From a virus (taxonomy: Duplodnaviria > Caudoviricetes): a stretch of DNA of 54,173 nucleotides. Every line of letters starts with the position of its first letter. Position 1 is the stretch's first letter. Position numbers and translations under genes: made by a program. This document shows, in pieces, positions 1 to 54,173 of this stretch. The notes beneath the pieces were generated by a model. It searched no databases. It worked only from the letters and a program-made list of their open reading frames with translations, and was not told where the DNA came from. The stretch covers positions 1-54,173 of IMG/VR virus record IMGVR_UViG_3300033153_007345; one strand, 5' to 3'.

Positions 1-114
1 CCACCATGGAAAATGTGTACCCACACAAGAGGCTCCCTCTATCCTGCGGCGTTGACCACTCCTGGAAGAGTTGGGGAGACAAGGTTCCAGGTCTTCCGTC
101 CTAGGAAATACCGC
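1..114. repeat. Terminal direct repeat copy 1 (circular assembly overlap)
   Basis: Identical to 54060-54173; contains the 3' end and stop codon of the polymerase gene. Confidence 0.95.
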
Positions 115-247
115 ACTTTTTTACCTCCACGGAAAAACATTTTATAGTTAATTTTTATAAAATTATTTTAAATTTTTTTATAAGGTCTAAGCACATGAAA
201 ACACTCGGTTTTCAGGGTTTTTACCCTTTTTTGACCTTATTTATGCC

Positions 248-291
248 TTATGTTTTCTTGAAATGTGCCGATAAGAGTATTATAAAAGGGG
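248..291 (+). promoter_or_regulatory. Putative sigma28(FliA)-like promoter, copy 1 of a 24-bp repeat
   Basis: TTATGTTT-N11-GCCGATAA (248-274) versus consensus TAAAGTTT-N11-GCCGATAA; CCGATAAGAGTATTATAAAAGGGG (268-291) recurs at 529-552. Confidence 0.55.
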
Positions 292-331
292 CCAGTGAGG
301 CACCGGGAACCTAACAAAAAAGGGTAACATC

Positions 332-508
332 ATGGAAACTAAGGAAACAACAGAAAAAAAGTTTATAAGTAATGTCTTAAACGCTGGATCTGACACGCAA
401 ATAGACCCGGCAGTAAAGACGTTACTAATATACTTCGGTGGCCTACTAGTTAGTATAGTAGTAGGCAACTTGATTGGTGATGCTATCGCTGATAAGCTTA
501 TCAAATAA
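332..508 (+). CDS. Small single-pass membrane protein (58 aa, below the ORF-track cutoff)
   Basis: ATG 332 after AGGGT; METKETTEKK...TLLIYFGGLLVSIVVGNLIGDAIADKLIK*; one hydrophobic helix; lies just downstream of the repeated promoter motif. Confidence 0.7.
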   Translation: METKETTEKKFISNVLNAGSDTQIDPAVKTLLIYFGGLLVSIVVGNLIGDAIADKLIK

Positions 509-528
509 TCTTTTGGGAAGGACTTGTA

Positions 529-552
529 CCGATAAGAGTATTATAAAAGGGG
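529..552 (+). promoter_or_regulatory. Copy 2 of the 24-bp promoter-like repeat
   Basis: Exact CCGATAAGAGTATTATAAAAGGGG, 40 nt upstream of ATG 593 (copy 1 is also 40 nt upstream of ATG 332); no clear -35 match. Confidence 0.55.
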
Positions 553-592
553 GGGACAACCCAACCTGAAACATTAATCGAAAGGTATTAAG

Positions 593-781
593 ATGAAATT
601 TCTAGAATCAATGAGCGGTTTAATTGTATCAGCAGTAATGGTAACAGCAGCATACAAGATAGCTGGTTATATTGTTGATACAGCAGCTGAAGCACTAACC
701 GAAGCGGAACTAGGGAACAAGTCAAAACGCCTTGCAGAACTGTTTACAGACCAAGCAAACAATAAGCAACAAAGCAAGTAA
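593..781 (+). CDS. Small membrane-associated protein (62 aa)
   Basis: AAAGGT SD; hydrophobic N-terminal segment GLIVSAVMVTAAYKIAGYIV. Confidence 0.7.
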   Translation: MKFLESMSGLIVSAVMVTAAYKIAGYIVDTAAEALTEAELGNKSKRLAELFTDQANNKQQSK

Positions 782-803
782 CTAATCAACTAATCAACTA
801 ATC
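780..803. repeat. Tandem octamer (AACTAATC)x3
   Basis: Three exact copies between two small ORFs. Confidence 0.85.
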
Positions 804-826
804 AATACATACCATAGGAGTATGAC

Positions 827-1060
827 ATGCAAATAGTACGACGAGACGAATTAGGACGGTTCTCAACACCTTGGCAGCTGCCAAGCACCAATACGTTGAC
901 AATGTGGGCGGTCGGTGCCGTGGCCGTGGGTTATGGTGTCAAGTATCTATACGACAAATTTGGAGCCGATAATGGGACGACCGAAGAAGAAAGTCAAACG
1001 ACAGAAGCTGACAGTGACGTTGCCGCCGGGACTGATAAAAGAAGCAAGAAAGAAGCATGA
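827..1060 (+). CDS. Small single-pass membrane protein (77 aa)
   Basis: AGGAG SD; TM-like LTMWAVGAVAVGYGVKYLY followed by an acidic tail. Confidence 0.7.
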   Translation: MQIVRRDELGRFSTPWQLPSTNTLTMWAVGAVAVGYGVKYLYDKFGADNGTTEEESQTTEADSDVAAGTDKRSKKEA

Positions 1061-1127
1061 AGAAATGAGTCGGTATCTTGAATACTTAATTGTTGACGAT
1101 CTGAAAAAGGAGAAGAAAAGTGCTTAA
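972..1127 (+). CDS. Ribbon-helix-helix DNA-binding protein (51 aa)
   Basis: GGAG SD, ATG 972; MGRPKKK...QKLTVTLPPGLIKEARKKHEEMSRYLEYLIVDDLKK fits the RHH strand-helix-helix pattern; overlaps the upstream ORF in another frame. Confidence 0.65.
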   Translation: MGRPKKKVKRQKLTVTLPPGLIKEARKKHEEMSRYLEYLIVDDLKKEKKSA

Positions 1128-1196
1128 GGAAATTGAACGGACGGACGAGAGAAGAGTTTTTGAATGACCTTTTGTATTAAGATTTTGGAGAGGTAC

Positions 1197-1358
1197 ATGA
1201 CAATTGAAAAAATCACAAAAGTATATTTGGACGGCATCGAGTACTACAGAGTTTTTCTGAAAGAATCCAATTACTTCCACGATGTACGAGTACAAATGTA
1301 TGCTGCATGGAAAGAAAATTTAGGACATACTGAATTGGATGAACTAGAAGTATCTTAG
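1197..1358 (+). CDS. Hypothetical protein (53 aa)
   Basis: GGAGAGG SD before ATG 1197; ends just before a terminator. Confidence 0.6.
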   Translation: MTIEKITKVYLDGIEYYRVFLKESNYFHDVRVQMYAAWKENLGHTELDELEVS

Positions 1359-1360
1359 AT

Positions 1361-1392
1361 AAAAACCCCCAAGGTCTCACTTGGGGGTTTTT
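1361..1392. terminator. Rho-independent terminator, bidirectional-looking
   Basis: AAAAACCCCCAAG-GTCTCA-CTTGGGGGTTTTT perfect stem with A and T tracts. Confidence 0.85.
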
Positions 1393-1591
1393 CTAATACC
1401 CTCAAGCCTCAATCCCTCAAAACACCACCTACCAACCACTTCAAGTATACGTCAATAAAGTACTTGCAATTGTGCTTGCAGGTGCGTACGTTGCCAACAG
1501 CCAAGACAATCAAATAAATTTTTTGAACAATCACTTAGTACTTTTCCCGTTGGGGTACGCCAGCGGTTTGTCAACTTTTAGAGGGGGGACT

Positions 1592-1861
1592 ATGTCGATA
1601 ACTCAGAAGCATCTAGACGCTCTTTGTGAGCGATTGAACGAAGCAACAGAGAATCCATTGGCAACGTATACCAAGAGCGAAGAAGGAAAGTTCACTGCCA
1701 ACATTGGTAACTATCATTTGAGTGGTGCTTATGGTGGTTGGGCGCTCTATCAGATTTGCAATGAGGGTGGAGGGGTGCACGACATTTTTTCCGCTGGTCA
1801 CATAACAAAACCTAAGTTGTGGGATTTAATGCACGCCTATTTGAAAGGGATACGATTATGA
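1592..1861 (+). CDS. Hypothetical phage early protein
   Basis: GAGGGGGG SD before ATG 1592; ATGA overlap with the next gene. Confidence 0.7.
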   Translation: MSITQKHLDALCERLNEATENPLATYTKSEEGKFTANIGNYHLSGAYGGWALYQICNEGGGVHDIFSAGHITKPKLWDLMHAYLKGIRL

Positions 1862-2031
1862 AGTGCGCAAAAGTTTATTTAGGTGACAGTGTTTATGTAG
1901 AGGTAGATAGAGGGATATTTAAATTGACAACTGAAAATGGTTATGGCGCTGAAGATACAATCTATTTAGAAGTACCCGTGTACAAATCTTTTGTCGAATA
2001 CGCAAAGTCAGCTATGGAGGAGGAAGAGTAA
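1858..2031 (+). CDS. Hypothetical phage protein
   Basis: ATG 1858 coupled to the upstream stop; KVYLGDSVYVEVD. Confidence 0.65.
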   Translation: MKCAKVYLGDSVYVEVDRGIFKLTTENGYGAEDTIYLEVPVYKSFVEYAKSAMEEEE

Positions 2032-2375
2032 TGAAATTCCAAAAAGAAGAACCCCTGGAGGAAGGCGTCTTTTACATGGTGCAAGTTTTTGCCACGGGGG
2101 TAAAAAAGAAATGCCGTAAAGTTCAACGTCACATGCTCCCCATGGGATACACCAGCTACAAACAGAATCTTTCCGAGTCGGATAGGGAAGGTTTGAAGAA
2201 AGCAGCAAAGCTAACGATTGGTGCCGCCATGAGGAGCATTTACGACGACAACAGAAATTGCTATATATCACTAATCCGCGTCACGCGCACCAAAGTTTTC
2301 TACAAGAATGAACCTGCTTATTTTTCCGAGAGTTGGGAACCTTTCCACGAGCTAAACCAAGGATTCAAAATCTAA
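2031..2375 (+). CDS. Hypothetical protein
   Basis: GGAGG SD, TAATG overlap, 114 aa. Confidence 0.65.
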   Translation: MKFQKEEPLEEGVFYMVQVFATGVKKKCRKVQRHMLPMGYTSYKQNLSESDREGLKKAAKLTIGAAMRSIYDDNRNCYISLIRVTRTKVFYKNEPAYFSESWEPFHELNQGFKI

Positions 2376-2388
2376 AAGGGGGGTGAGT

Positions 2389-2526
2389 ATGTTTGAACTA
2401 GACGACAAAAGCAGAAGAATAGTAAGCCTTTGTACTACGCTAATTTTTGCCGCTCTCCAGCTAAGAAAAGAACTTCGAACACAGAAAGCTAAACCTAGTA
2501 AACCGGGCCTAAGACTGGCAAGATAG
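2389..2526 (+). CDS. Small hypothetical protein (45 aa)
   Basis: GGGGGTGA SD, MFELDDKSRRIVSLCTTLIFAALQLRK...; precedes a terminator. Confidence 0.5.
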   Translation: MFELDDKSRRIVSLCTTLIFAALQLRKELRTQKAKPSKPGLRLAR

Positions 2527-2554
2527 AGTACTCATAGAACCTGCACAATGGTGT

Positions 2555-2586
2555 AGCCTAGTCGCTTTCAGTGACTAGGCTTTTTT
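2555..2586 (+). terminator. Rho-independent terminator
   Basis: AGCCTAGTCGC-TTTCA-GTGACTAGGCT followed by a T tract. Confidence 0.85.
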
Positions 2587-2655
2587 GCGTTGAGTAAAAG
2601 TAGTGCTTAAACTAAAATTAGGGATCAGTAACTTTTTTCCATAGGTATTGGTATA

Positions 2656-2856
2656 ATGATGGGAAGACCCAAGATCCCAAACATACAGAAAAAAGTGAAG
2701 GTCAACGTAGCGTTGGACCCAGACATTTACGAGTTCCTGTTAGGGATCAAAAACCGAAGCAAGTTCGTCAACGAAGCAACCAAAATTCTAGTCGAGGCGT
2801 ACAAGAATGAGGCCAAAAGAGAGCACTCTGAAGAAGAAAGTCCTACTCCAGCTTAA
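2656..2856 (+). CDS. Ribbon-helix-helix DNA-binding protein
   Basis: MGRPK...KVKVNVALDPDIYEFLLGIKNRSKFVNEATK; resembles 972-1127. Confidence 0.65.
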   Translation: MMGRPKIPNIQKKVKVNVALDPDIYEFLLGIKNRSKFVNEATKILVEAYKNEAKREHSEEESPTPA

Positions 2857-3130
2857 AAGCCTGCCTAAGACATGGGCAGTCAAAATCCAACAAGCGTCAA
2901 TCGTGGGTACCCCAGATATCTTAGCTTGTGTGGCTGGGCATTTCATTTCCTTGGAGCTAAAACGGGACGATAAAGCCAAGACCACACCGATCCAGGACTA
3001 CAATCTCAAAAAAATAAAAGAGGCTGGCGGTAAGACCTACGTGGTCACACCAGCTAATTGGGACGAGGTGTTTGCGGAGTTGAAGAGCCTGGTGCAGGCT
3101 CCTCGGCCCTCGCTGCGAGATCCTTCTTGA
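2807..3130 (+). CDS. VRR-NUC / PD-(D/E)XK Holliday-junction resolvase-like nuclease
   Basis: E...GTPDIL...FISLELK...TPIQ...GG motif order. Confidence 0.85.
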   Translation: MRPKESTLKKKVLLQLKSLPKTWAVKIQQASIVGTPDILACVAGHFISLELKRDDKAKTTPIQDYNLKKIKEAGGKTYVVTPANWDEVFAELKSLVQAPRPSLRDPS

Positions 3131-3293
3131 TAGCGTCGTACTTCAGCTTCAGCTCCGAGTTCCTAGTGGCCATCCTGTCCATCTCTTTCACGATACGGGC
3201 AAACTGCTTCTCGGCCTTTTCCTTCTTGGCAGACCGATTGATAATCCAACCAAGCAACATGATTACAATACGTCCAACCATTCCCCAAGCCAT
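3054..3293 (-). CDS. Membrane-anchored coiled-coil protein, possible inner-membrane spanin
   Basis: N-terminal TM (WGMVGRIVIMLLGWII) then a charged helix; last gene of the lysis block. Confidence 0.5.
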   Translation of the reverse strand: MAWGMVGRIVIMLLGWIINRSAKKEKAEKQFARIVKEMDRMATRNSELKLKYDAIKKDLAARAEEPAPGSSTPQTPRPN

Positions 3294-3305
3294 GATGTCC
3301 TCCTG

Positions 3306-4034
3306 TTAGTTTCGTCTGCCGTGCCTGCTGCCACTGCTTTGGTTACTGGGTTTGATGACGTGCAGCAAAATGTCCGTGTACCCAAATACCGTGAGGCGAT
3401 GGTATGTTTTGGCTTCTGGTGCATAGAACACATGCGAGCAGACACCTTCAAGCAATGGTACAAGGAATGTTTTTTCATCTTCTGTCACGACCTCAGGACA
3501 ATTACCTATGTACGAGTCTACCAGTACTTTCTGTTGGAAACTGATCTGTTGCAACAGACCTACCCGAGATTGGCAAAGTGACACCCCTACGTTGTTTTCC
3601 TTGGTGCCATTGCACTTTACAACAGCGGGCAGTGTCTCATTGGTGATCTCGATCATTCCCGAGGCATGTTGCCCTTGAACATCGAAAGCGCCGATGTAGA
3701 TAGGGCAGAACCCATCACCTTCCATATCTGGCTGTAGATCAAACTCGAACGTGTGCTCCTTGCGAGAACGCCAGCCCTCTTTCTCTACAGGGATCTCCCT
3801 GTGGCACGTCATGAGCTTGATCAACTCCATACGGTCATCTAGCTTTAGTTCAATCTTGTAGTGCACAGTCTTGGGGACGACCATGGTACCACGTCTAGGA
3901 TGGCCGTTTACCTTCATATTTAGGGTTTTTTTGTATGTGGGGACATCATCATTAGTAGAGGAAAAATTTTTGGCATCTTGTGCAGTACAAGATGCCAAAA
4001 GAACAGAACTATACAAGATTGTCTTCAGCATCAT
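3306..4034 (-). CDS. Cys-rich lipoprotein in the lysis block
   Basis: Signal peptide with lipobox LLASC; directly follows the endolysin. Confidence 0.7.
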   Translation of the reverse strand: MMLKTILYSSVLLASCTAQDAKNFSSTNDDVPTYKKTLNMKVNGHPRRGTMVVPKTVHYKIELKLDDRMELIKLMTCHREIPVEKEGWRSRKEHTFEFDLQPDMEGDGFCPIYIGAFDVQGQHASGMIEITNETLPAVVKCNGTKENNVGVSLCQSRVGLLQQISFQQKVLVDSYIGNCPEVVTEDEKTFLVPLLEGVCSHVFYAPEAKTYHRLTVFGYTDILLHVIKPSNQSSGSRHGRRN

Positions 4035-4483
4035 AGCACCCTTCTGTACCCGAGTACTCTAGATTTTTTGTACTTATTGATCCCAACTTTGTTGCTCTGA
4101 TTTCCACCGAGGCATATAATGTAGTCACCGTCTTCCCGAACGAAGAACGCAACGTGGCCTTTCCAACTTTTTGGGCTAGACCTCCAAAATACCACAACGT
4201 CTCCTTCCTTCGGTTTTTTTATTTTTCTGCCAATTTCCAACCAAGACCTAGCTGCTGCGCTTCGGGTGGACGGTACCCCTACTCGCTCATGGCACCAACA
4301 GACAAACGCACTACACCAGGCGACTGAGTCTTTGTGGTACTTAGCTTTCAGAGAGGTTTCCTTGTGGTACTCGACAATCCTTGGATTGTCTTTAGCACCA
4401 AGTACCTCTCTGATCCCCACCTCTTTCAAAGCCATATCATAAGGGCTGGCGGGGATCTCTTGTTTGCAGCATTGGCAAATCAT
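4031..4483 (-). CDS. Endolysin, TIGR02594-type NlpC/P60-CHAP-like peptidoglycan hydrolase
   Basis: DNPRIVEYH, WCSAFV, AARSW, GHVAF and LGGNQS motifs. Confidence 0.9.
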   Translation of the reverse strand: MICQCCKQEIPASPYDMALKEVGIREVLGAKDNPRIVEYHKETSLKAKYHKDSVAWCSAFVCWCHERVGVPSTRSAAARSWLEIGRKIKKPKEGDVVVFWRSSPKSWKGHVAFFVREDGDYIICLGGNQSNKVGINKYKKSRVLGYRRVL

Positions 4484-4764
4484 GCCTCTTCTTTCTTCAC
4501 AAACACGTCAGCGATGTCAGAAAGACCAATCATCATAGATTTGTAAAAAGCAACCTTGTTCTCCTCCAGCTCCTCGCCCAAATCTGTCGCTGCCGTAATC
4601 GCTGGCAAAAGATCAGTGATACTGGATGTCATAATCCCAGGTAGATCATCTCCCGCATCCCATCCACCATTGTCTTTCACTTCAGCAACTATCGCTGCTA
4701 CGAACTTGGCCACGCCACTTGCCACTGCATATGCACTATCTGATACTTCTACTTCCACTTTCAT
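4480..4764 (-). CDS. Hypothetical lysis-block protein
   Basis: AAGGAG SD, ATGA coupling to the endolysin. Confidence 0.7.
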   Translation of the reverse strand: MKVEVEVSDSAYAVASGVAKFVAAIVAEVKDNGGWDAGDDLPGIMTSSITDLLPAITAATDLGEELEENKVAFYKSMMIGLSDIADVFVKKEEA

Positions 4765-4812
4765 CTCAAACTCCTTTATAATGAATGGGGTAACAACTAC
4801 GATGAGGTTAGC

Positions 4813-4992
4813 ATGAATAAACTTTACGCTGAAGTAGTTAAGCTCCTTCTCCCAGTTCTCGTAGGTGTCATGGCTTGGTTCACGAATGACATAGCTACTT
4901 CAATCAATGCGATGAAGAACAACCAAGTCAAAATGAACCAGAAACTATTGCTACTTGATGGCGTTCATTCTGCCACGAAACCAGAAAACTGA
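4813..4992 (+). CDS. Holin-like TM plus coiled-coil protein (59 aa), opposite to the surrounding operon
   Basis: GAGGT SD; MNKLYAEVVKLLLPVLVGVMAWFTNDIATSINAMKNNQVKMNQKLLLLDGVHSATKPEN*; not in the ORF track. Confidence 0.6.
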   Translation: MNKLYAEVVKLLLPVLVGVMAWFTNDIATSINAMKNNQVKMNQKLLLLDGVHSATKPEN

Positions 4993-5787
4993 TTCTGTAC
5001 AATGAGATCGCAAGCGAAGATCTTCTCAATCTGGAATTGTGGGGAGTCTTCCGCCTCGACCCACTCGGTATCATGGTCAGATAGGCAAGCGTCTATTGCC
5101 GGTTCAAAATCACCCGTATATCGAGCTAGCACGCCCTGATATAGAGCATTGTGATGGTCTCGCCTTGCTAGCTCCTGGAGGCGCTTAAACGCTTGTCCCA
5201 TTTAAGGCAATTCTCAAGACTAATAAATGGGCATGAAACCCCTCAAGACCGCTTGGATAGCTGCTGGGGAGTAGAATATTCAAATCCGAGTCGCCACCCA
5301 TCTTTTTGATTGCTCTGAATAATGTGCCGATCATATTTGGTGTGTAGTAGACTCGGCCATCTGCGAAGGGCTCTCCCATCTTCCAATTTTTCTTCTTGCC
5401 ATAGTTGCCATGCTCGACCAGGTTGTCTAGGTTCCCAGTGCGGAACATCCAGAACATGAACCCAAGGCCCATATCTCTAGACCAGGTGGTCTTGGATCCT
5501 AGGTCTTCTCCGTTGGCCCAACAAGGAACTGGTCTCCTGCCCCAACGGCCTTTCTCAAGCTTCGCAGCATCGACATTTCCGCCACCAACTACCGCTCGGT
5601 ACTTGCCTTCCCAGAGCATGGCGTCACAGCCATCGACTACCCAGCCGTGGTCATTCTCTTCGAGTTCCGACTTGAGGCGTTCGATCTTGGCTTGCACCAG
5701 CTCCATTTTGTCTGTGGGCTCTGGGTCTTGAGCTTCGACGGTTGAGCATGAGACGAATGCTAGGAATGAGAAGAGTAGTGTTTTCAT
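4965..5787 (-). pseudogene. Lipoprotein gene split into two frames near 5200
   Basis: 5185-5787 has a lipobox (FVSC); 4965-5201 continues in another frame with no SD of its own. Confidence 0.5.
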
Positions 5788-5804
5788 GTTGGTGGTTCCT
5801 TAGT

Positions 5805-6376
5805 TTATCGAACTCGTATTGCGTAAAAGAACACGTCAACCGTAGTTTGTAAGTGTCGGACGAACTTATATTTAGAGAAACCGAGCCCGACACGTGCGGG
5901 TAGATCGTGGTGACATTTGGTTGGTTAATGCCTACAAAGAACGAACCTCCTGCAAGTGCAGTATCCCCACTATCTGTAACTGCGACACGGGCATAAATAT
6001 TGGCCGCCCCCCCAGAACTATTTTCTATGCTAATTGTAGCTCCCCATTTTATCTCCCACTGTCCCGCTGTCAGAGCTATTGATGCTCCATTGACATCGAC
6101 CGGAGTATCTGCAACTGACGTGTTTGTATTAGATGTAATACTAGCCGCAATCCTCTCGCCTATTTCCCCAGCAGCAGCAGCACTTCCATCGGTAACACCT
6201 TTAGCTTCAAGATTACCCGTTGGCCCATCTATGACAATCGGGCATTTCTCAACGCCACCATCGTTAACGCAGAGCTTCAAGTCTTGATCTAGTGCCCTGT
6301 TGGGCAATGTCTTTGAGGTCTGTCCGATAGCTATGCTCGATGAGAAGAGTATGGCTAGTGATATTAGGTATTTCAT
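5805..6376 (-). pseudogene. Signal-peptide-bearing tail-fibre-like protein, frameshifted near 5830
   Basis: Shares the GVTDGSAAAAGEIGE module with 6937-9858; a natural-looking end FFYAIRVR* lies in the -1 frame (5805-5831), while the main frame runs on into the next gene. Confidence 0.6.
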
Positions 6377-6386
6377 GGTGTTCTCC

Positions 6387-6890
6387 TTAGTCTAATGTGT
6401 AGTGTCCCTGAAGGAACATTACTTTCTGTCCCGTAAAAGTAGCGGCCTGTATGAAAGTTACCCTCACGGAATCCGTTGAGGGTGTGATAGCACTAAAAAA
6501 GCCTGGTGTGATTCCTGCGAACTCAACGTGCAGTGTGGCCACAGCTTGAGCTCGGGTAGAGAAGTCAGTTTTTCTAACAATTGGCAATGTGAGATCGAAA
6601 GTACCAGTTGAGGTACTGGTTTTGTCCCCAAGAACACGACCCCAAACAGTTACTCGGTTGCCCTGTCTGAAATAGTGACCTTCAATCCAAGTTACACTTA
6701 TAAAATTAACTGCATTTGAAATAGTAGCTGTCCACTCACCCTCTGATTCTGGTGATACCATAACAAATGATTCTTCGCCTCTAACACTAGCCGTTAGATT
6801 CCCATCCGCATCAGTCCTAAGCGACTGCACATTTCCAGCAAAAGCACTGCCTGCTAGTAGCAAGGATAGTGCTGTGAGTATCTTTTTCAT
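6387..6890 (-). CDS. Tail-fibre-tip-like beta protein with signal peptide
   Basis: MKKILTALSLLLAGSAFA; GEWT...GHYFRQGNRVTVWGRV...LTLP fibre-tip pattern. Confidence 0.65.
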   Translation of the reverse strand: MKKILTALSLLLAGSAFAGNVQSLRTDADGNLTASVRGEESFVMVSPESEGEWTATISNAVNFISVTWIEGHYFRQGNRVTVWGRVLGDKTSTSTGTFDLTLPIVRKTDFSTRAQAVATLHVEFAGITPGFFSAITPSTDSVRVTFIQAATFTGQKVMFLQGHYTLD

Positions 6891-6936
6891 TTGGTTCTCC
6901 TTTGGTTCATTTCTAGGTTAGAGAAGAGTAATAGTT

Positions 6937-9858
6937 TCAGCGTCGCCTGCGCGCGAAAAACTTGTAGTTTACCGGGGTATCAAAGTTCGCTCCCTGCGCC
7001 TTAACTTTCCCATAGAAATTGTCTGCCACTGAAATGCTAGTTCGGTAATGGACAATTCCCGAGCCACCTATAGTTCCGTTCGTGGCGAACATCCCAATCG
7101 TGTAGTTGTCAATTTGTTCTGTTGATACAGTACTATTCCCAAGAGAAATTGACATCAGTTGCCCGGTACTAGAAGCATTCGCATCTCCATTGGAGTTCAC
7201 GAAAAACGATATGTCCCAATCTCCTGGAGGCAGTAGCAAGGCACTGGTGACTACAAACGCCGTGGTTACAGGCGTAAAGGAACCGATAATTTCAATGTAC
7301 TTACCGATATCGCCATCTGATGCAGAACTTCCATCATCAACACCAACTATCCCACCAGCAGGAATAATCGAGTCATTGAACGTCTTAGCCCCTCCAAACG
7401 TCTGCGCTACAGTTGTCACTGTCCCATTGGTAGTAGCATCGGCCGCAGGCACAGACAAAGCTATTGGAGCGCATGATGCTTCCAACTCAACCCTATGGGT
7501 ACCATCTATCGTGAGGGAGCTAAGGTCACAGGTCATTGTAGTATCGTCAGCAGAACAAAGACGATATGTTTTGTCCCAAGCGCCTGCGAGAGTAGCGCCT
7601 TCATGTCGCACGTAGGCGTCTTTTGGAGTACACCCAAGGTTATGCGTCTGTACACCAGGATCACTTGACTTTATGCCTGAAGTGAAAGTCTTGATTGGCA
7701 CCACATTCGTCGAGAACCCTGTATCTCGCATCTTAGTAGATATGGAGCTCCCTGCTGGTAGCCCTGTGCTCAGGAAGATGGAATCATTGGTAGAGTCAAG
7801 CAACCAGTCTGGAGAGAGCTGGTTGTTGATCTTGCCGTCCTCACGGCCCCAGCGAGATGCTGACCAGTCTTGATTCTCTATCGCTACGCTGACAGAGGCG
7901 AAGTCTATTCTTGCTGCTGCTAGCTTGCGGATGTCTTCTTCTGAGAATACATGGTTTTTGGCATAGTCAACACTTTGAACCCTACCAAAATAGTCATCTG
8001 AATAAGTCCCATCCCTTCTTGCCCCTACCATGAATTTGGTAGTAGCTGACCAATTGAGAGTACCCGCCAAAGGCTCGGAAATGACACGGACACCATCAAA
8101 ATATGCCTTTGCCCGGACTCCATCCCAAGTGAAACCCACATGGTGCCAAGAGCCGCTGATTGCATTAATAGGCGCAGAAAAAAGCTCTGTTCCAGACGTT
8201 GTTTCCGTCATTATCTGCAACTCACCCGCAATAGTTACTCGCAAGTTCCAGCCTGAAATAGAAGCCGAGTCAGTCAAAGATATTAGTGTTTGATTAGCAG
8301 CATCACCCCACTCAGCAGGAGCGAACAACCCGCTAAAGCTCAAGGTATCATCTACTGTTATTTGTAGATCAGCATCGGCAGACTCAAACCGCTCATTGAC
8401 AGCGCCATCATTCAAATACCCAACGTTTGCTTCACCGAAAATACCCAGATGCGTGAAAGTACTACCGCTAGAATCGGTTAGTGGCTTTCCATTTCCAGAC
8501 CCATCACTAAAGTCACCATCAAGCAAGTTCCAATAGTAGACTTTCCCAGTTAGGTCATCCAAAGGAAATGAGTCATCAGTCAGCACATGGCCGCCAGCTA
8601 CTTGCTGGTGGTTCGAGAAACGCTTGGAGTAGATGGCGTTGATCTGGGCTGCTGATAGCTCAGAATCAGTAAAGAAAAAATCTTGAAGTGACCCATCCAC
8701 ACGTTGCCCGGCTGAAGGCAATCCTCCGATTATGAGAGGACCTGTTCCTGTTTCGGTACCACAAGTCCCCGAAGCGACTGCTTGGCCGTTTATATGTAGC
8801 GTTACAGCGCTCCCGGCTGGGGAAGTTAGAGCAAGGTGAAGCCATTCCCAGTTCGCAAAGCCATCGTACTCAAAGGCTATGGCAGAAGCAGAATCAGAAC
8901 CACAGTTGACACGGATCTCTTTCACATTCTCTACAACCTGAATACCATATTCGAGATTTGCACCGTCGTATCGACTGAACAAGAATTGACCAGTAGAGTC
9001 AGGACCAGCCCAATCCAGCGAAGCCGAAATTCCTACAGAAAATGCTGCTGTACTAGGGTTGTCTACTTTAAAGAAAGCGTTCGAAGAGTTGAATTCACCA
9101 TCTTTGTGGAAAGAGACAACGTTCTCTCTACCAAAAAATCCTTTGCCCGTGTAAGAGACTGTCCCGCTTTCTGCTAAATCACCTCCTTGTACGGCGTCAT
9201 TTAAAGCATCACCAGCTAAGGGGAAATATGCCGAATCTGCAAACGTGATATCTCCATCAACCAACGGACCCTTGGCATTTGCAACAGATCCAACCGTGCC
9301 TATAGACCGCTCAATATTGTAGACAATGGGGTTGATATTGACCGATTGATCTAGGACCCTACCGACAAAGAAGCTATCCATGTAGATGATGGCAGCGTCT
9401 GCTGAAGCAATGACCCTTACTCCTAGAGTTCCACTTGATGGGCATGTGAAATTGAGTTGCACCCTAGACCAAGTAGTAGCTGTTACCACATCGAATTCAC
9501 TAAGGACCGATGAACCGTCCCAAGCTTGGATCTTGAGGTTGCCATCGCCACCCTTGTAGGCCCAGGAGACGACACACGCCTGCCCAAGCATCTCGTTTGG
9601 GATATCCTGCTGGGTTGAGCTCAAAGTCTGAGCCGCCGCACCAGCATCCCAGGATCCACTTGATTCCCCAAGGGCGAGATTGACACCAGAGGTCACGGTA
9701 TCAAACGTTCCGCCAGATGCCGACCACCGGGATTCCCCGTTTTCAAACCCGCCGTTCTCAATGATCGTGGTGGTTCGTAAATCTTGTTCCTCCACTCCAA
9801 AGAACGCACCCATCGCATGGGATGACATCAAGGATATGGCTAATAGTATTTTTTTCAT
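6937..9858 (-). CDS. Large fibre/adhesin: CBM-like N-terminal domain, two LamG/ConA-like domains, fibre C-terminal domain; signal peptide
   Basis: NGGFENGESRWS; WLHLALT...LHING and WHHVGFTWDG...AYFDG; AQTFGGAKTF fibre repeat. Confidence 0.75.
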   Translation of the reverse strand: MKKILLAISLMSSHAMGAFFGVEEQDLRTTTIIENGGFENGESRWSASGGTFDTVTSGVNLALGESSGSWDAGAAAQTLSSTQQDIPNEMLGQACVVSWAYKGGDGNLKIQAWDGSSVLSEFDVVTATTWSRVQLNFTCPSSGTLGVRVIASADAAIIYMDSFFVGRVLDQSVNINPIVYNIERSIGTVGSVANAKGPLVDGDITFADSAYFPLAGDALNDAVQGGDLAESGTVSYTGKGFFGRENVVSFHKDGEFNSSNAFFKVDNPSTAAFSVGISASLDWAGPDSTGQFLFSRYDGANLEYGIQVVENVKEIRVNCGSDSASAIAFEYDGFANWEWLHLALTSPAGSAVTLHINGQAVASGTCGTETGTGPLIIGGLPSAGQRVDGSLQDFFFTDSELSAAQINAIYSKRFSNHQQVAGGHVLTDDSFPLDDLTGKVYYWNLLDGDFSDGSGNGKPLTDSSGSTFTHLGIFGEANVGYLNDGAVNERFESADADLQITVDDTLSFSGLFAPAEWGDAANQTLISLTDSASISGWNLRVTIAGELQIMTETTSGTELFSAPINAISGSWHHVGFTWDGVRAKAYFDGVRVISEPLAGTLNWSATTKFMVGARRDGTYSDDYFGRVQSVDYAKNHVFSEEDIRKLAAARIDFASVSVAIENQDWSASRWGREDGKINNQLSPDWLLDSTNDSIFLSTGLPAGSSISTKMRDTGFSTNVVPIKTFTSGIKSSDPGVQTHNLGCTPKDAYVRHEGATLAGAWDKTYRLCSADDTTMTCDLSSLTIDGTHRVELEASCAPIALSVPAADATTNGTVTTVAQTFGGAKTFNDSIIPAGGIVGVDDGSSASDGDIGKYIEIIGSFTPVTTAFVVTSALLLPPGDWDISFFVNSNGDANASSTGQLMSISLGNSTVSTEQIDNYTIGMFATNGTIGGSGIVHYRTSISVADNFYGKVKAQGANFDTPVNYKFFARRRR

Positions 9859-9860
9859 GG

Positions 9861-10709
9861 TTACTCCACCTCGGTTCCGTTGGGGATAAATCGAATGTCA
9901 GCCGTATCAGTATCAGTTGCCCGAGACAACTCAACTTTGATCAAATCACCAGGGCTTACACCTACACTGTTGATCTCACCCGAAGCGTCCGTTAGATCAC
10001 AAACAGTTTCTCGGTATTTGTTTGCAACCCCTGAATTAGCAAGGGCTGAATTTGTGCTGGTATGCTGGTTTGTGGTGCTTCCCATCCCGTCTAGACCCTC
10101 TCGGATGAGAGTTGAGACGGTCTCTAGGCGGATTGTGTTGATTGTCGATGGAGAGTAGAGAGCTATCCTCATGTTGATCTGGACCCCAGCGATGTACCCT
10201 TGAGGAACCTTGACGAAAGCAACCAGGCTGTTGGCTAGGCCACTCTCATACATGTAGATGAGTTGATCATTCTCAGATCCTTTTACCGGAGCACTCCCTG
10301 GCGGCTCGTCCCAGTTGAGACTCCCACCCCCACCGCCGCCAGCTCCAGAGCCAAGGTTCATGACCATGGCGATGGTCTTAGGACCACCAGAGCTGTTGGT
10401 TACGGTCACCGCTGTCTTCTCCGAGCCCACTTTAGCAATGGTCGTGAAGCCAGATGTGAGCTGAGAAATGAGCTCCCCTGTACCATCATCGTACTCGTAA
10501 AGGGTAAACCCCAAATCTGCAAAGTCTACGTTGAAGTTGTGGGTGAAGTCCACGCTGCCACTATCTGCCAGAGCAACCGCTGTGAAGAACCTTCCGTTGA
10601 TGTTGTCACCAACAGATGTCCACAAACCTTCGACAGAAGCATGCAGAGGTGCCCCACCAGCTGTTCCAAGCGCTGGGTGATCTAATTGTAATCTAGAAAC
10701 TGTACCCAT
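9861..10709 (-). CDS. Putative tail/fibre attachment protein
   Basis: Two beta-rich domains joined by a poly-Gly linker; tail-module position. Confidence 0.6.
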   Translation of the reverse strand: MGTVSRLQLDHPALGTAGGAPLHASVEGLWTSVGDNINGRFFTAVALADSGSVDFTHNFNVDFADLGFTLYEYDDGTGELISQLTSGFTTIAKVGSEKTAVTVTNSSGGPKTIAMVMNLGSGAGGGGGGSLNWDEPPGSAPVKGSENDQLIYMYESGLANSLVAFVKVPQGYIAGVQINMRIALYSPSTINTIRLETVSTLIREGLDGMGSTTNQHTSTNSALANSGVANKYRETVCDLTDASGEINSVGVSPGDLIKVELSRATDTDTADIRFIPNGTEVE

Positions 10710-10721
10710 GTCACTTCTCCC

Positions 10722-11129
10722 TCATTTTCCATAGGTTGCGAGATTGAGCTTCTTTTCCTCTTCTTTCAGAGGCGTCACTATAATCTCACCCGTATCAAAA
10801 ACCTTTATCCGCTTTTCCGATGTCCACATCTCAAGACCAACCAGCTGGTGTATGGGCGTAACCGTCCCAATGTTGAAACCTGAGCCCGGTCTAGCTATCG
10901 CCATCCAAGAAAAGTTCCGAAACTTATCAGCTGGACAGTCTACGAGTAATACAACCTGTTGAGTTTCCAGATCCTTGCCTTCGATCTTCATTCGCACAGC
11001 GCCAGAGTTTTTGTTCCATGCCTGGTCCACGGGGTTTTTTGTCGTAAGTGACCACATCCCACAGGCACTCTGCTTGCTGGGGTAGTCAAACCGCCACCTA
11101 AGACGAAATTTTCTTGGTTTATTCAGCAT
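10722..11129 (-). CDS. Hypothetical tail-module protein
   Basis: 135-aa ORF in operon order. Confidence 0.65.
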   Translation of the reverse strand: MLNKPRKFRLRWRFDYPSKQSACGMWSLTTKNPVDQAWNKNSGAVRMKIEGKDLETQQVVLLVDCPADKFRNFSWMAIARPGSGFNIGTVTPIHQLVGLEMWTSEKRIKVFDTGEIIVTPLKEEEKKLNLATYGK

Positions 11130-11136
11130 TTTACCC

Positions 11137-11883
11137 TCAGGCTGTATAGCTGAAGGCTATGACCCATTCCCATTGGACAATGCCTCCGTTTGCAAAGGAC
11201 CCTAGCAACTGGGATCGAAGCCCAATGTGCATATTATCCCCCAGTGCCGTATCGCCATCCTTACCAATCTGACCATCCACTGGTGCTGTCGGGATGTAGC
11301 CGTTGGTCACATCGCCACCTTGTGCCTGATCCGAGTCTATCACCATAGCCTCTGAGGCTGTTATGATTCCGTTAGCCAAGGAAGAGCCTTGCCCAGTAGC
11401 AGCACCTCCGGCCCTACCGTAAATCTCTACCGTGTCGTCGCCACCCTCGCCTACGCCGTTTGTGGCAAAATCAAACTGGTTGGCCTGGTTGCCAACCTCG
11501 GCGTTGATCGACTTGTGGTCGATCCAGAGACCGCCAGAGAGGTCATCGGCGTTGTTCTTGGATGTGCCAGAGACATTTCCAAGCGTTGTGAGCATAGTTG
11601 TGATGTCGTTTGCGGCTGTATCAGCACCCCCGTAGGTGAATCCAGTGCCCACTCCGAATGTCTGGAGGAATGTTTTCACATCGGTGATGGGGTCTATGGT
11701 CGCATCGTGCCTAACCCACACATCTTGCCTGCCCGAGTTATCGGCTGGGCCTCCTCCACCAATAGGAGCATAGCTCCCGTTGATTACTGAGCCTAAATCG
11801 ATTCCTGTGCCTCCACCAGCTAGACTGTCACTAGCGGCAGCACCATCTAAACCAAGATCTGAAACTGTAAGCAAAACTGTCAT
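11137..11883 (-). CDS. Putative tail tip protein
   Basis: Gly/Asp-rich beta protein; GGAG SD. Confidence 0.6.
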   Translation of the reverse strand: MTVLLTVSDLGLDGAAASDSLAGGGTGIDLGSVINGSYAPIGGGGPADNSGRQDVWVRHDATIDPITDVKTFLQTFGVGTGFTYGGADTAANDITTMLTTLGNVSGTSKNNADDLSGGLWIDHKSINAEVGNQANQFDFATNGVGEGGDDTVEIYGRAGGAATGQGSSLANGIITASEAMVIDSDQAQGGDVTNGYIPTAPVDGQIGKDGDTALGDNMHIGLRSQLLGSFANGGIVQWEWVIAFSYTA

Positions 11884-11894
11884 AGGTCACTCCA

Positions 11895-13856
11895 TTATTC
11901 TTCGACTATGGTTGCAGTGGTACCGCCCGTTATACCCTCATGCCCCGGTGCGTATCCCGGAAAAGGAAGCATTTGGAAGCTCCATAACCTCATTGGTATC
12001 TTAATCCCTGCGGGATCATAACTAATCTGCCTAATTAAGCATGGAACATTGGTAAATAGTGTACCTTGTATGTTCACATTTAGTTTAACAAAATCACCGA
12101 TGTCTAGCAGCAGCGATCTCCAGGTCAGGTTGACATTCACGTTCTCTAGGTACGCCGATGTCAATCTCAGAATTTCACCAACCTGATTCTTAACCGTAGT
12201 ATTATCATAAAGATTTGGAAATACTACTCTTTTTGAGATTTCCCTTCCTGCTTGCGTAATCGCCAGTGTGTTCTTCTGTACCCTCGTCTCCTGGAAGTTC
12301 TCCTTGCGACTGGGTAAAAAGTTGAATTGGCCCTTCGCTCGGTTGAAGTTGTTTCGTTCGTCTAGTTTGAGTTTGAAGCTTTTCTGCTCAACATCCCAGT
12401 TCTTTATTTGGTATGCGGGAGACGCTTCGAAGTCATCCAGGTGGTTAGACAGAATTTGTAGCTTCTGTGATCTGTTCAGAAACACCTCAAGCCTCACCTG
12501 CTCAAGCAGTGAGAGAATAAACGTGAGTGCGCTCTGAGCTTCGTTTATGTAGATCCTGCTCAGAAAGTCACCTACGGCATTCTCTATGGAAGCCCCGCCG
12601 CTCACCGTTTTGTCTCTGAATGTGTCCCAGTTTGCTGCAAAATCACCCAAGGAAGCATCCGTGTACGTGGCTAGGATATCACGGGACTGCTCGATGATGT
12701 TGTCATCGTACCCACTCAGGTCTTTTCCCTTCACTTTCACCAGCACCATATCGGAGCTTTCGAACGCATACACCTGATCGGTGGTGTCTACTGTAATCGC
12801 CAGCATGCTGTTTGAATTTTGGGCTATTTGGAAATTGTTCTTCCCTGCGGGCACTGCGGAGATATCCGCTGCATCAACTCGCCATGCTTTCTCACCCCTT
12901 CGGATGTAGACCTCAGAGGTATCGAACGCTGTATTGTCGTTCGCAGAGATCACCACCTGGGTATTGTTGGTCCTGGAGGTGTCGCCGTTCATGTCGGCGT
13001 CTTTTCCATTGACCACAGTGCATGGGATGCTTGCTAGATTGGGCTCGACGTTGACTGTCCAATCACCATAGATGATGGGGATGAGTGCATTTTCTTTGTC
13101 AGACTCTATATTCGCATACGAGGATACTGCAAATATCTCAGAGGGGAAGCTGGCATTGATCTTGTCAAAGTCATCTCTTGCGAGGAAGGAGATGTCTGTT
13201 ATCGACCGTTTGAATCCTGCCTCTTCAGTAATCTTCCCGCTAAAAATGATCTTGTAGGTGGACCCAACGTCCCTCAGCCCAAGCTTTACAGTAATTTGGT
13301 TGCCTATCCATCCTGAAAAGTCATCCCCAGCTGGTAGGTACTTATTGTATTTCCCATCTGCGTTATTCAGAGTCAGCTCCTGGCTGGAAAACTCCAGCTG
13401 GGCACTCAGAAACTCCCCCACCGTTCGACTAATGACTGGGAAGTTGAGACGGGCCTCGTAGTACACCCCGTCTACATACTTGTTCCGGTCTGAAACGTGG
13501 ATGGTTCTCTCCGCAGACAGATCAAGCGTCCCTAGGGGGGATACAGCGCTTCCCTTGTCAAATCTAAGCCTACCTAGCCCAGGTACAGATGTGATTGTCT
13601 GGACCCCATCTAAGCCAGCGTCAGAGGCACTAGAGATAGTGATTGTCTCACCTGTTTTGAGACCATGCTCTGAGATAGTCACTTCCACAATATTGGCACT
13701 GGGGTTGGTGTACGCCAGCCATGTTCTGGATAGGGTAGGTGCCTCGATATCGACGATAAGCTCCAGCTGATTCACGAGTGAATCGTGGCACTGATCAAGA
13801 AAATCTTGATCAAGCACGGTAGCTGTTAGATATGGCCGTCGATCACTGTTGCCCAT
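11895..13856 (-). CDS. Putative tail hub / central tip protein
   Basis: Position after the distal-tail gene; IPIIYGD and LDIGDFVKL motifs typical of hub/tip proteins. Confidence 0.65.
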   Translation of the reverse strand: MGNSDRRPYLTATVLDQDFLDQCHDSLVNQLELIVDIEAPTLSRTWLAYTNPSANIVEVTISEHGLKTGETITISSASDAGLDGVQTITSVPGLGRLRFDKGSAVSPLGTLDLSAERTIHVSDRNKYVDGVYYEARLNFPVISRTVGEFLSAQLEFSSQELTLNNADGKYNKYLPAGDDFSGWIGNQITVKLGLRDVGSTYKIIFSGKITEEAGFKRSITDISFLARDDFDKINASFPSEIFAVSSYANIESDKENALIPIIYGDWTVNVEPNLASIPCTVVNGKDADMNGDTSRTNNTQVVISANDNTAFDTSEVYIRRGEKAWRVDAADISAVPAGKNNFQIAQNSNSMLAITVDTTDQVYAFESSDMVLVKVKGKDLSGYDDNIIEQSRDILATYTDASLGDFAANWDTFRDKTVSGGASIENAVGDFLSRIYINEAQSALTFILSLLEQVRLEVFLNRSQKLQILSNHLDDFEASPAYQIKNWDVEQKSFKLKLDERNNFNRAKGQFNFLPSRKENFQETRVQKNTLAITQAGREISKRVVFPNLYDNTTVKNQVGEILRLTSAYLENVNVNLTWRSLLLDIGDFVKLNVNIQGTLFTNVPCLIRQISYDPAGIKIPMRLWSFQMLPFPGYAPGHEGITGGTTATIVEE

Positions 13857-15382
13857 TACTTGCTCTCATCCAATGTTAAGCCAAAGCTTGCGAAGTCGTA
13901 CTTAGGACCCTTGCTATTGTGCCTCTCTTTGGGGATTTTATCTATTTTCGAGAATGCAGCAAACCTTGCCGTAAACTCAGCATCGTTAATGTCTGGTGTT
14001 GGTATCCAAAGGCACTTCAGAGTGGTTCGCTTTTCTTGGAAGATCGCTTTCAGGATACCGTAGTTGCCTTGAGTGAACCCAAGACTCTTGAAATCAAGCC
14101 CCACAATCTTTTTCTGCGCCCTGGAGTTGGCAATATTCGTGAAGCCCTCAGTATTCACAGTATCAGCAAAGTCCTTGTTCTCCAGGTCTATGTTGTCGGT
14201 GATGCACTCGCCCGAGAACACACTAGAAGCACCAAATACTATTGTTCCAATCTCCACAGTATCGCTATTTGTGGAATCATCTATGGATACTCTCCAATAC
14301 CTGTACCCGGTAATAGGTAAGTTCTCCTCGATATGATAGATGTTGGGCTCATCTATGAGAGTCAGCACCCTAGTCACACCGATGGTCCCAAACGATGAAT
14401 CGTTAGACCCAAATAGCTGGACACTGGCCGATTTAGTCAGGTTGTGATTCAGTATCGCAAGGGTATCCAAGAACACCCCTTGAGTGAGCTCCGTATCGCA
14501 ATCTAGATTGATGCCCGACTTGGCTGTAGCAGCCTGCCACGTCTGCACAACAACATCCGTATTCAGGTTTTCGATGTTTTTGTCTGGGCCAGTATCAGTA
14601 ACTACGTTGGCTTTCCAGTTTTTGCCTACCCCAGCATCGTTACCCCAGGCATTTGTTCCTGTAGCCTCTGGGTTACCCCTGCTTAGGAACGTGCAGAGTA
14701 TCCGAAGGTTGGTGGTGTTGTAGAGAGTGGCTAGGAACTGCATGCCTGTAGCAGCAACTTGCGCAAAGTCAACCTGCATACCCAAGTAATCGAGGACGCC
14801 AGTCATTGTGAATTTGGTTTGCATGCCGTTGAAGGAGTCATCATCGGGACCAATGATGTTGAACTCGTTCTGCATGGCGGTGAAGTCTTTACCAACGATA
14901 AAGAACTCCATCTGCATACCCATGAATGCACACATGTACGACGACAGGTATGGGTTCTGTAGGTATGGAGTGTTCAGGTATGACGAGTGGAGCTTGTGGC
15001 TGAGAGAGTCCGCTTTGAACTCCATAGCTGCTAGCTTCTCAGTATCTTCAATGACGAAGTTCGTTTGAACTCCCGACAGTTTGAACGTACCTTCAATGTC
15101 AAAATTGGACTGCATGGCGTTGAAGGAGTCATCACCATCGGCAATGATGCTGAATTCTGTCTGCATCCCAGTATCTTTGTCAGCCTCAATAGTGAATTCG
15201 ACTTGCATCCCAGTATCTTTGTCAGCCTCGATGGTGGATTCGGCCTGCATCCCCGTCTGTTTAGCTGACTCGATAACAAAATTTATCTGCATGCCGTCAA
15301 CAGCATGCTGATCAGACTTCAGATACTCGCCTGATAGGTATGGCCGCTCAAGGTATGCTTTTAGGTTAGTGTGGGTCGTCAT
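13856..15382 (-). CDS. Putative distal tail protein with N-terminal MQxxF repeats
   Basis: Immediately after the tape measure; GYRYWRVSI motif; about a dozen GMQ.EF.I-type repeats. Confidence 0.6.
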   Translation of the reverse strand: MTTHTNLKAYLERPYLSGEYLKSDQHAVDGMQINFVIESAKQTGMQAESTIEADKDTGMQVEFTIEADKDTGMQTEFSIIADGDDSFNAMQSNFDIEGTFKLSGVQTNFVIEDTEKLAAMEFKADSLSHKLHSSYLNTPYLQNPYLSSYMCAFMGMQMEFFIVGKDFTAMQNEFNIIGPDDDSFNGMQTKFTMTGVLDYLGMQVDFAQVAATGMQFLATLYNTTNLRILCTFLSRGNPEATGTNAWGNDAGVGKNWKANVVTDTGPDKNIENLNTDVVVQTWQAATAKSGINLDCDTELTQGVFLDTLAILNHNLTKSASVQLFGSNDSSFGTIGVTRVLTLIDEPNIYHIEENLPITGYRYWRVSIDDSTNSDTVEIGTIVFGASSVFSGECITDNIDLENKDFADTVNTEGFTNIANSRAQKKIVGLDFKSLGFTQGNYGILKAIFQEKRTTLKCLWIPTPDINDAEFTARFAAFSKIDKIPKERHNSKGPKYDFASFGLTLDESK

Positions 15383-18300
15383 TAGCTTCTAATCCCCCTG
15401 CTAGAAATCAAGAAATCCCCTCGGAGGCTTGCTTGCTTCAGTTCATCCTTGACCGCAGGTATGACCCTCGTTCTCATGAATTGCTCATCCACTGGCTCTG
15501 TTGTCTCAATTTCCATAGCCACTTCGATGTTGAACGTGTTGCCAGCGGTAGATTTGCCCAAGTTCGCCTGCTCTAGTATGTTGAGCCCGAGCCCCTGGAC
15601 ACCAGTCCTATTTACTACAAATTCACCCGGCTGTAGTAGGGATTGTGTCCCATCCTCGGAGGAGAAGCCGCCTACAAGCCCGCCCGTCTTGCCTCTGAGT
15701 ATGCTTGCGGAGCTCTCGATCATTTTGAGTAGCGAGCTTTTGATGTGCTTCATGATCTCTTTTTTAGGATCAAGCGTATCAACTAGACCTGTGACATCTT
15801 TTGTAACGCTTTCTACTGATACATCACCTCCACCGCCACCTGTACTATCTTTGTACGCTTTAGAAATAGCCCTTCCAATAGACCCGCCATATCCAAACTG
15901 CGGCATGTTGCCGCTTACAAGAGTTTCAAGGAGCTTGGCTATTTGTGGGTCCTGAGCTATGGACCTGGGGACGATGAACTCGCCAGGGCTTGCTAGGATA
16001 GGAACCGTGTCATTTTTCAGTGAGTCACCGGGTATACCAGCAAGCCCTGGTATCTCACCACCTCTGGCGAACTTCACAAAGGGTACGTTAACGCCAATGA
16101 GCTTCTCTACAGGACCCTTGGCTCCTGAGTCCCCAGATGTACTGAACAGCTTGGATAAAAGATTGCTTGGGTTCAGGCTGTTGAATGCCTCCTTGAATAT
16201 GTCTCCGAGCCCTGAGAGACTCGATTTGAGCCCCTCCCACATCTTGGTACCAAAGTCCGTGAATATGCTGCCAGCAGTATCCAGGCCAGCCTTGAGGCTC
16301 TCCCATATCTTGCTGCCCATGTTCTTAAGTGCTGCTATTGGCTTATCCCAGGCCAGCTCCACTATTTTGGAGAATGAATCCTGGAAGAAGTCAATCGCTC
16401 CTTGGAATGCTTCCTTGATATTCCCTTTGAATATACTTTTGAAGAAATCCTGCGTTGCTGCGAAGGCGTCTGTTACCAGCTCCTTCAATCCATTGAATGT
16501 GTCTATGATCGGATCAAATGCAGCTGTCGTTAGGCCACCAAATGTGTCCTTGAAGAAGCTGACAATCGGATCCCATGCTGAAGATACGAGTGTTGACCAG
16601 GAGTCCTTGAAGAAGTTGACAAACACCATCGCAGTGTCTGTGAAGACTTTGAATACTGATTCCAAAATCGGCCCGAAGGTATCCTTGATGAAGCCCATGA
16701 ACTTTTTGAAACCAGCGAAGACAAAATCAAAGGCACTATGAACGATTGATCCCAGCGTGGTGAATAGATTTATCACCACAGCAAACGCCTCTTGCACAAT
16801 CTCACCGAGTGTTTCAAATAGATGCAACACTCCATGCCATGCATCTCCTATAAGATCACCAAATGCTTCGAAGAAGTCGATAATGAACTCCCATGCGCCC
16901 TTGATGACCTCTGCAAAGTTTTCGAAGAAAGCGATTATGGCATCCCAGGCCCTCTTGACCAATTTCACGAAGCCCTTCCAGAACTTCATAACCTTTGCCC
17001 ACGCCCTACTCAGCAAATTAGCACCTATCGTGAACGATTCTCTGATTTTCTTCGCTATTTTCTCAGCTTGCTTTGCTGGGTCCAGGGCAGCACCAGCCTC
17101 CCCGAAATCCTTAACACTAAAGAGCTTGGAAGCCTCGCCAGTGATCTTGTCTAGCCCCGATTTGAACCCCTCAGAGATGGCAGCACCAGCCTCTTGTAGT
17201 TTGCTGGTGGGGAACTCAACACCTCCGAGTATATTATTAAGCGCCTTTTTCAGTCCGTTGATCACCCCTTTGATTATTGCAATGACAATCATGGGCACTA
17301 ATTTTGCGAACGCCAGGGCAATCTTCTCAAGCCCCCCACTCATTGCCACGTCGATTAGGGCAGCTACAATGGAGCCCATTGCATCTATAAGGCCCTCGAT
17401 AATTGCCCCTATGATGTCCGGCAAGGCTTCAAGTAGATTAATAAGCAAGTCCGGTATGATACTGATTATGCCCGCTATGATCTTTCCAAGAGCGGAGAAG
17501 ATTTTCATGATTATGGTAGGCATAGACTCAAGCAGCTGAGCAAAAATTGCCGGCAGAGCATCCAGGATCTGCATAATAAGCCCTGGAAGCATATCCAGGA
17601 GCTTGCCTAAGCCGTCTACGAGCGCACTGATAAACTTAGGGATCATAGCGATGATCCCGTCTATAATTTCAGGCAGCTTGTCTAGAAGTTTACTGAAAGC
17701 TTCCACAAATTGATCGATGAACTTATCCATGCTGCCCATGAGCTTGTCGAAAGCTTTGAGCAAAGCGTCTGGGAGTTCAGTCAGCATGTTGTCGATGGTG
17801 TCGGCTAGGCCACTTATGGTTTCTGGGCTGAACATATCACCAATAAAGTCACCAACGGCCATTATCCCCGATGCCATAGACTTGCCAGCCGATACGAGGT
17901 TTTTTTGGGTGAACATGTCCTTGCCAATCTCCTTCAGATTGGAGCCAATTACAGACATATTGTCCATGAACCCTACGCTCAGGTCCACCCCTTGGAATAC
18001 CTCTTCCCCTACTCGGAATGCTTCTCTGAGTTGTAATCCAGCCTTTGTAAAACTCTGGAATAGCCCTTTGATGACCTCTCCGCCAAAGTTCCGAGGCTTG
18101 AGATTAGAGAATACTTTGTCGAATTGGTTGAGGAGAGATGCCTCGTCAATTTTGACTTTTAGCTGTTCAGCCCCAGCAGTTTTTGATGCCTCAAGTATCG
18201 CCTTGTTGGCTTCAGTGAGTAGTCCCGAAGCAGCCAGCCGCTGTTCGAGCACGTCGAGCTGGGCAAGCTGAATGGCATACTCAGCATTAGCAAGCTTCAC

Positions 18301-21300
18301 AGTCTGGCCTGAGCCAGCTAGGTTAGCCAGGTTCAGTTTGCCTACTTGCTTCTGGAGAGACCCAAGAATCCTAGCCTGTCGTTCAAGCTTAGCATTTGCC
18401 CTGTCGAGGTTAGCCGCCTCTTTATCTGCGAAAGCATCAGCCAACTTTGCCTTTTTCAAAAGCGCCGCAGTAGCCTTTTTGGTCTGATCTGCCCTAGCTG
18501 CTGCAATAGCTACCTTGCTCTGAGCTATGATCGCTGCCTTGGCCTTGTTTATCTCAGCAGTGTGGCTTCTTCTGACAGCAACACTCTTACCCAGCAAATC
18601 AATACCCTTGCGGATAGTATCTAGGTCTTTTAGCTTCTCAGCAGTCTCTACTCTGATCTTAGCAATCACTCTGCCCTGAGCGGCAAGCTGTGCTTTTCTG
18701 GCGTCTGAGTTTATGGTCGCTGCTTGTGCAATAGCTGCGTCTCTTTTAGCAATAGCGTTGTACTCTGCCTGACTAACCTTCAGCGAAGCACTCGCAAATT
18801 TAGTCGCAACTTTGTGCAGCTCCTCGGATACTTCCTTAGCTACCTTAGCCCTCTTAATGAACCCATTAAAAGAATCAGCTGACTTTGAGAAGCTTTTCGC
18901 TATATCAACACCAGCTACCTTTTCTATAGCCTTGAAAGCTTCGCTTTTGACGGCCTTCAATTCAAATCTGGCATTTACAATTGCCTGGTTGGCCTTCTCA
19001 AATTCAGTTCCAAGAGCATTTATGCTGACGGTTGACTGACTCATATCAAGGCGCTTGGAAAAGATGCTTTGCATCTCCCTGCCTTTTTCATTTACATGCA
19101 CAAGTTGAGCAACAGTAGCCTCAGCAGCCGTAGCTGTTGAGGAGATCCCCTCAGTAACTGTAGCCCAAGCAGATTCACCAACTATCTCCAGCTCTACTAG
19201 CTGCTCGATTACCTTGTCACCCTCTTCAGTTAGTTTGACAATTTCCTCTGTACTGTCAGTAATCCAGGCTTTTAGCTTTTTCCATCCTATTATGGCTAGC
19301 TCGACAATCCTTACTGTCTTCATAAGACCTATGACCACCATTTTAGCGAGGCCAACAATCCTTCCGAACACGTTGCGGGCTATATCTCCGAGCTGCTTGA
19401 AGAAACCAGCGTTAGCTTTAGCGGATGCACCCGTTTTATCCATCTGTGGTTGTAGCTGCTTTAGTTCTTTGGACAACTCTCTGAACGCTTTAGCCAAAAG
19501 TGTAATGGACCCAATAATAAAAGCAGCTTTTAGGAATAAAGGATTAGATAAAAGCGCAAATGTAAATCGAACTATAGATGCAGTGACTGCTGTGAACCCT
19601 ACCACCAGCCCTTTGAGACCCGCTACCGTGAAAAAAGTGGATACTGTGAATGTTTTAAGTGCTGTTGCCCCTGACAGTAGCGCAGCAATAAACAATTTGA
19701 AATTCTTAGCTGCCATCACTCCCATAGCTACATTTAGTCTTACTACAGATGCTGCTGCTATGTTAATTTTTGTAGCCATACCTACAAGACCAGCTTGAGT
19801 AAATAGAAGCTGTGCTACATATGCTATGGCCGATTTGGTAGCAAGAATTGTACTGACAACCATCTTCTTAAATGCATCAGCTGCACCAGCCAACCCTACT
19901 TGTGTTAGGGCAATAAGAGCTGTTTTCAAATCAGTTACAACAGGTACTATAATATCTAGCTTTTTTGCTGCAATCCCCAGGATTGCGTTCATTCCAAATT
20001 GAAGAAAATTCAGATGCTGAATGGCTAAATTAACACCTACAATAGCAGCCTTAACTGTAGCCAGTGTGACTACAAAACTTAGGAAAATACCTAACACTTT
20101 TAGCCCAATACCGCCAAAATCAACAAACGCACTCACAGCATCGTGCACTATAGATGGCAAGTTACTAAGCATTTGGATGAACCTAGTTTGTACCTGCGTA
20201 ATTGATGCAAATAACGAGCTTTGGCTACCAAGCTTGGCTGTAAGATCCTTAGTCGCTTGCGCCAGTTGCTTCTGAGATCCGGCAATAGTATTCAATTGGT
20301 CAGCAGCGGCACCAACCAGCGGTATGGATTGCTCAAATATAGAGTTCATGACCAAAATAGCTTTTTCGTGCTTATCCAGTGCCTTGATACTAGTGCCCAG
20401 CTGATGAGCATACTTGGAATGGGATAGCGTTGCCTCATCGGTAAATAAACCAAGTGACTCGACAGCTGCCCCGTTGCCACCAAGTGCTTTAGCCACGCCC
20501 AGAGCTACCTCAGATAGCTTACGGCCAGTTGCAGCTGCAATATCGCCGGAAACTTTCAAGACCTTAGCATTTTGTTCAGCTGTAAGGCCAAGCGCAGAAC
20601 CTTCTGCTATCAATATTTTGATACTTTTCTGGATAGACGTAACACCGAAAGCAGTAGCCTCAACCATTTCTGCTATTTGTTCATTCCAGAAGGTCAGGCT
20701 TCCTGTAGCCTCTTCGCCAACAGCCTTGCCGAAACCTTTGATGACGAATGTAAACGCCCTAGTAACTGTTTCTGCTTTTACGAATGCCTTTTCCCATTCG
20801 TCCATTACCGATAGTAGCTTGTCACCTACTGCAATAGAGAAAGCTCCTAGTGCAGCTATTGCAAGTGTTAAACCAGCCGACACACTGAGGGATAAAACAC
20901 CAGCCATTTGGATTAACGACCCAGTAAAGCTGATCACTGAATTCTCTGATGAGGAAAGGTAAGATCCCAAAGCAAATAGGGATATCCCCATTGTTCCTGT
21001 TACCTCAATTAGCCCAATAATGGAGCCTTTCATAAACCCCATGTGGATAGCTGTGGATACAGCCTTAGCCCCAACTTTAACTGTGGCTTTAAGCATCGCA
21101 GCTAAGCCTTGCGCAAGCTTGGTATCAAAAAGTTTACTAAGATCGAGCCCAGTGAGTAGAAGCTTTTGGAAAGCTGGTACGAGCTTAGCGGTCACATCCT
21201 TGGCCGTTTTCACTGCGGCTACACCTAGTGACCTAATCCCCTTGTTAGCCGCCTGTAGGGTATCGTTGAGCCCTTTGCGCATGAATTTGTTAAGGTCCTC

Positions 21301-22170
21301 CATCCGGGCATGGAGGAAGTTGATCGACTGCTGGAACTTATTCACCTGCGCCGCACCAGCTGAGCTTGATCCGAACGTGCCAAACCAAGCCTGGTGGAAG
21401 TTTTGAACGGTTTTGACCGTTCCAAGAATACTGTCCCTAAGTATTTTGAATACAGACAGAATTCTAGTTAGTCGTTCTCTTGACCTACCCACAACTTCAA
21501 GAACGTCATGCATCGACCTTTGGAAGAAGGATGCAGTGCTACCTACTCGTTTGATGGATAGATTCAATTGCTCCATAAACTGAGTCATGCGTATCGTAGG
21601 GCCATGCATGCCCTTCATTACAGCCATCTGTTCTTTCATAGCTGGAATGAATAGCTGATACGTTTTCGTCAGATGGAGCACACTCTGATCGAGCCGAGTA
21701 AATCCGGCACTCATCAAGTGCTTAATAGTTGACAGTGCTGGACCAGTCTTGTTTATGAGGTTGTCGAGAGCATTTGCCCCCAGTACCACCCTGTTTGCAA
21801 AGCGAAGTGGAGCATCAAGAGTACCAAAGCCAATCAAAACAGACATAAGCCCAGCCATGGCTACTTCAGTATCCGATATCCTGTCTTTGACCACAGAAAC
21901 TTTTTTCGATGTTTTGTCAAACTGCTTCCCAAGCTGCTGAGTAGCCTTGGTCATTTTGCGGGTTGTCTTGTCTAGCTTCTCCAGGTCTTTTGTTGGGAGT
22001 TTTTTTGCGGCAGTAGCTATAGACTTGTAGTCCTTTTCGAGCTTCTTTAGCTCTTTTTGGATTGCGATAGTCTGCTTGGTATTGGCCTTTAGACTCTTGG
22101 TAAGATCGTCTACACCACGCTTGCCCTTCTTGGTGTTAACGTCTATATTTATGAGTAGATCTTCAGCCAT
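15382..22170 (-). CDS. Tail tape measure protein (2262 aa)
   Basis: Longest ORF; helical, hydrophobic stretches, W/F-periodic repeats, C-terminal FARGG...PGEF motifs; follows the chaperone. Confidence 0.95.
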   Translation of the reverse strand: MAEDLLINIDVNTKKGKRGVDDLTKSLKANTKQTIAIQKELKKLEKDYKSIATAAKKLPTKDLEKLDKTTRKMTKATQQLGKQFDKTSKKVSVVKDRISDTEVAMAGLMSVLIGFGTLDAPLRFANRVVLGANALDNLINKTGPALSTIKHLMSAGFTRLDQSVLHLTKTYQLFIPAMKEQMAVMKGMHGPTIRMTQFMEQLNLSIKRVGSTASFFQRSMHDVLEVVGRSRERLTRILSVFKILRDSILGTVKTVQNFHQAWFGTFGSSSAGAAQVNKFQQSINFLHARMEDLNKFMRKGLNDTLQAANKGIRSLGVAAVKTAKDVTAKLVPAFQKLLLTGLDLSKLFDTKLAQGLAAMLKATVKVGAKAVSTAIHMGFMKGSIIGLIEVTGTMGISLFALGSYLSSSENSVISFTGSLIQMAGVLSLSVSAGLTLAIAALGAFSIAVGDKLLSVMDEWEKAFVKAETVTRAFTFVIKGFGKAVGEEATGSLTFWNEQIAEMVEATAFGVTSIQKSIKILIAEGSALGLTAEQNAKVLKVSGDIAAATGRKLSEVALGVAKALGGNGAAVESLGLFTDEATLSHSKYAHQLGTSIKALDKHEKAILVMNSIFEQSIPLVGAAADQLNTIAGSQKQLAQATKDLTAKLGSQSSLFASITQVQTRFIQMLSNLPSIVHDAVSAFVDFGGIGLKVLGIFLSFVVTLATVKAAIVGVNLAIQHLNFLQFGMNAILGIAAKKLDIIVPVVTDLKTALIALTQVGLAGAADAFKKMVVSTILATKSAIAYVAQLLFTQAGLVGMATKINIAAASVVRLNVAMGVMAAKNFKLFIAALLSGATALKTFTVSTFFTVAGLKGLVVGFTAVTASIVRFTFALLSNPLFLKAAFIIGSITLLAKAFRELSKELKQLQPQMDKTGASAKANAGFFKQLGDIARNVFGRIVGLAKMVVIGLMKTVRIVELAIIGWKKLKAWITDSTEEIVKLTEEGDKVIEQLVELEIVGESAWATVTEGISSTATAAEATVAQLVHVNEKGREMQSIFSKRLDMSQSTVSINALGTEFEKANQAIVNARFELKAVKSEAFKAIEKVAGVDIAKSFSKSADSFNGFIKRAKVAKEVSEELHKVATKFASASLKVSQAEYNAIAKRDAAIAQAATINSDARKAQLAAQGRVIAKIRVETAEKLKDLDTIRKGIDLLGKSVAVRRSHTAEINKAKAAIIAQSKVAIAAARADQTKKATAALLKKAKLADAFADKEAANLDRANAKLERQARILGSLQKQVGKLNLANLAGSGQTVKLANAEYAIQLAQLDVLEQRLAASGLLTEANKAILEASKTAGAEQLKVKIDEASLLNQFDKVFSNLKPRNFGGEVIKGLFQSFTKAGLQLREAFRVGEEVFQGVDLSVGFMDNMSVIGSNLKEIGKDMFTQKNLVSAGKSMASGIMAVGDFIGDMFSPETISGLADTIDNMLTELPDALLKAFDKLMGSMDKFIDQFVEAFSKLLDKLPEIIDGIIAMIPKFISALVDGLGKLLDMLPGLIMQILDALPAIFAQLLESMPTIIMKIFSALGKIIAGIISIIPDLLINLLEALPDIIGAIIEGLIDAMGSIVAALIDVAMSGGLEKIALAFAKLVPMIVIAIIKGVINGLKKALNNILGGVEFPTSKLQEAGAAISEGFKSGLDKITGEASKLFSVKDFGEAGAALDPAKQAEKIAKKIRESFTIGANLLSRAWAKVMKFWKGFVKLVKRAWDAIIAFFENFAEVIKGAWEFIIDFFEAFGDLIGDAWHGVLHLFETLGEIVQEAFAVVINLFTTLGSIVHSAFDFVFAGFKKFMGFIKDTFGPILESVFKVFTDTAMVFVNFFKDSWSTLVSSAWDPIVSFFKDTFGGLTTAAFDPIIDTFNGLKELVTDAFAATQDFFKSIFKGNIKEAFQGAIDFFQDSFSKIVELAWDKPIAALKNMGSKIWESLKAGLDTAGSIFTDFGTKMWEGLKSSLSGLGDIFKEAFNSLNPSNLLSKLFSTSGDSGAKGPVEKLIGVNVPFVKFARGGEIPGLAGIPGDSLKNDTVPILASPGEFIVPRSIAQDPQIAKLLETLVSGNMPQFGYGGSIGRAISKAYKDSTGGGGGDVSVESVTKDVTGLVDTLDPKKEIMKHIKSSLLKMIESSASILRGKTGGLVGGFSSEDGTQSLLQPGEFVVNRTGVQGLGLNILEQANLGKSTAGNTFNIEVAMEIETTEPVDEQFMRTRVIPAVKDELKQASLRGDFLISSRGIRS

Positions 22171-22173
22171 GTC

Positions 22174-23084
22174 CTACCTTCTCCTGGCCCGCGCTTGGCC
22201 ACCGGATTTTGATCTAGTCCCAGCCTTGCTCTTTGCTGAGGTATCGTCTGTCCCTAATACCATCCTGGCTTTCTGCATAAATTTCTGCATGTCGTAGTTT
22301 GGAGCAAACCAAGAAAGAAGTTCAATAAACCAGCCTGGTTGATCCGAGATCCCACCAGAGTTGAGTAGAACTTTTTGTTCGCATGCCACAGTCATAACCT
22401 CGAAAACAGTGATGGCCTCTTGGTCACATGTCGCTTTACCTGGACAAAAACCATAGAGGCCACCTCCTTCATGTATTCGTATGGGGAAGATATTAGAATC
22501 TTCAGCAGTGAAATTCCACCTATCCTCCCTACATCGTCTTAACGTCTGCACTCGTTCCGGACAACCTGAGCATATAAAATTGCGTCCACCCTTTTTCAAA
22601 GCTGCGTGATCTGCAAAATGCAGCTCAAGCAATGACTCTAGCTTTTTTTTGGAGCCTCATCACCTTCACCAGCTGCATTCTTGCGGCCATTGTAAAGGTC
22701 CATCAACACTCCACTGTTGTATAGTGCGTTCACAACATCCTTAGCTGCGTAGCCATCCTTGTCTTTCTTAAACCCTGCTGCCCCTGGGCCTTCCATGCCT
22801 ACCAAAGCGCAACGAACTTCATCCATCATGAAGCCCATATTGACGCTAGGCTTGTTGTCCACCCCTATAGTCACCTGGCTATTCATGACCTTCTTAGAGT
22901 CACGGTAGGGGAGTGTGTGCTTCATTACGAAGCGTGTAGGTTCGCCAACTATCGTAAGCTTTTTCTCATCCAAGTCTTCGAGATAGTTCTCGTAGTCTTC
23001 CTCGGAAACATCCTTGATGGATGAATCCTTGCTCACGATAATGGCGACAGTTTTTTCTGTGTCCATTGATAGTTTGAATGCCAT
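22174..23084 (-). CDS. Tail assembly chaperone, long (G-T type) form via -1 frameshift
   Basis: An A8 run (T 22643-22650 on +) before the stop; the -1 frame reads KKKLESLLELHF into ORF 22174-22632. Confidence 0.8.
22638..23084 (-). CDS. Tail assembly chaperone, short form
   Basis: Between tail tube and tape measure; ends APKKS*. Confidence 0.85.
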   Translation of the reverse strand: MAFKLSMDTEKTVAIIVSKDSSIKDVSEEDYENYLEDLDEKKLTIVGEPTRFVMKHTLPYRDSKKVMNSQVTIGVDNKPSVNMGFMMDEVRCALVGMEGPGAAGFKKDKDGYAAKDVVNALYNSGVLMDLYNGRKNAAGEGDEAPKKS

Positions 23085-23111
23085 GCAAGTACTCCAAAGC
23101 GCAAATTAGGG

Positions 23112-24344
23112 TTATAGGAAGCTAGCCGTTACTTCATCGGCAGCATCCAGGGCAGTCTGGTAAGCATTACCAGTAAAGCTGATTGGGATTGTTCCAGTAT
23201 CTGGAACGGGAATCTCTGGGATAGCAAAAATCGCTTTAGGAACTTCCATTTTGAAGTGCCTCCCAGTCACATCACCAAGAATCAAGGTGATATCCTCGCC
23301 AGTGAAGTCTCGAAGACCATTGAGGAAGCCAGAAATCTCTTTGTTGAGGTTAAGCTCCATAGAAATCTCAGCAGTGAACCTTCCGCCTGGTGTGAACAAG
23401 CGTCCACCCAAGCCTTCTTCGCCGTAGCAGAAGTCTTGAAGCTCATGGTTGTTGACCATGTTAACGGTTGCTGATCGAACACAGTCAGTACTGGAGAGAC
23501 CAACGATAGTGATTGAACCCTTGAGCCCAGTCTGAGGATCGTTGATGGCTACGTGAGGCTCTTCAGGCTCGTAGTAGGCCAGTATGGTATCGGCCAACGC
23601 TGATACCAGAGCAACACCATCGACAGTTACCACGTCGCCAACTACACCAGTTACCGCTCTTGGTGCGGAATCTGTCCCATCGAGGCGAGTAACACCATCG
23701 GTGGAGTCAACCCACATGACCTGAGCGCCGACTGGGAACCGAATACCCTCGCCAGAGGCTACTGTGATTGTGTTGCCGCCAGAGTTGTCTACAAGTGAGT
23801 TGCCAATACCTACTGTAAGGGCAGTCTTGGCCATTCCGGCCCACTCTGTTTGAGCTTGTCCGTCACCTGGGAAAGATGCGTTGTTGGACTCGACAAAGGC
23901 ACCAGGTGCTTGGACTGCCCAAAGGTCGCCGTTCTCGTAGATTGAGAAAGTGATACTGGGAGCTTCACCTGAAGTGTATACAGGAGAACCACCCGTTACA
24001 TCCTCTTTGCCCATTAGAGACTTCCAAAGAACCCTCATCGCTGGGTCAATCTCGGCAGTATTCAAAGAGCCGAGAGACGTGTCGATATTGAAGAACGTAG
24101 GAAGACTCCACTCAGTAGAGGTCTTCTGTTTGATGACACTGGTATGGTGTCTACCCGACCTATGTGGACTTGACTCTACCTCTTGAGTAAAGTTCACAGC
24201 TCCACCACTGAGCGTAAACATAAAGTCAGCCGCAGTAGGGGCTACAAAAGTGCCTCTTGTTGTTTCTTCTACGATGAAAAACTTCTGCTCTAGTGCGATA
24301 GCATCGTTTGGCGAATCGTAGATGGTCTTAAAGTTCTTAGCCAT
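23112..24344 (-). CDS. Major tail tube protein
   Basis: Position; EETTRGT N-terminal motif; beta-rich; AAGGAG SD. Confidence 0.85.
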   Translation of the reverse strand: MAKNFKTIYDSPNDAIALEQKFFIVEETTRGTFVAPTAADFMFTLSGGAVNFTQEVESSPHRSGRHHTSVIKQKTSTEWSLPTFFNIDTSLGSLNTAEIDPAMRVLWKSLMGKEDVTGGSPVYTSGEAPSITFSIYENGDLWAVQAPGAFVESNNASFPGDGQAQTEWAGMAKTALTVGIGNSLVDNSGGNTITVASGEGIRFPVGAQVMWVDSTDGVTRLDGTDSAPRAVTGVVGDVVTVDGVALVSALADTILAYYEPEEPHVAINDPQTGLKGSITIVGLSSTDCVRSATVNMVNNHELQDFCYGEEGLGGRLFTPGGRFTAEISMELNLNKEISGFLNGLRDFTGEDITLILGDVTGRHFKMEVPKAIFAIPEIPVPDTGTIPISFTGNAYQTALDAADEVTASFL

Positions 24345-24380
24345 GGTTACTCACTCCTTGTAAAAAATTTTAAGCTCCAC

Positions 24381-24818
24381 CTAGCATGCAGCCACCAATG
24401 TATCATAGTATTGGACAACGAAGTCGATCCTGGCTATGTAGTTAGGCTGTAACAGGTGCAAGTCTGTTATATTACCAGTATAAATCAAATGAACAACACC
24501 TGGTATCCCTAAATTGGGCTGGTCCCAAAGAGCCAGCTGGATTTCCCGCCTCTTTTCAAACAACCCCTGCTGATTTACCTCGCCAGTTATCTCTGAACGC
24601 ATAATCAGCTCTAATGATAAGTTCCAATCTACTAGAATCCTACCCCTTTCGTGCTTGACTGTCTGCCCATTATCCCAAATCTGTACAGCGGGCAGTTCGA
24701 AGGGCTCAAAATCGGTAGTGCTGAGCTTTATTCTATCAAAGCTGACGTAGTTTATCCCAGCAACATCCGTCTTCACGATTGAAACAATTTTGTCCACAAT
24801 GTCAGACTCAATACTCAA
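24381..24818 (-). CDS. Tail terminator / completion protein
   Basis: Position; ELPAVQI and terminal FVVQY strand. Confidence 0.7.
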   Translation of the reverse strand: MSIESDIVDKIVSIVKTDVAGINYVSFDRIKLSTTDFEPFELPAVQIWDNGQTVKHERGRILVDWNLSLELIMRSEITGEVNQQGLFEKRREIQLALWDQPNLGIPGVVHLIYTGNITDLHLLQPNYIARIDFVVQYYDTLVAAC

Positions 24819-25291
24819 GAGATTAGACCCCTTATAATGCTGATTATGCGACCTTTTGTTGATTCTACAGCCGGTCTAAGGAACGGTCTAGCCATAAATC
24901 GACTGCCCTGTATCACGCCTTTGCCGGGGGTTCTTACCGGGCCTAGCTGGCCTCGATCTCTCAAGGAAGCAAACATAGCTTTGCGTTGAGGATCAGTAAA
25001 AGGACCGCCGAACTCATGTTGAGCGGCGTAGGGAACCCCAAATGACCCGACCCGGACCCCCACAGAATCTCGCCGCTGGTAAATCTCCGATTTGATCGAG
25101 TTCAGAAGCCTACCAGTATCTATAATACCCTTGCGACGGATGTTCTGCTTGGTTTCCGCCTCTATCAAAAGCCCTATTCGGAACAAAGCCTGCTTGATTT
25201 TAGGGTCACCAATATCAAAACCCTTGATCCGCCTGCGGATCCTGGCTTCTAATTCGGTGCCAATGTTTTCAAGTCGTACAGTTTCCGGCAT
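24815..25291 (-). CDS. Neck / virion morphogenesis protein (HK97 gp10-like)
   Basis: DTGRLLNSI, VPYAAQHEFG and ARPFLRPA motifs. Confidence 0.85.
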   Translation of the reverse strand: MPETVRLENIGTELEARIRRRIKGFDIGDPKIKQALFRIGLLIEAETKQNIRRKGIIDTGRLLNSIKSEIYQRRDSVGVRVGSFGVPYAAQHEFGGPFTDPQRKAMFASLRDRGQLGPVRTPGKGVIQGSRFMARPFLRPAVESTKGRIISIIRGLIS

Positions 25292-25920
25292 CAGTACGTT
25301 CCTACGGCTTTCTGCGAGTTAGGTATCTCCAGCCTGGTGTATGCGTCGATGGTGTCTTGTATGTACTGGGGCATAGCCTCTCGGAAAGTGACGTTCTCCT
25401 GGTTCTTACCCTTGACCATGGTCCCAATACTGTCATCTGAGCGCATATTCCACAGAAACTCCACTCCCCAGAAGGCTGCGTCCTGGAGATCATAGGGCAC
25501 GGTGGCATACCCGCCGTCGTATACGATCTTGACGTTGCGCTTCCCGCGGGGAAATAGGCGACGGCATCCAATCAGGACTATCCCCACGCCCTCTCCTCTG
25601 GTGCTGAGCTCCAGCTCATAGTCGGCTGTATCCAGCTGATCCTCGGCTGTTGTAAACAGCGAATTGCTATCTATCCACACCTCGGTAGGCTTCGCACATG
25701 GCCACTCGTTGAGCAAGAAGCTGTCGTTGCCAATACCATCGTGGTACTCAGTGATACTAGCTCTCTGGGCCAAACGACGACCTGTGATCTTCTCGATCCT
25801 ATCGGTCGTGGCGTTTATAAACCTCTCGATAATGGTATCAAAGTCGGTATTGGTCGCAGGCACCCCCAAATGTTCTCTGGTGTCCGCCAGGCTGACTAAA
25901 GCGTAAGAAAGTAGTGCCAC
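25291..25920 (-). CDS. Head-tail adaptor (gp6-like)
   Basis: LVSLADTREHL, IEKITGR and VYDGGYATVPYDL motifs. Confidence 0.85.
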   Translation of the reverse strand: MALLSYALVSLADTREHLGVPATNTDFDTIIERFINATTDRIEKITGRRLAQRASITEYHDGIGNDSFLLNEWPCAKPTEVWIDSNSLFTTAEDQLDTADYELELSTRGEGVGIVLIGCRRLFPRGKRNVKIVYDGGYATVPYDLQDAAFWGVEFLWNMRSDDSIGTMVKGKNQENVTFREAMPQYIQDTIDAYTRLEIPNSQKAVGTY

Positions 25921-25929
25921 GGTAACCCC

Positions 25930-26214
25930 CTAAAGAGACTTGTTTGCATATGCTTGAGCCCTTCGAGTAGCAGCCCCGACTACATTTCCTTCCTGATCCC
26001 TTTTCTCTGGCTCTTTTAGAGGAGCTTTCCTTACAGGAGCTTTCGCTACAGCCTGCTTTAGCATATCTGGGTACTTGCCCAGCAGCGAATGGCCTATTGA
26101 GTCTTCCACTTCGATCTTTTGACCAACTTTTGACCATTTGAACGAGCCAGACGCAGTATGCTCCAGTAGCACATTACCTTTACGGAATTTAACAAGTTCT
26201 ATTAGCACGTGCAC
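25930..26214 (-). CDS. Hypothetical head-associated small protein
   Basis: GGGGGT SD with GTG start; basic low-complexity tail. Confidence 0.55.
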   Translation of the reverse strand: MHVLIELVKFRKGNVLLEHTASGSFKWSKVGQKIEVEDSIGHSLLGKYPDMLKQAVAKAPVRKAPLKEPEKRDQEGNVVGAATRRAQAYANKSL

Positions 26215-26272
26215 CCCCTTGAAGTTGTTTATCCTATATACTTTATCCCATTTTTATTGGGCTTGACAATGC

Positions 26273-26530
26273 TTACCACTTGCCTTGTGGGCACTTAGAC
26301 CCAGATAGTGCTATCTTCTTGCGATACCCACACCCACACACTGCACAGTACCAGTAGGCAATACTCCTGCGCTCCTTGACCGTTAGATACTCGCAACTCT
26401 CGCATATCGCCAGCCTCTTTTGGGCGGTCTCTTCGTCTGTGATGATGGATTTGTTCTTGAGAGAGGCACTAATTGCGCCAATTATGGTTTTGGCTTGCTC
26501 AAGTCTGGACATGTGAACCTTTTTGGTCAT
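26273..26530 (-). CDS. Cys-rich zinc-binding protein (DUF6171-like)
   Basis: RLAICESC...CAVCGC...K...CPQGKW pattern. Confidence 0.7.
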   Translation of the reverse strand: MTKKVHMSRLEQAKTIIGAISASLKNKSIITDEETAQKRLAICESCEYLTVKERRSIAYWYCAVCGCGYRKKIALSGSKCPQGKW

Positions 26531-26533
26531 GTC

Positions 26534-26824
26534 CTACACTTTCAATGAGTGTCTGTGGTCATCCATCTTTGCTTTAACCAAGGCATCACGAGCCTTTTCC
26601 TTGGCTTCCATTTCCTCAGCAAAGAGGACTTCAAACTTGCTCATCCTCTCGTTGAACTCTGCTTTTAGCTTCGTGTTCACTTGAGAATACGACTGTACAA
26701 CACTCTCAAATCTAGCTAGTTCACCTCCAAGACTCATTCCGGCGTCTGTCAGCTGGACATTTAAGCCGTCTGTGAGCCTTCTTTCTAGACTGAACAACCT
26801 GATAAATTTCTTGAATATATTCAT
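26534..26824 (-). CDS. Hypothetical coiled-coil protein
   Basis: ATGA-coupled; helical. Confidence 0.6.
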   Translation of the reverse strand: MNIFKKFIRLFSLERRLTDGLNVQLTDAGMSLGGELARFESVVQSYSQVNTKLKAEFNERMSKFEVLFAEEMEAKEKARDALVKAKMDDHRHSLKV

Positions 26825-27186
26825 GTATCACCTATCCTCTTGAAACCCTCTGCCATCAAGAACATTTCCTTGGATGAAGCCGATTTGTTCAGCCTGATAT
26901 ATCTGAACTTCTTCACCCCATCTCCTGTGAATGCCCTGTTGACCTTGAACTCCATAGTGTTTCCAGTCAACCACGCTGCGGCAATTACTTCCCAAGAACC
27001 ACCATTGCCCCAATCGACCTGGAAGCCGCCCGACATACCGTCGCCAATAGCTCTGTCTCCAAAGATCACTCGGCTGATCTGCCATGACTGACCAGCTGGG
27101 ATTATCGGGCTAGTCTCAATAACTACAGATGTTGGAGCCACTTCATTGTTATAAACGACTTGCACTCTGTCTCTGGAGATTGTCAT
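26821..27186 (-). CDS. Putative capsid decoration beta-sandwich protein
   Basis: Resembles 27183-27515 (FTGDGVKKFR versus YIGDGTKVMR). Confidence 0.5.
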   Translation of the reverse strand: MTISRDRVQVVYNNEVAPTSVVIETSPIIPAGQSWQISRVIFGDRAIGDGMSGGFQVDWGNGGSWEVIAAAWLTGNTMEFKVNRAFTGDGVKKFRYIRLNKSASSKEMFLMAEGFKRIGDT

Positions 27187-27515
27187 AGCTTCACCGCTTG
27201 AAAGTACCCACCCATATGAGCTGGTTCAGTGAGATCATTTGTGAGACATATCCTCATGACCTTTGTCCCGTCTCCAATGTATGTTTTGTTTATGTTTTCA
27301 TGATGAGATTCGCCATAGCTTGACATCACAATCTCTGGTGTACCCGCTGGATCCCATACGATGCATGCTACTGTAGCCGGTACCTGAGAGCTGCTAACAC
27401 CAGCATTGACCAAGAACATCTCTTCACCATTCGTAGGCGTATAGTCTAGCGTCTCAGCGCTTGAGGCTGCAACGTTCTTGTATATGCGCTTATTGATATC
27501 AAACACGAATGACAT
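27183..27515 (-). CDS. Putative capsid decoration beta-sandwich protein
   Basis: Beta-rich; in the post-capsid cluster. Confidence 0.5.
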   Translation of the reverse strand: MSFVFDINKRIYKNVAASSAETLDYTPTNGEEMFLVNAGVSSSQVPATVACIVWDPAGTPEIVMSSYGESHHENINKTYIGDGTKVMRICLTNDLTEPAHMGGYFQAVKL

Positions 27516-28672
27516 TACGGTTCCTTCTCGAATCCTTTAGCCCAAAACTCCAACTCTGATTGCGTCGAAGTTATGTTGTCGTTGATCGTTATTTTCACAT
27601 GGTCGTCGGTTGTGAATGTGCCCTGGACCCTAAGAATAAAGGGGTTTGCGAAGGTGAAAACACCAATCACATCATCTCGACCCGAAGCAATATCTAGGGC
27701 AAACCCTGTTGCTCCCTGGCCAAATGCAAACTTGTTCTTTATGTCTGCTGTTGTCTTGAGCATAGGCAAGGTTGTTATGATATTGTCGGACTGAATCTGA
27801 ATCGCTAGTCCATTGCTAAGAGGTTGGTTCCCGGCTAACCAGTTCTTAAACTGAAGGCCGTTCCCCTGTCCGAAGATTCTAAGCTCCTCAATGAACAGGT
27901 CGGTGTTGGCAGATGCCGGAATAATGAACTCTTGAGGAGTACCTGAGCCATTGACACCCATGTCTGTGATCACACCTAGCCCGTCGAGGCTAGCCTGACC
28001 GATGAACAGGTCACTGAGCTCCTTGGCACTAACCAAGACGCTACCCGTGATCCCGAATAGTCCCAGCCTGTGAGGAGAGTCAAAATCCTTGGTAATGGAT
28101 ACGGGCTTGGGACGTGAGATCAGATTGTCAAAGCCCAACACAACAACGCCGTCGCCAGGGGTGCCCGCGACGCCCATGTTGAAGTCACCAGACAATGGTC
28201 TCTCAAAGAACTCGCCTGATAGTGAGAACTTCTCGGAATAGATATGGATGATGCCACGGTCCGTAGCTTTCTCAGCCTTCAGGAATACCGTCTGCCTGAA
28301 CACAATGTCTGCATTCAACTCTTGAATGATACGGTTTCTGAATAGAATTTCATCACCAACTTCACCGGCGAGTACGGTGAATATCTTCTGGTACGCTGGG
28401 AGGTCTCTGTCTGGTGCAGAGGGATCGACACTTGTCCCGGCTATATCTAGGGTCCAGGTCGTGCCTGCGCCGCCTGTATCGACGATTTTGAAGAAGCTAT
28501 CGGGCTGCTGGTCTTGGCCAAACGTGGTTTCTACGATAACGGTGGCATCTGTGACAAGCGCAGTTAGGCCGTCTGAACGAACCTTGGTCTGAACAGCCCG
28601 ATCTACGTTAGACCCATCCTTACCAATGAGCCTACCCACAAACTGACCAAATTTTTGACCAATGCTACTCAT
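27515..28672 (-). CDS. Putative head spike/decoration protein
   Basis: 385 aa, beta-rich, C-terminal MGVNGSGTPQEF domain. Confidence 0.5.
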   Translation of the reverse strand: MSSIGQKFGQFVGRLIGKDGSNVDRAVQTKVRSDGLTALVTDATVIVETTFGQDQQPDSFFKIVDTGGAGTTWTLDIAGTSVDPSAPDRDLPAYQKIFTVLAGEVGDEILFRNRIIQELNADIVFRQTVFLKAEKATDRGIIHIYSEKFSLSGEFFERPLSGDFNMGVAGTPGDGVVVLGFDNLISRPKPVSITKDFDSPHRLGLFGITGSVLVSAKELSDLFIGQASLDGLGVITDMGVNGSGTPQEFIIPASANTDLFIEELRIFGQGNGLQFKNWLAGNQPLSNGLAIQIQSDNIITTLPMLKTTADIKNKFAFGQGATGFALDIASGRDDVIGVFTFANPFILRVQGTFTTDDHVKITINDNITSTQSELEFWAKGFEKEP

Positions 28673-28989
28673 ATTTCCTCAAAATTTATGATCGCTTTGT
28701 ACTTAACCCCAGCCGTTGATCCTTTGATATGGATAACCCTCTTGTCACCCTTTGGCGACCAGTTTATTCCTTCGCCATACTTGAATGTAGAGTAATTTGT
28801 CCCACCATCAAAGGATACCAGCAGATCTTTTATTATTGGAGTATTGGTTTGGTCGTTCTCTATCCACAACTCGGAAATGATCTTGTCGGGAGAGCTTGGA
28901 AGAGTCACTGGGGTTGTCCCAACATTACTTTCGTAATGCTCGGTGGAACCTTTCGTGTCTGTCATCTCAAACTGAGGCTTAACGTTCAT
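28669..28989 (-). CDS. Putative small jelly-roll decoration protein
   Basis: VGTTPVTLP...LWIEND...LLVSFDGG pattern. Confidence 0.5.
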   Translation of the reverse strand: MNVKPQFEMTDTKGSTEHYESNVGTTPVTLPSSPDKIISELWIENDQTNTPIIKDLLVSFDGGTNYSTFKYGEGINWSPKGDKRVIHIKGSTAGVKYKAIINFEEI

Positions 28990-29003
28990 AAAATCCTTTT
29001 GCA

Positions 29004-29037
29004 GAGTAGAGGAGGGTCACCAAGTCCCCCTCTACTC
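29004..29037 (-). terminator. Intergenic hairpin (weak terminator or processing/stability element)
   Basis: GAGTAGAGG / CCTCTACTC 9-bp perfect stem, no adjacent U tract. Confidence 0.5.
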
Positions 29038-29047
29038 ATAGCTACCC

Positions 29048-29608
29048 TTACTCAGTAATTTCATGCAGCCATAGCGTACCAGCAATCTCTGAACCAGTAG
29101 CTTCCAAAAGCTTGGCACGAAGCGTGATCGCCTGTATTCCAGTGCCCGCTGTTGTGTCAACTTCAACACAACTCATCTCGCAACAAAATGAGTACTGGCC
29201 GGGGCCAGTTGAGAAGTGACCAAGGATGGTCTCTGTATCGCCAACGCCCACATCGTCAATGTAGACTAGCTCGTAGTCAGCTTCCGTGCAGGAAGAGATT
29301 GCAAAACCAATCTTGTTGTACTTCTTGAGCAATGCCGCAGCAAAAGAACCCAAGTCCTGATAGGACGTTGATCCAGTTACTAGTGCATAAGCATGATGAC
29401 AAGCACCTGCTTCGTCTGTGGTTACTGGCAGTCTTCCTTCAGAATCCAATTGAGGAAAGACAAGAACTCCAGCTGCGTCTATGAAAGCAGGTGACGCAAT
29501 TGTCTTGTCAATCGCACTGCCCAACGTGGTATCTGGATTGGCAATATCAACGCCAGAACCAGTACCATCTCCATTGTCTAGAACTGCAAATAAGCCTTTT
29601 TTGTTCAT
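29048..29608 (-). CDS. Putative head decoration protein
   Basis: AAGGAG SD; beta-rich; LDSEGRLPV motif. Confidence 0.5.
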   Translation of the reverse strand: MNKKGLFAVLDNGDGTGSGVDIANPDTTLGSAIDKTIASPAFIDAAGVLVFPQLDSEGRLPVTTDEAGACHHAYALVTGSTSYQDLGSFAAALLKKYNKIGFAISSCTEADYELVYIDDVGVGDTETILGHFSTGPGQYSFCCEMSCVEVDTTAGTGIQAITLRAKLLEATGSEIAGTLWLHEITE

Positions 29609-29624
29609 GAGTACACTCCTTTAC

Positions 29625-30494
29625 CTAAGTTACATCCAACGCCGAGATAAACCCTCTAACAGGACATCCAAATGTGGGCTCCGCTTCAGCTGTGAACTTC
29701 AGCTCTACCAGAGTACCTGCGCTGATCGGATACGAGGGATCCAGTTTTAACTCGATGTTCTTCCTCGCTTCATAGAAGACTCCCCCGTCAATCTCCGACC
29801 CGCCTACCAACAAAGAGAAGTCCCCAGAAGCACTAGTAGTTATGTTCAGGCGCTTTATTTTTCTGGTAACTCCAGCTGGCACAGTAAATGATACCACATT
29901 TATGACTGCACCGGGAATACTGGTCTCAGATCCCGACGCAAAGAAGGGATTACCCTCCTCCACAGCGGTAAAAGTACCATCTACTTTGAGTCCGTTATCG
30001 GTGCACTCTGCAAAATGTAATGTGTTAGTTGTCCTGTTTAAACATACAAATGGGATCCCCTTGTTGATAAGGGGTTCGAATATGTCCCCGTCCCGAACAA
30101 GAGCATTGTCTAAATCAGTAACAAAGGAACTAACCACAGTGATGTACACACCAAAGACTACATTCCCGCCTGTTACAATAGCTTCGATCTGTGGTTTGTT
30201 GTGGATTCTAGAAACTGTTACTCGGAAAGTTTTACCAACGTCAGCATCAGTAATTAGATCATGCCCTACTAGATCGAAACGTTCAGAAAGTGCGTCAGTT
30301 CCAGTAGTTGTATCGTAGTAGTTTACTTGGAGAGTTGCGCCGGGATCTATGCTTTGTACAAACACAGAGGATAAAAGAGAGTTACCTCTGATAGCCATCT
30401 TCGACTGATACGTTCCAGCTGCTCTTGACTCCAGCTTGAATATGTTGTTCGTTTCAAACTGATCTAAGTTGATGGTGGTGGGTATTACAGCCAT
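29625..30494 (-). CDS. Putative two-domain head decoration protein
   Basis: First gene after the capsid; VSFTVPAG C-terminal beta-sandwich. Confidence 0.5.
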   Translation of the reverse strand: MAVIPTTINLDQFETNNIFKLESRAAGTYQSKMAIRGNSLLSSVFVQSIDPGATLQVNYYDTTTGTDALSERFDLVGHDLITDADVGKTFRVTVSRIHNKPQIEAIVTGGNVVFGVYITVVSSFVTDLDNALVRDGDIFEPLINKGIPFVCLNRTTNTLHFAECTDNGLKVDGTFTAVEEGNPFFASGSETSIPGAVINVVSFTVPAGVTRKIKRLNITTSASGDFSLLVGGSEIDGGVFYEARKNIELKLDPSYPISAGTLVELKFTAEAEPTFGCPVRGFISALDVT

Positions 30495-30509
30495 TTATCT
30501 TCCCACAAG

Positions 30510-30544
30510 TTAAGAAGGGGGTGCTAGATCACCCAACACCCCCC
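30510..30544 (-). terminator. Terminator after the major capsid gene
   Basis: Minus strand GGGGGTGTTGG...CTAGCACCCCC followed by TTCTT. Confidence 0.7.
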
Positions 30545-30569
30545 ACGAATAGTATAGATAAATGTTGTT

Positions 30570-31958
30570 TTATACTACGTTTATGCCCTGAGCAATAGAC
30601 ACTTCATTTGCACTCTGAGCATGCCCTTGGAAGTCTCCTCTCCACCAAGAAGCCACTAGCCAGCGATCTCCAGGAGGTGTTGGATCCATGACAGCCCGTA
30701 CACGAATTGGGCGTCTAACACCCGACATGAATCGGCTTCGGTTAACCAACTTTACCTCAGAAAGGTCAGTGGTGACTCCATCATAAACACCAGAGGCGTT
30801 CAGGTCATCCCTGTTGTACTCAGTGATCACAATTGGAACACCGTCAAGAGCACTCAATGCACCCCGAAGGATGGTTGCCATCGGTCCAAACTTCTCGACA
30901 CTGGTTACTTCAGCCAGTGCTCTCATTTGGTGATAGGCTTTGGAAGAAACCATCCAAACAAGATCCCGCTCAGCTACACCAAACTTGCCCATGGCAGTTC
31001 GCATGTCTCGAAGCTTGGCAGTTGTAAGTGCCGCTCCCAAGAAGTCAATGACTGATCCATTCGCAGAGTTCGCCAAGGCTAGCTTACGAAGGCCATCCCA
31101 GCTCTTTCTTGCGTCCGCCGCTGCGGTGACATCTGAATCCTGGTGAGTACCAGCGATGTCTCCGTTGAGGATCGCAGTCTCTACGGCACGCCCCTGAGCT
31201 CGGACAACCTCAGATCTCACTAGGGAAAGGATCTGTGGTGCAGAGTCCTCGTTTAGCTCCTCTGGAAGGCACATGTACTCAACAAGCTTCTCAGCCTCTA
31301 GAGTGATCTTGCCGGTCCCAAAGGATGCTGCTGCAATGTTGTCCGCTGGATCGCAAGACTCAGCTTGCTTCCGTGCAACAGTGATATCTGTTTGGATTGG
31401 GACATCGAAAGGACTTGAAGGCATGGTCACTTGACGGAATTGAGCAGCAATCTGTCGGTCTAGCTCGAATTCCTCAATGTAGGAAGAAGAAACGATTGTA
31501 GGTACCCAATCATCATTAGTAGTCGTGCTGAAAGCCTTAAGCTTAGGAGCCAGAACGTGCTTAGCAAAGTAGGAACCGTCTAGAATTCCCTTGACATTAG
31601 AGAAATTATCGCTATCGCCTACTGGTCCTCGGTCCAAAGTTTCCCCGTGAAGGACTTGCTGGATCATTCGAGAAGTATCAAAATCTTTCTTGAGCTGGCG
31701 AACTAGATGTCCTAGCTCCTGGGGAACATGGGTAAAGTCCTCATGCGCCGTGTTGACTTGAATCAAGTCTTTAACACTTCCACAACCGAAATAGCGCAAT
31801 GCTCGCATCTCGTCGCTGTTACCATTGGGGCCTGCATTCGTTTGAAAACCGCCGTTGGCAATCAATGCTGCCTGCTGGTTTTCATAGTTGGCTTTAGCAG
31901 CTTCTGCCTTCGCCACCCTAGCCTCCAAGTCTTTTATCTTCTTCTCTTGTGGTTCCAT
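30570..31958 (-). CDS. Major capsid protein (HK97 fold)
   Basis: WVPT, EELNEDS, AILNGD and LDGVPIV motifs; AAGGAGG SD; follows the protease. Confidence 0.95.
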   Translation of the reverse strand: MEPQEKKIKDLEARVAKAEAAKANYENQQAALIANGGFQTNAGPNGNSDEMRALRYFGCGSVKDLIQVNTAHEDFTHVPQELGHLVRQLKKDFDTSRMIQQVLHGETLDRGPVGDSDNFSNVKGILDGSYFAKHVLAPKLKAFSTTTNDDWVPTIVSSSYIEEFELDRQIAAQFRQVTMPSSPFDVPIQTDITVARKQAESCDPADNIAAASFGTGKITLEAEKLVEYMCLPEELNEDSAPQILSLVRSEVVRAQGRAVETAILNGDIAGTHQDSDVTAAADARKSWDGLRKLALANSANGSVIDFLGAALTTAKLRDMRTAMGKFGVAERDLVWMVSSKAYHQMRALAEVTSVEKFGPMATILRGALSALDGVPIVITEYNRDDLNASGVYDGVTTDLSEVKLVNRSRFMSGVRRPIRVRAVMDPTPPGDRWLVASWWRGDFQGHAQSANEVSIAQGINVV

Positions 31959-32013
31959 CGGCGAAGCCTCCTTGCCTAAATTAAATATCTTACTACAAGA
32001 TACCGAATACTAA

Positions 32014-33561
32014 TCAACACCCTAAATTATTAAGTCTTTTGCTTAAGTTGTCCAAGCTTTTCTGAGCACGGGCTATTGTCTTATCTGAAACCGGCTCATC
32101 TTCTTCGCTATTTTCAACTTTTTCAGACTCATTATCTTCACTATCTGTGGATAATGTATCATTTTTTTGGCCCATGTCTGCAATTATTTGTGACAGCTTC
32201 TGTATCTCACCAATCAATACACCCATCATCACATTTGTCTGCTTCTGAGCCTCTAAAAATGGACTACCAAAGTTATCCTCATCAGGAGCCGTTTTTATAG
32301 GGACTGTTACCCCATCATCGCCCTCCTGCTCAGCTTGCTTAACTTCAGTAGCATCTACGTTAAGTGTAACAGCTTCTTGAAGTTTTGAAAAATCCCACTC
32401 GCCAGTCTCTTTGAAAGCCTCCATAGCATCAAAACATACTGAGAACACCTCACTCTTAGATTCTGGGGATAGTGTACACTTCCCGCTTTCCTGGCATTCG
32501 CTTACAGCAACGGCTACAGCCTGGTCTTGCTCCATTCCCTCGTTTACTAATGCAGGGACTTTGGAAGATACGCAGTCCTCAAAATCCTGCTTGGTAGAGT
32601 CTACGTCGTCTTCGTCTTCGTCGTCCTCTGACTCTTCTGACTTTTTGTCAGGATCCTCCTCGTCTTCTTCTTTATCGTCTCCTGCATCTTCTCCTTCTTC
32701 ATCTTCTCCGTCTTTGCCCTTTTCTTCTTTATCGTCTTCGTCTTCTGGGCTTTCGTCATCTTCGTCTTTGGGCTCTTCATCTGCTTTTTCTTCATTCTTA
32801 CCCTCGTCCTTGAAAATAGCAGCTACAGCAGCCTTGAAATCGTCAGTGGGCTCTACGTTGCCCGCCAGGATGTCCTTAACCTCATCATTGGTGATACTAG
32901 CAGCCTCTGCCAGCATCTCGGTAAGATCCAGTCTGTCCTGTCCCTGAGCTTCTAGCATGTGAATTTGCTCATGGGTCTTCTGTGCAAACTCTGCGCCCTT
33001 CTGCTCAAGAACTTCCTTCTTGATCTCGTAGAGAGACTTTGTGGTCAAGGATTTCTCAGAAACAGTGAACAGAGAGTCCTGGTTCATTGGGACGCCCACA
33101 ATGGATACTTCAAACAGCTCGGCTTTAGTAATCCGGGTTATTTCCTTTACGTCCTCCCCCTCACCAATCTGAGATTTCTCAGTCTCCTTTGGGTCAAATC
33201 CCACAGAAAAAGCCTGGAGGATTTTCTCTTCCACCAGGTCTCGTACCATTCGAATACCGGGGGCCTCTGAATTAGATAGTCGGACCTTAAGAAAGAGCCC
33301 TTCGTCAGTCTCCTTGACCTGGGTAGCAGTACCCACTGGCGTACCGCCAAGAGTATCGAAGCCATGGTTGAACAAAATAACCGGGTTCTTTTTGAAATTG
33401 TCAAGCTCCCAGGCATTTGTTGCGATGATCTCATCACCTCGGTCAAGAGTAGCCTTGTTTGCGAACCCCTCAATGAAAGTGGCCCCACCCTTTTGCTTGA
33501 TGCTAAAGGTGTCCATAGAGGCCAGCTTCTTCACTACTTTGTTGTTCCGCTTCACATCCAT
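32014..33561 (-). CDS. HK97-type prohead protease with acidic scaffold-like extension
   Basis: IEGFA, DRGDE, NPVILFNH, FSVGF and LFEVSIVGVPMN motifs. Confidence 0.92.
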   Translation of the reverse strand: MDVKRNNKVVKKLASMDTFSIKQKGGATFIEGFANKATLDRGDEIIATNAWELDNFKKNPVILFNHGFDTLGGTPVGTATQVKETDEGLFLKVRLSNSEAPGIRMVRDLVEEKILQAFSVGFDPKETEKSQIGEGEDVKEITRITKAELFEVSIVGVPMNQDSLFTVSEKSLTTKSLYEIKKEVLEQKGAEFAQKTHEQIHMLEAQGQDRLDLTEMLAEAASITNDEVKDILAGNVEPTDDFKAAVAAIFKDEGKNEEKADEEPKDEDDESPEDEDDKEEKGKDGEDEEGEDAGDDKEEDEEDPDKKSEESEDDEDEDDVDSTKQDFEDCVSSKVPALVNEGMEQDQAVAVAVSECQESGKCTLSPESKSEVFSVCFDAMEAFKETGEWDFSKLQEAVTLNVDATEVKQAEQEGDDGVTVPIKTAPDEDNFGSPFLEAQKQTNVMMGVLIGEIQKLSQIIADMGQKNDTLSTDSEDNESEKVENSEEDEPVSDKTIARAQKSLDNLSKRLNNLGC

Positions 33562-33563
33562 GC

Positions 33564-35792
33564 TTATACCCCTAAAAAATCTTCGTCATCCGGTGCTACC
33601 AATAACAGCGTGCATCGGCAGTTGACTACATCCTCAGCCTGTCTTGACTTTATATCTCTAGGGTGACGCAGGCCGTTGCTGAATTTAGCATTGGCATCAA
33701 TAATATCACCATCCAAAGCTCTGTGCGAGTCCCTAACCCTATCATCCCCCGACGTTAACCACGACTTCTTTAGCCCCGGAATAACCTCCAGCGCGTTCTC
33801 TACAGCCCCCGCTTGGCCTATAGACACGGCAGTCAGCGTCTCCGTCCTAGCAATCATCTCGGCTTTGCCAGCCAGTTCTCCGGGTGTCCCTAGCTCCTTA
33901 GCAACTCGCCTCATGATCGCCGTTATGCTCTCCCCGCGCTTCTGTCCTTGCGTGATTTGACGCATTATGCGCTCGGTGTGCGTCTTGCTTATGCTCTCAA
34001 AAGACTCTATGCCCCTGGCCTCTAGGATCAACCTACGCTTCTCAGCATCACGAGCGCCCAGTGTCGCCACCTCTTGACGGGCTTCGGCGTTGAACACCAG
34101 GTCCAGTTGTTGGTCAAACCCAAGGTCCACGCTTGATTCTAGAGTCCTTGCCACATCAGTAGTCCAACTCTCCTCGAACTGCTCAGATATGGCACGCATT
34201 ATCCTTCTGGTCAGCACCTTGTCAGAAGGTAGGTCATCCTGCTTGATATCTTTGAATGACTTCAACGCAGCTATTACCGTCTCAATCGCAGCAGTGGTCA
34301 TCCCCACTAGCAGCTCCACAGCCGTCTCGGCTAGCTTGATAATCTGGCGCTGCTCCTCATCTGCCAGCTGCTTAGTAACGTGTGCCCTGAAGTCCTCCAC
34401 CTTAGCACTAAGCTGGATCTTCCTAACACCCTTCTCCTCGGCTTCGTCGGCCTCCTCGGCATCCTCAGCTGGTGAAGGTGATGCCTGTGCATTTGCATGG
34501 AAAGCATTGCTCCTCATAGTCGCTAGAGGAAACGGGGTATCCGCTGCCTCATCTTCATATATATCAACTTCCCAAACCTGCTGCCTGACCTCATTGAGCG
34601 ATAGGCCACCCTCTAGCATCGCCTTTGCAATACCAGCCTTTGCGTGCAGATCATCTTTGAGAGCTGCTACATCAGACAAATCGAACTGAAAGAAGCGATC
34701 CTCCCCAAGCTCCATCTGGAAGTGCTTGGTAAGAATACCGGCTATCCGGTTCATGGTAGGCTTGAGTGTAGACTCCCAGAAATTGCGAAGGGCAATACGA
34801 TGCTCCTCTGATCCCAAGCTCCCGGCAGTCTGTAGCCCCAGCTCGTGCTTGGGTACCTTCAGGAGTCCGAGCAGTGTTTCCCTGTTTGTGTTGATGTGAT
34901 CTAGGAGTTTTTGATCGGCTAGGGAGTGTGTCAGAGGTGTTGCCTTAACACCTTTGGGCAGCACAAGAGTACGCCTGGTGTTCTTCCTGCCCTGATACGC
35001 CTGCTCGAAGCTCTTGAGCTGCCGCAGAGCCACGTCTTCATTAACCATTCGGTCCAAGGATAGTGCCAGCCCTGGTGTCGCTTGCTTCAAGTAGAACGCA
35101 TTCAGGTAGTCGCTTGAATACCTGTTGAATAGGATCGACTTCCTGCCCGCTATAAACGGAGAAAGCCCCCATAGTAAGCTGTTAGGGTTCGGTCTGCGAG
35201 TGTGTACGATATCCTTTACGGCGAATTGCTGCATGGCCTGAGCTGTTTGTTCACCTTCATTTGCTGAGGACATCGCATAGTTTTTAACTTTGCCCTTATT
35301 GTCAAATTCAATCGTCAGGTTCTCAGTAGGTAGCACAAGCATCTGCCCGCTACTCGGCGCATTCCACACGATGCCGTTGCCCATGAGCGTATCTTCGACC
35401 ACCCAATTATACATGAACTGAGCATAGTCCTGCCACTCGTTGGGCTGCCTCAGTAGCTCGTTTAGGGGATGCTCCACGTCAGGCTCAGTAACCATGTTGC
35501 CATCGCGCATCTCTTTCTGCATGACCACCAAGGGCTGAGAACTGATCTTGTTGGCTATCAGATCCACGACGATGTAAACCCAGTCCTCTGAAAAGAAGAG
35601 GCTCTTAAGAAGCTCTCCCTCCATCCATGCCGATATCTCTTCTCGCCATATCTCCGTTGAACTACCGCCGCCGCCGCCGTACTGGGATAGATCAAACGAC
35701 TTACCTACGTACTCTTCCAAGCCACGTGCTACCTGCATCTGATCCCGTAGTTGTATTACCTTGCCTTTTTTGGGAGCTTTAGTCTCACTCAT
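33564..35792 (-). CDS. Portal protein fused to a MuF (SPP1 gp7-like) domain
   Basis: HK97-type portal motifs (LLRQPN, GN, WGLSP, VP...LG); C-terminal IARTET, KSWLTSGDDRVRDSH and NCRC. Confidence 0.9.
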   Translation of the reverse strand: MSETKAPKKGKVIQLRDQMQVARGLEEYVGKSFDLSQYGGGGGSSTEIWREEISAWMEGELLKSLFFSEDWVYIVVDLIANKISSQPLVVMQKEMRDGNMVTEPDVEHPLNELLRQPNEWQDYAQFMYNWVVEDTLMGNGIVWNAPSSGQMLVLPTENLTIEFDNKGKVKNYAMSSANEGEQTAQAMQQFAVKDIVHTRRPNPNSLLWGLSPFIAGRKSILFNRYSSDYLNAFYLKQATPGLALSLDRMVNEDVALRQLKSFEQAYQGRKNTRRTLVLPKGVKATPLTHSLADQKLLDHINTNRETLLGLLKVPKHELGLQTAGSLGSEEHRIALRNFWESTLKPTMNRIAGILTKHFQMELGEDRFFQFDLSDVAALKDDLHAKAGIAKAMLEGGLSLNEVRQQVWEVDIYEDEAADTPFPLATMRSNAFHANAQASPSPAEDAEEADEAEEKGVRKIQLSAKVEDFRAHVTKQLADEEQRQIIKLAETAVELLVGMTTAAIETVIAALKSFKDIKQDDLPSDKVLTRRIMRAISEQFEESWTTDVARTLESSVDLGFDQQLDLVFNAEARQEVATLGARDAEKRRLILEARGIESFESISKTHTERIMRQITQGQKRGESITAIMRRVAKELGTPGELAGKAEMIARTETLTAVSIGQAGAVENALEVIPGLKKSWLTSGDDRVRDSHRALDGDIIDANAKFSNGLRHPRDIKSRQAEDVVNCRCTLLLVAPDDEDFLGV

Positions 35793-35803
35793 AACACAAC
35801 CCT

Positions 35804-37183
35804 CTAAAACGGTGAATCGTCGCTGTCCATCTTCAGATCAGTATACCACTTATCCACCGATAGTTTGGAGTCTGGTAAATCCTCAAGAAACTGTAGCTTA
35901 AAATCAGAGGCGTACTCTTGTATTGCACTGTTTGCCAGCATCAGACTCGACACAATATCATCATGCATCCCCGTAGGAGCTGAGTACTTGAAATTCCCAG
36001 AGTCGCTAGTGGTCACTTCGTAGCTCTCCAATTCCTTAAGCATATCGGGCCAGTTAGCCAGTATGATACCCTTTGTCTCAAAAGTCAGCATCAACTGATT
36101 TACCATCGCTGATTTACTCTGGTTCGTAAACACCAGCCCCTCAAATGGGAAATCAAACTGTCCTAGCATGTCGTCTATTGCTTCACCTACACCAGTTCTA
36201 TCATGCTTTACTAGGATGATGTTCTTAAACTTCTTTATGAACTTGTATAGTTCACCCAAAGCTTCCACGTACCCAATACCTTGGAACCGCATGAACCCCA
36301 GCATCTTGGGTACGCCCGCACCAGAGGAGAGCGCAGTGAAAACCGTGTAGTCCTGCTTCTTGGCCCAGTCAACCCCGATCACCACGTCGTGCTTAAGCGC
36401 ATCCGGGTGGATCCAGTACTGCGTTGCGCCGTACAGATCATCGAGAGGATCCCCCTCGACGCAGTCACGAAACCCCACGAAGGTTGAGCCGTCATCGAGG
36501 AATTCAGCCATATAGTACTGCTGGAACAACCTATGCGAGAGCGAGCCCTTCGCCCGTTCTACTACCGCAGGATCAATGTACGGGTTGTCAAGCGTGCTGG
36601 CCGTGATGAATGCCTGCTCGGGAGTCTTGCCCGTCTTGAACGCCCACTCCATGTGTTCTTTGGCTTCCATCGCTCCTTTGTAGAAGTGGTTCTTGCCGAA
36701 GGGGGTACTGATGAACATCTCAGGCCCACCAGTGAACGTGAGTGTGGTCCCAGCGGACACGTAAGCGGCGTAAGGGCACTTTGCAGCCTCATCGAATATG
36801 TGGCCATTGATTCCGCCCCCCTCCATGCTCTTGGGGTCCTTACAGTGCCAGAATTCGATCTTGGATTGGATCTTAGGTAGGTCAATGTACATTTTGCCAT
36901 CATGGAACTTGGAGTGCGGCTCGGGAGGCAGCATCCCACGGAAATACTCCATCCCGATGCGAGCCTGGTCGTAGATCGGTGCGATCCACCGCCACTTGGT
37001 ACGGGGTCGATTCAGCAGCACGTTGGACATGCACACCGAGGCGCTGATTGATTTCCCAAATTTGGTCCCACATGAAACATAGAGCTTCTTCAAGCCCTTA
37101 GTGTTGAACGCATTCATGATCAGCTGCTGCTTCTTTGAGTGCGCTTCGGGGAACTTGACCTTGACTTTTACACTATTTCCCAA
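35804..37183 (-). CDS. terL: Terminase large subunit
   Basis: Walker A variant GTKFGKS, Walker B IFDEAA, ISTP coupling motif, GVDWAK and HDDIV nuclease motifs; likely TTG start at 37183 after GAGGAAGG. Confidence 0.93.
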   Translation of the reverse strand: MGNSVKVKVKFPEAHSKKQQLIMNAFNTKGLKKLYVSCGTKFGKSISASVCMSNVLLNRPRTKWRWIAPIYDQARIGMEYFRGMLPPEPHSKFHDGKMYIDLPKIQSKIEFWHCKDPKSMEGGGINGHIFDEAAKCPYAAYVSAGTTLTFTGGPEMFISTPFGKNHFYKGAMEAKEHMEWAFKTGKTPEQAFITASTLDNPYIDPAVVERAKGSLSHRLFQQYYMAEFLDDGSTFVGFRDCVEGDPLDDLYGATQYWIHPDALKHDVVIGVDWAKKQDYTVFTALSSGAGVPKMLGFMRFQGIGYVEALGELYKFIKKFKNIILVKHDRTGVGEAIDDMLGQFDFPFEGLVFTNQSKSAMVNQLMLTFETKGIILANWPDMLKELESYEVTTSDSGNFKYSAPTGMHDDIVSSLMLANSAIQEYASDFKLQFLEDLPDSKLSVDKWYTDLKMDSDDSPF

Positions 37184-37586
37184 GTGTGCCTTCCTCTTTG
37201 TGAATGCTCTGCAACAAGGTCCCATCGTCCTGAACTTCAGTCTCGTAGGTCACATCAACAATCTCGTACTCATGCTTATCAGCAACTTTGCCAATAGTCC
37301 GCTCCAGAAGGAAGTTGATCTTGCTCTGATCTCCATGCTTGATGGCATTGACAGCCACGCTCGCCAGCATCATCTCAAGAGCAGGAACTTCCATGTTCGT
37401 AGACAGGTCGATCAGTTCTTGCGGCGTCATGTCCACAATCTTCTGAATCAAGCGCCTCATGTCCGACTTTGTCATGAGCTTGACTTCTTTGAGGTTGTCC
37501 CTGATTTTGGGCCTGCCTTTTTTATTGCCGCTGACCCCCGGACGAAAAGGCTTCAGGTTCTGGGGGTTTCCTTTTGGGTTAGCCAT
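37173..37586 (-). CDS. terS: Terminase small subunit
   Basis: NLKPFRPGVSGNKKGRPK N-terminus; directly upstream of terL. Confidence 0.8.
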   Translation of the reverse strand: MANPKGNPQNLKPFRPGVSGNKKGRPKIRDNLKEVKLMTKSDMRRLIQKIVDMTPQELIDLSTNMEVPALEMMLASVAVNAIKHGDQSKINFLLERTIGKVADKHEYEIVDVTYETEVQDDGTLLQSIHKEEGTLGK

Positions 37587-38142
37587 ACTCTCTACCCTCT
37601 TCCTTAGCCTTAGCCCTTCGCATACGCTGCCTCATATTAGTGTAATCTCTGCGCTTTATCCGCATTATATAATCACATTCTTTACATCTTCCGGTTCCTC
37701 GATCATGGCCACGCTTGCATATACTCGGAATAGAATACACATTATTTTCTAACGTAGTACATACTTCCAAATGCTCTGGGTTAACACATGCTGGGGTTTC
37801 ACACAGATGATTTATGACTAGTCCCAAGGGGATAGGCGCAACAAAATTTCCATACGACCACCGATGCGCAAGTACACTCTTGCTTTTTCCATCAGGCCCA
37901 TTAAGCGTAAAGCGTCCATACCCTTCTTTGAACGTTTTTGCTTTGTACGCAAACTTGCTGGCTGTCCAAAACCAACAAGTATCAGTCTTATCTACATGCG
38001 ACAAAAATCTTTCTTCCAACGACATTTCTAATTTGGAAGGAAGATGAACAACCATGCCTCTACGTAAACGGTTGTAGTGCTTGGTACAGTATCCCTTTGC
38101 TACATGTTTATTCTCACATTTAGGTACGCTACAACCCCTCAC
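37579..38142 (-). CDS. HNH (His-Me finger) homing endonuclease
   Basis: CSVPKC...GYCTKHY, CWFW, GYG, AHRWSY, HLCETPACVNPEHL and CKRGH motifs. Confidence 0.9.
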   Translation of the reverse strand: MRGCSVPKCENKHVAKGYCTKHYNRLRRGMVVHLPSKLEMSLEERFLSHVDKTDTCWFWTASKFAYKAKTFKEGYGRFTLNGPDGKSKSVLAHRWSYGNFVAPIPLGLVINHLCETPACVNPEHLEVCTTLENNVYSIPSICKRGHDRGTGRCKECDYIMRIKRRDYTNMRQRMRRAKAKEEGREYG

Positions 38143-38362
38143 GTTTCTCTGTTCCTTTCATTGTTTTAGTAGTGCTTTTAGTCGAAGCCCCCGTTTCTAG
38201 GGCGTTTTCCAGTAGGGTTTGTAAGTCACTACGGGAATCTATGTACTCGTAAAAAGCAACGTACATGAGCTCGCCCTTACTTTGCTGAGTCAAAGCAGCA
38301 GCCACCGTCAGCCTCTTGTCTGTACTCGGATCAATGCGCATGTTGAATTGCTTACTCTTCAT
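38129..38362 (-). CDS. Ribbon-helix-helix protein, probably on a leaderless mRNA
   Basis: KQFNMRIDPSTDKRLTVAAALTQQSKGELM; no SD; promoter immediately upstream. Confidence 0.7.
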   Translation of the reverse strand: MKSKQFNMRIDPSTDKRLTVAAALTQQSKGELMYVAFYEYIDSRSDLQTLLENALETGASTKSTTKTMKGTEKREGL

Positions 38363-38369
38363 ATTCTAC

Positions 38370-38398
38370 AATGTATATCCAGATATACATGCTGTAAA
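38370..38398 (-). promoter_or_regulatory. sigma70-type promoter overlapped by a perfect palindromic operator
   Basis: Minus strand TTTACA-N17-TACATT ending 7 nt before ATG 38362; ATGTATATC-CA-GATATACAT at 38371-38390. Confidence 0.65.
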
Positions 38399-38408
38399 GT
38401 AGATTTTA

Positions 38409-38601
38409 GGGTAAGCGCCAGTAGGTGAAGTGATATTCTGGACTCGGGCGAGGCTACATAGTCCTAGGTGTAGCTGGACTGATCAACCTAGCGAGTTTTA
38501 ACTGCGGCTCGCTCCCTGCAAATAGCTAACCCCACCACAATGGCAGGGCTAGCTAAACTTGCATGATCCCCCGGATCGCGCTCGGCCCCACGAGTTTACC
38601 C
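38409..38601 (+). ncRNA. Putative multi-hairpin structured RNA or ssDNA element
   Basis: Closing stems GGGTAAG/TTTACCC and ACTCG/CGAGT enclose four hairpins; G-U pairs favour the + strand. Confidence 0.5.
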
Positions 38602-38669
38602 CAGCTCTCTCCCAAAGTTCCCCCAAAAGTATCATGATTAATATTTAAGCAGCTGGCAAATCAGGCGCA

Positions 38670-39080
38670 GGACACCAGGACAGAAGTGGGGGGTTTCCCC
38701 ATAGGGTTATATTTTTACTCCCCCCAGTGTGTGTGTGTGTATTATATATAATGTTCCTCTACTATGTAAAAAATGCTGTCCTCCTGTCCTATATCCTTCC
38801 AAAAAAATGAAATCATTGACAAAATTGGAGGACTGCATTTTTTTATTTGATGTCCACAGGACTGCATTTTGCTGTCCCAAACAGGTAAAAAGCGTGGATA
38901 ATGACGAAATGCTCAAAAACTATGCAAACCCTGTGTATAACTTTATTTTCAAACTGTTTGGAAAAACAGTGATATTGCTGTCCCTGCTGTCCTGCTGTCC
39001 ACACTCCTGGTCTTTCAAACAGTGTGGAAAAAGACGATATTGCTGTCCCTGCTGTCACATTTTCGAAGTTATCCACAGCC
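38670..39080. other. Putative replication origin: iterons plus DnaA boxes
   Basis: TGCTGTCC at 38774, 38870, 38976, 38985, 38993 and 39041; TTATCCACA 39069, TGTGTATAA 38932, CGTGGATAA 38893; AT-rich; next to the primase-helicase. Confidence 0.7.
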
Positions 39081-39173
39081 CCCGCACCGTGAAAACCGCA
39101 TTATTTTGTCACCACAGCCTGGTATTTTGTAGAGATTAGTGTTCTGGATTTTAGAGAAGATGATGCTCTAGAC

Positions 39174-39209
39174 AAAGAAAAGGCTGGCGAGAGGAGCCCC
39201 CCGCCAGCC
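39174..39209 (-). terminator. Terminator of the primase gene
   Basis: GGCTGGCG / CGCCAGCC stem with a T tract on the minus strand. Confidence 0.8.
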
Positions 39210-39221
39210 AACCACAACCTG

Positions 39222-41579
39222 CTATCCAAAAGTCTGAATACTCACTCCTTGCAAGCCTCGTACTCTCTTCTGATTCACCACGGGTCTTTTGTAGCGTCTC
39301 TCGTACCCCGGCACAAGTTTCCTGAGTGTCTTCGCAAACTTCTGCATGGTGACTGGGTACCCGCCGTCTGACTGTACCTCAAACTTGTAGTTGTCATACA
39401 TGGTGCGCATTGGTGTGAAGTTCTCATCATAGCCTCCATTGGTATGAACAGTCATATTCTCCCCAAACCATCTGAAAACGGTATCGTTATCCAGCCTGTA
39501 GTCCTCCAGCGCATCGTCAATCTGTGCAGATGTAGAGAATTTCTGCTGCTTAATGAGGCGCTGGTATCCCGCCATCACCAGATTGAATATGCCACTGAGC
39601 TCCTTCTTCAGCTTCAGCCCTATATGGGGATCATACCCTGGCATATCCTTGGTAAACGTGGCGTTGAAGGGCACGACGATGAGCCGTCTCCAGTACCCGT
39701 AGCTAGTATCTGTTGATCCCGGCAGCTCGTTAGCCGAGAAGATGAGCTTGGCTAGAGATTTGAAGAAGTAGGGCTCCTTGTAGGGTGCCCGAGCCTGCAC
39801 CTCGTCTCCCGTAGCGAGTGACTTGAAGAGACTGTTATCTGCCATGGCTTTGGTGGGGGTTTCCTCAGAGATATTGAACAGCTTTCCATCAAGCCCCTGG
39901 CGATTGTACTCTGATTCGTTGAGCTGCTTCATGGCGTAGCTGGTGTAGTTGCCGTACCCAGCCAATTCTCTGAGAATGTCCAAGAGCGTGGATTTACCGT
40001 TGGCTCCGTCTCCGACTAAAAGTAGTGCTTTTTGTGTCCAGCAGTCATCGTTGGAGAGGGCGTACCCCATGAACTCTAGTAGTACGTTGATTCTGGCTTG
40101 GTCGTTCTCTGTGATCATTCCCAGCATCTTCTCAAACGATGGGGCCTTTGCTGTGGGATCATAGCTATATGGTAGGACGTATCGGAAGCCCATGTCTGGG
40201 TCGTGGGGCATGAAATTGTGAGACCGGACATCCAGGTATCCATTTTTGAAATTGATCTTGCCTTTGGTCCTCTCGGTCCACCAGTCCATTGTTTTCAAAT
40301 TAGACCTGGCGACCCGCGCAGCAAATTCCTTGGTCATGTTGGATCTAGCAGCTGGGTTGAAGTGGGTCTGAGCAAACTCTTCGAGACGGAGCCTCCCCAT
40401 TGACTCGTAGTGGTCCTTGCTCCAGATGTGCACCATGCCGCTGTCGTCCAGTCCTTTGTAGGTAGTGTCCCTGGCAAAGAACCTGGCGAGGTCTTCGTAG
40501 TTGGGGGTTGGCTTGCCTTTCCCAGTAAACGGCTGGTTATGGAAACCAGTATGTTCGGTGGGGATGGCGTCCTTTCCTCTGAGGAGGATGGGTGAGGAGA
40601 CTTTGTCCTTGTTGTCGCATTGTCCACAACCTGTCCACATGCTGTTGATATTGTCGCAAGTCCTTGGGCCGCTTGACTCCAGGGCTTGTTCAATTTTTTG
40701 GTCAGTCTCGTCTGGGTCGTAGCCCTTGTAGCCCTTGGATAGCTCATGGGACCACTCGTACCCATCCTTGGTTGACTCGTCGTTCATCCTGCCTGTGATC
40801 GACAGAGCGGCATACCACTGGTGTTCTGAGATCTCATTGGGCCTCGTCTTGCAATGCTTCAGGAAATCACACCCATCCATAATGGCTGTGGAGTCAACCC
40901 TGGGGTATTTCGCAAGAACCCTGATGTTCAGCTGAGCGGTCTCAGATATGTCGGGGAGGCCGCTGATAGTCTTGAGGTTGAATTCGAGGGGGGTTATGTT
41001 ACTCTGCATCAGTTCCGAGAGGACGTCTACTTTACTGGGCTTTCGGTTGATGGTACGTGGTAAGCGCAAGATGCGGCGGGGTTCAAATATCGTCGTGTCT
41101 GTGCTTCCTATCAGCCCCGCATCGAACATCGCCTTGTTGATCTGGGTGCAGACAGCTTTGTAGTGTGGTTTCAGGGATTTGAATTCTTCCTTGGATGTGA
41201 TGGGGGTTTTGATCCCGATAAGAAAGTGGAGACCATGACCGCTACTGACAATACCCACCTCGGAGCGTGATAGTTTAAGGCGAGATAGTATAACTTCAAT
41301 GTAGCTTTCGAGATACTTCTTGTTGATGCCGTCGATATCAAAGGCGATGACCGAGAGGCTGTCAAACTCTCTTTTCCCCTCTTTGCAATTGGCCAGCGTA
41401 TAGAATAGGTTCCACCTGTCTTGCTCCGGTATTTTTTGTAGTACCCCATCCAAGTTATGGAAAAGATCGGGCACTGACTTCGCTCTCCAATATTTCTCGT
41501 GAAACGCATCATAGGTTATCTCCTTGCCATCTTTTGAATCTTTGGGGATAAACTTCCGTAAGCCTAGAATCTGGATCAT
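39222..41579 (-). CDS. Primase-helicase (AEP-like N-terminal domain, PriCT, P4/D5-type SF3 helicase)
   Basis: FDID, SGHGLH, RILRLP; GDGANGKST Walker A; LIFSAN and WRRLIVVPF. Confidence 0.92.
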   Translation of the reverse strand: MIQILGLRKFIPKDSKDGKEITYDAFHEKYWRAKSVPDLFHNLDGVLQKIPEQDRWNLFYTLANCKEGKREFDSLSVIAFDIDGINKKYLESYIEVILSRLKLSRSEVGIVSSGHGLHFLIGIKTPITSKEEFKSLKPHYKAVCTQINKAMFDAGLIGSTDTTIFEPRRILRLPRTINRKPSKVDVLSELMQSNITPLEFNLKTISGLPDISETAQLNIRVLAKYPRVDSTAIMDGCDFLKHCKTRPNEISEHQWYAALSITGRMNDESTKDGYEWSHELSKGYKGYDPDETDQKIEQALESSGPRTCDNINSMWTGCGQCDNKDKVSSPILLRGKDAIPTEHTGFHNQPFTGKGKPTPNYEDLARFFARDTTYKGLDDSGMVHIWSKDHYESMGRLRLEEFAQTHFNPAARSNMTKEFAARVARSNLKTMDWWTERTKGKINFKNGYLDVRSHNFMPHDPDMGFRYVLPYSYDPTAKAPSFEKMLGMITENDQARINVLLEFMGYALSNDDCWTQKALLLVGDGANGKSTLLDILRELAGYGNYTSYAMKQLNESEYNRQGLDGKLFNISEETPTKAMADNSLFKSLATGDEVQARAPYKEPYFFKSLAKLIFSANELPGSTDTSYGYWRRLIVVPFNATFTKDMPGYDPHIGLKLKKELSGIFNLVMAGYQRLIKQQKFSTSAQIDDALEDYRLDNDTVFRWFGENMTVHTNGGYDENFTPMRTMYDNYKFEVQSDGGYPVTMQKFAKTLRKLVPGYERRYKRPVVNQKRVRGLQGVSIQTFG

Positions 41580-41742
41580 GTAGCTTTACTCCTATGCTAG
41601 CAGTTATGATTGTGGGATATCAGTGTTGACCAAAAACGTGGTATATGTCAAGCAGAAGAAAAGTGCTTGCACACCTCTAGGCAGCATGCTACCAATGTGC
41701 CTGGTGCTTGGCACTGTGTAACAAAGTTTTAGGAGACATGTT

Positions 41743-41976
41743 GTGACGGACAAAACCCCAGATAATCTACTCTACCCAAGAATGGCTAAAATGGCAGAAG
41801 GATACGGGATTAACCACGTGCTGGTTTCTTGCGGGATGCTTTTGAAACATGCCGTACTCCACGTACCTCCTCCCCATGTGCGAGGAGCCATCGAGTTCAT
41901 CCACCAAGTAGCCAATGACGTAAAAAGTGAATACGAGCGCAAGTATCAAATCAGTCTAGATGAGGATAGTGAATGA
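41743..41976 (+). CDS. Hypothetical protein
   Basis: AGGAG SD; first gene of the rightward operon. Confidence 0.6.
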   Translation: MTDKTPDNLLYPRMAKMAEGYGINHVLVSCGMLLKHAVLHVPPPHVRGAIEFIHQVANDVKSEYERKYQISLDEDSE

Positions 41977-42260
41977 AAAAGATATATCTCGACGCAATCA
42001 GCACGTTCGGAGTGGAGGCGCAGCTTAACCAAGTCAAAGAAGAAGCTGCTGAGTTGATTGTAGCCGTATCGCACTACCAAAGAGAGCGGATAGGGCTTGT
42101 AGAGATCGCAGACGAGATAGCCGATGTAACAATCATGTTAGAGCAGCTGGTGTTGCTTCTGGATGCTGAGCAGCTGGTGGGATCTATAAAGATTATCAAG
42201 TTAGACAGGCTACGTGAGTCAGTCGATAAGCACAGAGGAGAGAAAGATGGATACGAATGA
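41973..42260 (+). CDS. MazG-like nucleotide pyrophosphohydrolase
   Basis: EEAAEL...EIADEIADV acidic helix motifs. Confidence 0.8.
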   Translation: MKKIYLDAISTFGVEAQLNQVKEEAAELIVAVSHYQRERIGLVEIADEIADVTIMLEQLVLLLDAEQLVGSIKIIKLDRLRESVDKHRGEKDGYE

Positions 42261-42528
42261 ATGGCTGCGGAAACTCCAGGATCAACAAGCACTAATTCGG
42301 ATGTTTCAATCAGCAGTCAAAAGTAAGTGGAAGAATGACATGCCAAAGCAACTTATAGAACCGATGGAGATGGCGGAAAAGATGCTTGAACCCAAGGAGG
42401 AACCAGTCCTAATACCACTTAGTAACGCTGCTGGGATGTGGGTAGAGACGGATGACCCCGACCCATGTGACCGCCACTACGATGCTTACGTAGACAGAAA
42501 GCTGGAAGAGAGTGCATGCATATTATGA
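42247..42528 (+). CDS. Hypothetical protein
   Basis: GAGGAG SD before ATG 42247. Confidence 0.6.
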   Translation: MDTNEWLRKLQDQQALIRMFQSAVKSKWKNDMPKQLIEPMEMAEKMLEPKEEPVLIPLSNAAGMWVETDDPDPCDRHYDAYVDRKLEESACIL

Positions 42529-42686
42529 ATATGGATTTTGTGGAGATATGGACTGTATCAGCTACAGGGGTGGTCGTGTACGCACTACTGGTTGAGAGCG
42601 ATAAGTTCAAGCATAAACTCCTGGGAATAACAGGTTTTATAGTAATGGTTGGTGTGCCCTTCGGAAGAGTGTGGGGCTGGTGGTAA
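42525..42686 (+). CDS. Small two-TM membrane protein (53 aa)
   Basis: ATGA-coupled; MNMDFVEIWTVSATGVVVYALLV...LLGITGFIVMVGVPFGRVWGWW*. Confidence 0.6.
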   Translation: MNMDFVEIWTVSATGVVVYALLVESDKFKHKLLGITGFIVMVGVPFGRVWGWW

Positions 42687-43006
42687 TACTACTGGGATGT
42701 AGGAGGAAGCTAATGAGTGAGATTGAAAGAAAAATAAGGATTGAGCTAGAGCCTTGGGAAGTGGCCAAGGGGTTCTGCGACCTGAATAACGACCAACAGG
42801 CTATGTTCTTCAATGAGGTATTTCGAATAACATCGCAGTGGGGTCCAGGAGGGTTTCCTAAACAACTTGGAATGGTACGCACCAGCACCAACATAGCGCC
42901 AGGGGGTTTGAGTATTATGAGAGAAATAGGAGAGTATGGGAATGACGAGAGAGAAGCTTGAAGTAGTTGTAATGCCTCTCGGAAGAGTGTGGGGCTGGTG
43001 GTAATA
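42661..43006. repeat. 28-bp direct repeat pair (42661-42688, 42979-43006)
   Basis: TCGGAAGAGTGTGGGGCTGGTGGTAATA occurs exactly twice. Confidence 0.9.
42713..42961 (+). CDS. Hypothetical protein
   Basis: AGGAGG SD before ATG 42713. Confidence 0.7.
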   Translation: MSEIERKIRIELEPWEVAKGFCDLNNDQQAMFFNEVFRITSQWGPGGFPKQLGMVRTSTNIAPGGLSIMREIGEYGNDEREA

Positions 43007-43026
43007 ATTTTTTGTAAGGAGAAGAC

Positions 43027-43230
43027 ATGGAAGCAGTAGAAACAGTGGAAACAGAAGCAAACAACAAGAACTACAAGCACAACTACTATGTAGTTAATGT
43101 TGTGGAGGAGCTTACCGGGAAGCGGGAAGCGGAGAAGTGGATCAACGAATATGTCTTGCCTGAGAACACGATCATCATCAAAGGCAGAGAGATCGAGACT
43201 ACCGAGAAAGTAACAAAAGTCTTGAACTAA
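43027..43230 (+). CDS. Hypothetical protein
   Basis: TAAGGAG SD. Confidence 0.7.
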   Translation: MEAVETVETEANNKNYKHNYYVVNVVEELTGKREAEKWINEYVLPENTIIIKGREIETTEKVTKVLN

Positions 43231-43238
43231 CATTTTTT

Positions 43239-43271
43239 AAGAACAGCTGGTGTACGCCAGCTGTTCTTTTT
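43239..43271 (+). terminator. Rho-independent terminator
   Basis: AAGAACAGCTGG-TGTACG-CCAGCTGTTCTT followed by T tract. Confidence 0.8.
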
Positions 43272-43283
43272 GGGGGGCAGGAA

Positions 43284-43523
43284 ATGATCAGTGATGCGCG
43301 GATCAAAGAGATTGAAGAGGACATGTTTGAGACTATTGACTGGAGAGATAGTGCTGCCAGCAATGTTATGAGTGAGCTACTAGAAGAACGCAAGCAGCTA
43401 GTGGCGATTGCTGAGGCTGCTGAAGATTTCGGTCGAGTGTGGGCGGAAGGTACCGACGCAGGAATGGAACGCAGCAGAACGCTACGGGCTTTGAAAGCTT
43501 GGAAGAACGAGGAGGCAAAATGA
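43284..43523 (+). CDS. Hypothetical protein, paralog of the next gene
   Basis: MISDARIKEIEE...ELLEERKQL. Confidence 0.65.
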   Translation: MISDARIKEIEEDMFETIDWRDSAASNVMSELLEERKQLVAIAEAAEDFGRVWAEGTDAGMERSRTLRALKAWKNEEAK

Positions 43524-43771
43524 TTAGTAGAGATAGGCTAGAAAGTATTGATGAGACTATGCGTCGGTACGCTAGCCACAATCATTATGACGTGCATATC
43601 TTGCTTGCGATAGTCAAAGACCTATTGGCCGAGCGCCGGGGGTTGATAGATAGAGGAGATGGGTTCAAAAAGTCATCCGCAACATGGCAGAGCAATTACC
43701 AGAAGCTAAAAAATATGGTTGAACAGCATATTGAAAAGGGTAAGGGCGAGATGATGGAGCAAGGAAAATGA
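43520..43771 (+). CDS. Hypothetical protein, paralog of the previous gene
   Basis: MISRDRLESIDE...DLLAERRGL; GGAGG SD, ATGA overlap. Confidence 0.65.
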   Translation: MISRDRLESIDETMRRYASHNHYDVHILLAIVKDLLAERRGLIDRGDGFKKSSATWQSNYQKLKNMVEQHIEKGKGEMMEQGK

Positions 43772-46035
43772 AATACCTCGTAACCCCATGGGCACACCAG
43801 CTGAAGTCAATAGAGAAGGCAGCTACCATGCCTAACTATGCGCTGTTTTTTGAAATGGGGTGCCTGTCCAGAGACACTAAAATAAAAGCAAATATTAATG
43901 GATGCTCCAGAGAGTACACCATTGAAGAGTTCTACAGGAAATGGAATAAAGTTGAGCTTAGCGAAAGAGAGAACGGGTTTTCGGGAGTTGCTAGAATCAG
44001 AGCATGGAAAGAAGACCATGTAGGGCTGCATAAAATAGTGGGCGTTATAAGGTCAGGCGAGAAAGAAGTATATGCATTAAAAGTTAAAGGACAACCTAGG
44101 CTTAAGCTAACAAAGGATCATCGTATCCTCACAAAAAGAGGATGGGTTGAGGCGGGGGATCTGCTTGAGGATGACCAGATAGCTTGTGATAGAACAACCA
44201 AGCACCAAAAAAAGAAAACCAAGGTTCAGGGGAGAAAACCTAGATACAACTACCTTCAAATAGGCAAACACCACCCCTATGGGCACAACACCACGGGTTA
44301 TAAAGGTAAGTCCATACGCAGAATCGAGAAGCACAGAGCCATATATGAAGCCAATCTAAATAAGAAAACTTTAGTGGAGTTTCAAGAAGCTACAAAAAAC
44401 AAACTAGCAGCTAGTAAACTGGAGTTTGTAGACCCAGGTAAATATCATATCCACCATGTTGACCATGACCACAAGAATAATGACGTAAGCAACCTTGCAA
44501 AACTATCAGCTAAAGATCATTTGTCCATGCACAGCAAGGGTTATGTAAATTTCTCCCATGGTACATTAAGCTGGGCACGTATGGAGTCTTTCAAAAAAGT
44601 AGGCGTAGAAATGACCTACGATATATCGTGCGCTTCTCCTTACCATAATTTTGTGGCTAATGGAATTGTAGTTCACAACTGTGGCAAGACGGCTACTGCC
44701 ATCAACATACTGAGGAAGAAGTACTACGAGCATGGCCGCATCCTAAGAACCCTGGTGCTATGCCCACCCGTCGTTAGGACAAACTGGAAGCGTGAGTTTG
44801 CCATGCACGCATCGGGTAAGGTAGCAAAGCACAGCGTGGTACTAGAGGGCAGCGGAGTGAAGCGAGCAGCTACTTTTGACAAGCATGCATTCAGTCCACT
44901 GGAGGGCAAGTTGAATGCGATATTTATTACCAACTACGAATCCCTGACCATGGAAAAACTGTGGCGGCTTCTGAAGCTATGGGGACCGGAGGCGATTGTA
45001 TTCGATGAGTCACACAAGCTCAAAAATTATAAGACCAAACGTACCAAGTTGGCGACGGAGCTCGCGGATCAAGCAGCGTGTAAGCTCATCCTTACGGGGA
45101 CACCCATACTCAACAGCCCTATGGATATTTGGAGCCAGTATCGTATTCTCGATGGTGGTGAAACATTTGACCGCAACTTCTTCGCCTTCCGAGCCAGGTA
45201 CTTCGTAGACAGAAACGCCGGGATGCCAAAACAGAAGTACTTCCCTGACTGGCGTCCAATTCAAGGGCTCGGCGGGATACTCCACGCCAAGATCTATAAG
45301 AAGGCTGCTCGGGTACTCAAGAGCGAGTGCCTAGACCTCCCTCCGCTTGTCAGAAAGCGTATCGAGGTGGAGATGTCAGCCGACCAGAAGAAGCTCTATA
45401 CGGACATGGCTAAGAGCTACATCGCCTATCTGAATGACAAGGCATGCGTTGCCACTATCGCTCTGACTCGGGGCCTCCGTCTCCAGCAGATAATCAGTGG
45501 GTTCTTCGTTGACGATGAGGACAATACCCATGAATTCAGAAGTAACCAACGGCTGGATACCCTCATCGACCTGGTGGAGCAACTCGTTGACGAGCATAAG
45601 ATAATCATTTGGGCGTCGTTCAAAGTGAATTACACACAGATCGCCGCCAAACTCAAGGCCCTTTTTGAAAAAAATAGAAAGACCTATGAGATATGCCAGC
45701 TGACTGGTGGGATGACAGACAAAGCCAGGCAGACATCCATCGACAAATTCCAAGAAGACCACACCCATAGGGTCATGATCGCAAATCAACAAGCAGGTGG
45801 GGTAGGCGTGAATCTGACAGCTGCTAGCTACGCGCTGTATTACTCCAGGTCTTTTTCTTTGGAGGCTGACCTTCAGTCTGAGGCACGTAATCATAGAGGG
45901 GGCAGTCAGCAGCACAAGTCTATTACCAGAGTAGACCTGGTGGTCAAAGATACTATAGACGATGTGATTCTGGGGGCTCTTGCTCGGAAAGAGAACCTCG
46001 CCAACGACATACTGAGACTGAGGGAGTTACTGTAG
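43768..46035 (+). CDS. SNF2-family helicase containing an intein
   Basis: EMG|CGKT Walker A after splicing; TNYE, DESH, LTGTP and GVGVNL motifs. Confidence 0.93.
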   Translation: MKYLVTPWAHQLKSIEKAATMPNYALFFEMGCLSRDTKIKANINGCSREYTIEEFYRKWNKVELSERENGFSGVARIRAWKEDHVGLHKIVGVIRSGEKEVYALKVKGQPRLKLTKDHRILTKRGWVEAGDLLEDDQIACDRTTKHQKKKTKVQGRKPRYNYLQIGKHHPYGHNTTGYKGKSIRRIEKHRAIYEANLNKKTLVEFQEATKNKLAASKLEFVDPGKYHIHHVDHDHKNNDVSNLAKLSAKDHLSMHSKGYVNFSHGTLSWARMESFKKVGVEMTYDISCASPYHNFVANGIVVHNCGKTATAINILRKKYYEHGRILRTLVLCPPVVRTNWKREFAMHASGKVAKHSVVLEGSGVKRAATFDKHAFSPLEGKLNAIFITNYESLTMEKLWRLLKLWGPEAIVFDESHKLKNYKTKRTKLATELADQAACKLILTGTPILNSPMDIWSQYRILDGGETFDRNFFAFRARYFVDRNAGMPKQKYFPDWRPIQGLGGILHAKIYKKAARVLKSECLDLPPLVRKRIEVEMSADQKKLYTDMAKSYIAYLNDKACVATIALTRGLRLQQIISGFFVDDEDNTHEFRSNQRLDTLIDLVEQLVDEHKIIIWASFKVNYTQIAAKLKALFEKNRKTYEICQLTGGMTDKARQTSIDKFQEDHTHRVMIANQQAGGVGVNLTAASYALYYSRSFSLEADLQSEARNHRGGSQQHKSITRVDLVVKDTIDDVILGALARKENLANDILRLRELL
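43861..44679 (+). mobile_element. Intein (273 aa) with HNH homing endonuclease
   Basis: N-terminal CLSRDTKI, block B LTKDHRILT, C-terminal YDIS...HNFVANGIVVHN followed by Cys; HIHHVDHDHKNNDVSNL. Confidence 0.93.
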
Positions 46036-46340
46036 TGCTTGATTTTAGACTTGAGACTTTGAAAAAGACCATGTTCAAAAGTGGCAAGGGAGACTGGAAG
46101 GGCAAGGAGCCATGGGAGCGTAGAGCGATCCTTTGGAAGCTGACAGCCATGGCTCTCTATGCCAAGCGTGACGCGGAGGTGATGGACGAGCACTACAAGG
46201 TGATGATGCGTGCGGACCAGCACCGAGCACCGACAGATAAGGAGATGCTACAAATTGCAGGCTTCTTGCAGGCATTTATTCTGAAGAACCAAGAGAAGAC
46301 GGATGTGAAAGTCAGTAAGGAGGACAAGGTTGAGGAGTAG
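46035..46340 (+). CDS. Hypothetical protein
   Basis: GGGAG SD, GTG start overlapping the helicase stop. Confidence 0.6.
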   Translation: MLDFRLETLKKTMFKSGKGDWKGKEPWERRAILWKLTAMALYAKRDAEVMDEHYKVMMRADQHRAPTDKEMLQIAGFLQAFILKNQEKTDVKVSKEDKVEE

Positions 46341-46548
46341 ATTTACTGCGCACACATTAGAAGATAAGCAAGATGCTTGGGCCGACGTAAAAAAGTACGG
46401 TGGCTTGTATGTCACAGAGTGGATACCGCGCAGGAGTGGCGGCGTGAAAGCCACGCTTAAATGGTTGCCTTTCAAGAAAAGAGATCTTTGGTCTAAGAAG
46501 GTCAACGCATGGCGAGATGAAATGGAAGAGAGGTACGGGGATGATTGA
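46330..46548 (+). CDS. Hypothetical protein
   Basis: AAGGAGG SD, TTG start. Confidence 0.55.
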   Translation: MRSRFTAHTLEDKQDAWADVKKYGGLYVTEWIPRRSGGVKATLKWLPFKKRDLWSKKVNAWRDEMEERYGDD

Positions 46549-46711
46549 AAAACTGGTGATACCAATACTGCAAAGCATATTTATATTTCTGCTTAGTTTC
46601 CTTGTTTCATTGATAATTTTCAGAATGGTTTTTCCAAGAGAGCTTACATTTACGAAAGCAGAATGCCAGGAAATTGCAGAAGATGTACTAGAGGAACTAC
46701 ACGATGACTAA
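46541..46711 (+). CDS. Small single-pass membrane protein
   Basis: ATG 46541; LVIPILQSIFIFLLSFLVSLIIF. Confidence 0.6.
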   Translation: MIEKLVIPILQSIFIFLLSFLVSLIIFRMVFPRELTFTKAECQEIAEDVLEELHDD

Positions 46712-46946
46712 AGAGGACTACGCTAGGTTCAAAAGCCTCTCTGTTTCTATACCCAAAAGAGGCATGGAGCTGGCCGACTATATGTTCCTTGGCGATAAGC
46801 TTCCAGAGGTGGTTGAGATGGTGGAGAAGCTGACAGAGGTAGTAAGCTCCCTCAAGTATAAGAATGAATTCGATTGTACAATTGTAGAGGCTAATTCATG
46901 GGAACGAATGCAAGATGTGTTTAGAGAGGTTTGGGGGGCTGAGTGA
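46704..46946 (+). CDS. Hypothetical protein
   Basis: GAGG SD; operon packing. Confidence 0.6.
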   Translation: MTKEDYARFKSLSVSIPKRGMELADYMFLGDKLPEVVEMVEKLTEVVSSLKYKNEFDCTIVEANSWERMQDVFREVWGAE

Positions 46947-47149
46947 TAAAGTGCACTTTTGATTTCGCTAAAGAGCATGGAAAGATGGAAGCAACCATTG
47001 ACATTGCATTAGGGTATTTGGACAGAACCAATGCTGTGAAACATCCGGAAACAAGCGCTATGTTGATTGACCTGGCAAGGGATATGTTACGCAAAACGCA
47101 GAAAGAGATAGCAAAGGGGAGAAGTGATGAGAAGAAGAGTTTGGGTTGA
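46943..47149 (+). CDS. Hypothetical protein
   Basis: GTGA overlap with the upstream gene. Confidence 0.55.
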   Translation: MIKCTFDFAKEHGKMEATIDIALGYLDRTNAVKHPETSAMLIDLARDMLRKTQKEIAKGRSDEKKSLG

Positions 47150-47563
47150 TGTCCACAAGGGCGGAGTACATGAGATCGACGTACCTGAGATTGAGACAGA
47201 TGATGATTGTTATCATCTTGGTGACATCCACGATCTAAAGGGATGCAAGAAGAAGAGGGTTAATGCTGTCAAGTACCTCATCGGTCGTCTGCGTACAGCA
47301 AGCGCCCACTATGTCTCTGGTAACCACGAGCTGGGGACGGATAGCGAATTCTTCCATCACGTCCATAACGGCGTCTTATTCACGCATGGGGATATCCCAG
47401 CGTGGGGTTTTGCGAAGGCTAAGAAGTTCAGGAACAAGAAACCAGGGCGTGGGTTCTTTAGTCGCAATCTTCTGCGTCCGATCTACTCGCTGCGAGGACT
47501 CAAGAATATGGCGACCTGCGCATCATTCTACTGTCCCGTGGCTACCACGAACTGGATATATAG
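47124..47563 (+). pseudogene. Calcineurin-like metallophosphoesterase (LpxH-like), frameshifted near 47500
   Basis: DVH, GDIHD, GNHE and HGD present; fifth motif GH(T/S)H absent; plausible C-terminus EYGDLRIILLSRGYHELDI* in the -1 frame ends just before the next SD. Confidence 0.65.
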
Positions 47564-47578
47564 AAAGGAAATTGGAAA

Positions 47579-47857
47579 ATGGACACAGTACTTACAATGA
47601 AAGACTCTAGGCAGGAAGCTATCTTGAAGATGGCTGAGGGCAACCCAGGGGCTCTAAATGTTTTGTTGATGCTATGTCTGGGGGAATCACCTTTGACAGG
47701 ATTTTCAGAAATGCTGCGGTTAGACAGTCTAGACATTCGTGGACCTAAGATTTGGGTTGGGTACAAAGATGTCTGCGGCAAGGACCTAGAAGTCTTTCGA
47801 GACAAAATAAAAAAATCTGGTGATGAACTGAAGAAAGCCATAGCAAGTAACTTTTGA
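47579..47857 (+). CDS. Hypothetical phage protein
   Basis: AAGGA SD; MAEGNPGAL...LDSLDIRGPKIWVGYKD. Confidence 0.7.
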   Translation: MDTVLTMKDSRQEAILKMAEGNPGALNVLLMLCLGESPLTGFSEMLRLDSLDIRGPKIWVGYKDVCGKDLEVFRDKIKKSGDELKKAIASNF

Positions 47858-47864
47858 CGAACTT

Positions 47865-48314
47865 ATGACAGAACTAGGAGAAAAGATCATGGAACAATTT
47901 TTAGAATTGTGCAGACAAGCATGGGAACAGAAGGCGGAAGTTGAAAAGATCAGGGAAGAGCTCAAGAAGGCTAACGCCAGCCTGGTTAAGACAAAGGCGT
48001 CCGTAGACAAATGGATGGAGGAGACCGAGCTGGAGAAGCAGCACGTACCAGGGTTTGGTACTCTCTATCGCCAGAAGAAGTTCTCCATAAAGGTACCCAA
48101 GACACCAGAGGACAAGCTGGCGCTATTCAATTGGATATCGGCCAACAAGGGCGAGGATGTCCTATTTGCGCTCCAGTCCATAGCGAGCCCTACGGTCAAC
48201 GCACTATACAAAGAGGAGCTGGAGATCGCTAAAAAGGAGGGTAACGTGGACTTCAATATCCCTGGTATCTCGGGGCCGAAACTCTACTGGGATATTGGGA
48301 TGAGAAAAGGCTAG
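47865..48314 (+). CDS. Coiled-coil replication/recombination-module protein
   Basis: N-terminal coiled coil, C-terminal IPGI motif; upstream of the SSB-like gene. Confidence 0.6.
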   Translation: MTELGEKIMEQFLELCRQAWEQKAEVEKIREELKKANASLVKTKASVDKWMEETELEKQHVPGFGTLYRQKKFSIKVPKTPEDKLALFNWISANKGEDVLFALQSIASPTVNALYKEELEIAKKEGNVDFNIPGISGPKLYWDIGMRKG

Positions 48315-48382
48315 TACCGTGCTAGCGGATGTGCTAGCATTGTTTTTAGTAGAGCAATTCATTTTGTAAAGGAACGTGAGAC

Positions 48383-49108
48383 ATGACAGCAGTAGCAAAA
48401 AAGCAAGAAGACGCAGCAATGGCAGCCTACGCAAATGACCTAATGGATGATGTGCCCGTGGAAGTGCAGGACATAACCATCCCCAAGATTCTTTTGCAAC
48501 AGTCCCAGTCTGGGATGTTTAAAGAGGGGAAGTCAAAGATAGGTGAGATCCGAGGATCCATGGAAGCAAACCTCATTGCAGGATCAGGGGAAGAAGTTGA
48601 GTTCATTCCTTTTGGTGTATTCAAAACGTGGGTGACAGTAAAAGTGGCTGGTGGTCAGTTCGTGACCGAGATCCCATACGCCAGTGCTCGGCTTGAAAGA
48701 GAGTCAGTCTTGGATGGGGTTGATGTGCGCAACTACCAGCAGCTTAACTACTACTGCTTGCTGCCCAAGGATATAGAGACAGGAGTCTACATGCCCTACG
48801 TGATCAGCTTCCGGTCTACTAGCTACATGGCTGGCAAAGCCCTGGAGACTAAGCGCGCGCTGCTTGCTGAGTTCAATAAGCCACTATGCTTCAAGACATT
48901 CAAGCTGTGGAGCAAAGGCGATAGGAACGATGCGGGTAACGACTACCAGGTATTCAACGTATCCGAGTCTAGGAACACAGAGCCCAAGGAGCTAGAAGCT
49001 GTGGCAGAGTGGAATAAAATAATCAAAACCAAAAACGTCGTTGTGGATGACAGCGACAACACAGCCACGGAAAAACGAGAAGGTTCCTCTGGCCAAGATG
49101 AATTTTAG
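48383..49108 (+). CDS. Putative single-stranded DNA-binding protein
   Basis: IPKILLQQSQS and ISFRSTS; acidic tail ending DEF; replication context. Confidence 0.55.
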   Translation: MTAVAKKQEDAAMAAYANDLMDDVPVEVQDITIPKILLQQSQSGMFKEGKSKIGEIRGSMEANLIAGSGEEVEFIPFGVFKTWVTVKVAGGQFVTEIPYASARLERESVLDGVDVRNYQQLNYYCLLPKDIETGVYMPYVISFRSTSYMAGKALETKRALLAEFNKPLCFKTFKLWSKGDRNDAGNDYQVFNVSESRNTEPKELEAVAEWNKIIKTKNVVVDDSDNTATEKREGSSGQDEF

Positions 49109-49128
49109 TCCGACCGTGAGCTAGAAAG

Positions 49129-49773
49129 GTGAAACCAATGTATCGACGATTCATGCTCTGGCTCATGACCACCCCTTTTTACAAGTGGGTGGTGCTTACC
49201 GTCATTCCCAAAGTACGCTTTTCAACAGGATACACCATGCTGACTGGTCGACACTATCACGCCCTTTACGAGGCTATGGAAACAGGAGACTGGATCTTCA
49301 CCGTGGACAAGAGTTCCCTAACCGGGTGGTCTATCATGAAGCTGACAGGTGGTTCTGTGAGCCACGCAGCGCAGTGCGTGGATAAAGGGAATCCTGAATG
49401 GGAAATTGGCGAGATGATCGGTACAGGATATGAGAAAGCTACGCTCTTCGATCTCGTCCACCAAGCATCGAGAGTCATCATCGCAGACCACCCCGACTGG
49501 TTTAGCGAATATCGTTTTGATATGGCATGCAGAAACAAGTCGTTTGTAGACGCAATATACGACACCCAATTTGACCTTGATGAGCTACCAGTTGGAACTT
49601 CGATGCTGGCGTGTTCAGAGCTTCTCTATCACAGTGATTTCGATCGTACTGTAGAGGTCAACCTGGAGGATGTAGGGGGGCTTGGGAAACCCTACATATC
49701 TCCGCAAGGGCTTTTGAATGGCAAGGGCTTACGGATCAAGGCAGACACTGCCAAGATGAACTTTGAGGAGTAG
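49129..49773 (+). CDS. Permuted papain-like NlpC/P60 hydrolase (YiiX/YebB-like)
   Basis: GDWIF, SHAA, YD..F and CSEL in permuted order. Confidence 0.8.
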   Translation: MKPMYRRFMLWLMTTPFYKWVVLTVIPKVRFSTGYTMLTGRHYHALYEAMETGDWIFTVDKSSLTGWSIMKLTGGSVSHAAQCVDKGNPEWEIGEMIGTGYEKATLFDLVHQASRVIIADHPDWFSEYRFDMACRNKSFVDAIYDTQFDLDELPVGTSMLACSELLYHSDFDRTVEVNLEDVGGLGKPYISPQGLLNGKGLRIKADTAKMNFEE

Positions 49774-49776
49774 CAT

Positions 49777-50022
49777 ATGAAATTTAAGATTCAACTGATC
49801 ACAAAATGCGGATGCACAAAGATGGTTGATCAGGTTTTTGATGCGCCTCCGCACAGAACGCACAGAACGTACAGAGTACCGCTAGTCACGATGACGGTAT
49901 TCAACATAGAGATAACTCCTTCTCCTTCTTTTGTTACCGATGCTAGGGAGTTTGAATACAAAGGCAAAACAGTAACTAATGACGACTACGATGTATGTGT
50001 TTTTATTTATGAGGAAATCTGA
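49777..50022 (+). CDS. Hypothetical protein
   Basis: GAGGAG SD. Confidence 0.6.
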   Translation: MKFKIQLITKCGCTKMVDQVFDAPPHRTHRTYRVPLVTMTVFNIEITPSPSFVTDAREFEYKGKTVTNDDYDVCVFIYEEI

Positions 50023-50033
50023 GGAGTAAGAAG

Positions 50034-50384
50034 ATGGCATTAGAAACGCTCAAAGGCGTGAAAGAAATAGGTGGGTTTGGAGTTTGTGAATATTACAAGG
50101 ATCAAATTATCAAGGAAAAAGATCAATTTGTAGAAGTTGATCACAGATTTAATTCTCTTCACTTTCAGCTACAGAATGGCCCGATCAAAGAGGTTGGGGT
50201 CAATGGCTGTCGAGTAGATACCTTGATCCACGCTGCTTGGCTTATTATTGGTATGCTAAATGGAAAGTATCACAGCGACTACAACGTAGAAGCATTGAAC
50301 CACCTGGGCCTAGCTATACAGGCGTTGGATGCTAGGACAAGGGACCGTGAGATTAGTGGCGTAGAGGGAACAAGTAAAGCATAA
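50034..50384 (+). CDS. tad1: Tad1-like anti-defence nucleotide sponge
   Basis: QNGPIKEVGVNG...N.EAL.HL..A...L..RTRDREISGVEGT parallels the Tad1 C-terminal pattern FQKG...HG...N..AL.H...A...R..DR..RNVLGT as I recall it. Confidence 0.6.
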   Translation: MALETLKGVKEIGGFGVCEYYKDQIIKEKDQFVEVDHRFNSLHFQLQNGPIKEVGVNGCRVDTLIHAAWLIIGMLNGKYHSDYNVEALNHLGLAIQALDARTRDREISGVEGTSKA

Positions 50385-50388
50385 GCAG

Positions 50389-50552
50389 CTGGGAGCGATG
50401 TGGGAAGCTGGGCGGCCCTCTCTGCGATGGCCTTAATCACAGACTAGCCCTGGAGACACACAGGAAGACCCGTAGGTTAGCCTTAATTGTCTAGATCGGA
50501 TGAATAGACGGGGGTAAACCGATCATGGCCCTGGTCGCGTGGGGCCTCCCAG
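50389..50552 (+). ncRNA. Putative structured RNA
   Basis: Closing stem CTGGGAG/CTCCCAG; internal GATCGG/CCGATC, GGCCC/GGGCC, CCTG/CAGG and CTAGCC/GGTTAG; GC-rich gap in a tightly packed operon. Confidence 0.5.
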
Positions 50553-50582
50553 TAGAACAAAACAACAATTAAAGGAATTGAA

Positions 50583-50897
50583 ATGCAGTTATCGTTAAAA
50601 GATTTGAAAGAACTATTTGGCAGCTCAGAAGAGCCACACCCGTACAAAATTGGAGAGAAGTACTTAGTTAGAACTATCACTATGATTTACACTGGCAGGC
50701 TAAAGGCTGTGTATAAGCAAGAGCTAGTACTTGAAGATGTGGCTTGGGTAGCAGAAACATCTAGATGGGCAGAATGCTTGAAGAATGGGGATATGGAAGA
50801 GATAGAACCGTACCCCACTGGTGAGGTTATTATCGGAAGAGGAGCTATTTTAGATGTTCCTGTCTGGGCTCATGATTTGCTGAGAGAACAGAAGTGA
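50583..50897 (+). CDS. Sm/LSm-like beta-barrel protein (104 aa)
   Basis: IGEKYLVRTITMIYTGRLKAVYKQELVLEDV resembles Sm1; GEVIIGRGAILDV resembles Sm2; AAAGGA SD. Confidence 0.55.
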   Translation: MQLSLKDLKELFGSSEEPHPYKIGEKYLVRTITMIYTGRLKAVYKQELVLEDVAWVAETSRWAECLKNGDMEEIEPYPTGEVIIGRGAILDVPVWAHDLLREQK

Positions 50898-51088
50898 ATC
50901 AAGCATTAATGAGTGAATCGTGGTCTAGGTCTTGGTCTTGGTCTGTGTCTGTGTCTAGGTCTAGGTCTAGGTTTTGGTCTAGGTCTAGGTCTAGGTCTAG
51001 GTCTAGGTCTGGGTCTAGGTCTTGGTCTAGGTCTAGGTCTGGGTCTAGGTCTTGGTCTGGGTCTTGGTCTAGGAGTAAATGTATATGA
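50894..51088 (+). CDS. Ser-Arg/Trp/Gly dipeptide-repeat peptide 1
   Basis: GTGA overlap with the upstream stop; leader MNQALMSES then (TCT-NGG)n. Confidence 0.65.
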   Translation: MNQALMSESWSRSWSWSVSVSRSRSRFWSRSRSRSRSRSGSRSWSRSRSGSRSWSGSWSRSKCI

Positions 51089-51336
51089 ATCAAGCATTAA
51101 TGAGTGAATCGTGGTCTAGGTCTAGGTCTAGGTCTTGGTCTAGGTCTAGGTCTAGGTCTGGGTCTAGGTCTTGGTCTTGTTCTGGGTCTTGGTCTTGTTC
51201 TGGGTCTAGGTCTTGGTCTGGGTCTAGGTCTGGGTCTAGGTCTAGGTCTAGGTCTGGGTCTAGGTCTAGGTCTAGGTCTTGGTCTTGGTCTTGGTCTGGG
51301 TCTTGGTCTGGGTCTAGGTCTGGGTCTAGGTCTAGG
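50921..51336. repeat. Two hexamer tandem arrays (GGTCTA/GGTCTT/GGTCTG)
   Basis: Directly visible at about 50921-51073 and 51112-51336. Confidence 0.95.
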
Positions 51337-51345
51337 AACCAGTAG
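51085..51345 (+). CDS. Ser-Arg/Trp/Gly dipeptide-repeat peptide 2
   Basis: AGGAG SD, ATGA overlap; same leader MNQALMSESWSRS. Confidence 0.65.
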   Translation: MNQALMSESWSRSRSRSWSRSRSRSGSRSWSCSGSWSCSGSRSWSGSRSGSRSRSRSGSRSRSRSWSWSWSGSWSGSRSGSRSRNQ

Positions 51346-51371
51346 AACAAAACAACAAGGAGAACAGAGTA

Positions 51372-51482
51372 ATGATTAGCATAACCACACTAGTATTTTT
51401 TTGTATTGCTGCGTGTAGTTTTGGGTTTGCTGGAGGAATTAAGTACACACAAAAGATATACGGCAGGAGGATCAGTAAGTGA
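51372..51482 (+). CDS. Small membrane peptide (36 aa)
   Basis: AAGGAG SD; MISITTLVFFCIAACSFGFAGGIK...; GTGA-coupled to the exonuclease. Confidence 0.55.
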   Translation: MISITTLVFFCIAACSFGFAGGIKYTQKIYGRRISK

Positions 51483-52210
51483 TAGTACTTGGATTAGACG
51501 TAGAAACTACAGGGCTCAGCGCAGACAAAGACAGAATCACGGAACTGGGGATGGTGCTCTACGATACGGAGCGCAAGCAACCGATCAAAATGTACAGCGA
51601 GTATGTCAAGATCGAAGGCGAGGTCTCCGCACTCATCACAGAATTGACTGGCATAACCAACGGTGACCTACAAACTTACGGTTTGCCCATCGAAAAGGTA
51701 CTCGCAGACTATATAGACTTTGCAAACGATGCCGAATACATCGTTGCACATAACGCTCCCTTTGATCGGGGCTTTCTAGTGTCGGAGTTTAGTAGAGAAT
51801 ACGCACAAGACAAGATACCCAGTAACCCGTGGCTAGACACCAGCTGTGATGTGGACTACCCAGAGGGGATTAAGACAAGAAAGCTGGAGTTCCTCGCAGC
51901 ATCCCACGGGTTTATAAACCCATGGAGTCACCGAGCCATATTCGATGTGCTCACGATGTTGAAGGTGTTGGACAACTACGATGTTGAACAGGTAACCAAA
52001 CTCGCTGCGGAGGAAAAAGTAACTCTCGTGGCAGTTTGTATGAAACCTTGGTTGGATAAAGCAGAAGATGGGAAGAAGGAAACGGATATAGCTAGGTCTT
52101 TGGGTTTCAGATGGAGCGGAGGAAAGAAGTCATGGTTAAAAGAAGTAAGGTCAAGCCAAGTAAAGGCGGAACAAAGCAACAGCAAAATAATGGTACGGGT
52201 GCTGGTATGA
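51479..52210 (+). CDS. DEDDh 3'-5' exonuclease (Pol III epsilon-like)
   Basis: LDVETTG, VAHNAPFD and HRAIFDV motifs. Confidence 0.92.
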   Translation: MIVLGLDVETTGLSADKDRITELGMVLYDTERKQPIKMYSEYVKIEGEVSALITELTGITNGDLQTYGLPIEKVLADYIDFANDAEYIVAHNAPFDRGFLVSEFSREYAQDKIPSNPWLDTSCDVDYPEGIKTRKLEFLAASHGFINPWSHRAIFDVLTMLKVLDNYDVEQVTKLAAEEKVTLVAVCMKPWLDKAEDGKKETDIARSLGFRWSGGKKSWLKEVRSSQVKAEQSNSKIMVRVLV

Positions 52211-52389
52211 AGAAGACAACATTTGCAATCCCGGCTAAAAGGAATGTAGTTCTCTACGCCAGGGTGACTGAGAAAAACAAAACCTTTTTGGCAAAAGCGG
52301 CCAAGAAGGAAGGTGTTAGCGAGTCCGCTTTGGTTGACCACGTACTGGATTGGTATAGAAATGCTAGTAACAAGAGAAAATCAAAGTGA
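52207..52389 (+). CDS. Ribbon-helix-helix protein
   Basis: VVLYARVTEKNKTFLAKAAKKEGVSESALVDHVL; ATGA overlap. Confidence 0.65.
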   Translation: MKKTTFAIPAKRNVVLYARVTEKNKTFLAKAAKKEGVSESALVDHVLDWYRNASNKRKSK

Positions 52390-54163
52390 AGTCTGTGCGA
52401 GGTTTGCTAACTCAGGAGAGTATGGACTGGACACTGAGACAACTGGTCTCAGAGCTTACCACGATGACTCTGCTTTTAGTCTTATACTTAGTGATAGTTC
52501 TGGGGCATTTTATTTCAACTTCCAAGCCTACGACTTGGATGAAAGCTTTGTTCTCGAAAAGGACGAAGTCTTCTCGCTACTAGCACCAGCCTTTGACAAT
52601 ACAGAAACCACGTGGTTCATCGGAAATGCCAAATTCGACATGGGCATGCTGGCAAAAGAGGGCGTGTTCCTCAGTGGCAAGATCCACGACACCGAGGTGA
52701 CAGGCAGAATCATCTACAACGCTGACTTTAGGTATGGTGTGGACGCCCTGGCTAAGCGGTACGGGGAGGAAAAAGACCAAGGGGTAGACGACTACATAGC
52801 CAAGAACAGGCTCTACACATGGCTTCATGCCCCTGGGAAAAAGAAGAAGGCCAAGCAGCCCCACTATGATAAAGTGCCCTTCAGCATCATTGTGCCCTAC
52901 GGTGAGAAGGATGGGATGGTGATCAGGCACATAGGCATGGAACAAAAGAAAGAGCTGGCGGCAATCGACGAGTCGATGCCAGGCTGGGATGTCCCCAGGC
53001 TATGTGAAAATGATTGGGAGCTGACCAAGACATGCTTTGCCATGGAGCGGGTTGGGATCAAAATCGACAGGGCATACTGCGAGCAGCAGTACCAAGCTGA
53101 GACTGCCCGGATGGCGGACTACGCCAGGGACTTCACTGAAACCAGCGGGTTTGAGTTCAAAGATAGTAACAAACAGCTGGCGATGGCGTTCGATGCAGCT
53201 GGGGAAAAATACCCAATGACTGAGAAGGGGAACCCATCATTCAAAGACTCGGTGCTCCAAGGATTCACATCCCCACTAGCGAAGCTCCTCCAGGGCTACC
53301 GGGACGCCAGTAAAAAGTCTGGGACCTACTATGGGAATTTTCTCTACTACGCAGACGACCAGGATCTAGTCCACGCCAACATAAGAATGGCTGGTACTAA
53401 GACGGGTCGCTTTTCGTACGCAGACCCCAACCTCCAAAATATCCCACGCAACAGCGCAGACAACCCAGGTGGTGCTCAGGTGCGCAAGTCGTTCATCCCA
53501 CGCTCTGATGAGTGGTGCTTCGTTATGATTGACTTCGATCAGATGGAGTACAGGTTGATGCTGGACTATGCTGGGGAGGAGGGGATCATAAGCAAGATCC
53601 TAGACCACGGCCTAGACGTGCACGAGGCCACAGCTGAGATGATGGGCGTAGCACGCTACGCAGCCAAGACAATCAATTTCATGCTCCTCTATGGCGGCGG
53701 AGACCAAAAGCTGGCGACTGCCCTAGACATTAGCTTCGTGGAAGCCAAGAACCTCAAGCGCCAATACTTTTCAACTTTGCCCAAAGTCGCTAGTTTCATC
53801 AACAGGGTTCGGAGGAAAGCCGAGACGGGTTTCGTGGTTAATTGGGCCGGGCGTCGGTATTTCTTCGCTGACCCCAACGATGCTTATAAGGCACCCAATC
53901 ACCTGATCCAAGGTGGCTGTGCGGACATCATGCGCTTTGGTATGAATTCTCTTTCTGATATATTGGAAAATTATAGAACCAGGATGTTAGTACAGGTCCA
54001 TGATGAAATCGTCTTCGCAGTTCACAAGTCAGAGTTTGACATTATACCTACCTTAAAGTCCACCATGGAAAATGTGTACCCACACAAGAGGCTCCCTCTA
54101 TCCTGCGGCGTTGACCACTCCTGGAAGAGTTGGGGAGACAAGGTTCCAGGTCTTCCGTCCTAG
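52361..54163 (+). CDS. polA: Family A DNA polymerase with 3'-5' exonuclease domain
   Basis: LDTETTG, TGRFS..PNLQNIP, DFDQMEYR, KTINFMLLYG and QVHDEI; likely start ATG 52361. Confidence 0.95.
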   Translation: MLVTRENQSEVCARFANSGEYGLDTETTGLRAYHDDSAFSLILSDSSGAFYFNFQAYDLDESFVLEKDEVFSLLAPAFDNTETTWFIGNAKFDMGMLAKEGVFLSGKIHDTEVTGRIIYNADFRYGVDALAKRYGEEKDQGVDDYIAKNRLYTWLHAPGKKKKAKQPHYDKVPFSIIVPYGEKDGMVIRHIGMEQKKELAAIDESMPGWDVPRLCENDWELTKTCFAMERVGIKIDRAYCEQQYQAETARMADYARDFTETSGFEFKDSNKQLAMAFDAAGEKYPMTEKGNPSFKDSVLQGFTSPLAKLLQGYRDASKKSGTYYGNFLYYADDQDLVHANIRMAGTKTGRFSYADPNLQNIPRNSADNPGGAQVRKSFIPRSDEWCFVMIDFDQMEYRLMLDYAGEEGIISKILDHGLDVHEATAEMMGVARYAAKTINFMLLYGGGDQKLATALDISFVEAKNLKRQYFSTLPKVASFINRVRRKAETGFVVNWAGRRYFFADPNDAYKAPNHLIQGGCADIMRFGMNSLSDILENYRTRMLVQVHDEIVFAVHKSEFDIIPTLKSTMENVYPHKRLPLSCGVDHSWKSWGDKVPGLPS

Positions 54164-54173
54164 GAAATACCGC
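54060..54173. repeat. Terminal direct repeat copy 2
   Basis: Identical to 1-114. Confidence 0.95.

Follow-up and report, generated by a model that had tools for sequence, protein, structure and literature searches.

A 59-codon reading frame, referred to here as g59, lies by itself on the plus strand inside the minus-strand late and lysis region of an uncultured phage. The frame is very probably a gene, and it encodes a small protein with one predicted membrane-spanning helix and no recognizable relatives. A lone reverse-strand ORFan in the late/lysis region of a phage is an ordinary feature, of which examples are known. The explanation that we favour, with slightly less than even confidence, is that g59 is native to its present strand, or was inserted in it, and is not the product of a flip. 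A first-pass annotation had read the segment 4783-4995 as an apparent inversion that moved a holin-like gene out of the lysis operon. The 4-nt inverted repeat and the tidy operon obtained by flipping the segment in silico, which had suggested that reading, are not to be taken as evidence of inversion.

The phage genome

The window, that is, the whole stretch of DNA analysed, is the complete 54,173-bp record of an uncultured phage with direct terminal repeats of 114 nt (repeat family D3). Structural genes for an HK97-type capsid, a portal, a prohead protease and a large terminase are present, as are replication genes for a family-A DNA polymerase, a D5-like primase-helicase, an exonuclease and an SNF2 helicase. 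Coding direction is plus from 332 to 3130, minus from 3054 to 41579 and plus again from 41743 to the end. Neither the genome DNA (blastn) nor a protein of the tail/baseplate region (tblastn) gave any match to GenBank phages, and the best identity of the terminase to these phages is 28.5%; the virus appears to be a phage without a close cultured relative. No integrase, resolvase, tRNA or Rfam family was found in the genome.

A few other features of the genome were recorded. A 28-nt repeat occurs at 264-291 and 525-552, and the phage's early promoters are sigma-70-like. A non-coding region of 859 nt (38363-39221) lies outside the structural/lysis chain, which spans 3054-38362. What had looked like a second reverse-strand island, at 50899-51350, consists of a tandemly repeated hexanucleotide, with all six frames open, and was dropped from consideration. 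Strand skew was likewise dropped as a way of dating an inversion: it tracks coding direction in both arms, so no date can be read from it.

g59 is very probably a real gene

Direct reading of the sequence bears out the frame and its ribosome binding site as they had been annotated; no other plus-strand gene exists in the minus-strand block:

4804 to 4808, plus strand: GAGGT, a Shine-Dalgarno-like sequence 4 nt 5′ of the g59 ATG.
4813 to 4992, plus strand: g59, a 59-aa ORFan with a hydrophobic helix followed by an amphipathic helix; sole plus-strand gene in the minus-strand block 3054-41579.

Codon usage was scored with a model for which 31-32 long ORFs of the phage served as training set. g59 obtains 18.2 bits, compared with a mean of 17.8 for 59-codon in-frame windows of real genes, and none of the 211 best-antisense windows that served as control reaches this value. 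Among the 143 plus-strand ORFs of at least 40 aa found within 3300-38200, g59 ranks first and the runner-up scores 13.9. The frame occupies a 200-nt stretch that is unique in the structural/lysis chain, being the only one of more than 100 nt to lack a minus-strand ORF (the other gap in the minus-strand chain, 319 nt long, contains an 85-aa minus-strand ORF). As minus-strand RNA, these 200 nt show no excess structure (z -0.39), and the idea that an RNA element explains the gap was discarded, as Rfam, tRNA and folding analyses found none. The GC content of positions 4800-4999 (41.5%) falls inside the local range of 38-57%; with a codon score equal to that of resident genes, the composition of g59 is not foreign. 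To judge from its sequence, g59 is very probably a real gene.

Kyte-Doolittle hydropathy averages 2.07 over residues 8-24 of the protein, and AlphaFold2, run on the single sequence, predicts one long helix from residue 2 to residue 55 (mean pLDDT 85.9). Both results agree with the transmembrane (TM) part of the original description, “TM plus coiled-coil”; the coil consists of about three heptads recognized by eye and nothing else. No Pfam family matches g59. The best PHROG, phrog_2128 (E 0.0034), is of unknown function, as is the next family (E 0.083). A search among 5.8 billion clusters returned only g59 itself. With HMMER, a library of 1.84 billion representatives yielded five matches at E<=0.001, namely g59 and four proteins of 491-1897 aa which, with 7-16 matched stretches each, are read as repetitive coil proteins and not as relatives. 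The viral contigs contain no relative, and none of the four searchable records of related phages gave a match. Look-alikes in the ESM Atlas are unnamed small viral proteins with a score of 0.92, a value that shuffled proteins reach 4-10 times per 100.

A lysis cassette and a split lipoprotein-family gene flank g59

Four minus-strand genes, the lysis cassette, lie on one side of g59:

4480 to 4764, minus strand: g94, an acidic 94-aa protein with no assigned function and an AAGGAG Shine-Dalgarno sequence; first co-oriented gene of the cassette.
4031 to 4483, minus strand: lys150, a CHAP/NlpC-P60 peptidoglycan peptidase (endolysin) with Pfam and PHROG matches.
3306 to 4034, minus strand: g242, a lipoprotein-like 242-aa protein encoded 3′ of the endolysin; signal peptide ending in Cys, by reading.
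3054 to 3293, minus strand: g79, a 79-aa protein with a TM segment plus charged helix, final gene of the cassette; candidate holin or spanin-like protein.

The AAGGAG sequence attributed to g94 is indeed in place (CTCCTT on the plus strand, 4771-4776, 6 nt before the ATG). Neither Pfam nor PHROGs has a family for g94, and its only homologue is P0003, a 102-aa protein of 44% identity encoded on a 2,036-bp contig. Used as a single query against viral contigs, g94 found nothing; nor did the alignment of g94 and P0003 find anything in viral or genome contigs. Kinship of g94 to a 99-aa family was considered and rejected (probability 0.13%). The endolysin assignment stems from Pfam matches to CHAP (E 5.4e-9) and NLPC_P60 (E 9.9e-5) and from matches to phrog_1259 (E 5.4e-32) and to endolysin PHROGs. 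Other viral contigs contain 19 relatives of lys150, with 38-52% identity. None of the 11 other neighbouring window proteins queried is shared with these 19 loci, which are therefore silent on synteny. No homologue of g242 was found in viral contigs. In g79, hydropathy is 1.89 over residues 2-18, and PHROG matches are to phrog_3671 (E 4.7e-5) and, weakly, to phrog_739, “Rz-like spanin” (E 4.6e-4).

Like canonical holins, g59 is small, has one predicted TM helix and lies beside an endolysin gene, the distance to the CHAP endolysin gene being 330 nt. Unlike them, it matches no holin family in Pfam or PHROGs and is on the opposite strand, and the co-oriented g79 stands at the other end of the cassette. 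Thus, the name “holin-like” given to g59 fits its size, helix and location but not any described family (no Pfam match, only unknown-function PHROGs); in the absence of a family match, the term describes architecture and position only. The literature on holins in opposite orientation yielded only statements about lysogeny modules.

On the other side of g59 are two overlapping minus-strand frames:

5185 to 5787, minus strand: g200, an N-terminal fragment; signal peptide with Cys (lipoprotein-like, by reading); 17-nt overlap with g78, in another frame.
4965 to 5201, minus strand: g78, a C-terminal fragment of 78 aa with no signal peptide and no Shine-Dalgarno sequence.

Residues 1-198 of g200 correspond to columns 1-211 of a five-sequence profile, A8 (hhalign probability 99.7%, E 1.7e-26), and residues 3-41 of g78 to columns 219-258 of the same profile (probability 91.8%, E 7.6e-7). 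g78 aligns collinearly up to the ends of the lipoprotein-family homologues. Since the gene is unbroken in relatives, where it encodes 308-339 aa, the window copy (g200/g78) is split by a frame change at 5185-5201. This change may be real or may be a sequencing error. The last 28 nt of g78 overlap the 3′ end of g59 convergently. As a single query, g200 had no matches in viral contigs, and the lipoprotein-family alignment had none in genome contigs. A model of the family built with AlphaFold2 (mean pLDDT 72.3, pTM 0.76) gave weak Foldseek matches to alpha/alpha-toroid enzymes (terpene cyclases and GH8-type glucanases/chitosanases; best E 0.023, TM approximately 0.45-0.5), a predicted likeness that may be used as a lead only.

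The corresponding position in related phages

The tail-region protein encoded at 11895-13856 identified four related viral contigs. The closest relative, L021, shows 68% identity in this protein and 57-79% in four neighbouring proteins. Searches with the lipoprotein family added three metagenomic loci (L025, L026 and L027) and two in viral contigs (L028 and L030). L029 duplicates the L021 record, and L027, which ends within the lipoprotein gene, was left out. In all five relatives with downstream sequence, the gene that follows the lipoprotein homologue shares its strand and either adjoins or overlaps it. This gene encodes a TM-plus-coil protein in three of the five (L021, L026 and L030):

L021, next gene: a 139-aa TM-plus-coil protein; 17-nt overlap with the lipoprotein homologue.
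L026, next gene: a 143-aa homologue of the L021 TM-coil protein; 20-nt overlap.
L030, next gene: a TM-plus-coil protein; its probable ATG shares 1 nt with the stop of the lipoprotein homologue (by reading).
L028, next gene: an NlpC/P60 lysin, co-oriented.
L025, next gene: a 773-aa protein, co-oriented.

L024 has no lipoprotein gene; the first gene of its lysis cassette is again co-oriented and encodes a 112-aa protein of the TM-coil family, for which no function is annotated. The TM-coil genes of the relatives (those of L021, L026 and L024, joined in alignment A5, and that of L030, included by architecture) hold the same slot as g59. In both cases an N-terminal TM segment is followed by a helix, and the gene lies between the lysin gene and a preceding lipoprotein-family or fibre gene. 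g59 differs from these genes in being on the opposite strand, in having less than half their length and in showing no detectable sequence similarity to them. Kinship between g59 and the TM-coil family was accordingly rejected (hhalign probabilities 0.2% and 0.8%; the Smith-Waterman score was reached by 1101 of 2000 shuffles). The profile comparison led us to reject kinship of g79 to this family as well, the shuffle test giving a z of 3.95 only.

None of the proteins g79, g242, lys150, g94 and g59 has a match in L021 (tblastn, E<0.01), and the lysins of L021 and L024 are of the amidase type as opposed to the CHAP peptidase of the window. The lysis cassette has been swapped relative to the nearest relatives, and g59 may therefore have arrived with it.

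These comparisons bear on the earlier claim that the ancestral orientation of g59 is the reverse of the present one. The co-oriented slot gene in five of five relatives, a TM-plus-coil gene in three, suggests that the reverse orientation in the window is derived; the claim falls short in that none of these genes is detectably homologous to g59. By sequence comparison, the reverse orientation would be a derived state for which inversion cannot be told from insertion or native placement. An Asp conserved at the C-terminus of the lipoprotein homologues had been considered as an argument for the present orientation. It was dropped because the five proteins end in D, D, D, N and L (D in three, N and L in one each); with tails this variable, neither orientation is favoured.

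A proposed native or inserted reverse-strand gene

In the explanation that we favour, g59 would be a genuine, lineage-specific gene for a single-pass membrane protein, stably placed opposite the late/lysis operon between the frameshift-split lipoprotein-family gene and the series g94, CHAP endolysin, g242 and g79. The present strand would be the one in which g59 entered the lineage or arose in it, and the gene would have come together with, or beside, the swapped cassette. Expression, if any, would start from a weak promoter inside the 5′ end of g94. The resulting mRNA and the late transcript would be antisense to each other, and production of the protein would thus fall once late transcription begins. 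Independent transcription of g59, its timing and any role in lysis, be it as a holin, an antiholin or an exclusion protein, are inferences.

Two sigma-70-like sites, each with 9 of 12 matches to consensus, lie within 95 nt upstream of g59. One was found by scan (TTGCCA-17-GATACT, 4719-4747); the other, recognized by reading, combines a perfect TATAAT (4777-4782) with a poor -35 element (3 of 6). Promoter-like sites are not enriched in the region over shuffled sequences (3 found, 5.1 expected). The scan detected no terminator-like site past g59 (after 4992), and the divergent spacer between g59 and g94 measures 48 nt. The intact ORF, the proper spacing of the Shine-Dalgarno sequence, the upstream sigma-70-like sites, the foreign cassette and the precedent described below count in favour of a native or inserted gene. 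The short spacer, the 28-nt overlap at the 3′ end, the missing terminator, the lack of site enrichment and a composition that is not foreign count against it. The same is true of the co-oriented TM-plus-helix slot gene of the relatives, which resembles what the ancestor of a flipped gene would look like.

The precedent is Tab of the Pseudomonas phage JBD26, an 83-residue gene with its own promoter, located on the opposite strand within the late operon (PMC10884400). g59 resembles Tab in being small (59 versus 83 residues) and ORFan-like and in lying between late genes on the strand opposite to the late operon. It differs from Tab in that the Tab promoter is demonstrated and the gene is expressed from the prophage (PMC10884400), while the genome carrying g59 has no integrase, no convincing promoter or terminator at g59 and no foreign composition there.

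Absence of an integrase makes it unlikely that g59 acts as a prophage-expressed “moron”. Two marks of such genes are a lack of counterparts at the same position in relatives and a composition unlike that of the surroundings. g59 shows the first (none of the four searchable records matches it, and the slot gene is co-oriented in five of five relatives) and does not show the second.

A possible one-off inversion

Possible, but less likely in our judgement, is a single illegitimate inversion of about 210 bp (approximately 4783-4995) which became fixed and put the first gene of the lysis cassette in antisense, with no means of reverting. Before such an event the gene would have held the holin position, translationally coupled to the lipoprotein gene; flipping would have uncoupled and probably silenced it. 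If so, a recent, repeat-independent inversion of the holin-position gene of a lytic phage would have created either a lysis-timing mutant or an antisense lysis timer, the latter meaning that late antisense transcription may shut off a membrane protein made early.

It is synteny that speaks for an inversion, a reading that we regard as tentative. The slot gene is co-oriented and abuts or overlaps the lipoprotein gene in L021, L026, L030, L028 and L025, and it encodes an N-terminal TM segment plus coil in three of these five; the L024 cassette begins with such a gene too. g59 shares this architecture, and its codon usage is that of the phage itself. The tight packing of the region is also in keeping with a flip: the 48-nt spacer leaves no room for a divergent promoter, the 3′ ends overlap convergently by 28 nt and no terminator follows g59. 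Flipping restores a 4-nt overlap like those at the next two cassette junctions. Finally, the adjoining lipoprotein gene is damaged too, which suggests that the region may be under relaxed selection.

Set against these points, g59 has no detectable homology to the TM-coil family, as shown by both the profile comparison (hhalign 0.8%) and the shuffles (1101 of 2000), and its 59 aa are under half the 112-143 aa of the relatives' proteins. Its ORF is still intact and has promoter-like sites 5′ of it. The tails of the lipoprotein homologues vary too much to favour either orientation. Moreover, repeat-less inversions of single genes are rarer in phage genomes than inserted reverse-strand genes.

The clues drawn from the segment itself are at the level expected by chance. 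The inverted words said to bound it are both present:

4783 to 4786, no strand assigned: GAAT, left arm of the proposed 4-nt inverted repeat, by direct reading; chance-level.
4992 to 4995, no strand assigned: ATTC, right arm of the 4-nt inverted repeat; shares the last base of the g59 stop codon.

We enumerated flips with the left end anywhere between the Shine-Dalgarno sequences of g94 and g59 and the right end at most 29 nt past the g59 stop, 696 boundary pairs in all. A terminal inverted repeat of at least 4 nt occurs in two of them, GAAT/ATTC being one of the two, while 2.7 (696/256) are expected; hence the words exist but carry no weight. A search for a longer inverted repeat bracketing 4783-4995 found none among the best 25 of 31 local pairs, the longest local pair (19 nt, 74%) lying within the coding regions of g94 and g200.

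The same holds for the operon that flipping appears to restore. The flip of 4783-4995 does extend the upstream ORF, from 78 to 79 codons, as had been proposed, but this ORF is not itself a lipoprotein. Its new end, nine codons reading GVTTTMRLA*, is identical to the end of a plus-strand ORF at 4556-4816. The predicted TGA/ATG overlap is reproduced (gap of -4), but an exact ATGA overlap also results from 229 of the 696 arbitrary flips (33%), and a junction gap between -4 and +30 from 463 of them (67%). The scripted flip places the stop of the small gene 21 nt before the next ATG, close to the next gene as had been stated. Junctions of the ATGA kind, which had been called common in this genome, do occur: 4-nt start/stop overlaps are found at 6 of 34 junctions of the minus-strand chain, including both later junctions of the lysis cassette. 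Nearly every flip made in silico on a small gene with its own Shine-Dalgarno sequence would yield such a “restored operon”. As one third to two thirds of arbitrary flips look alike and the repeat is at chance frequency, the tidy flip is no evidence of inversion, and these clues weigh neither way.

Other explanations

We consider it improbable that the 59-codon frame is not a gene and that the late transcript has a non-coding spacer at 4765-4964, a remnant of the cassette exchange which is open by chance on the other strand. The absence of a homologue and of a Pfam family would fit such a spacer, as would Atlas look-alikes that are unnamed and score within the reach of shuffled proteins. This explanation is at odds with a codon score typical of the phage's genes and the best of 143 plus-strand ORFs, with a correctly spaced Shine-Dalgarno sequence, with an ORF that fills the gap almost exactly and with a hydrophobic helix predicted with high confidence; in addition, the minus strand gives no signal of RNA structure.

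Even less credence is due to an artefact of assembly or amplification, in which case the true genome would have the segment in the opposite orientation. The record is a metagenome-assembled viral genome, and less than 1 kb away are two other frame anomalies, namely the split between g200 and g78 and the frame g241 that runs 137 nt into g200. In a de Bruijn assembly, a local mis-oriented join would need an inverted repeat of k-mer size, and no inverted repeat of the assembler's k-mer size flanks the segment. Furthermore, the genome has unbroken long ORFs (2262, 973 and 785 aa), indicating a low error rate.

Most improbable of all is a reversible on/off switch, in which a host or phage recombinase would flip the segment within the population and so control a lysis gene: all that suggests it is a membrane-protein gene with its Shine-Dalgarno sequence set between two 4-nt inverted words, and the combination of a repeat no longer than chance provides with the absence of a recombinase leaves the switch unsupported. 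Switches of the Hin/Gin/Cin type in phages and flagellar systems, like fim-type invertons, possess a dedicated recombinase as well as inverted repeats that are tens of bases long. The proposal shares with them the idea that flipping a short segment changes the strand of a gene and its expression. It differs in that the repeat is 4 nt long, with no inverted repeat well over 10 nt and no longer repeat flanking the segment, and in that no recombinase is encoded. Resolvase, Phage_integrase, Recombinase and DEDD_Tnp_IS110 (PF00239, PF00589, PF07508 and PF01548) had no match in any of the six frames of this one genome while control genomes were positive, in agreement with the first-pass statement that no invertase is recognizable. 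Nor do the genome repeats listed include another copy of the segment or of its ends. A recombinase encoded by the host may be conceived of; nothing points to one.

Significance

The positive results of this analysis are that g59 is very likely coding, that the adjoining lipoprotein-family gene is split and that the lysis cassette has been exchanged relative to the nearest relatives. Should a co-oriented form of g59 be shown, the locus would be a clean natural case in which a micro-inversion, independent of repeats, has rewired a lysis gene. If the inversion is true, the phage would represent a natural lysis-timing mutant from a metagenome, or else would carry an antisense lysis timer.

Lysis cassette and adjacent reading frames

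The lysis cassette of the window (3054-4764, minus strand) was compared with those of two related viral contigs, L021, the closest relative (17357-19395), and L024 (18030-19838). In the window, the 94-aa protein (4480-4764) is encoded together with a CHAP peptidase, and the remaining genes of the cassette specify a lipoprotein and a TM-coil protein. In the two relatives, an amidase-type lysin is accompanied by a TM-coil protein and small TM proteins. No homology was detectable between the window cassette proteins and the L021/L024 set. The cassette has been exchanged relative to these nearest relatives. Features within the cassette and upstream from it are:

3968-4000 (-): terminator-like hairpin of 14 pairs, followed by a T-rich run
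4965-5787 (-): split lipoprotein-family gene (200-aa ORF and 78-aa ORF)
5651-6376 (-): 241-aa ORF with an Arg-rich tail at its end

The hairpin lies just past the endolysin gene, within the 242-aa lipoprotein gene at its 5′ end, and may be a chance occurrence.

The lipoprotein-family gene is unbroken in five relatives (308-339 aa) but divided into two ORFs in the window. These ORFs are in different frames and overlap by 17 nt (5185-5201); the split stems from a frameshift mutation or else from an error in sequencing. A model of the family points to a weak likeness to alpha/alpha-toroid glycosidases and terpene cyclases. The 241-aa ORF ahead of this gene extends 137 nt inside it (5185-5787 being the 200-aa portion). 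Its 205-aa counterpart in L021 stops exactly where the next gene starts, and the match between the two proteins is limited to the first 49 residues of the window protein. The overrun may result from a lost stop codon or from a second frame error.

Likely promoters, intein and HNH_3 genes, and repeats

Elsewhere in the window, the following features were identified:

264-291 and 525-552 (+): 28-nt repeat in two copies that share 96% identity, with -35 and -10 hexamers of the sigma-70-like type
37579-38142 (-): HNH_3 endonuclease gene (E 1.9e-8)
38363-39221: non-coding region of 859 nt
43768-46035 (+): SNF2-type helicase gene with an intein (Intein_splicing, E 2e-11)
50922-51336: hexanucleotide array, consensus GGTCTA, about 68 copies in two blocks

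The 28-nt repeats precede the first two early genes and are likely early promoters. In the helicase, the Intein_splicing match covers residues 83-304 and includes an HNH_3 motif at 223-251. The separate HNH_3 gene lies immediately upstream of the genes for a DUF5681 protein and the large terminase. The GGTCTA array, flanked by two plus-strand replication-module genes, is open in all six frames, which read as dipeptide repeats. The non-coding region separates the terminase-side genes from the primase-helicase gene; it contains exact copies of a 21-nt repeat at 38971-38991 and 39036-39056, along with numerous GGACAGCA-like words, and may constitute an origin or a regulatory region.
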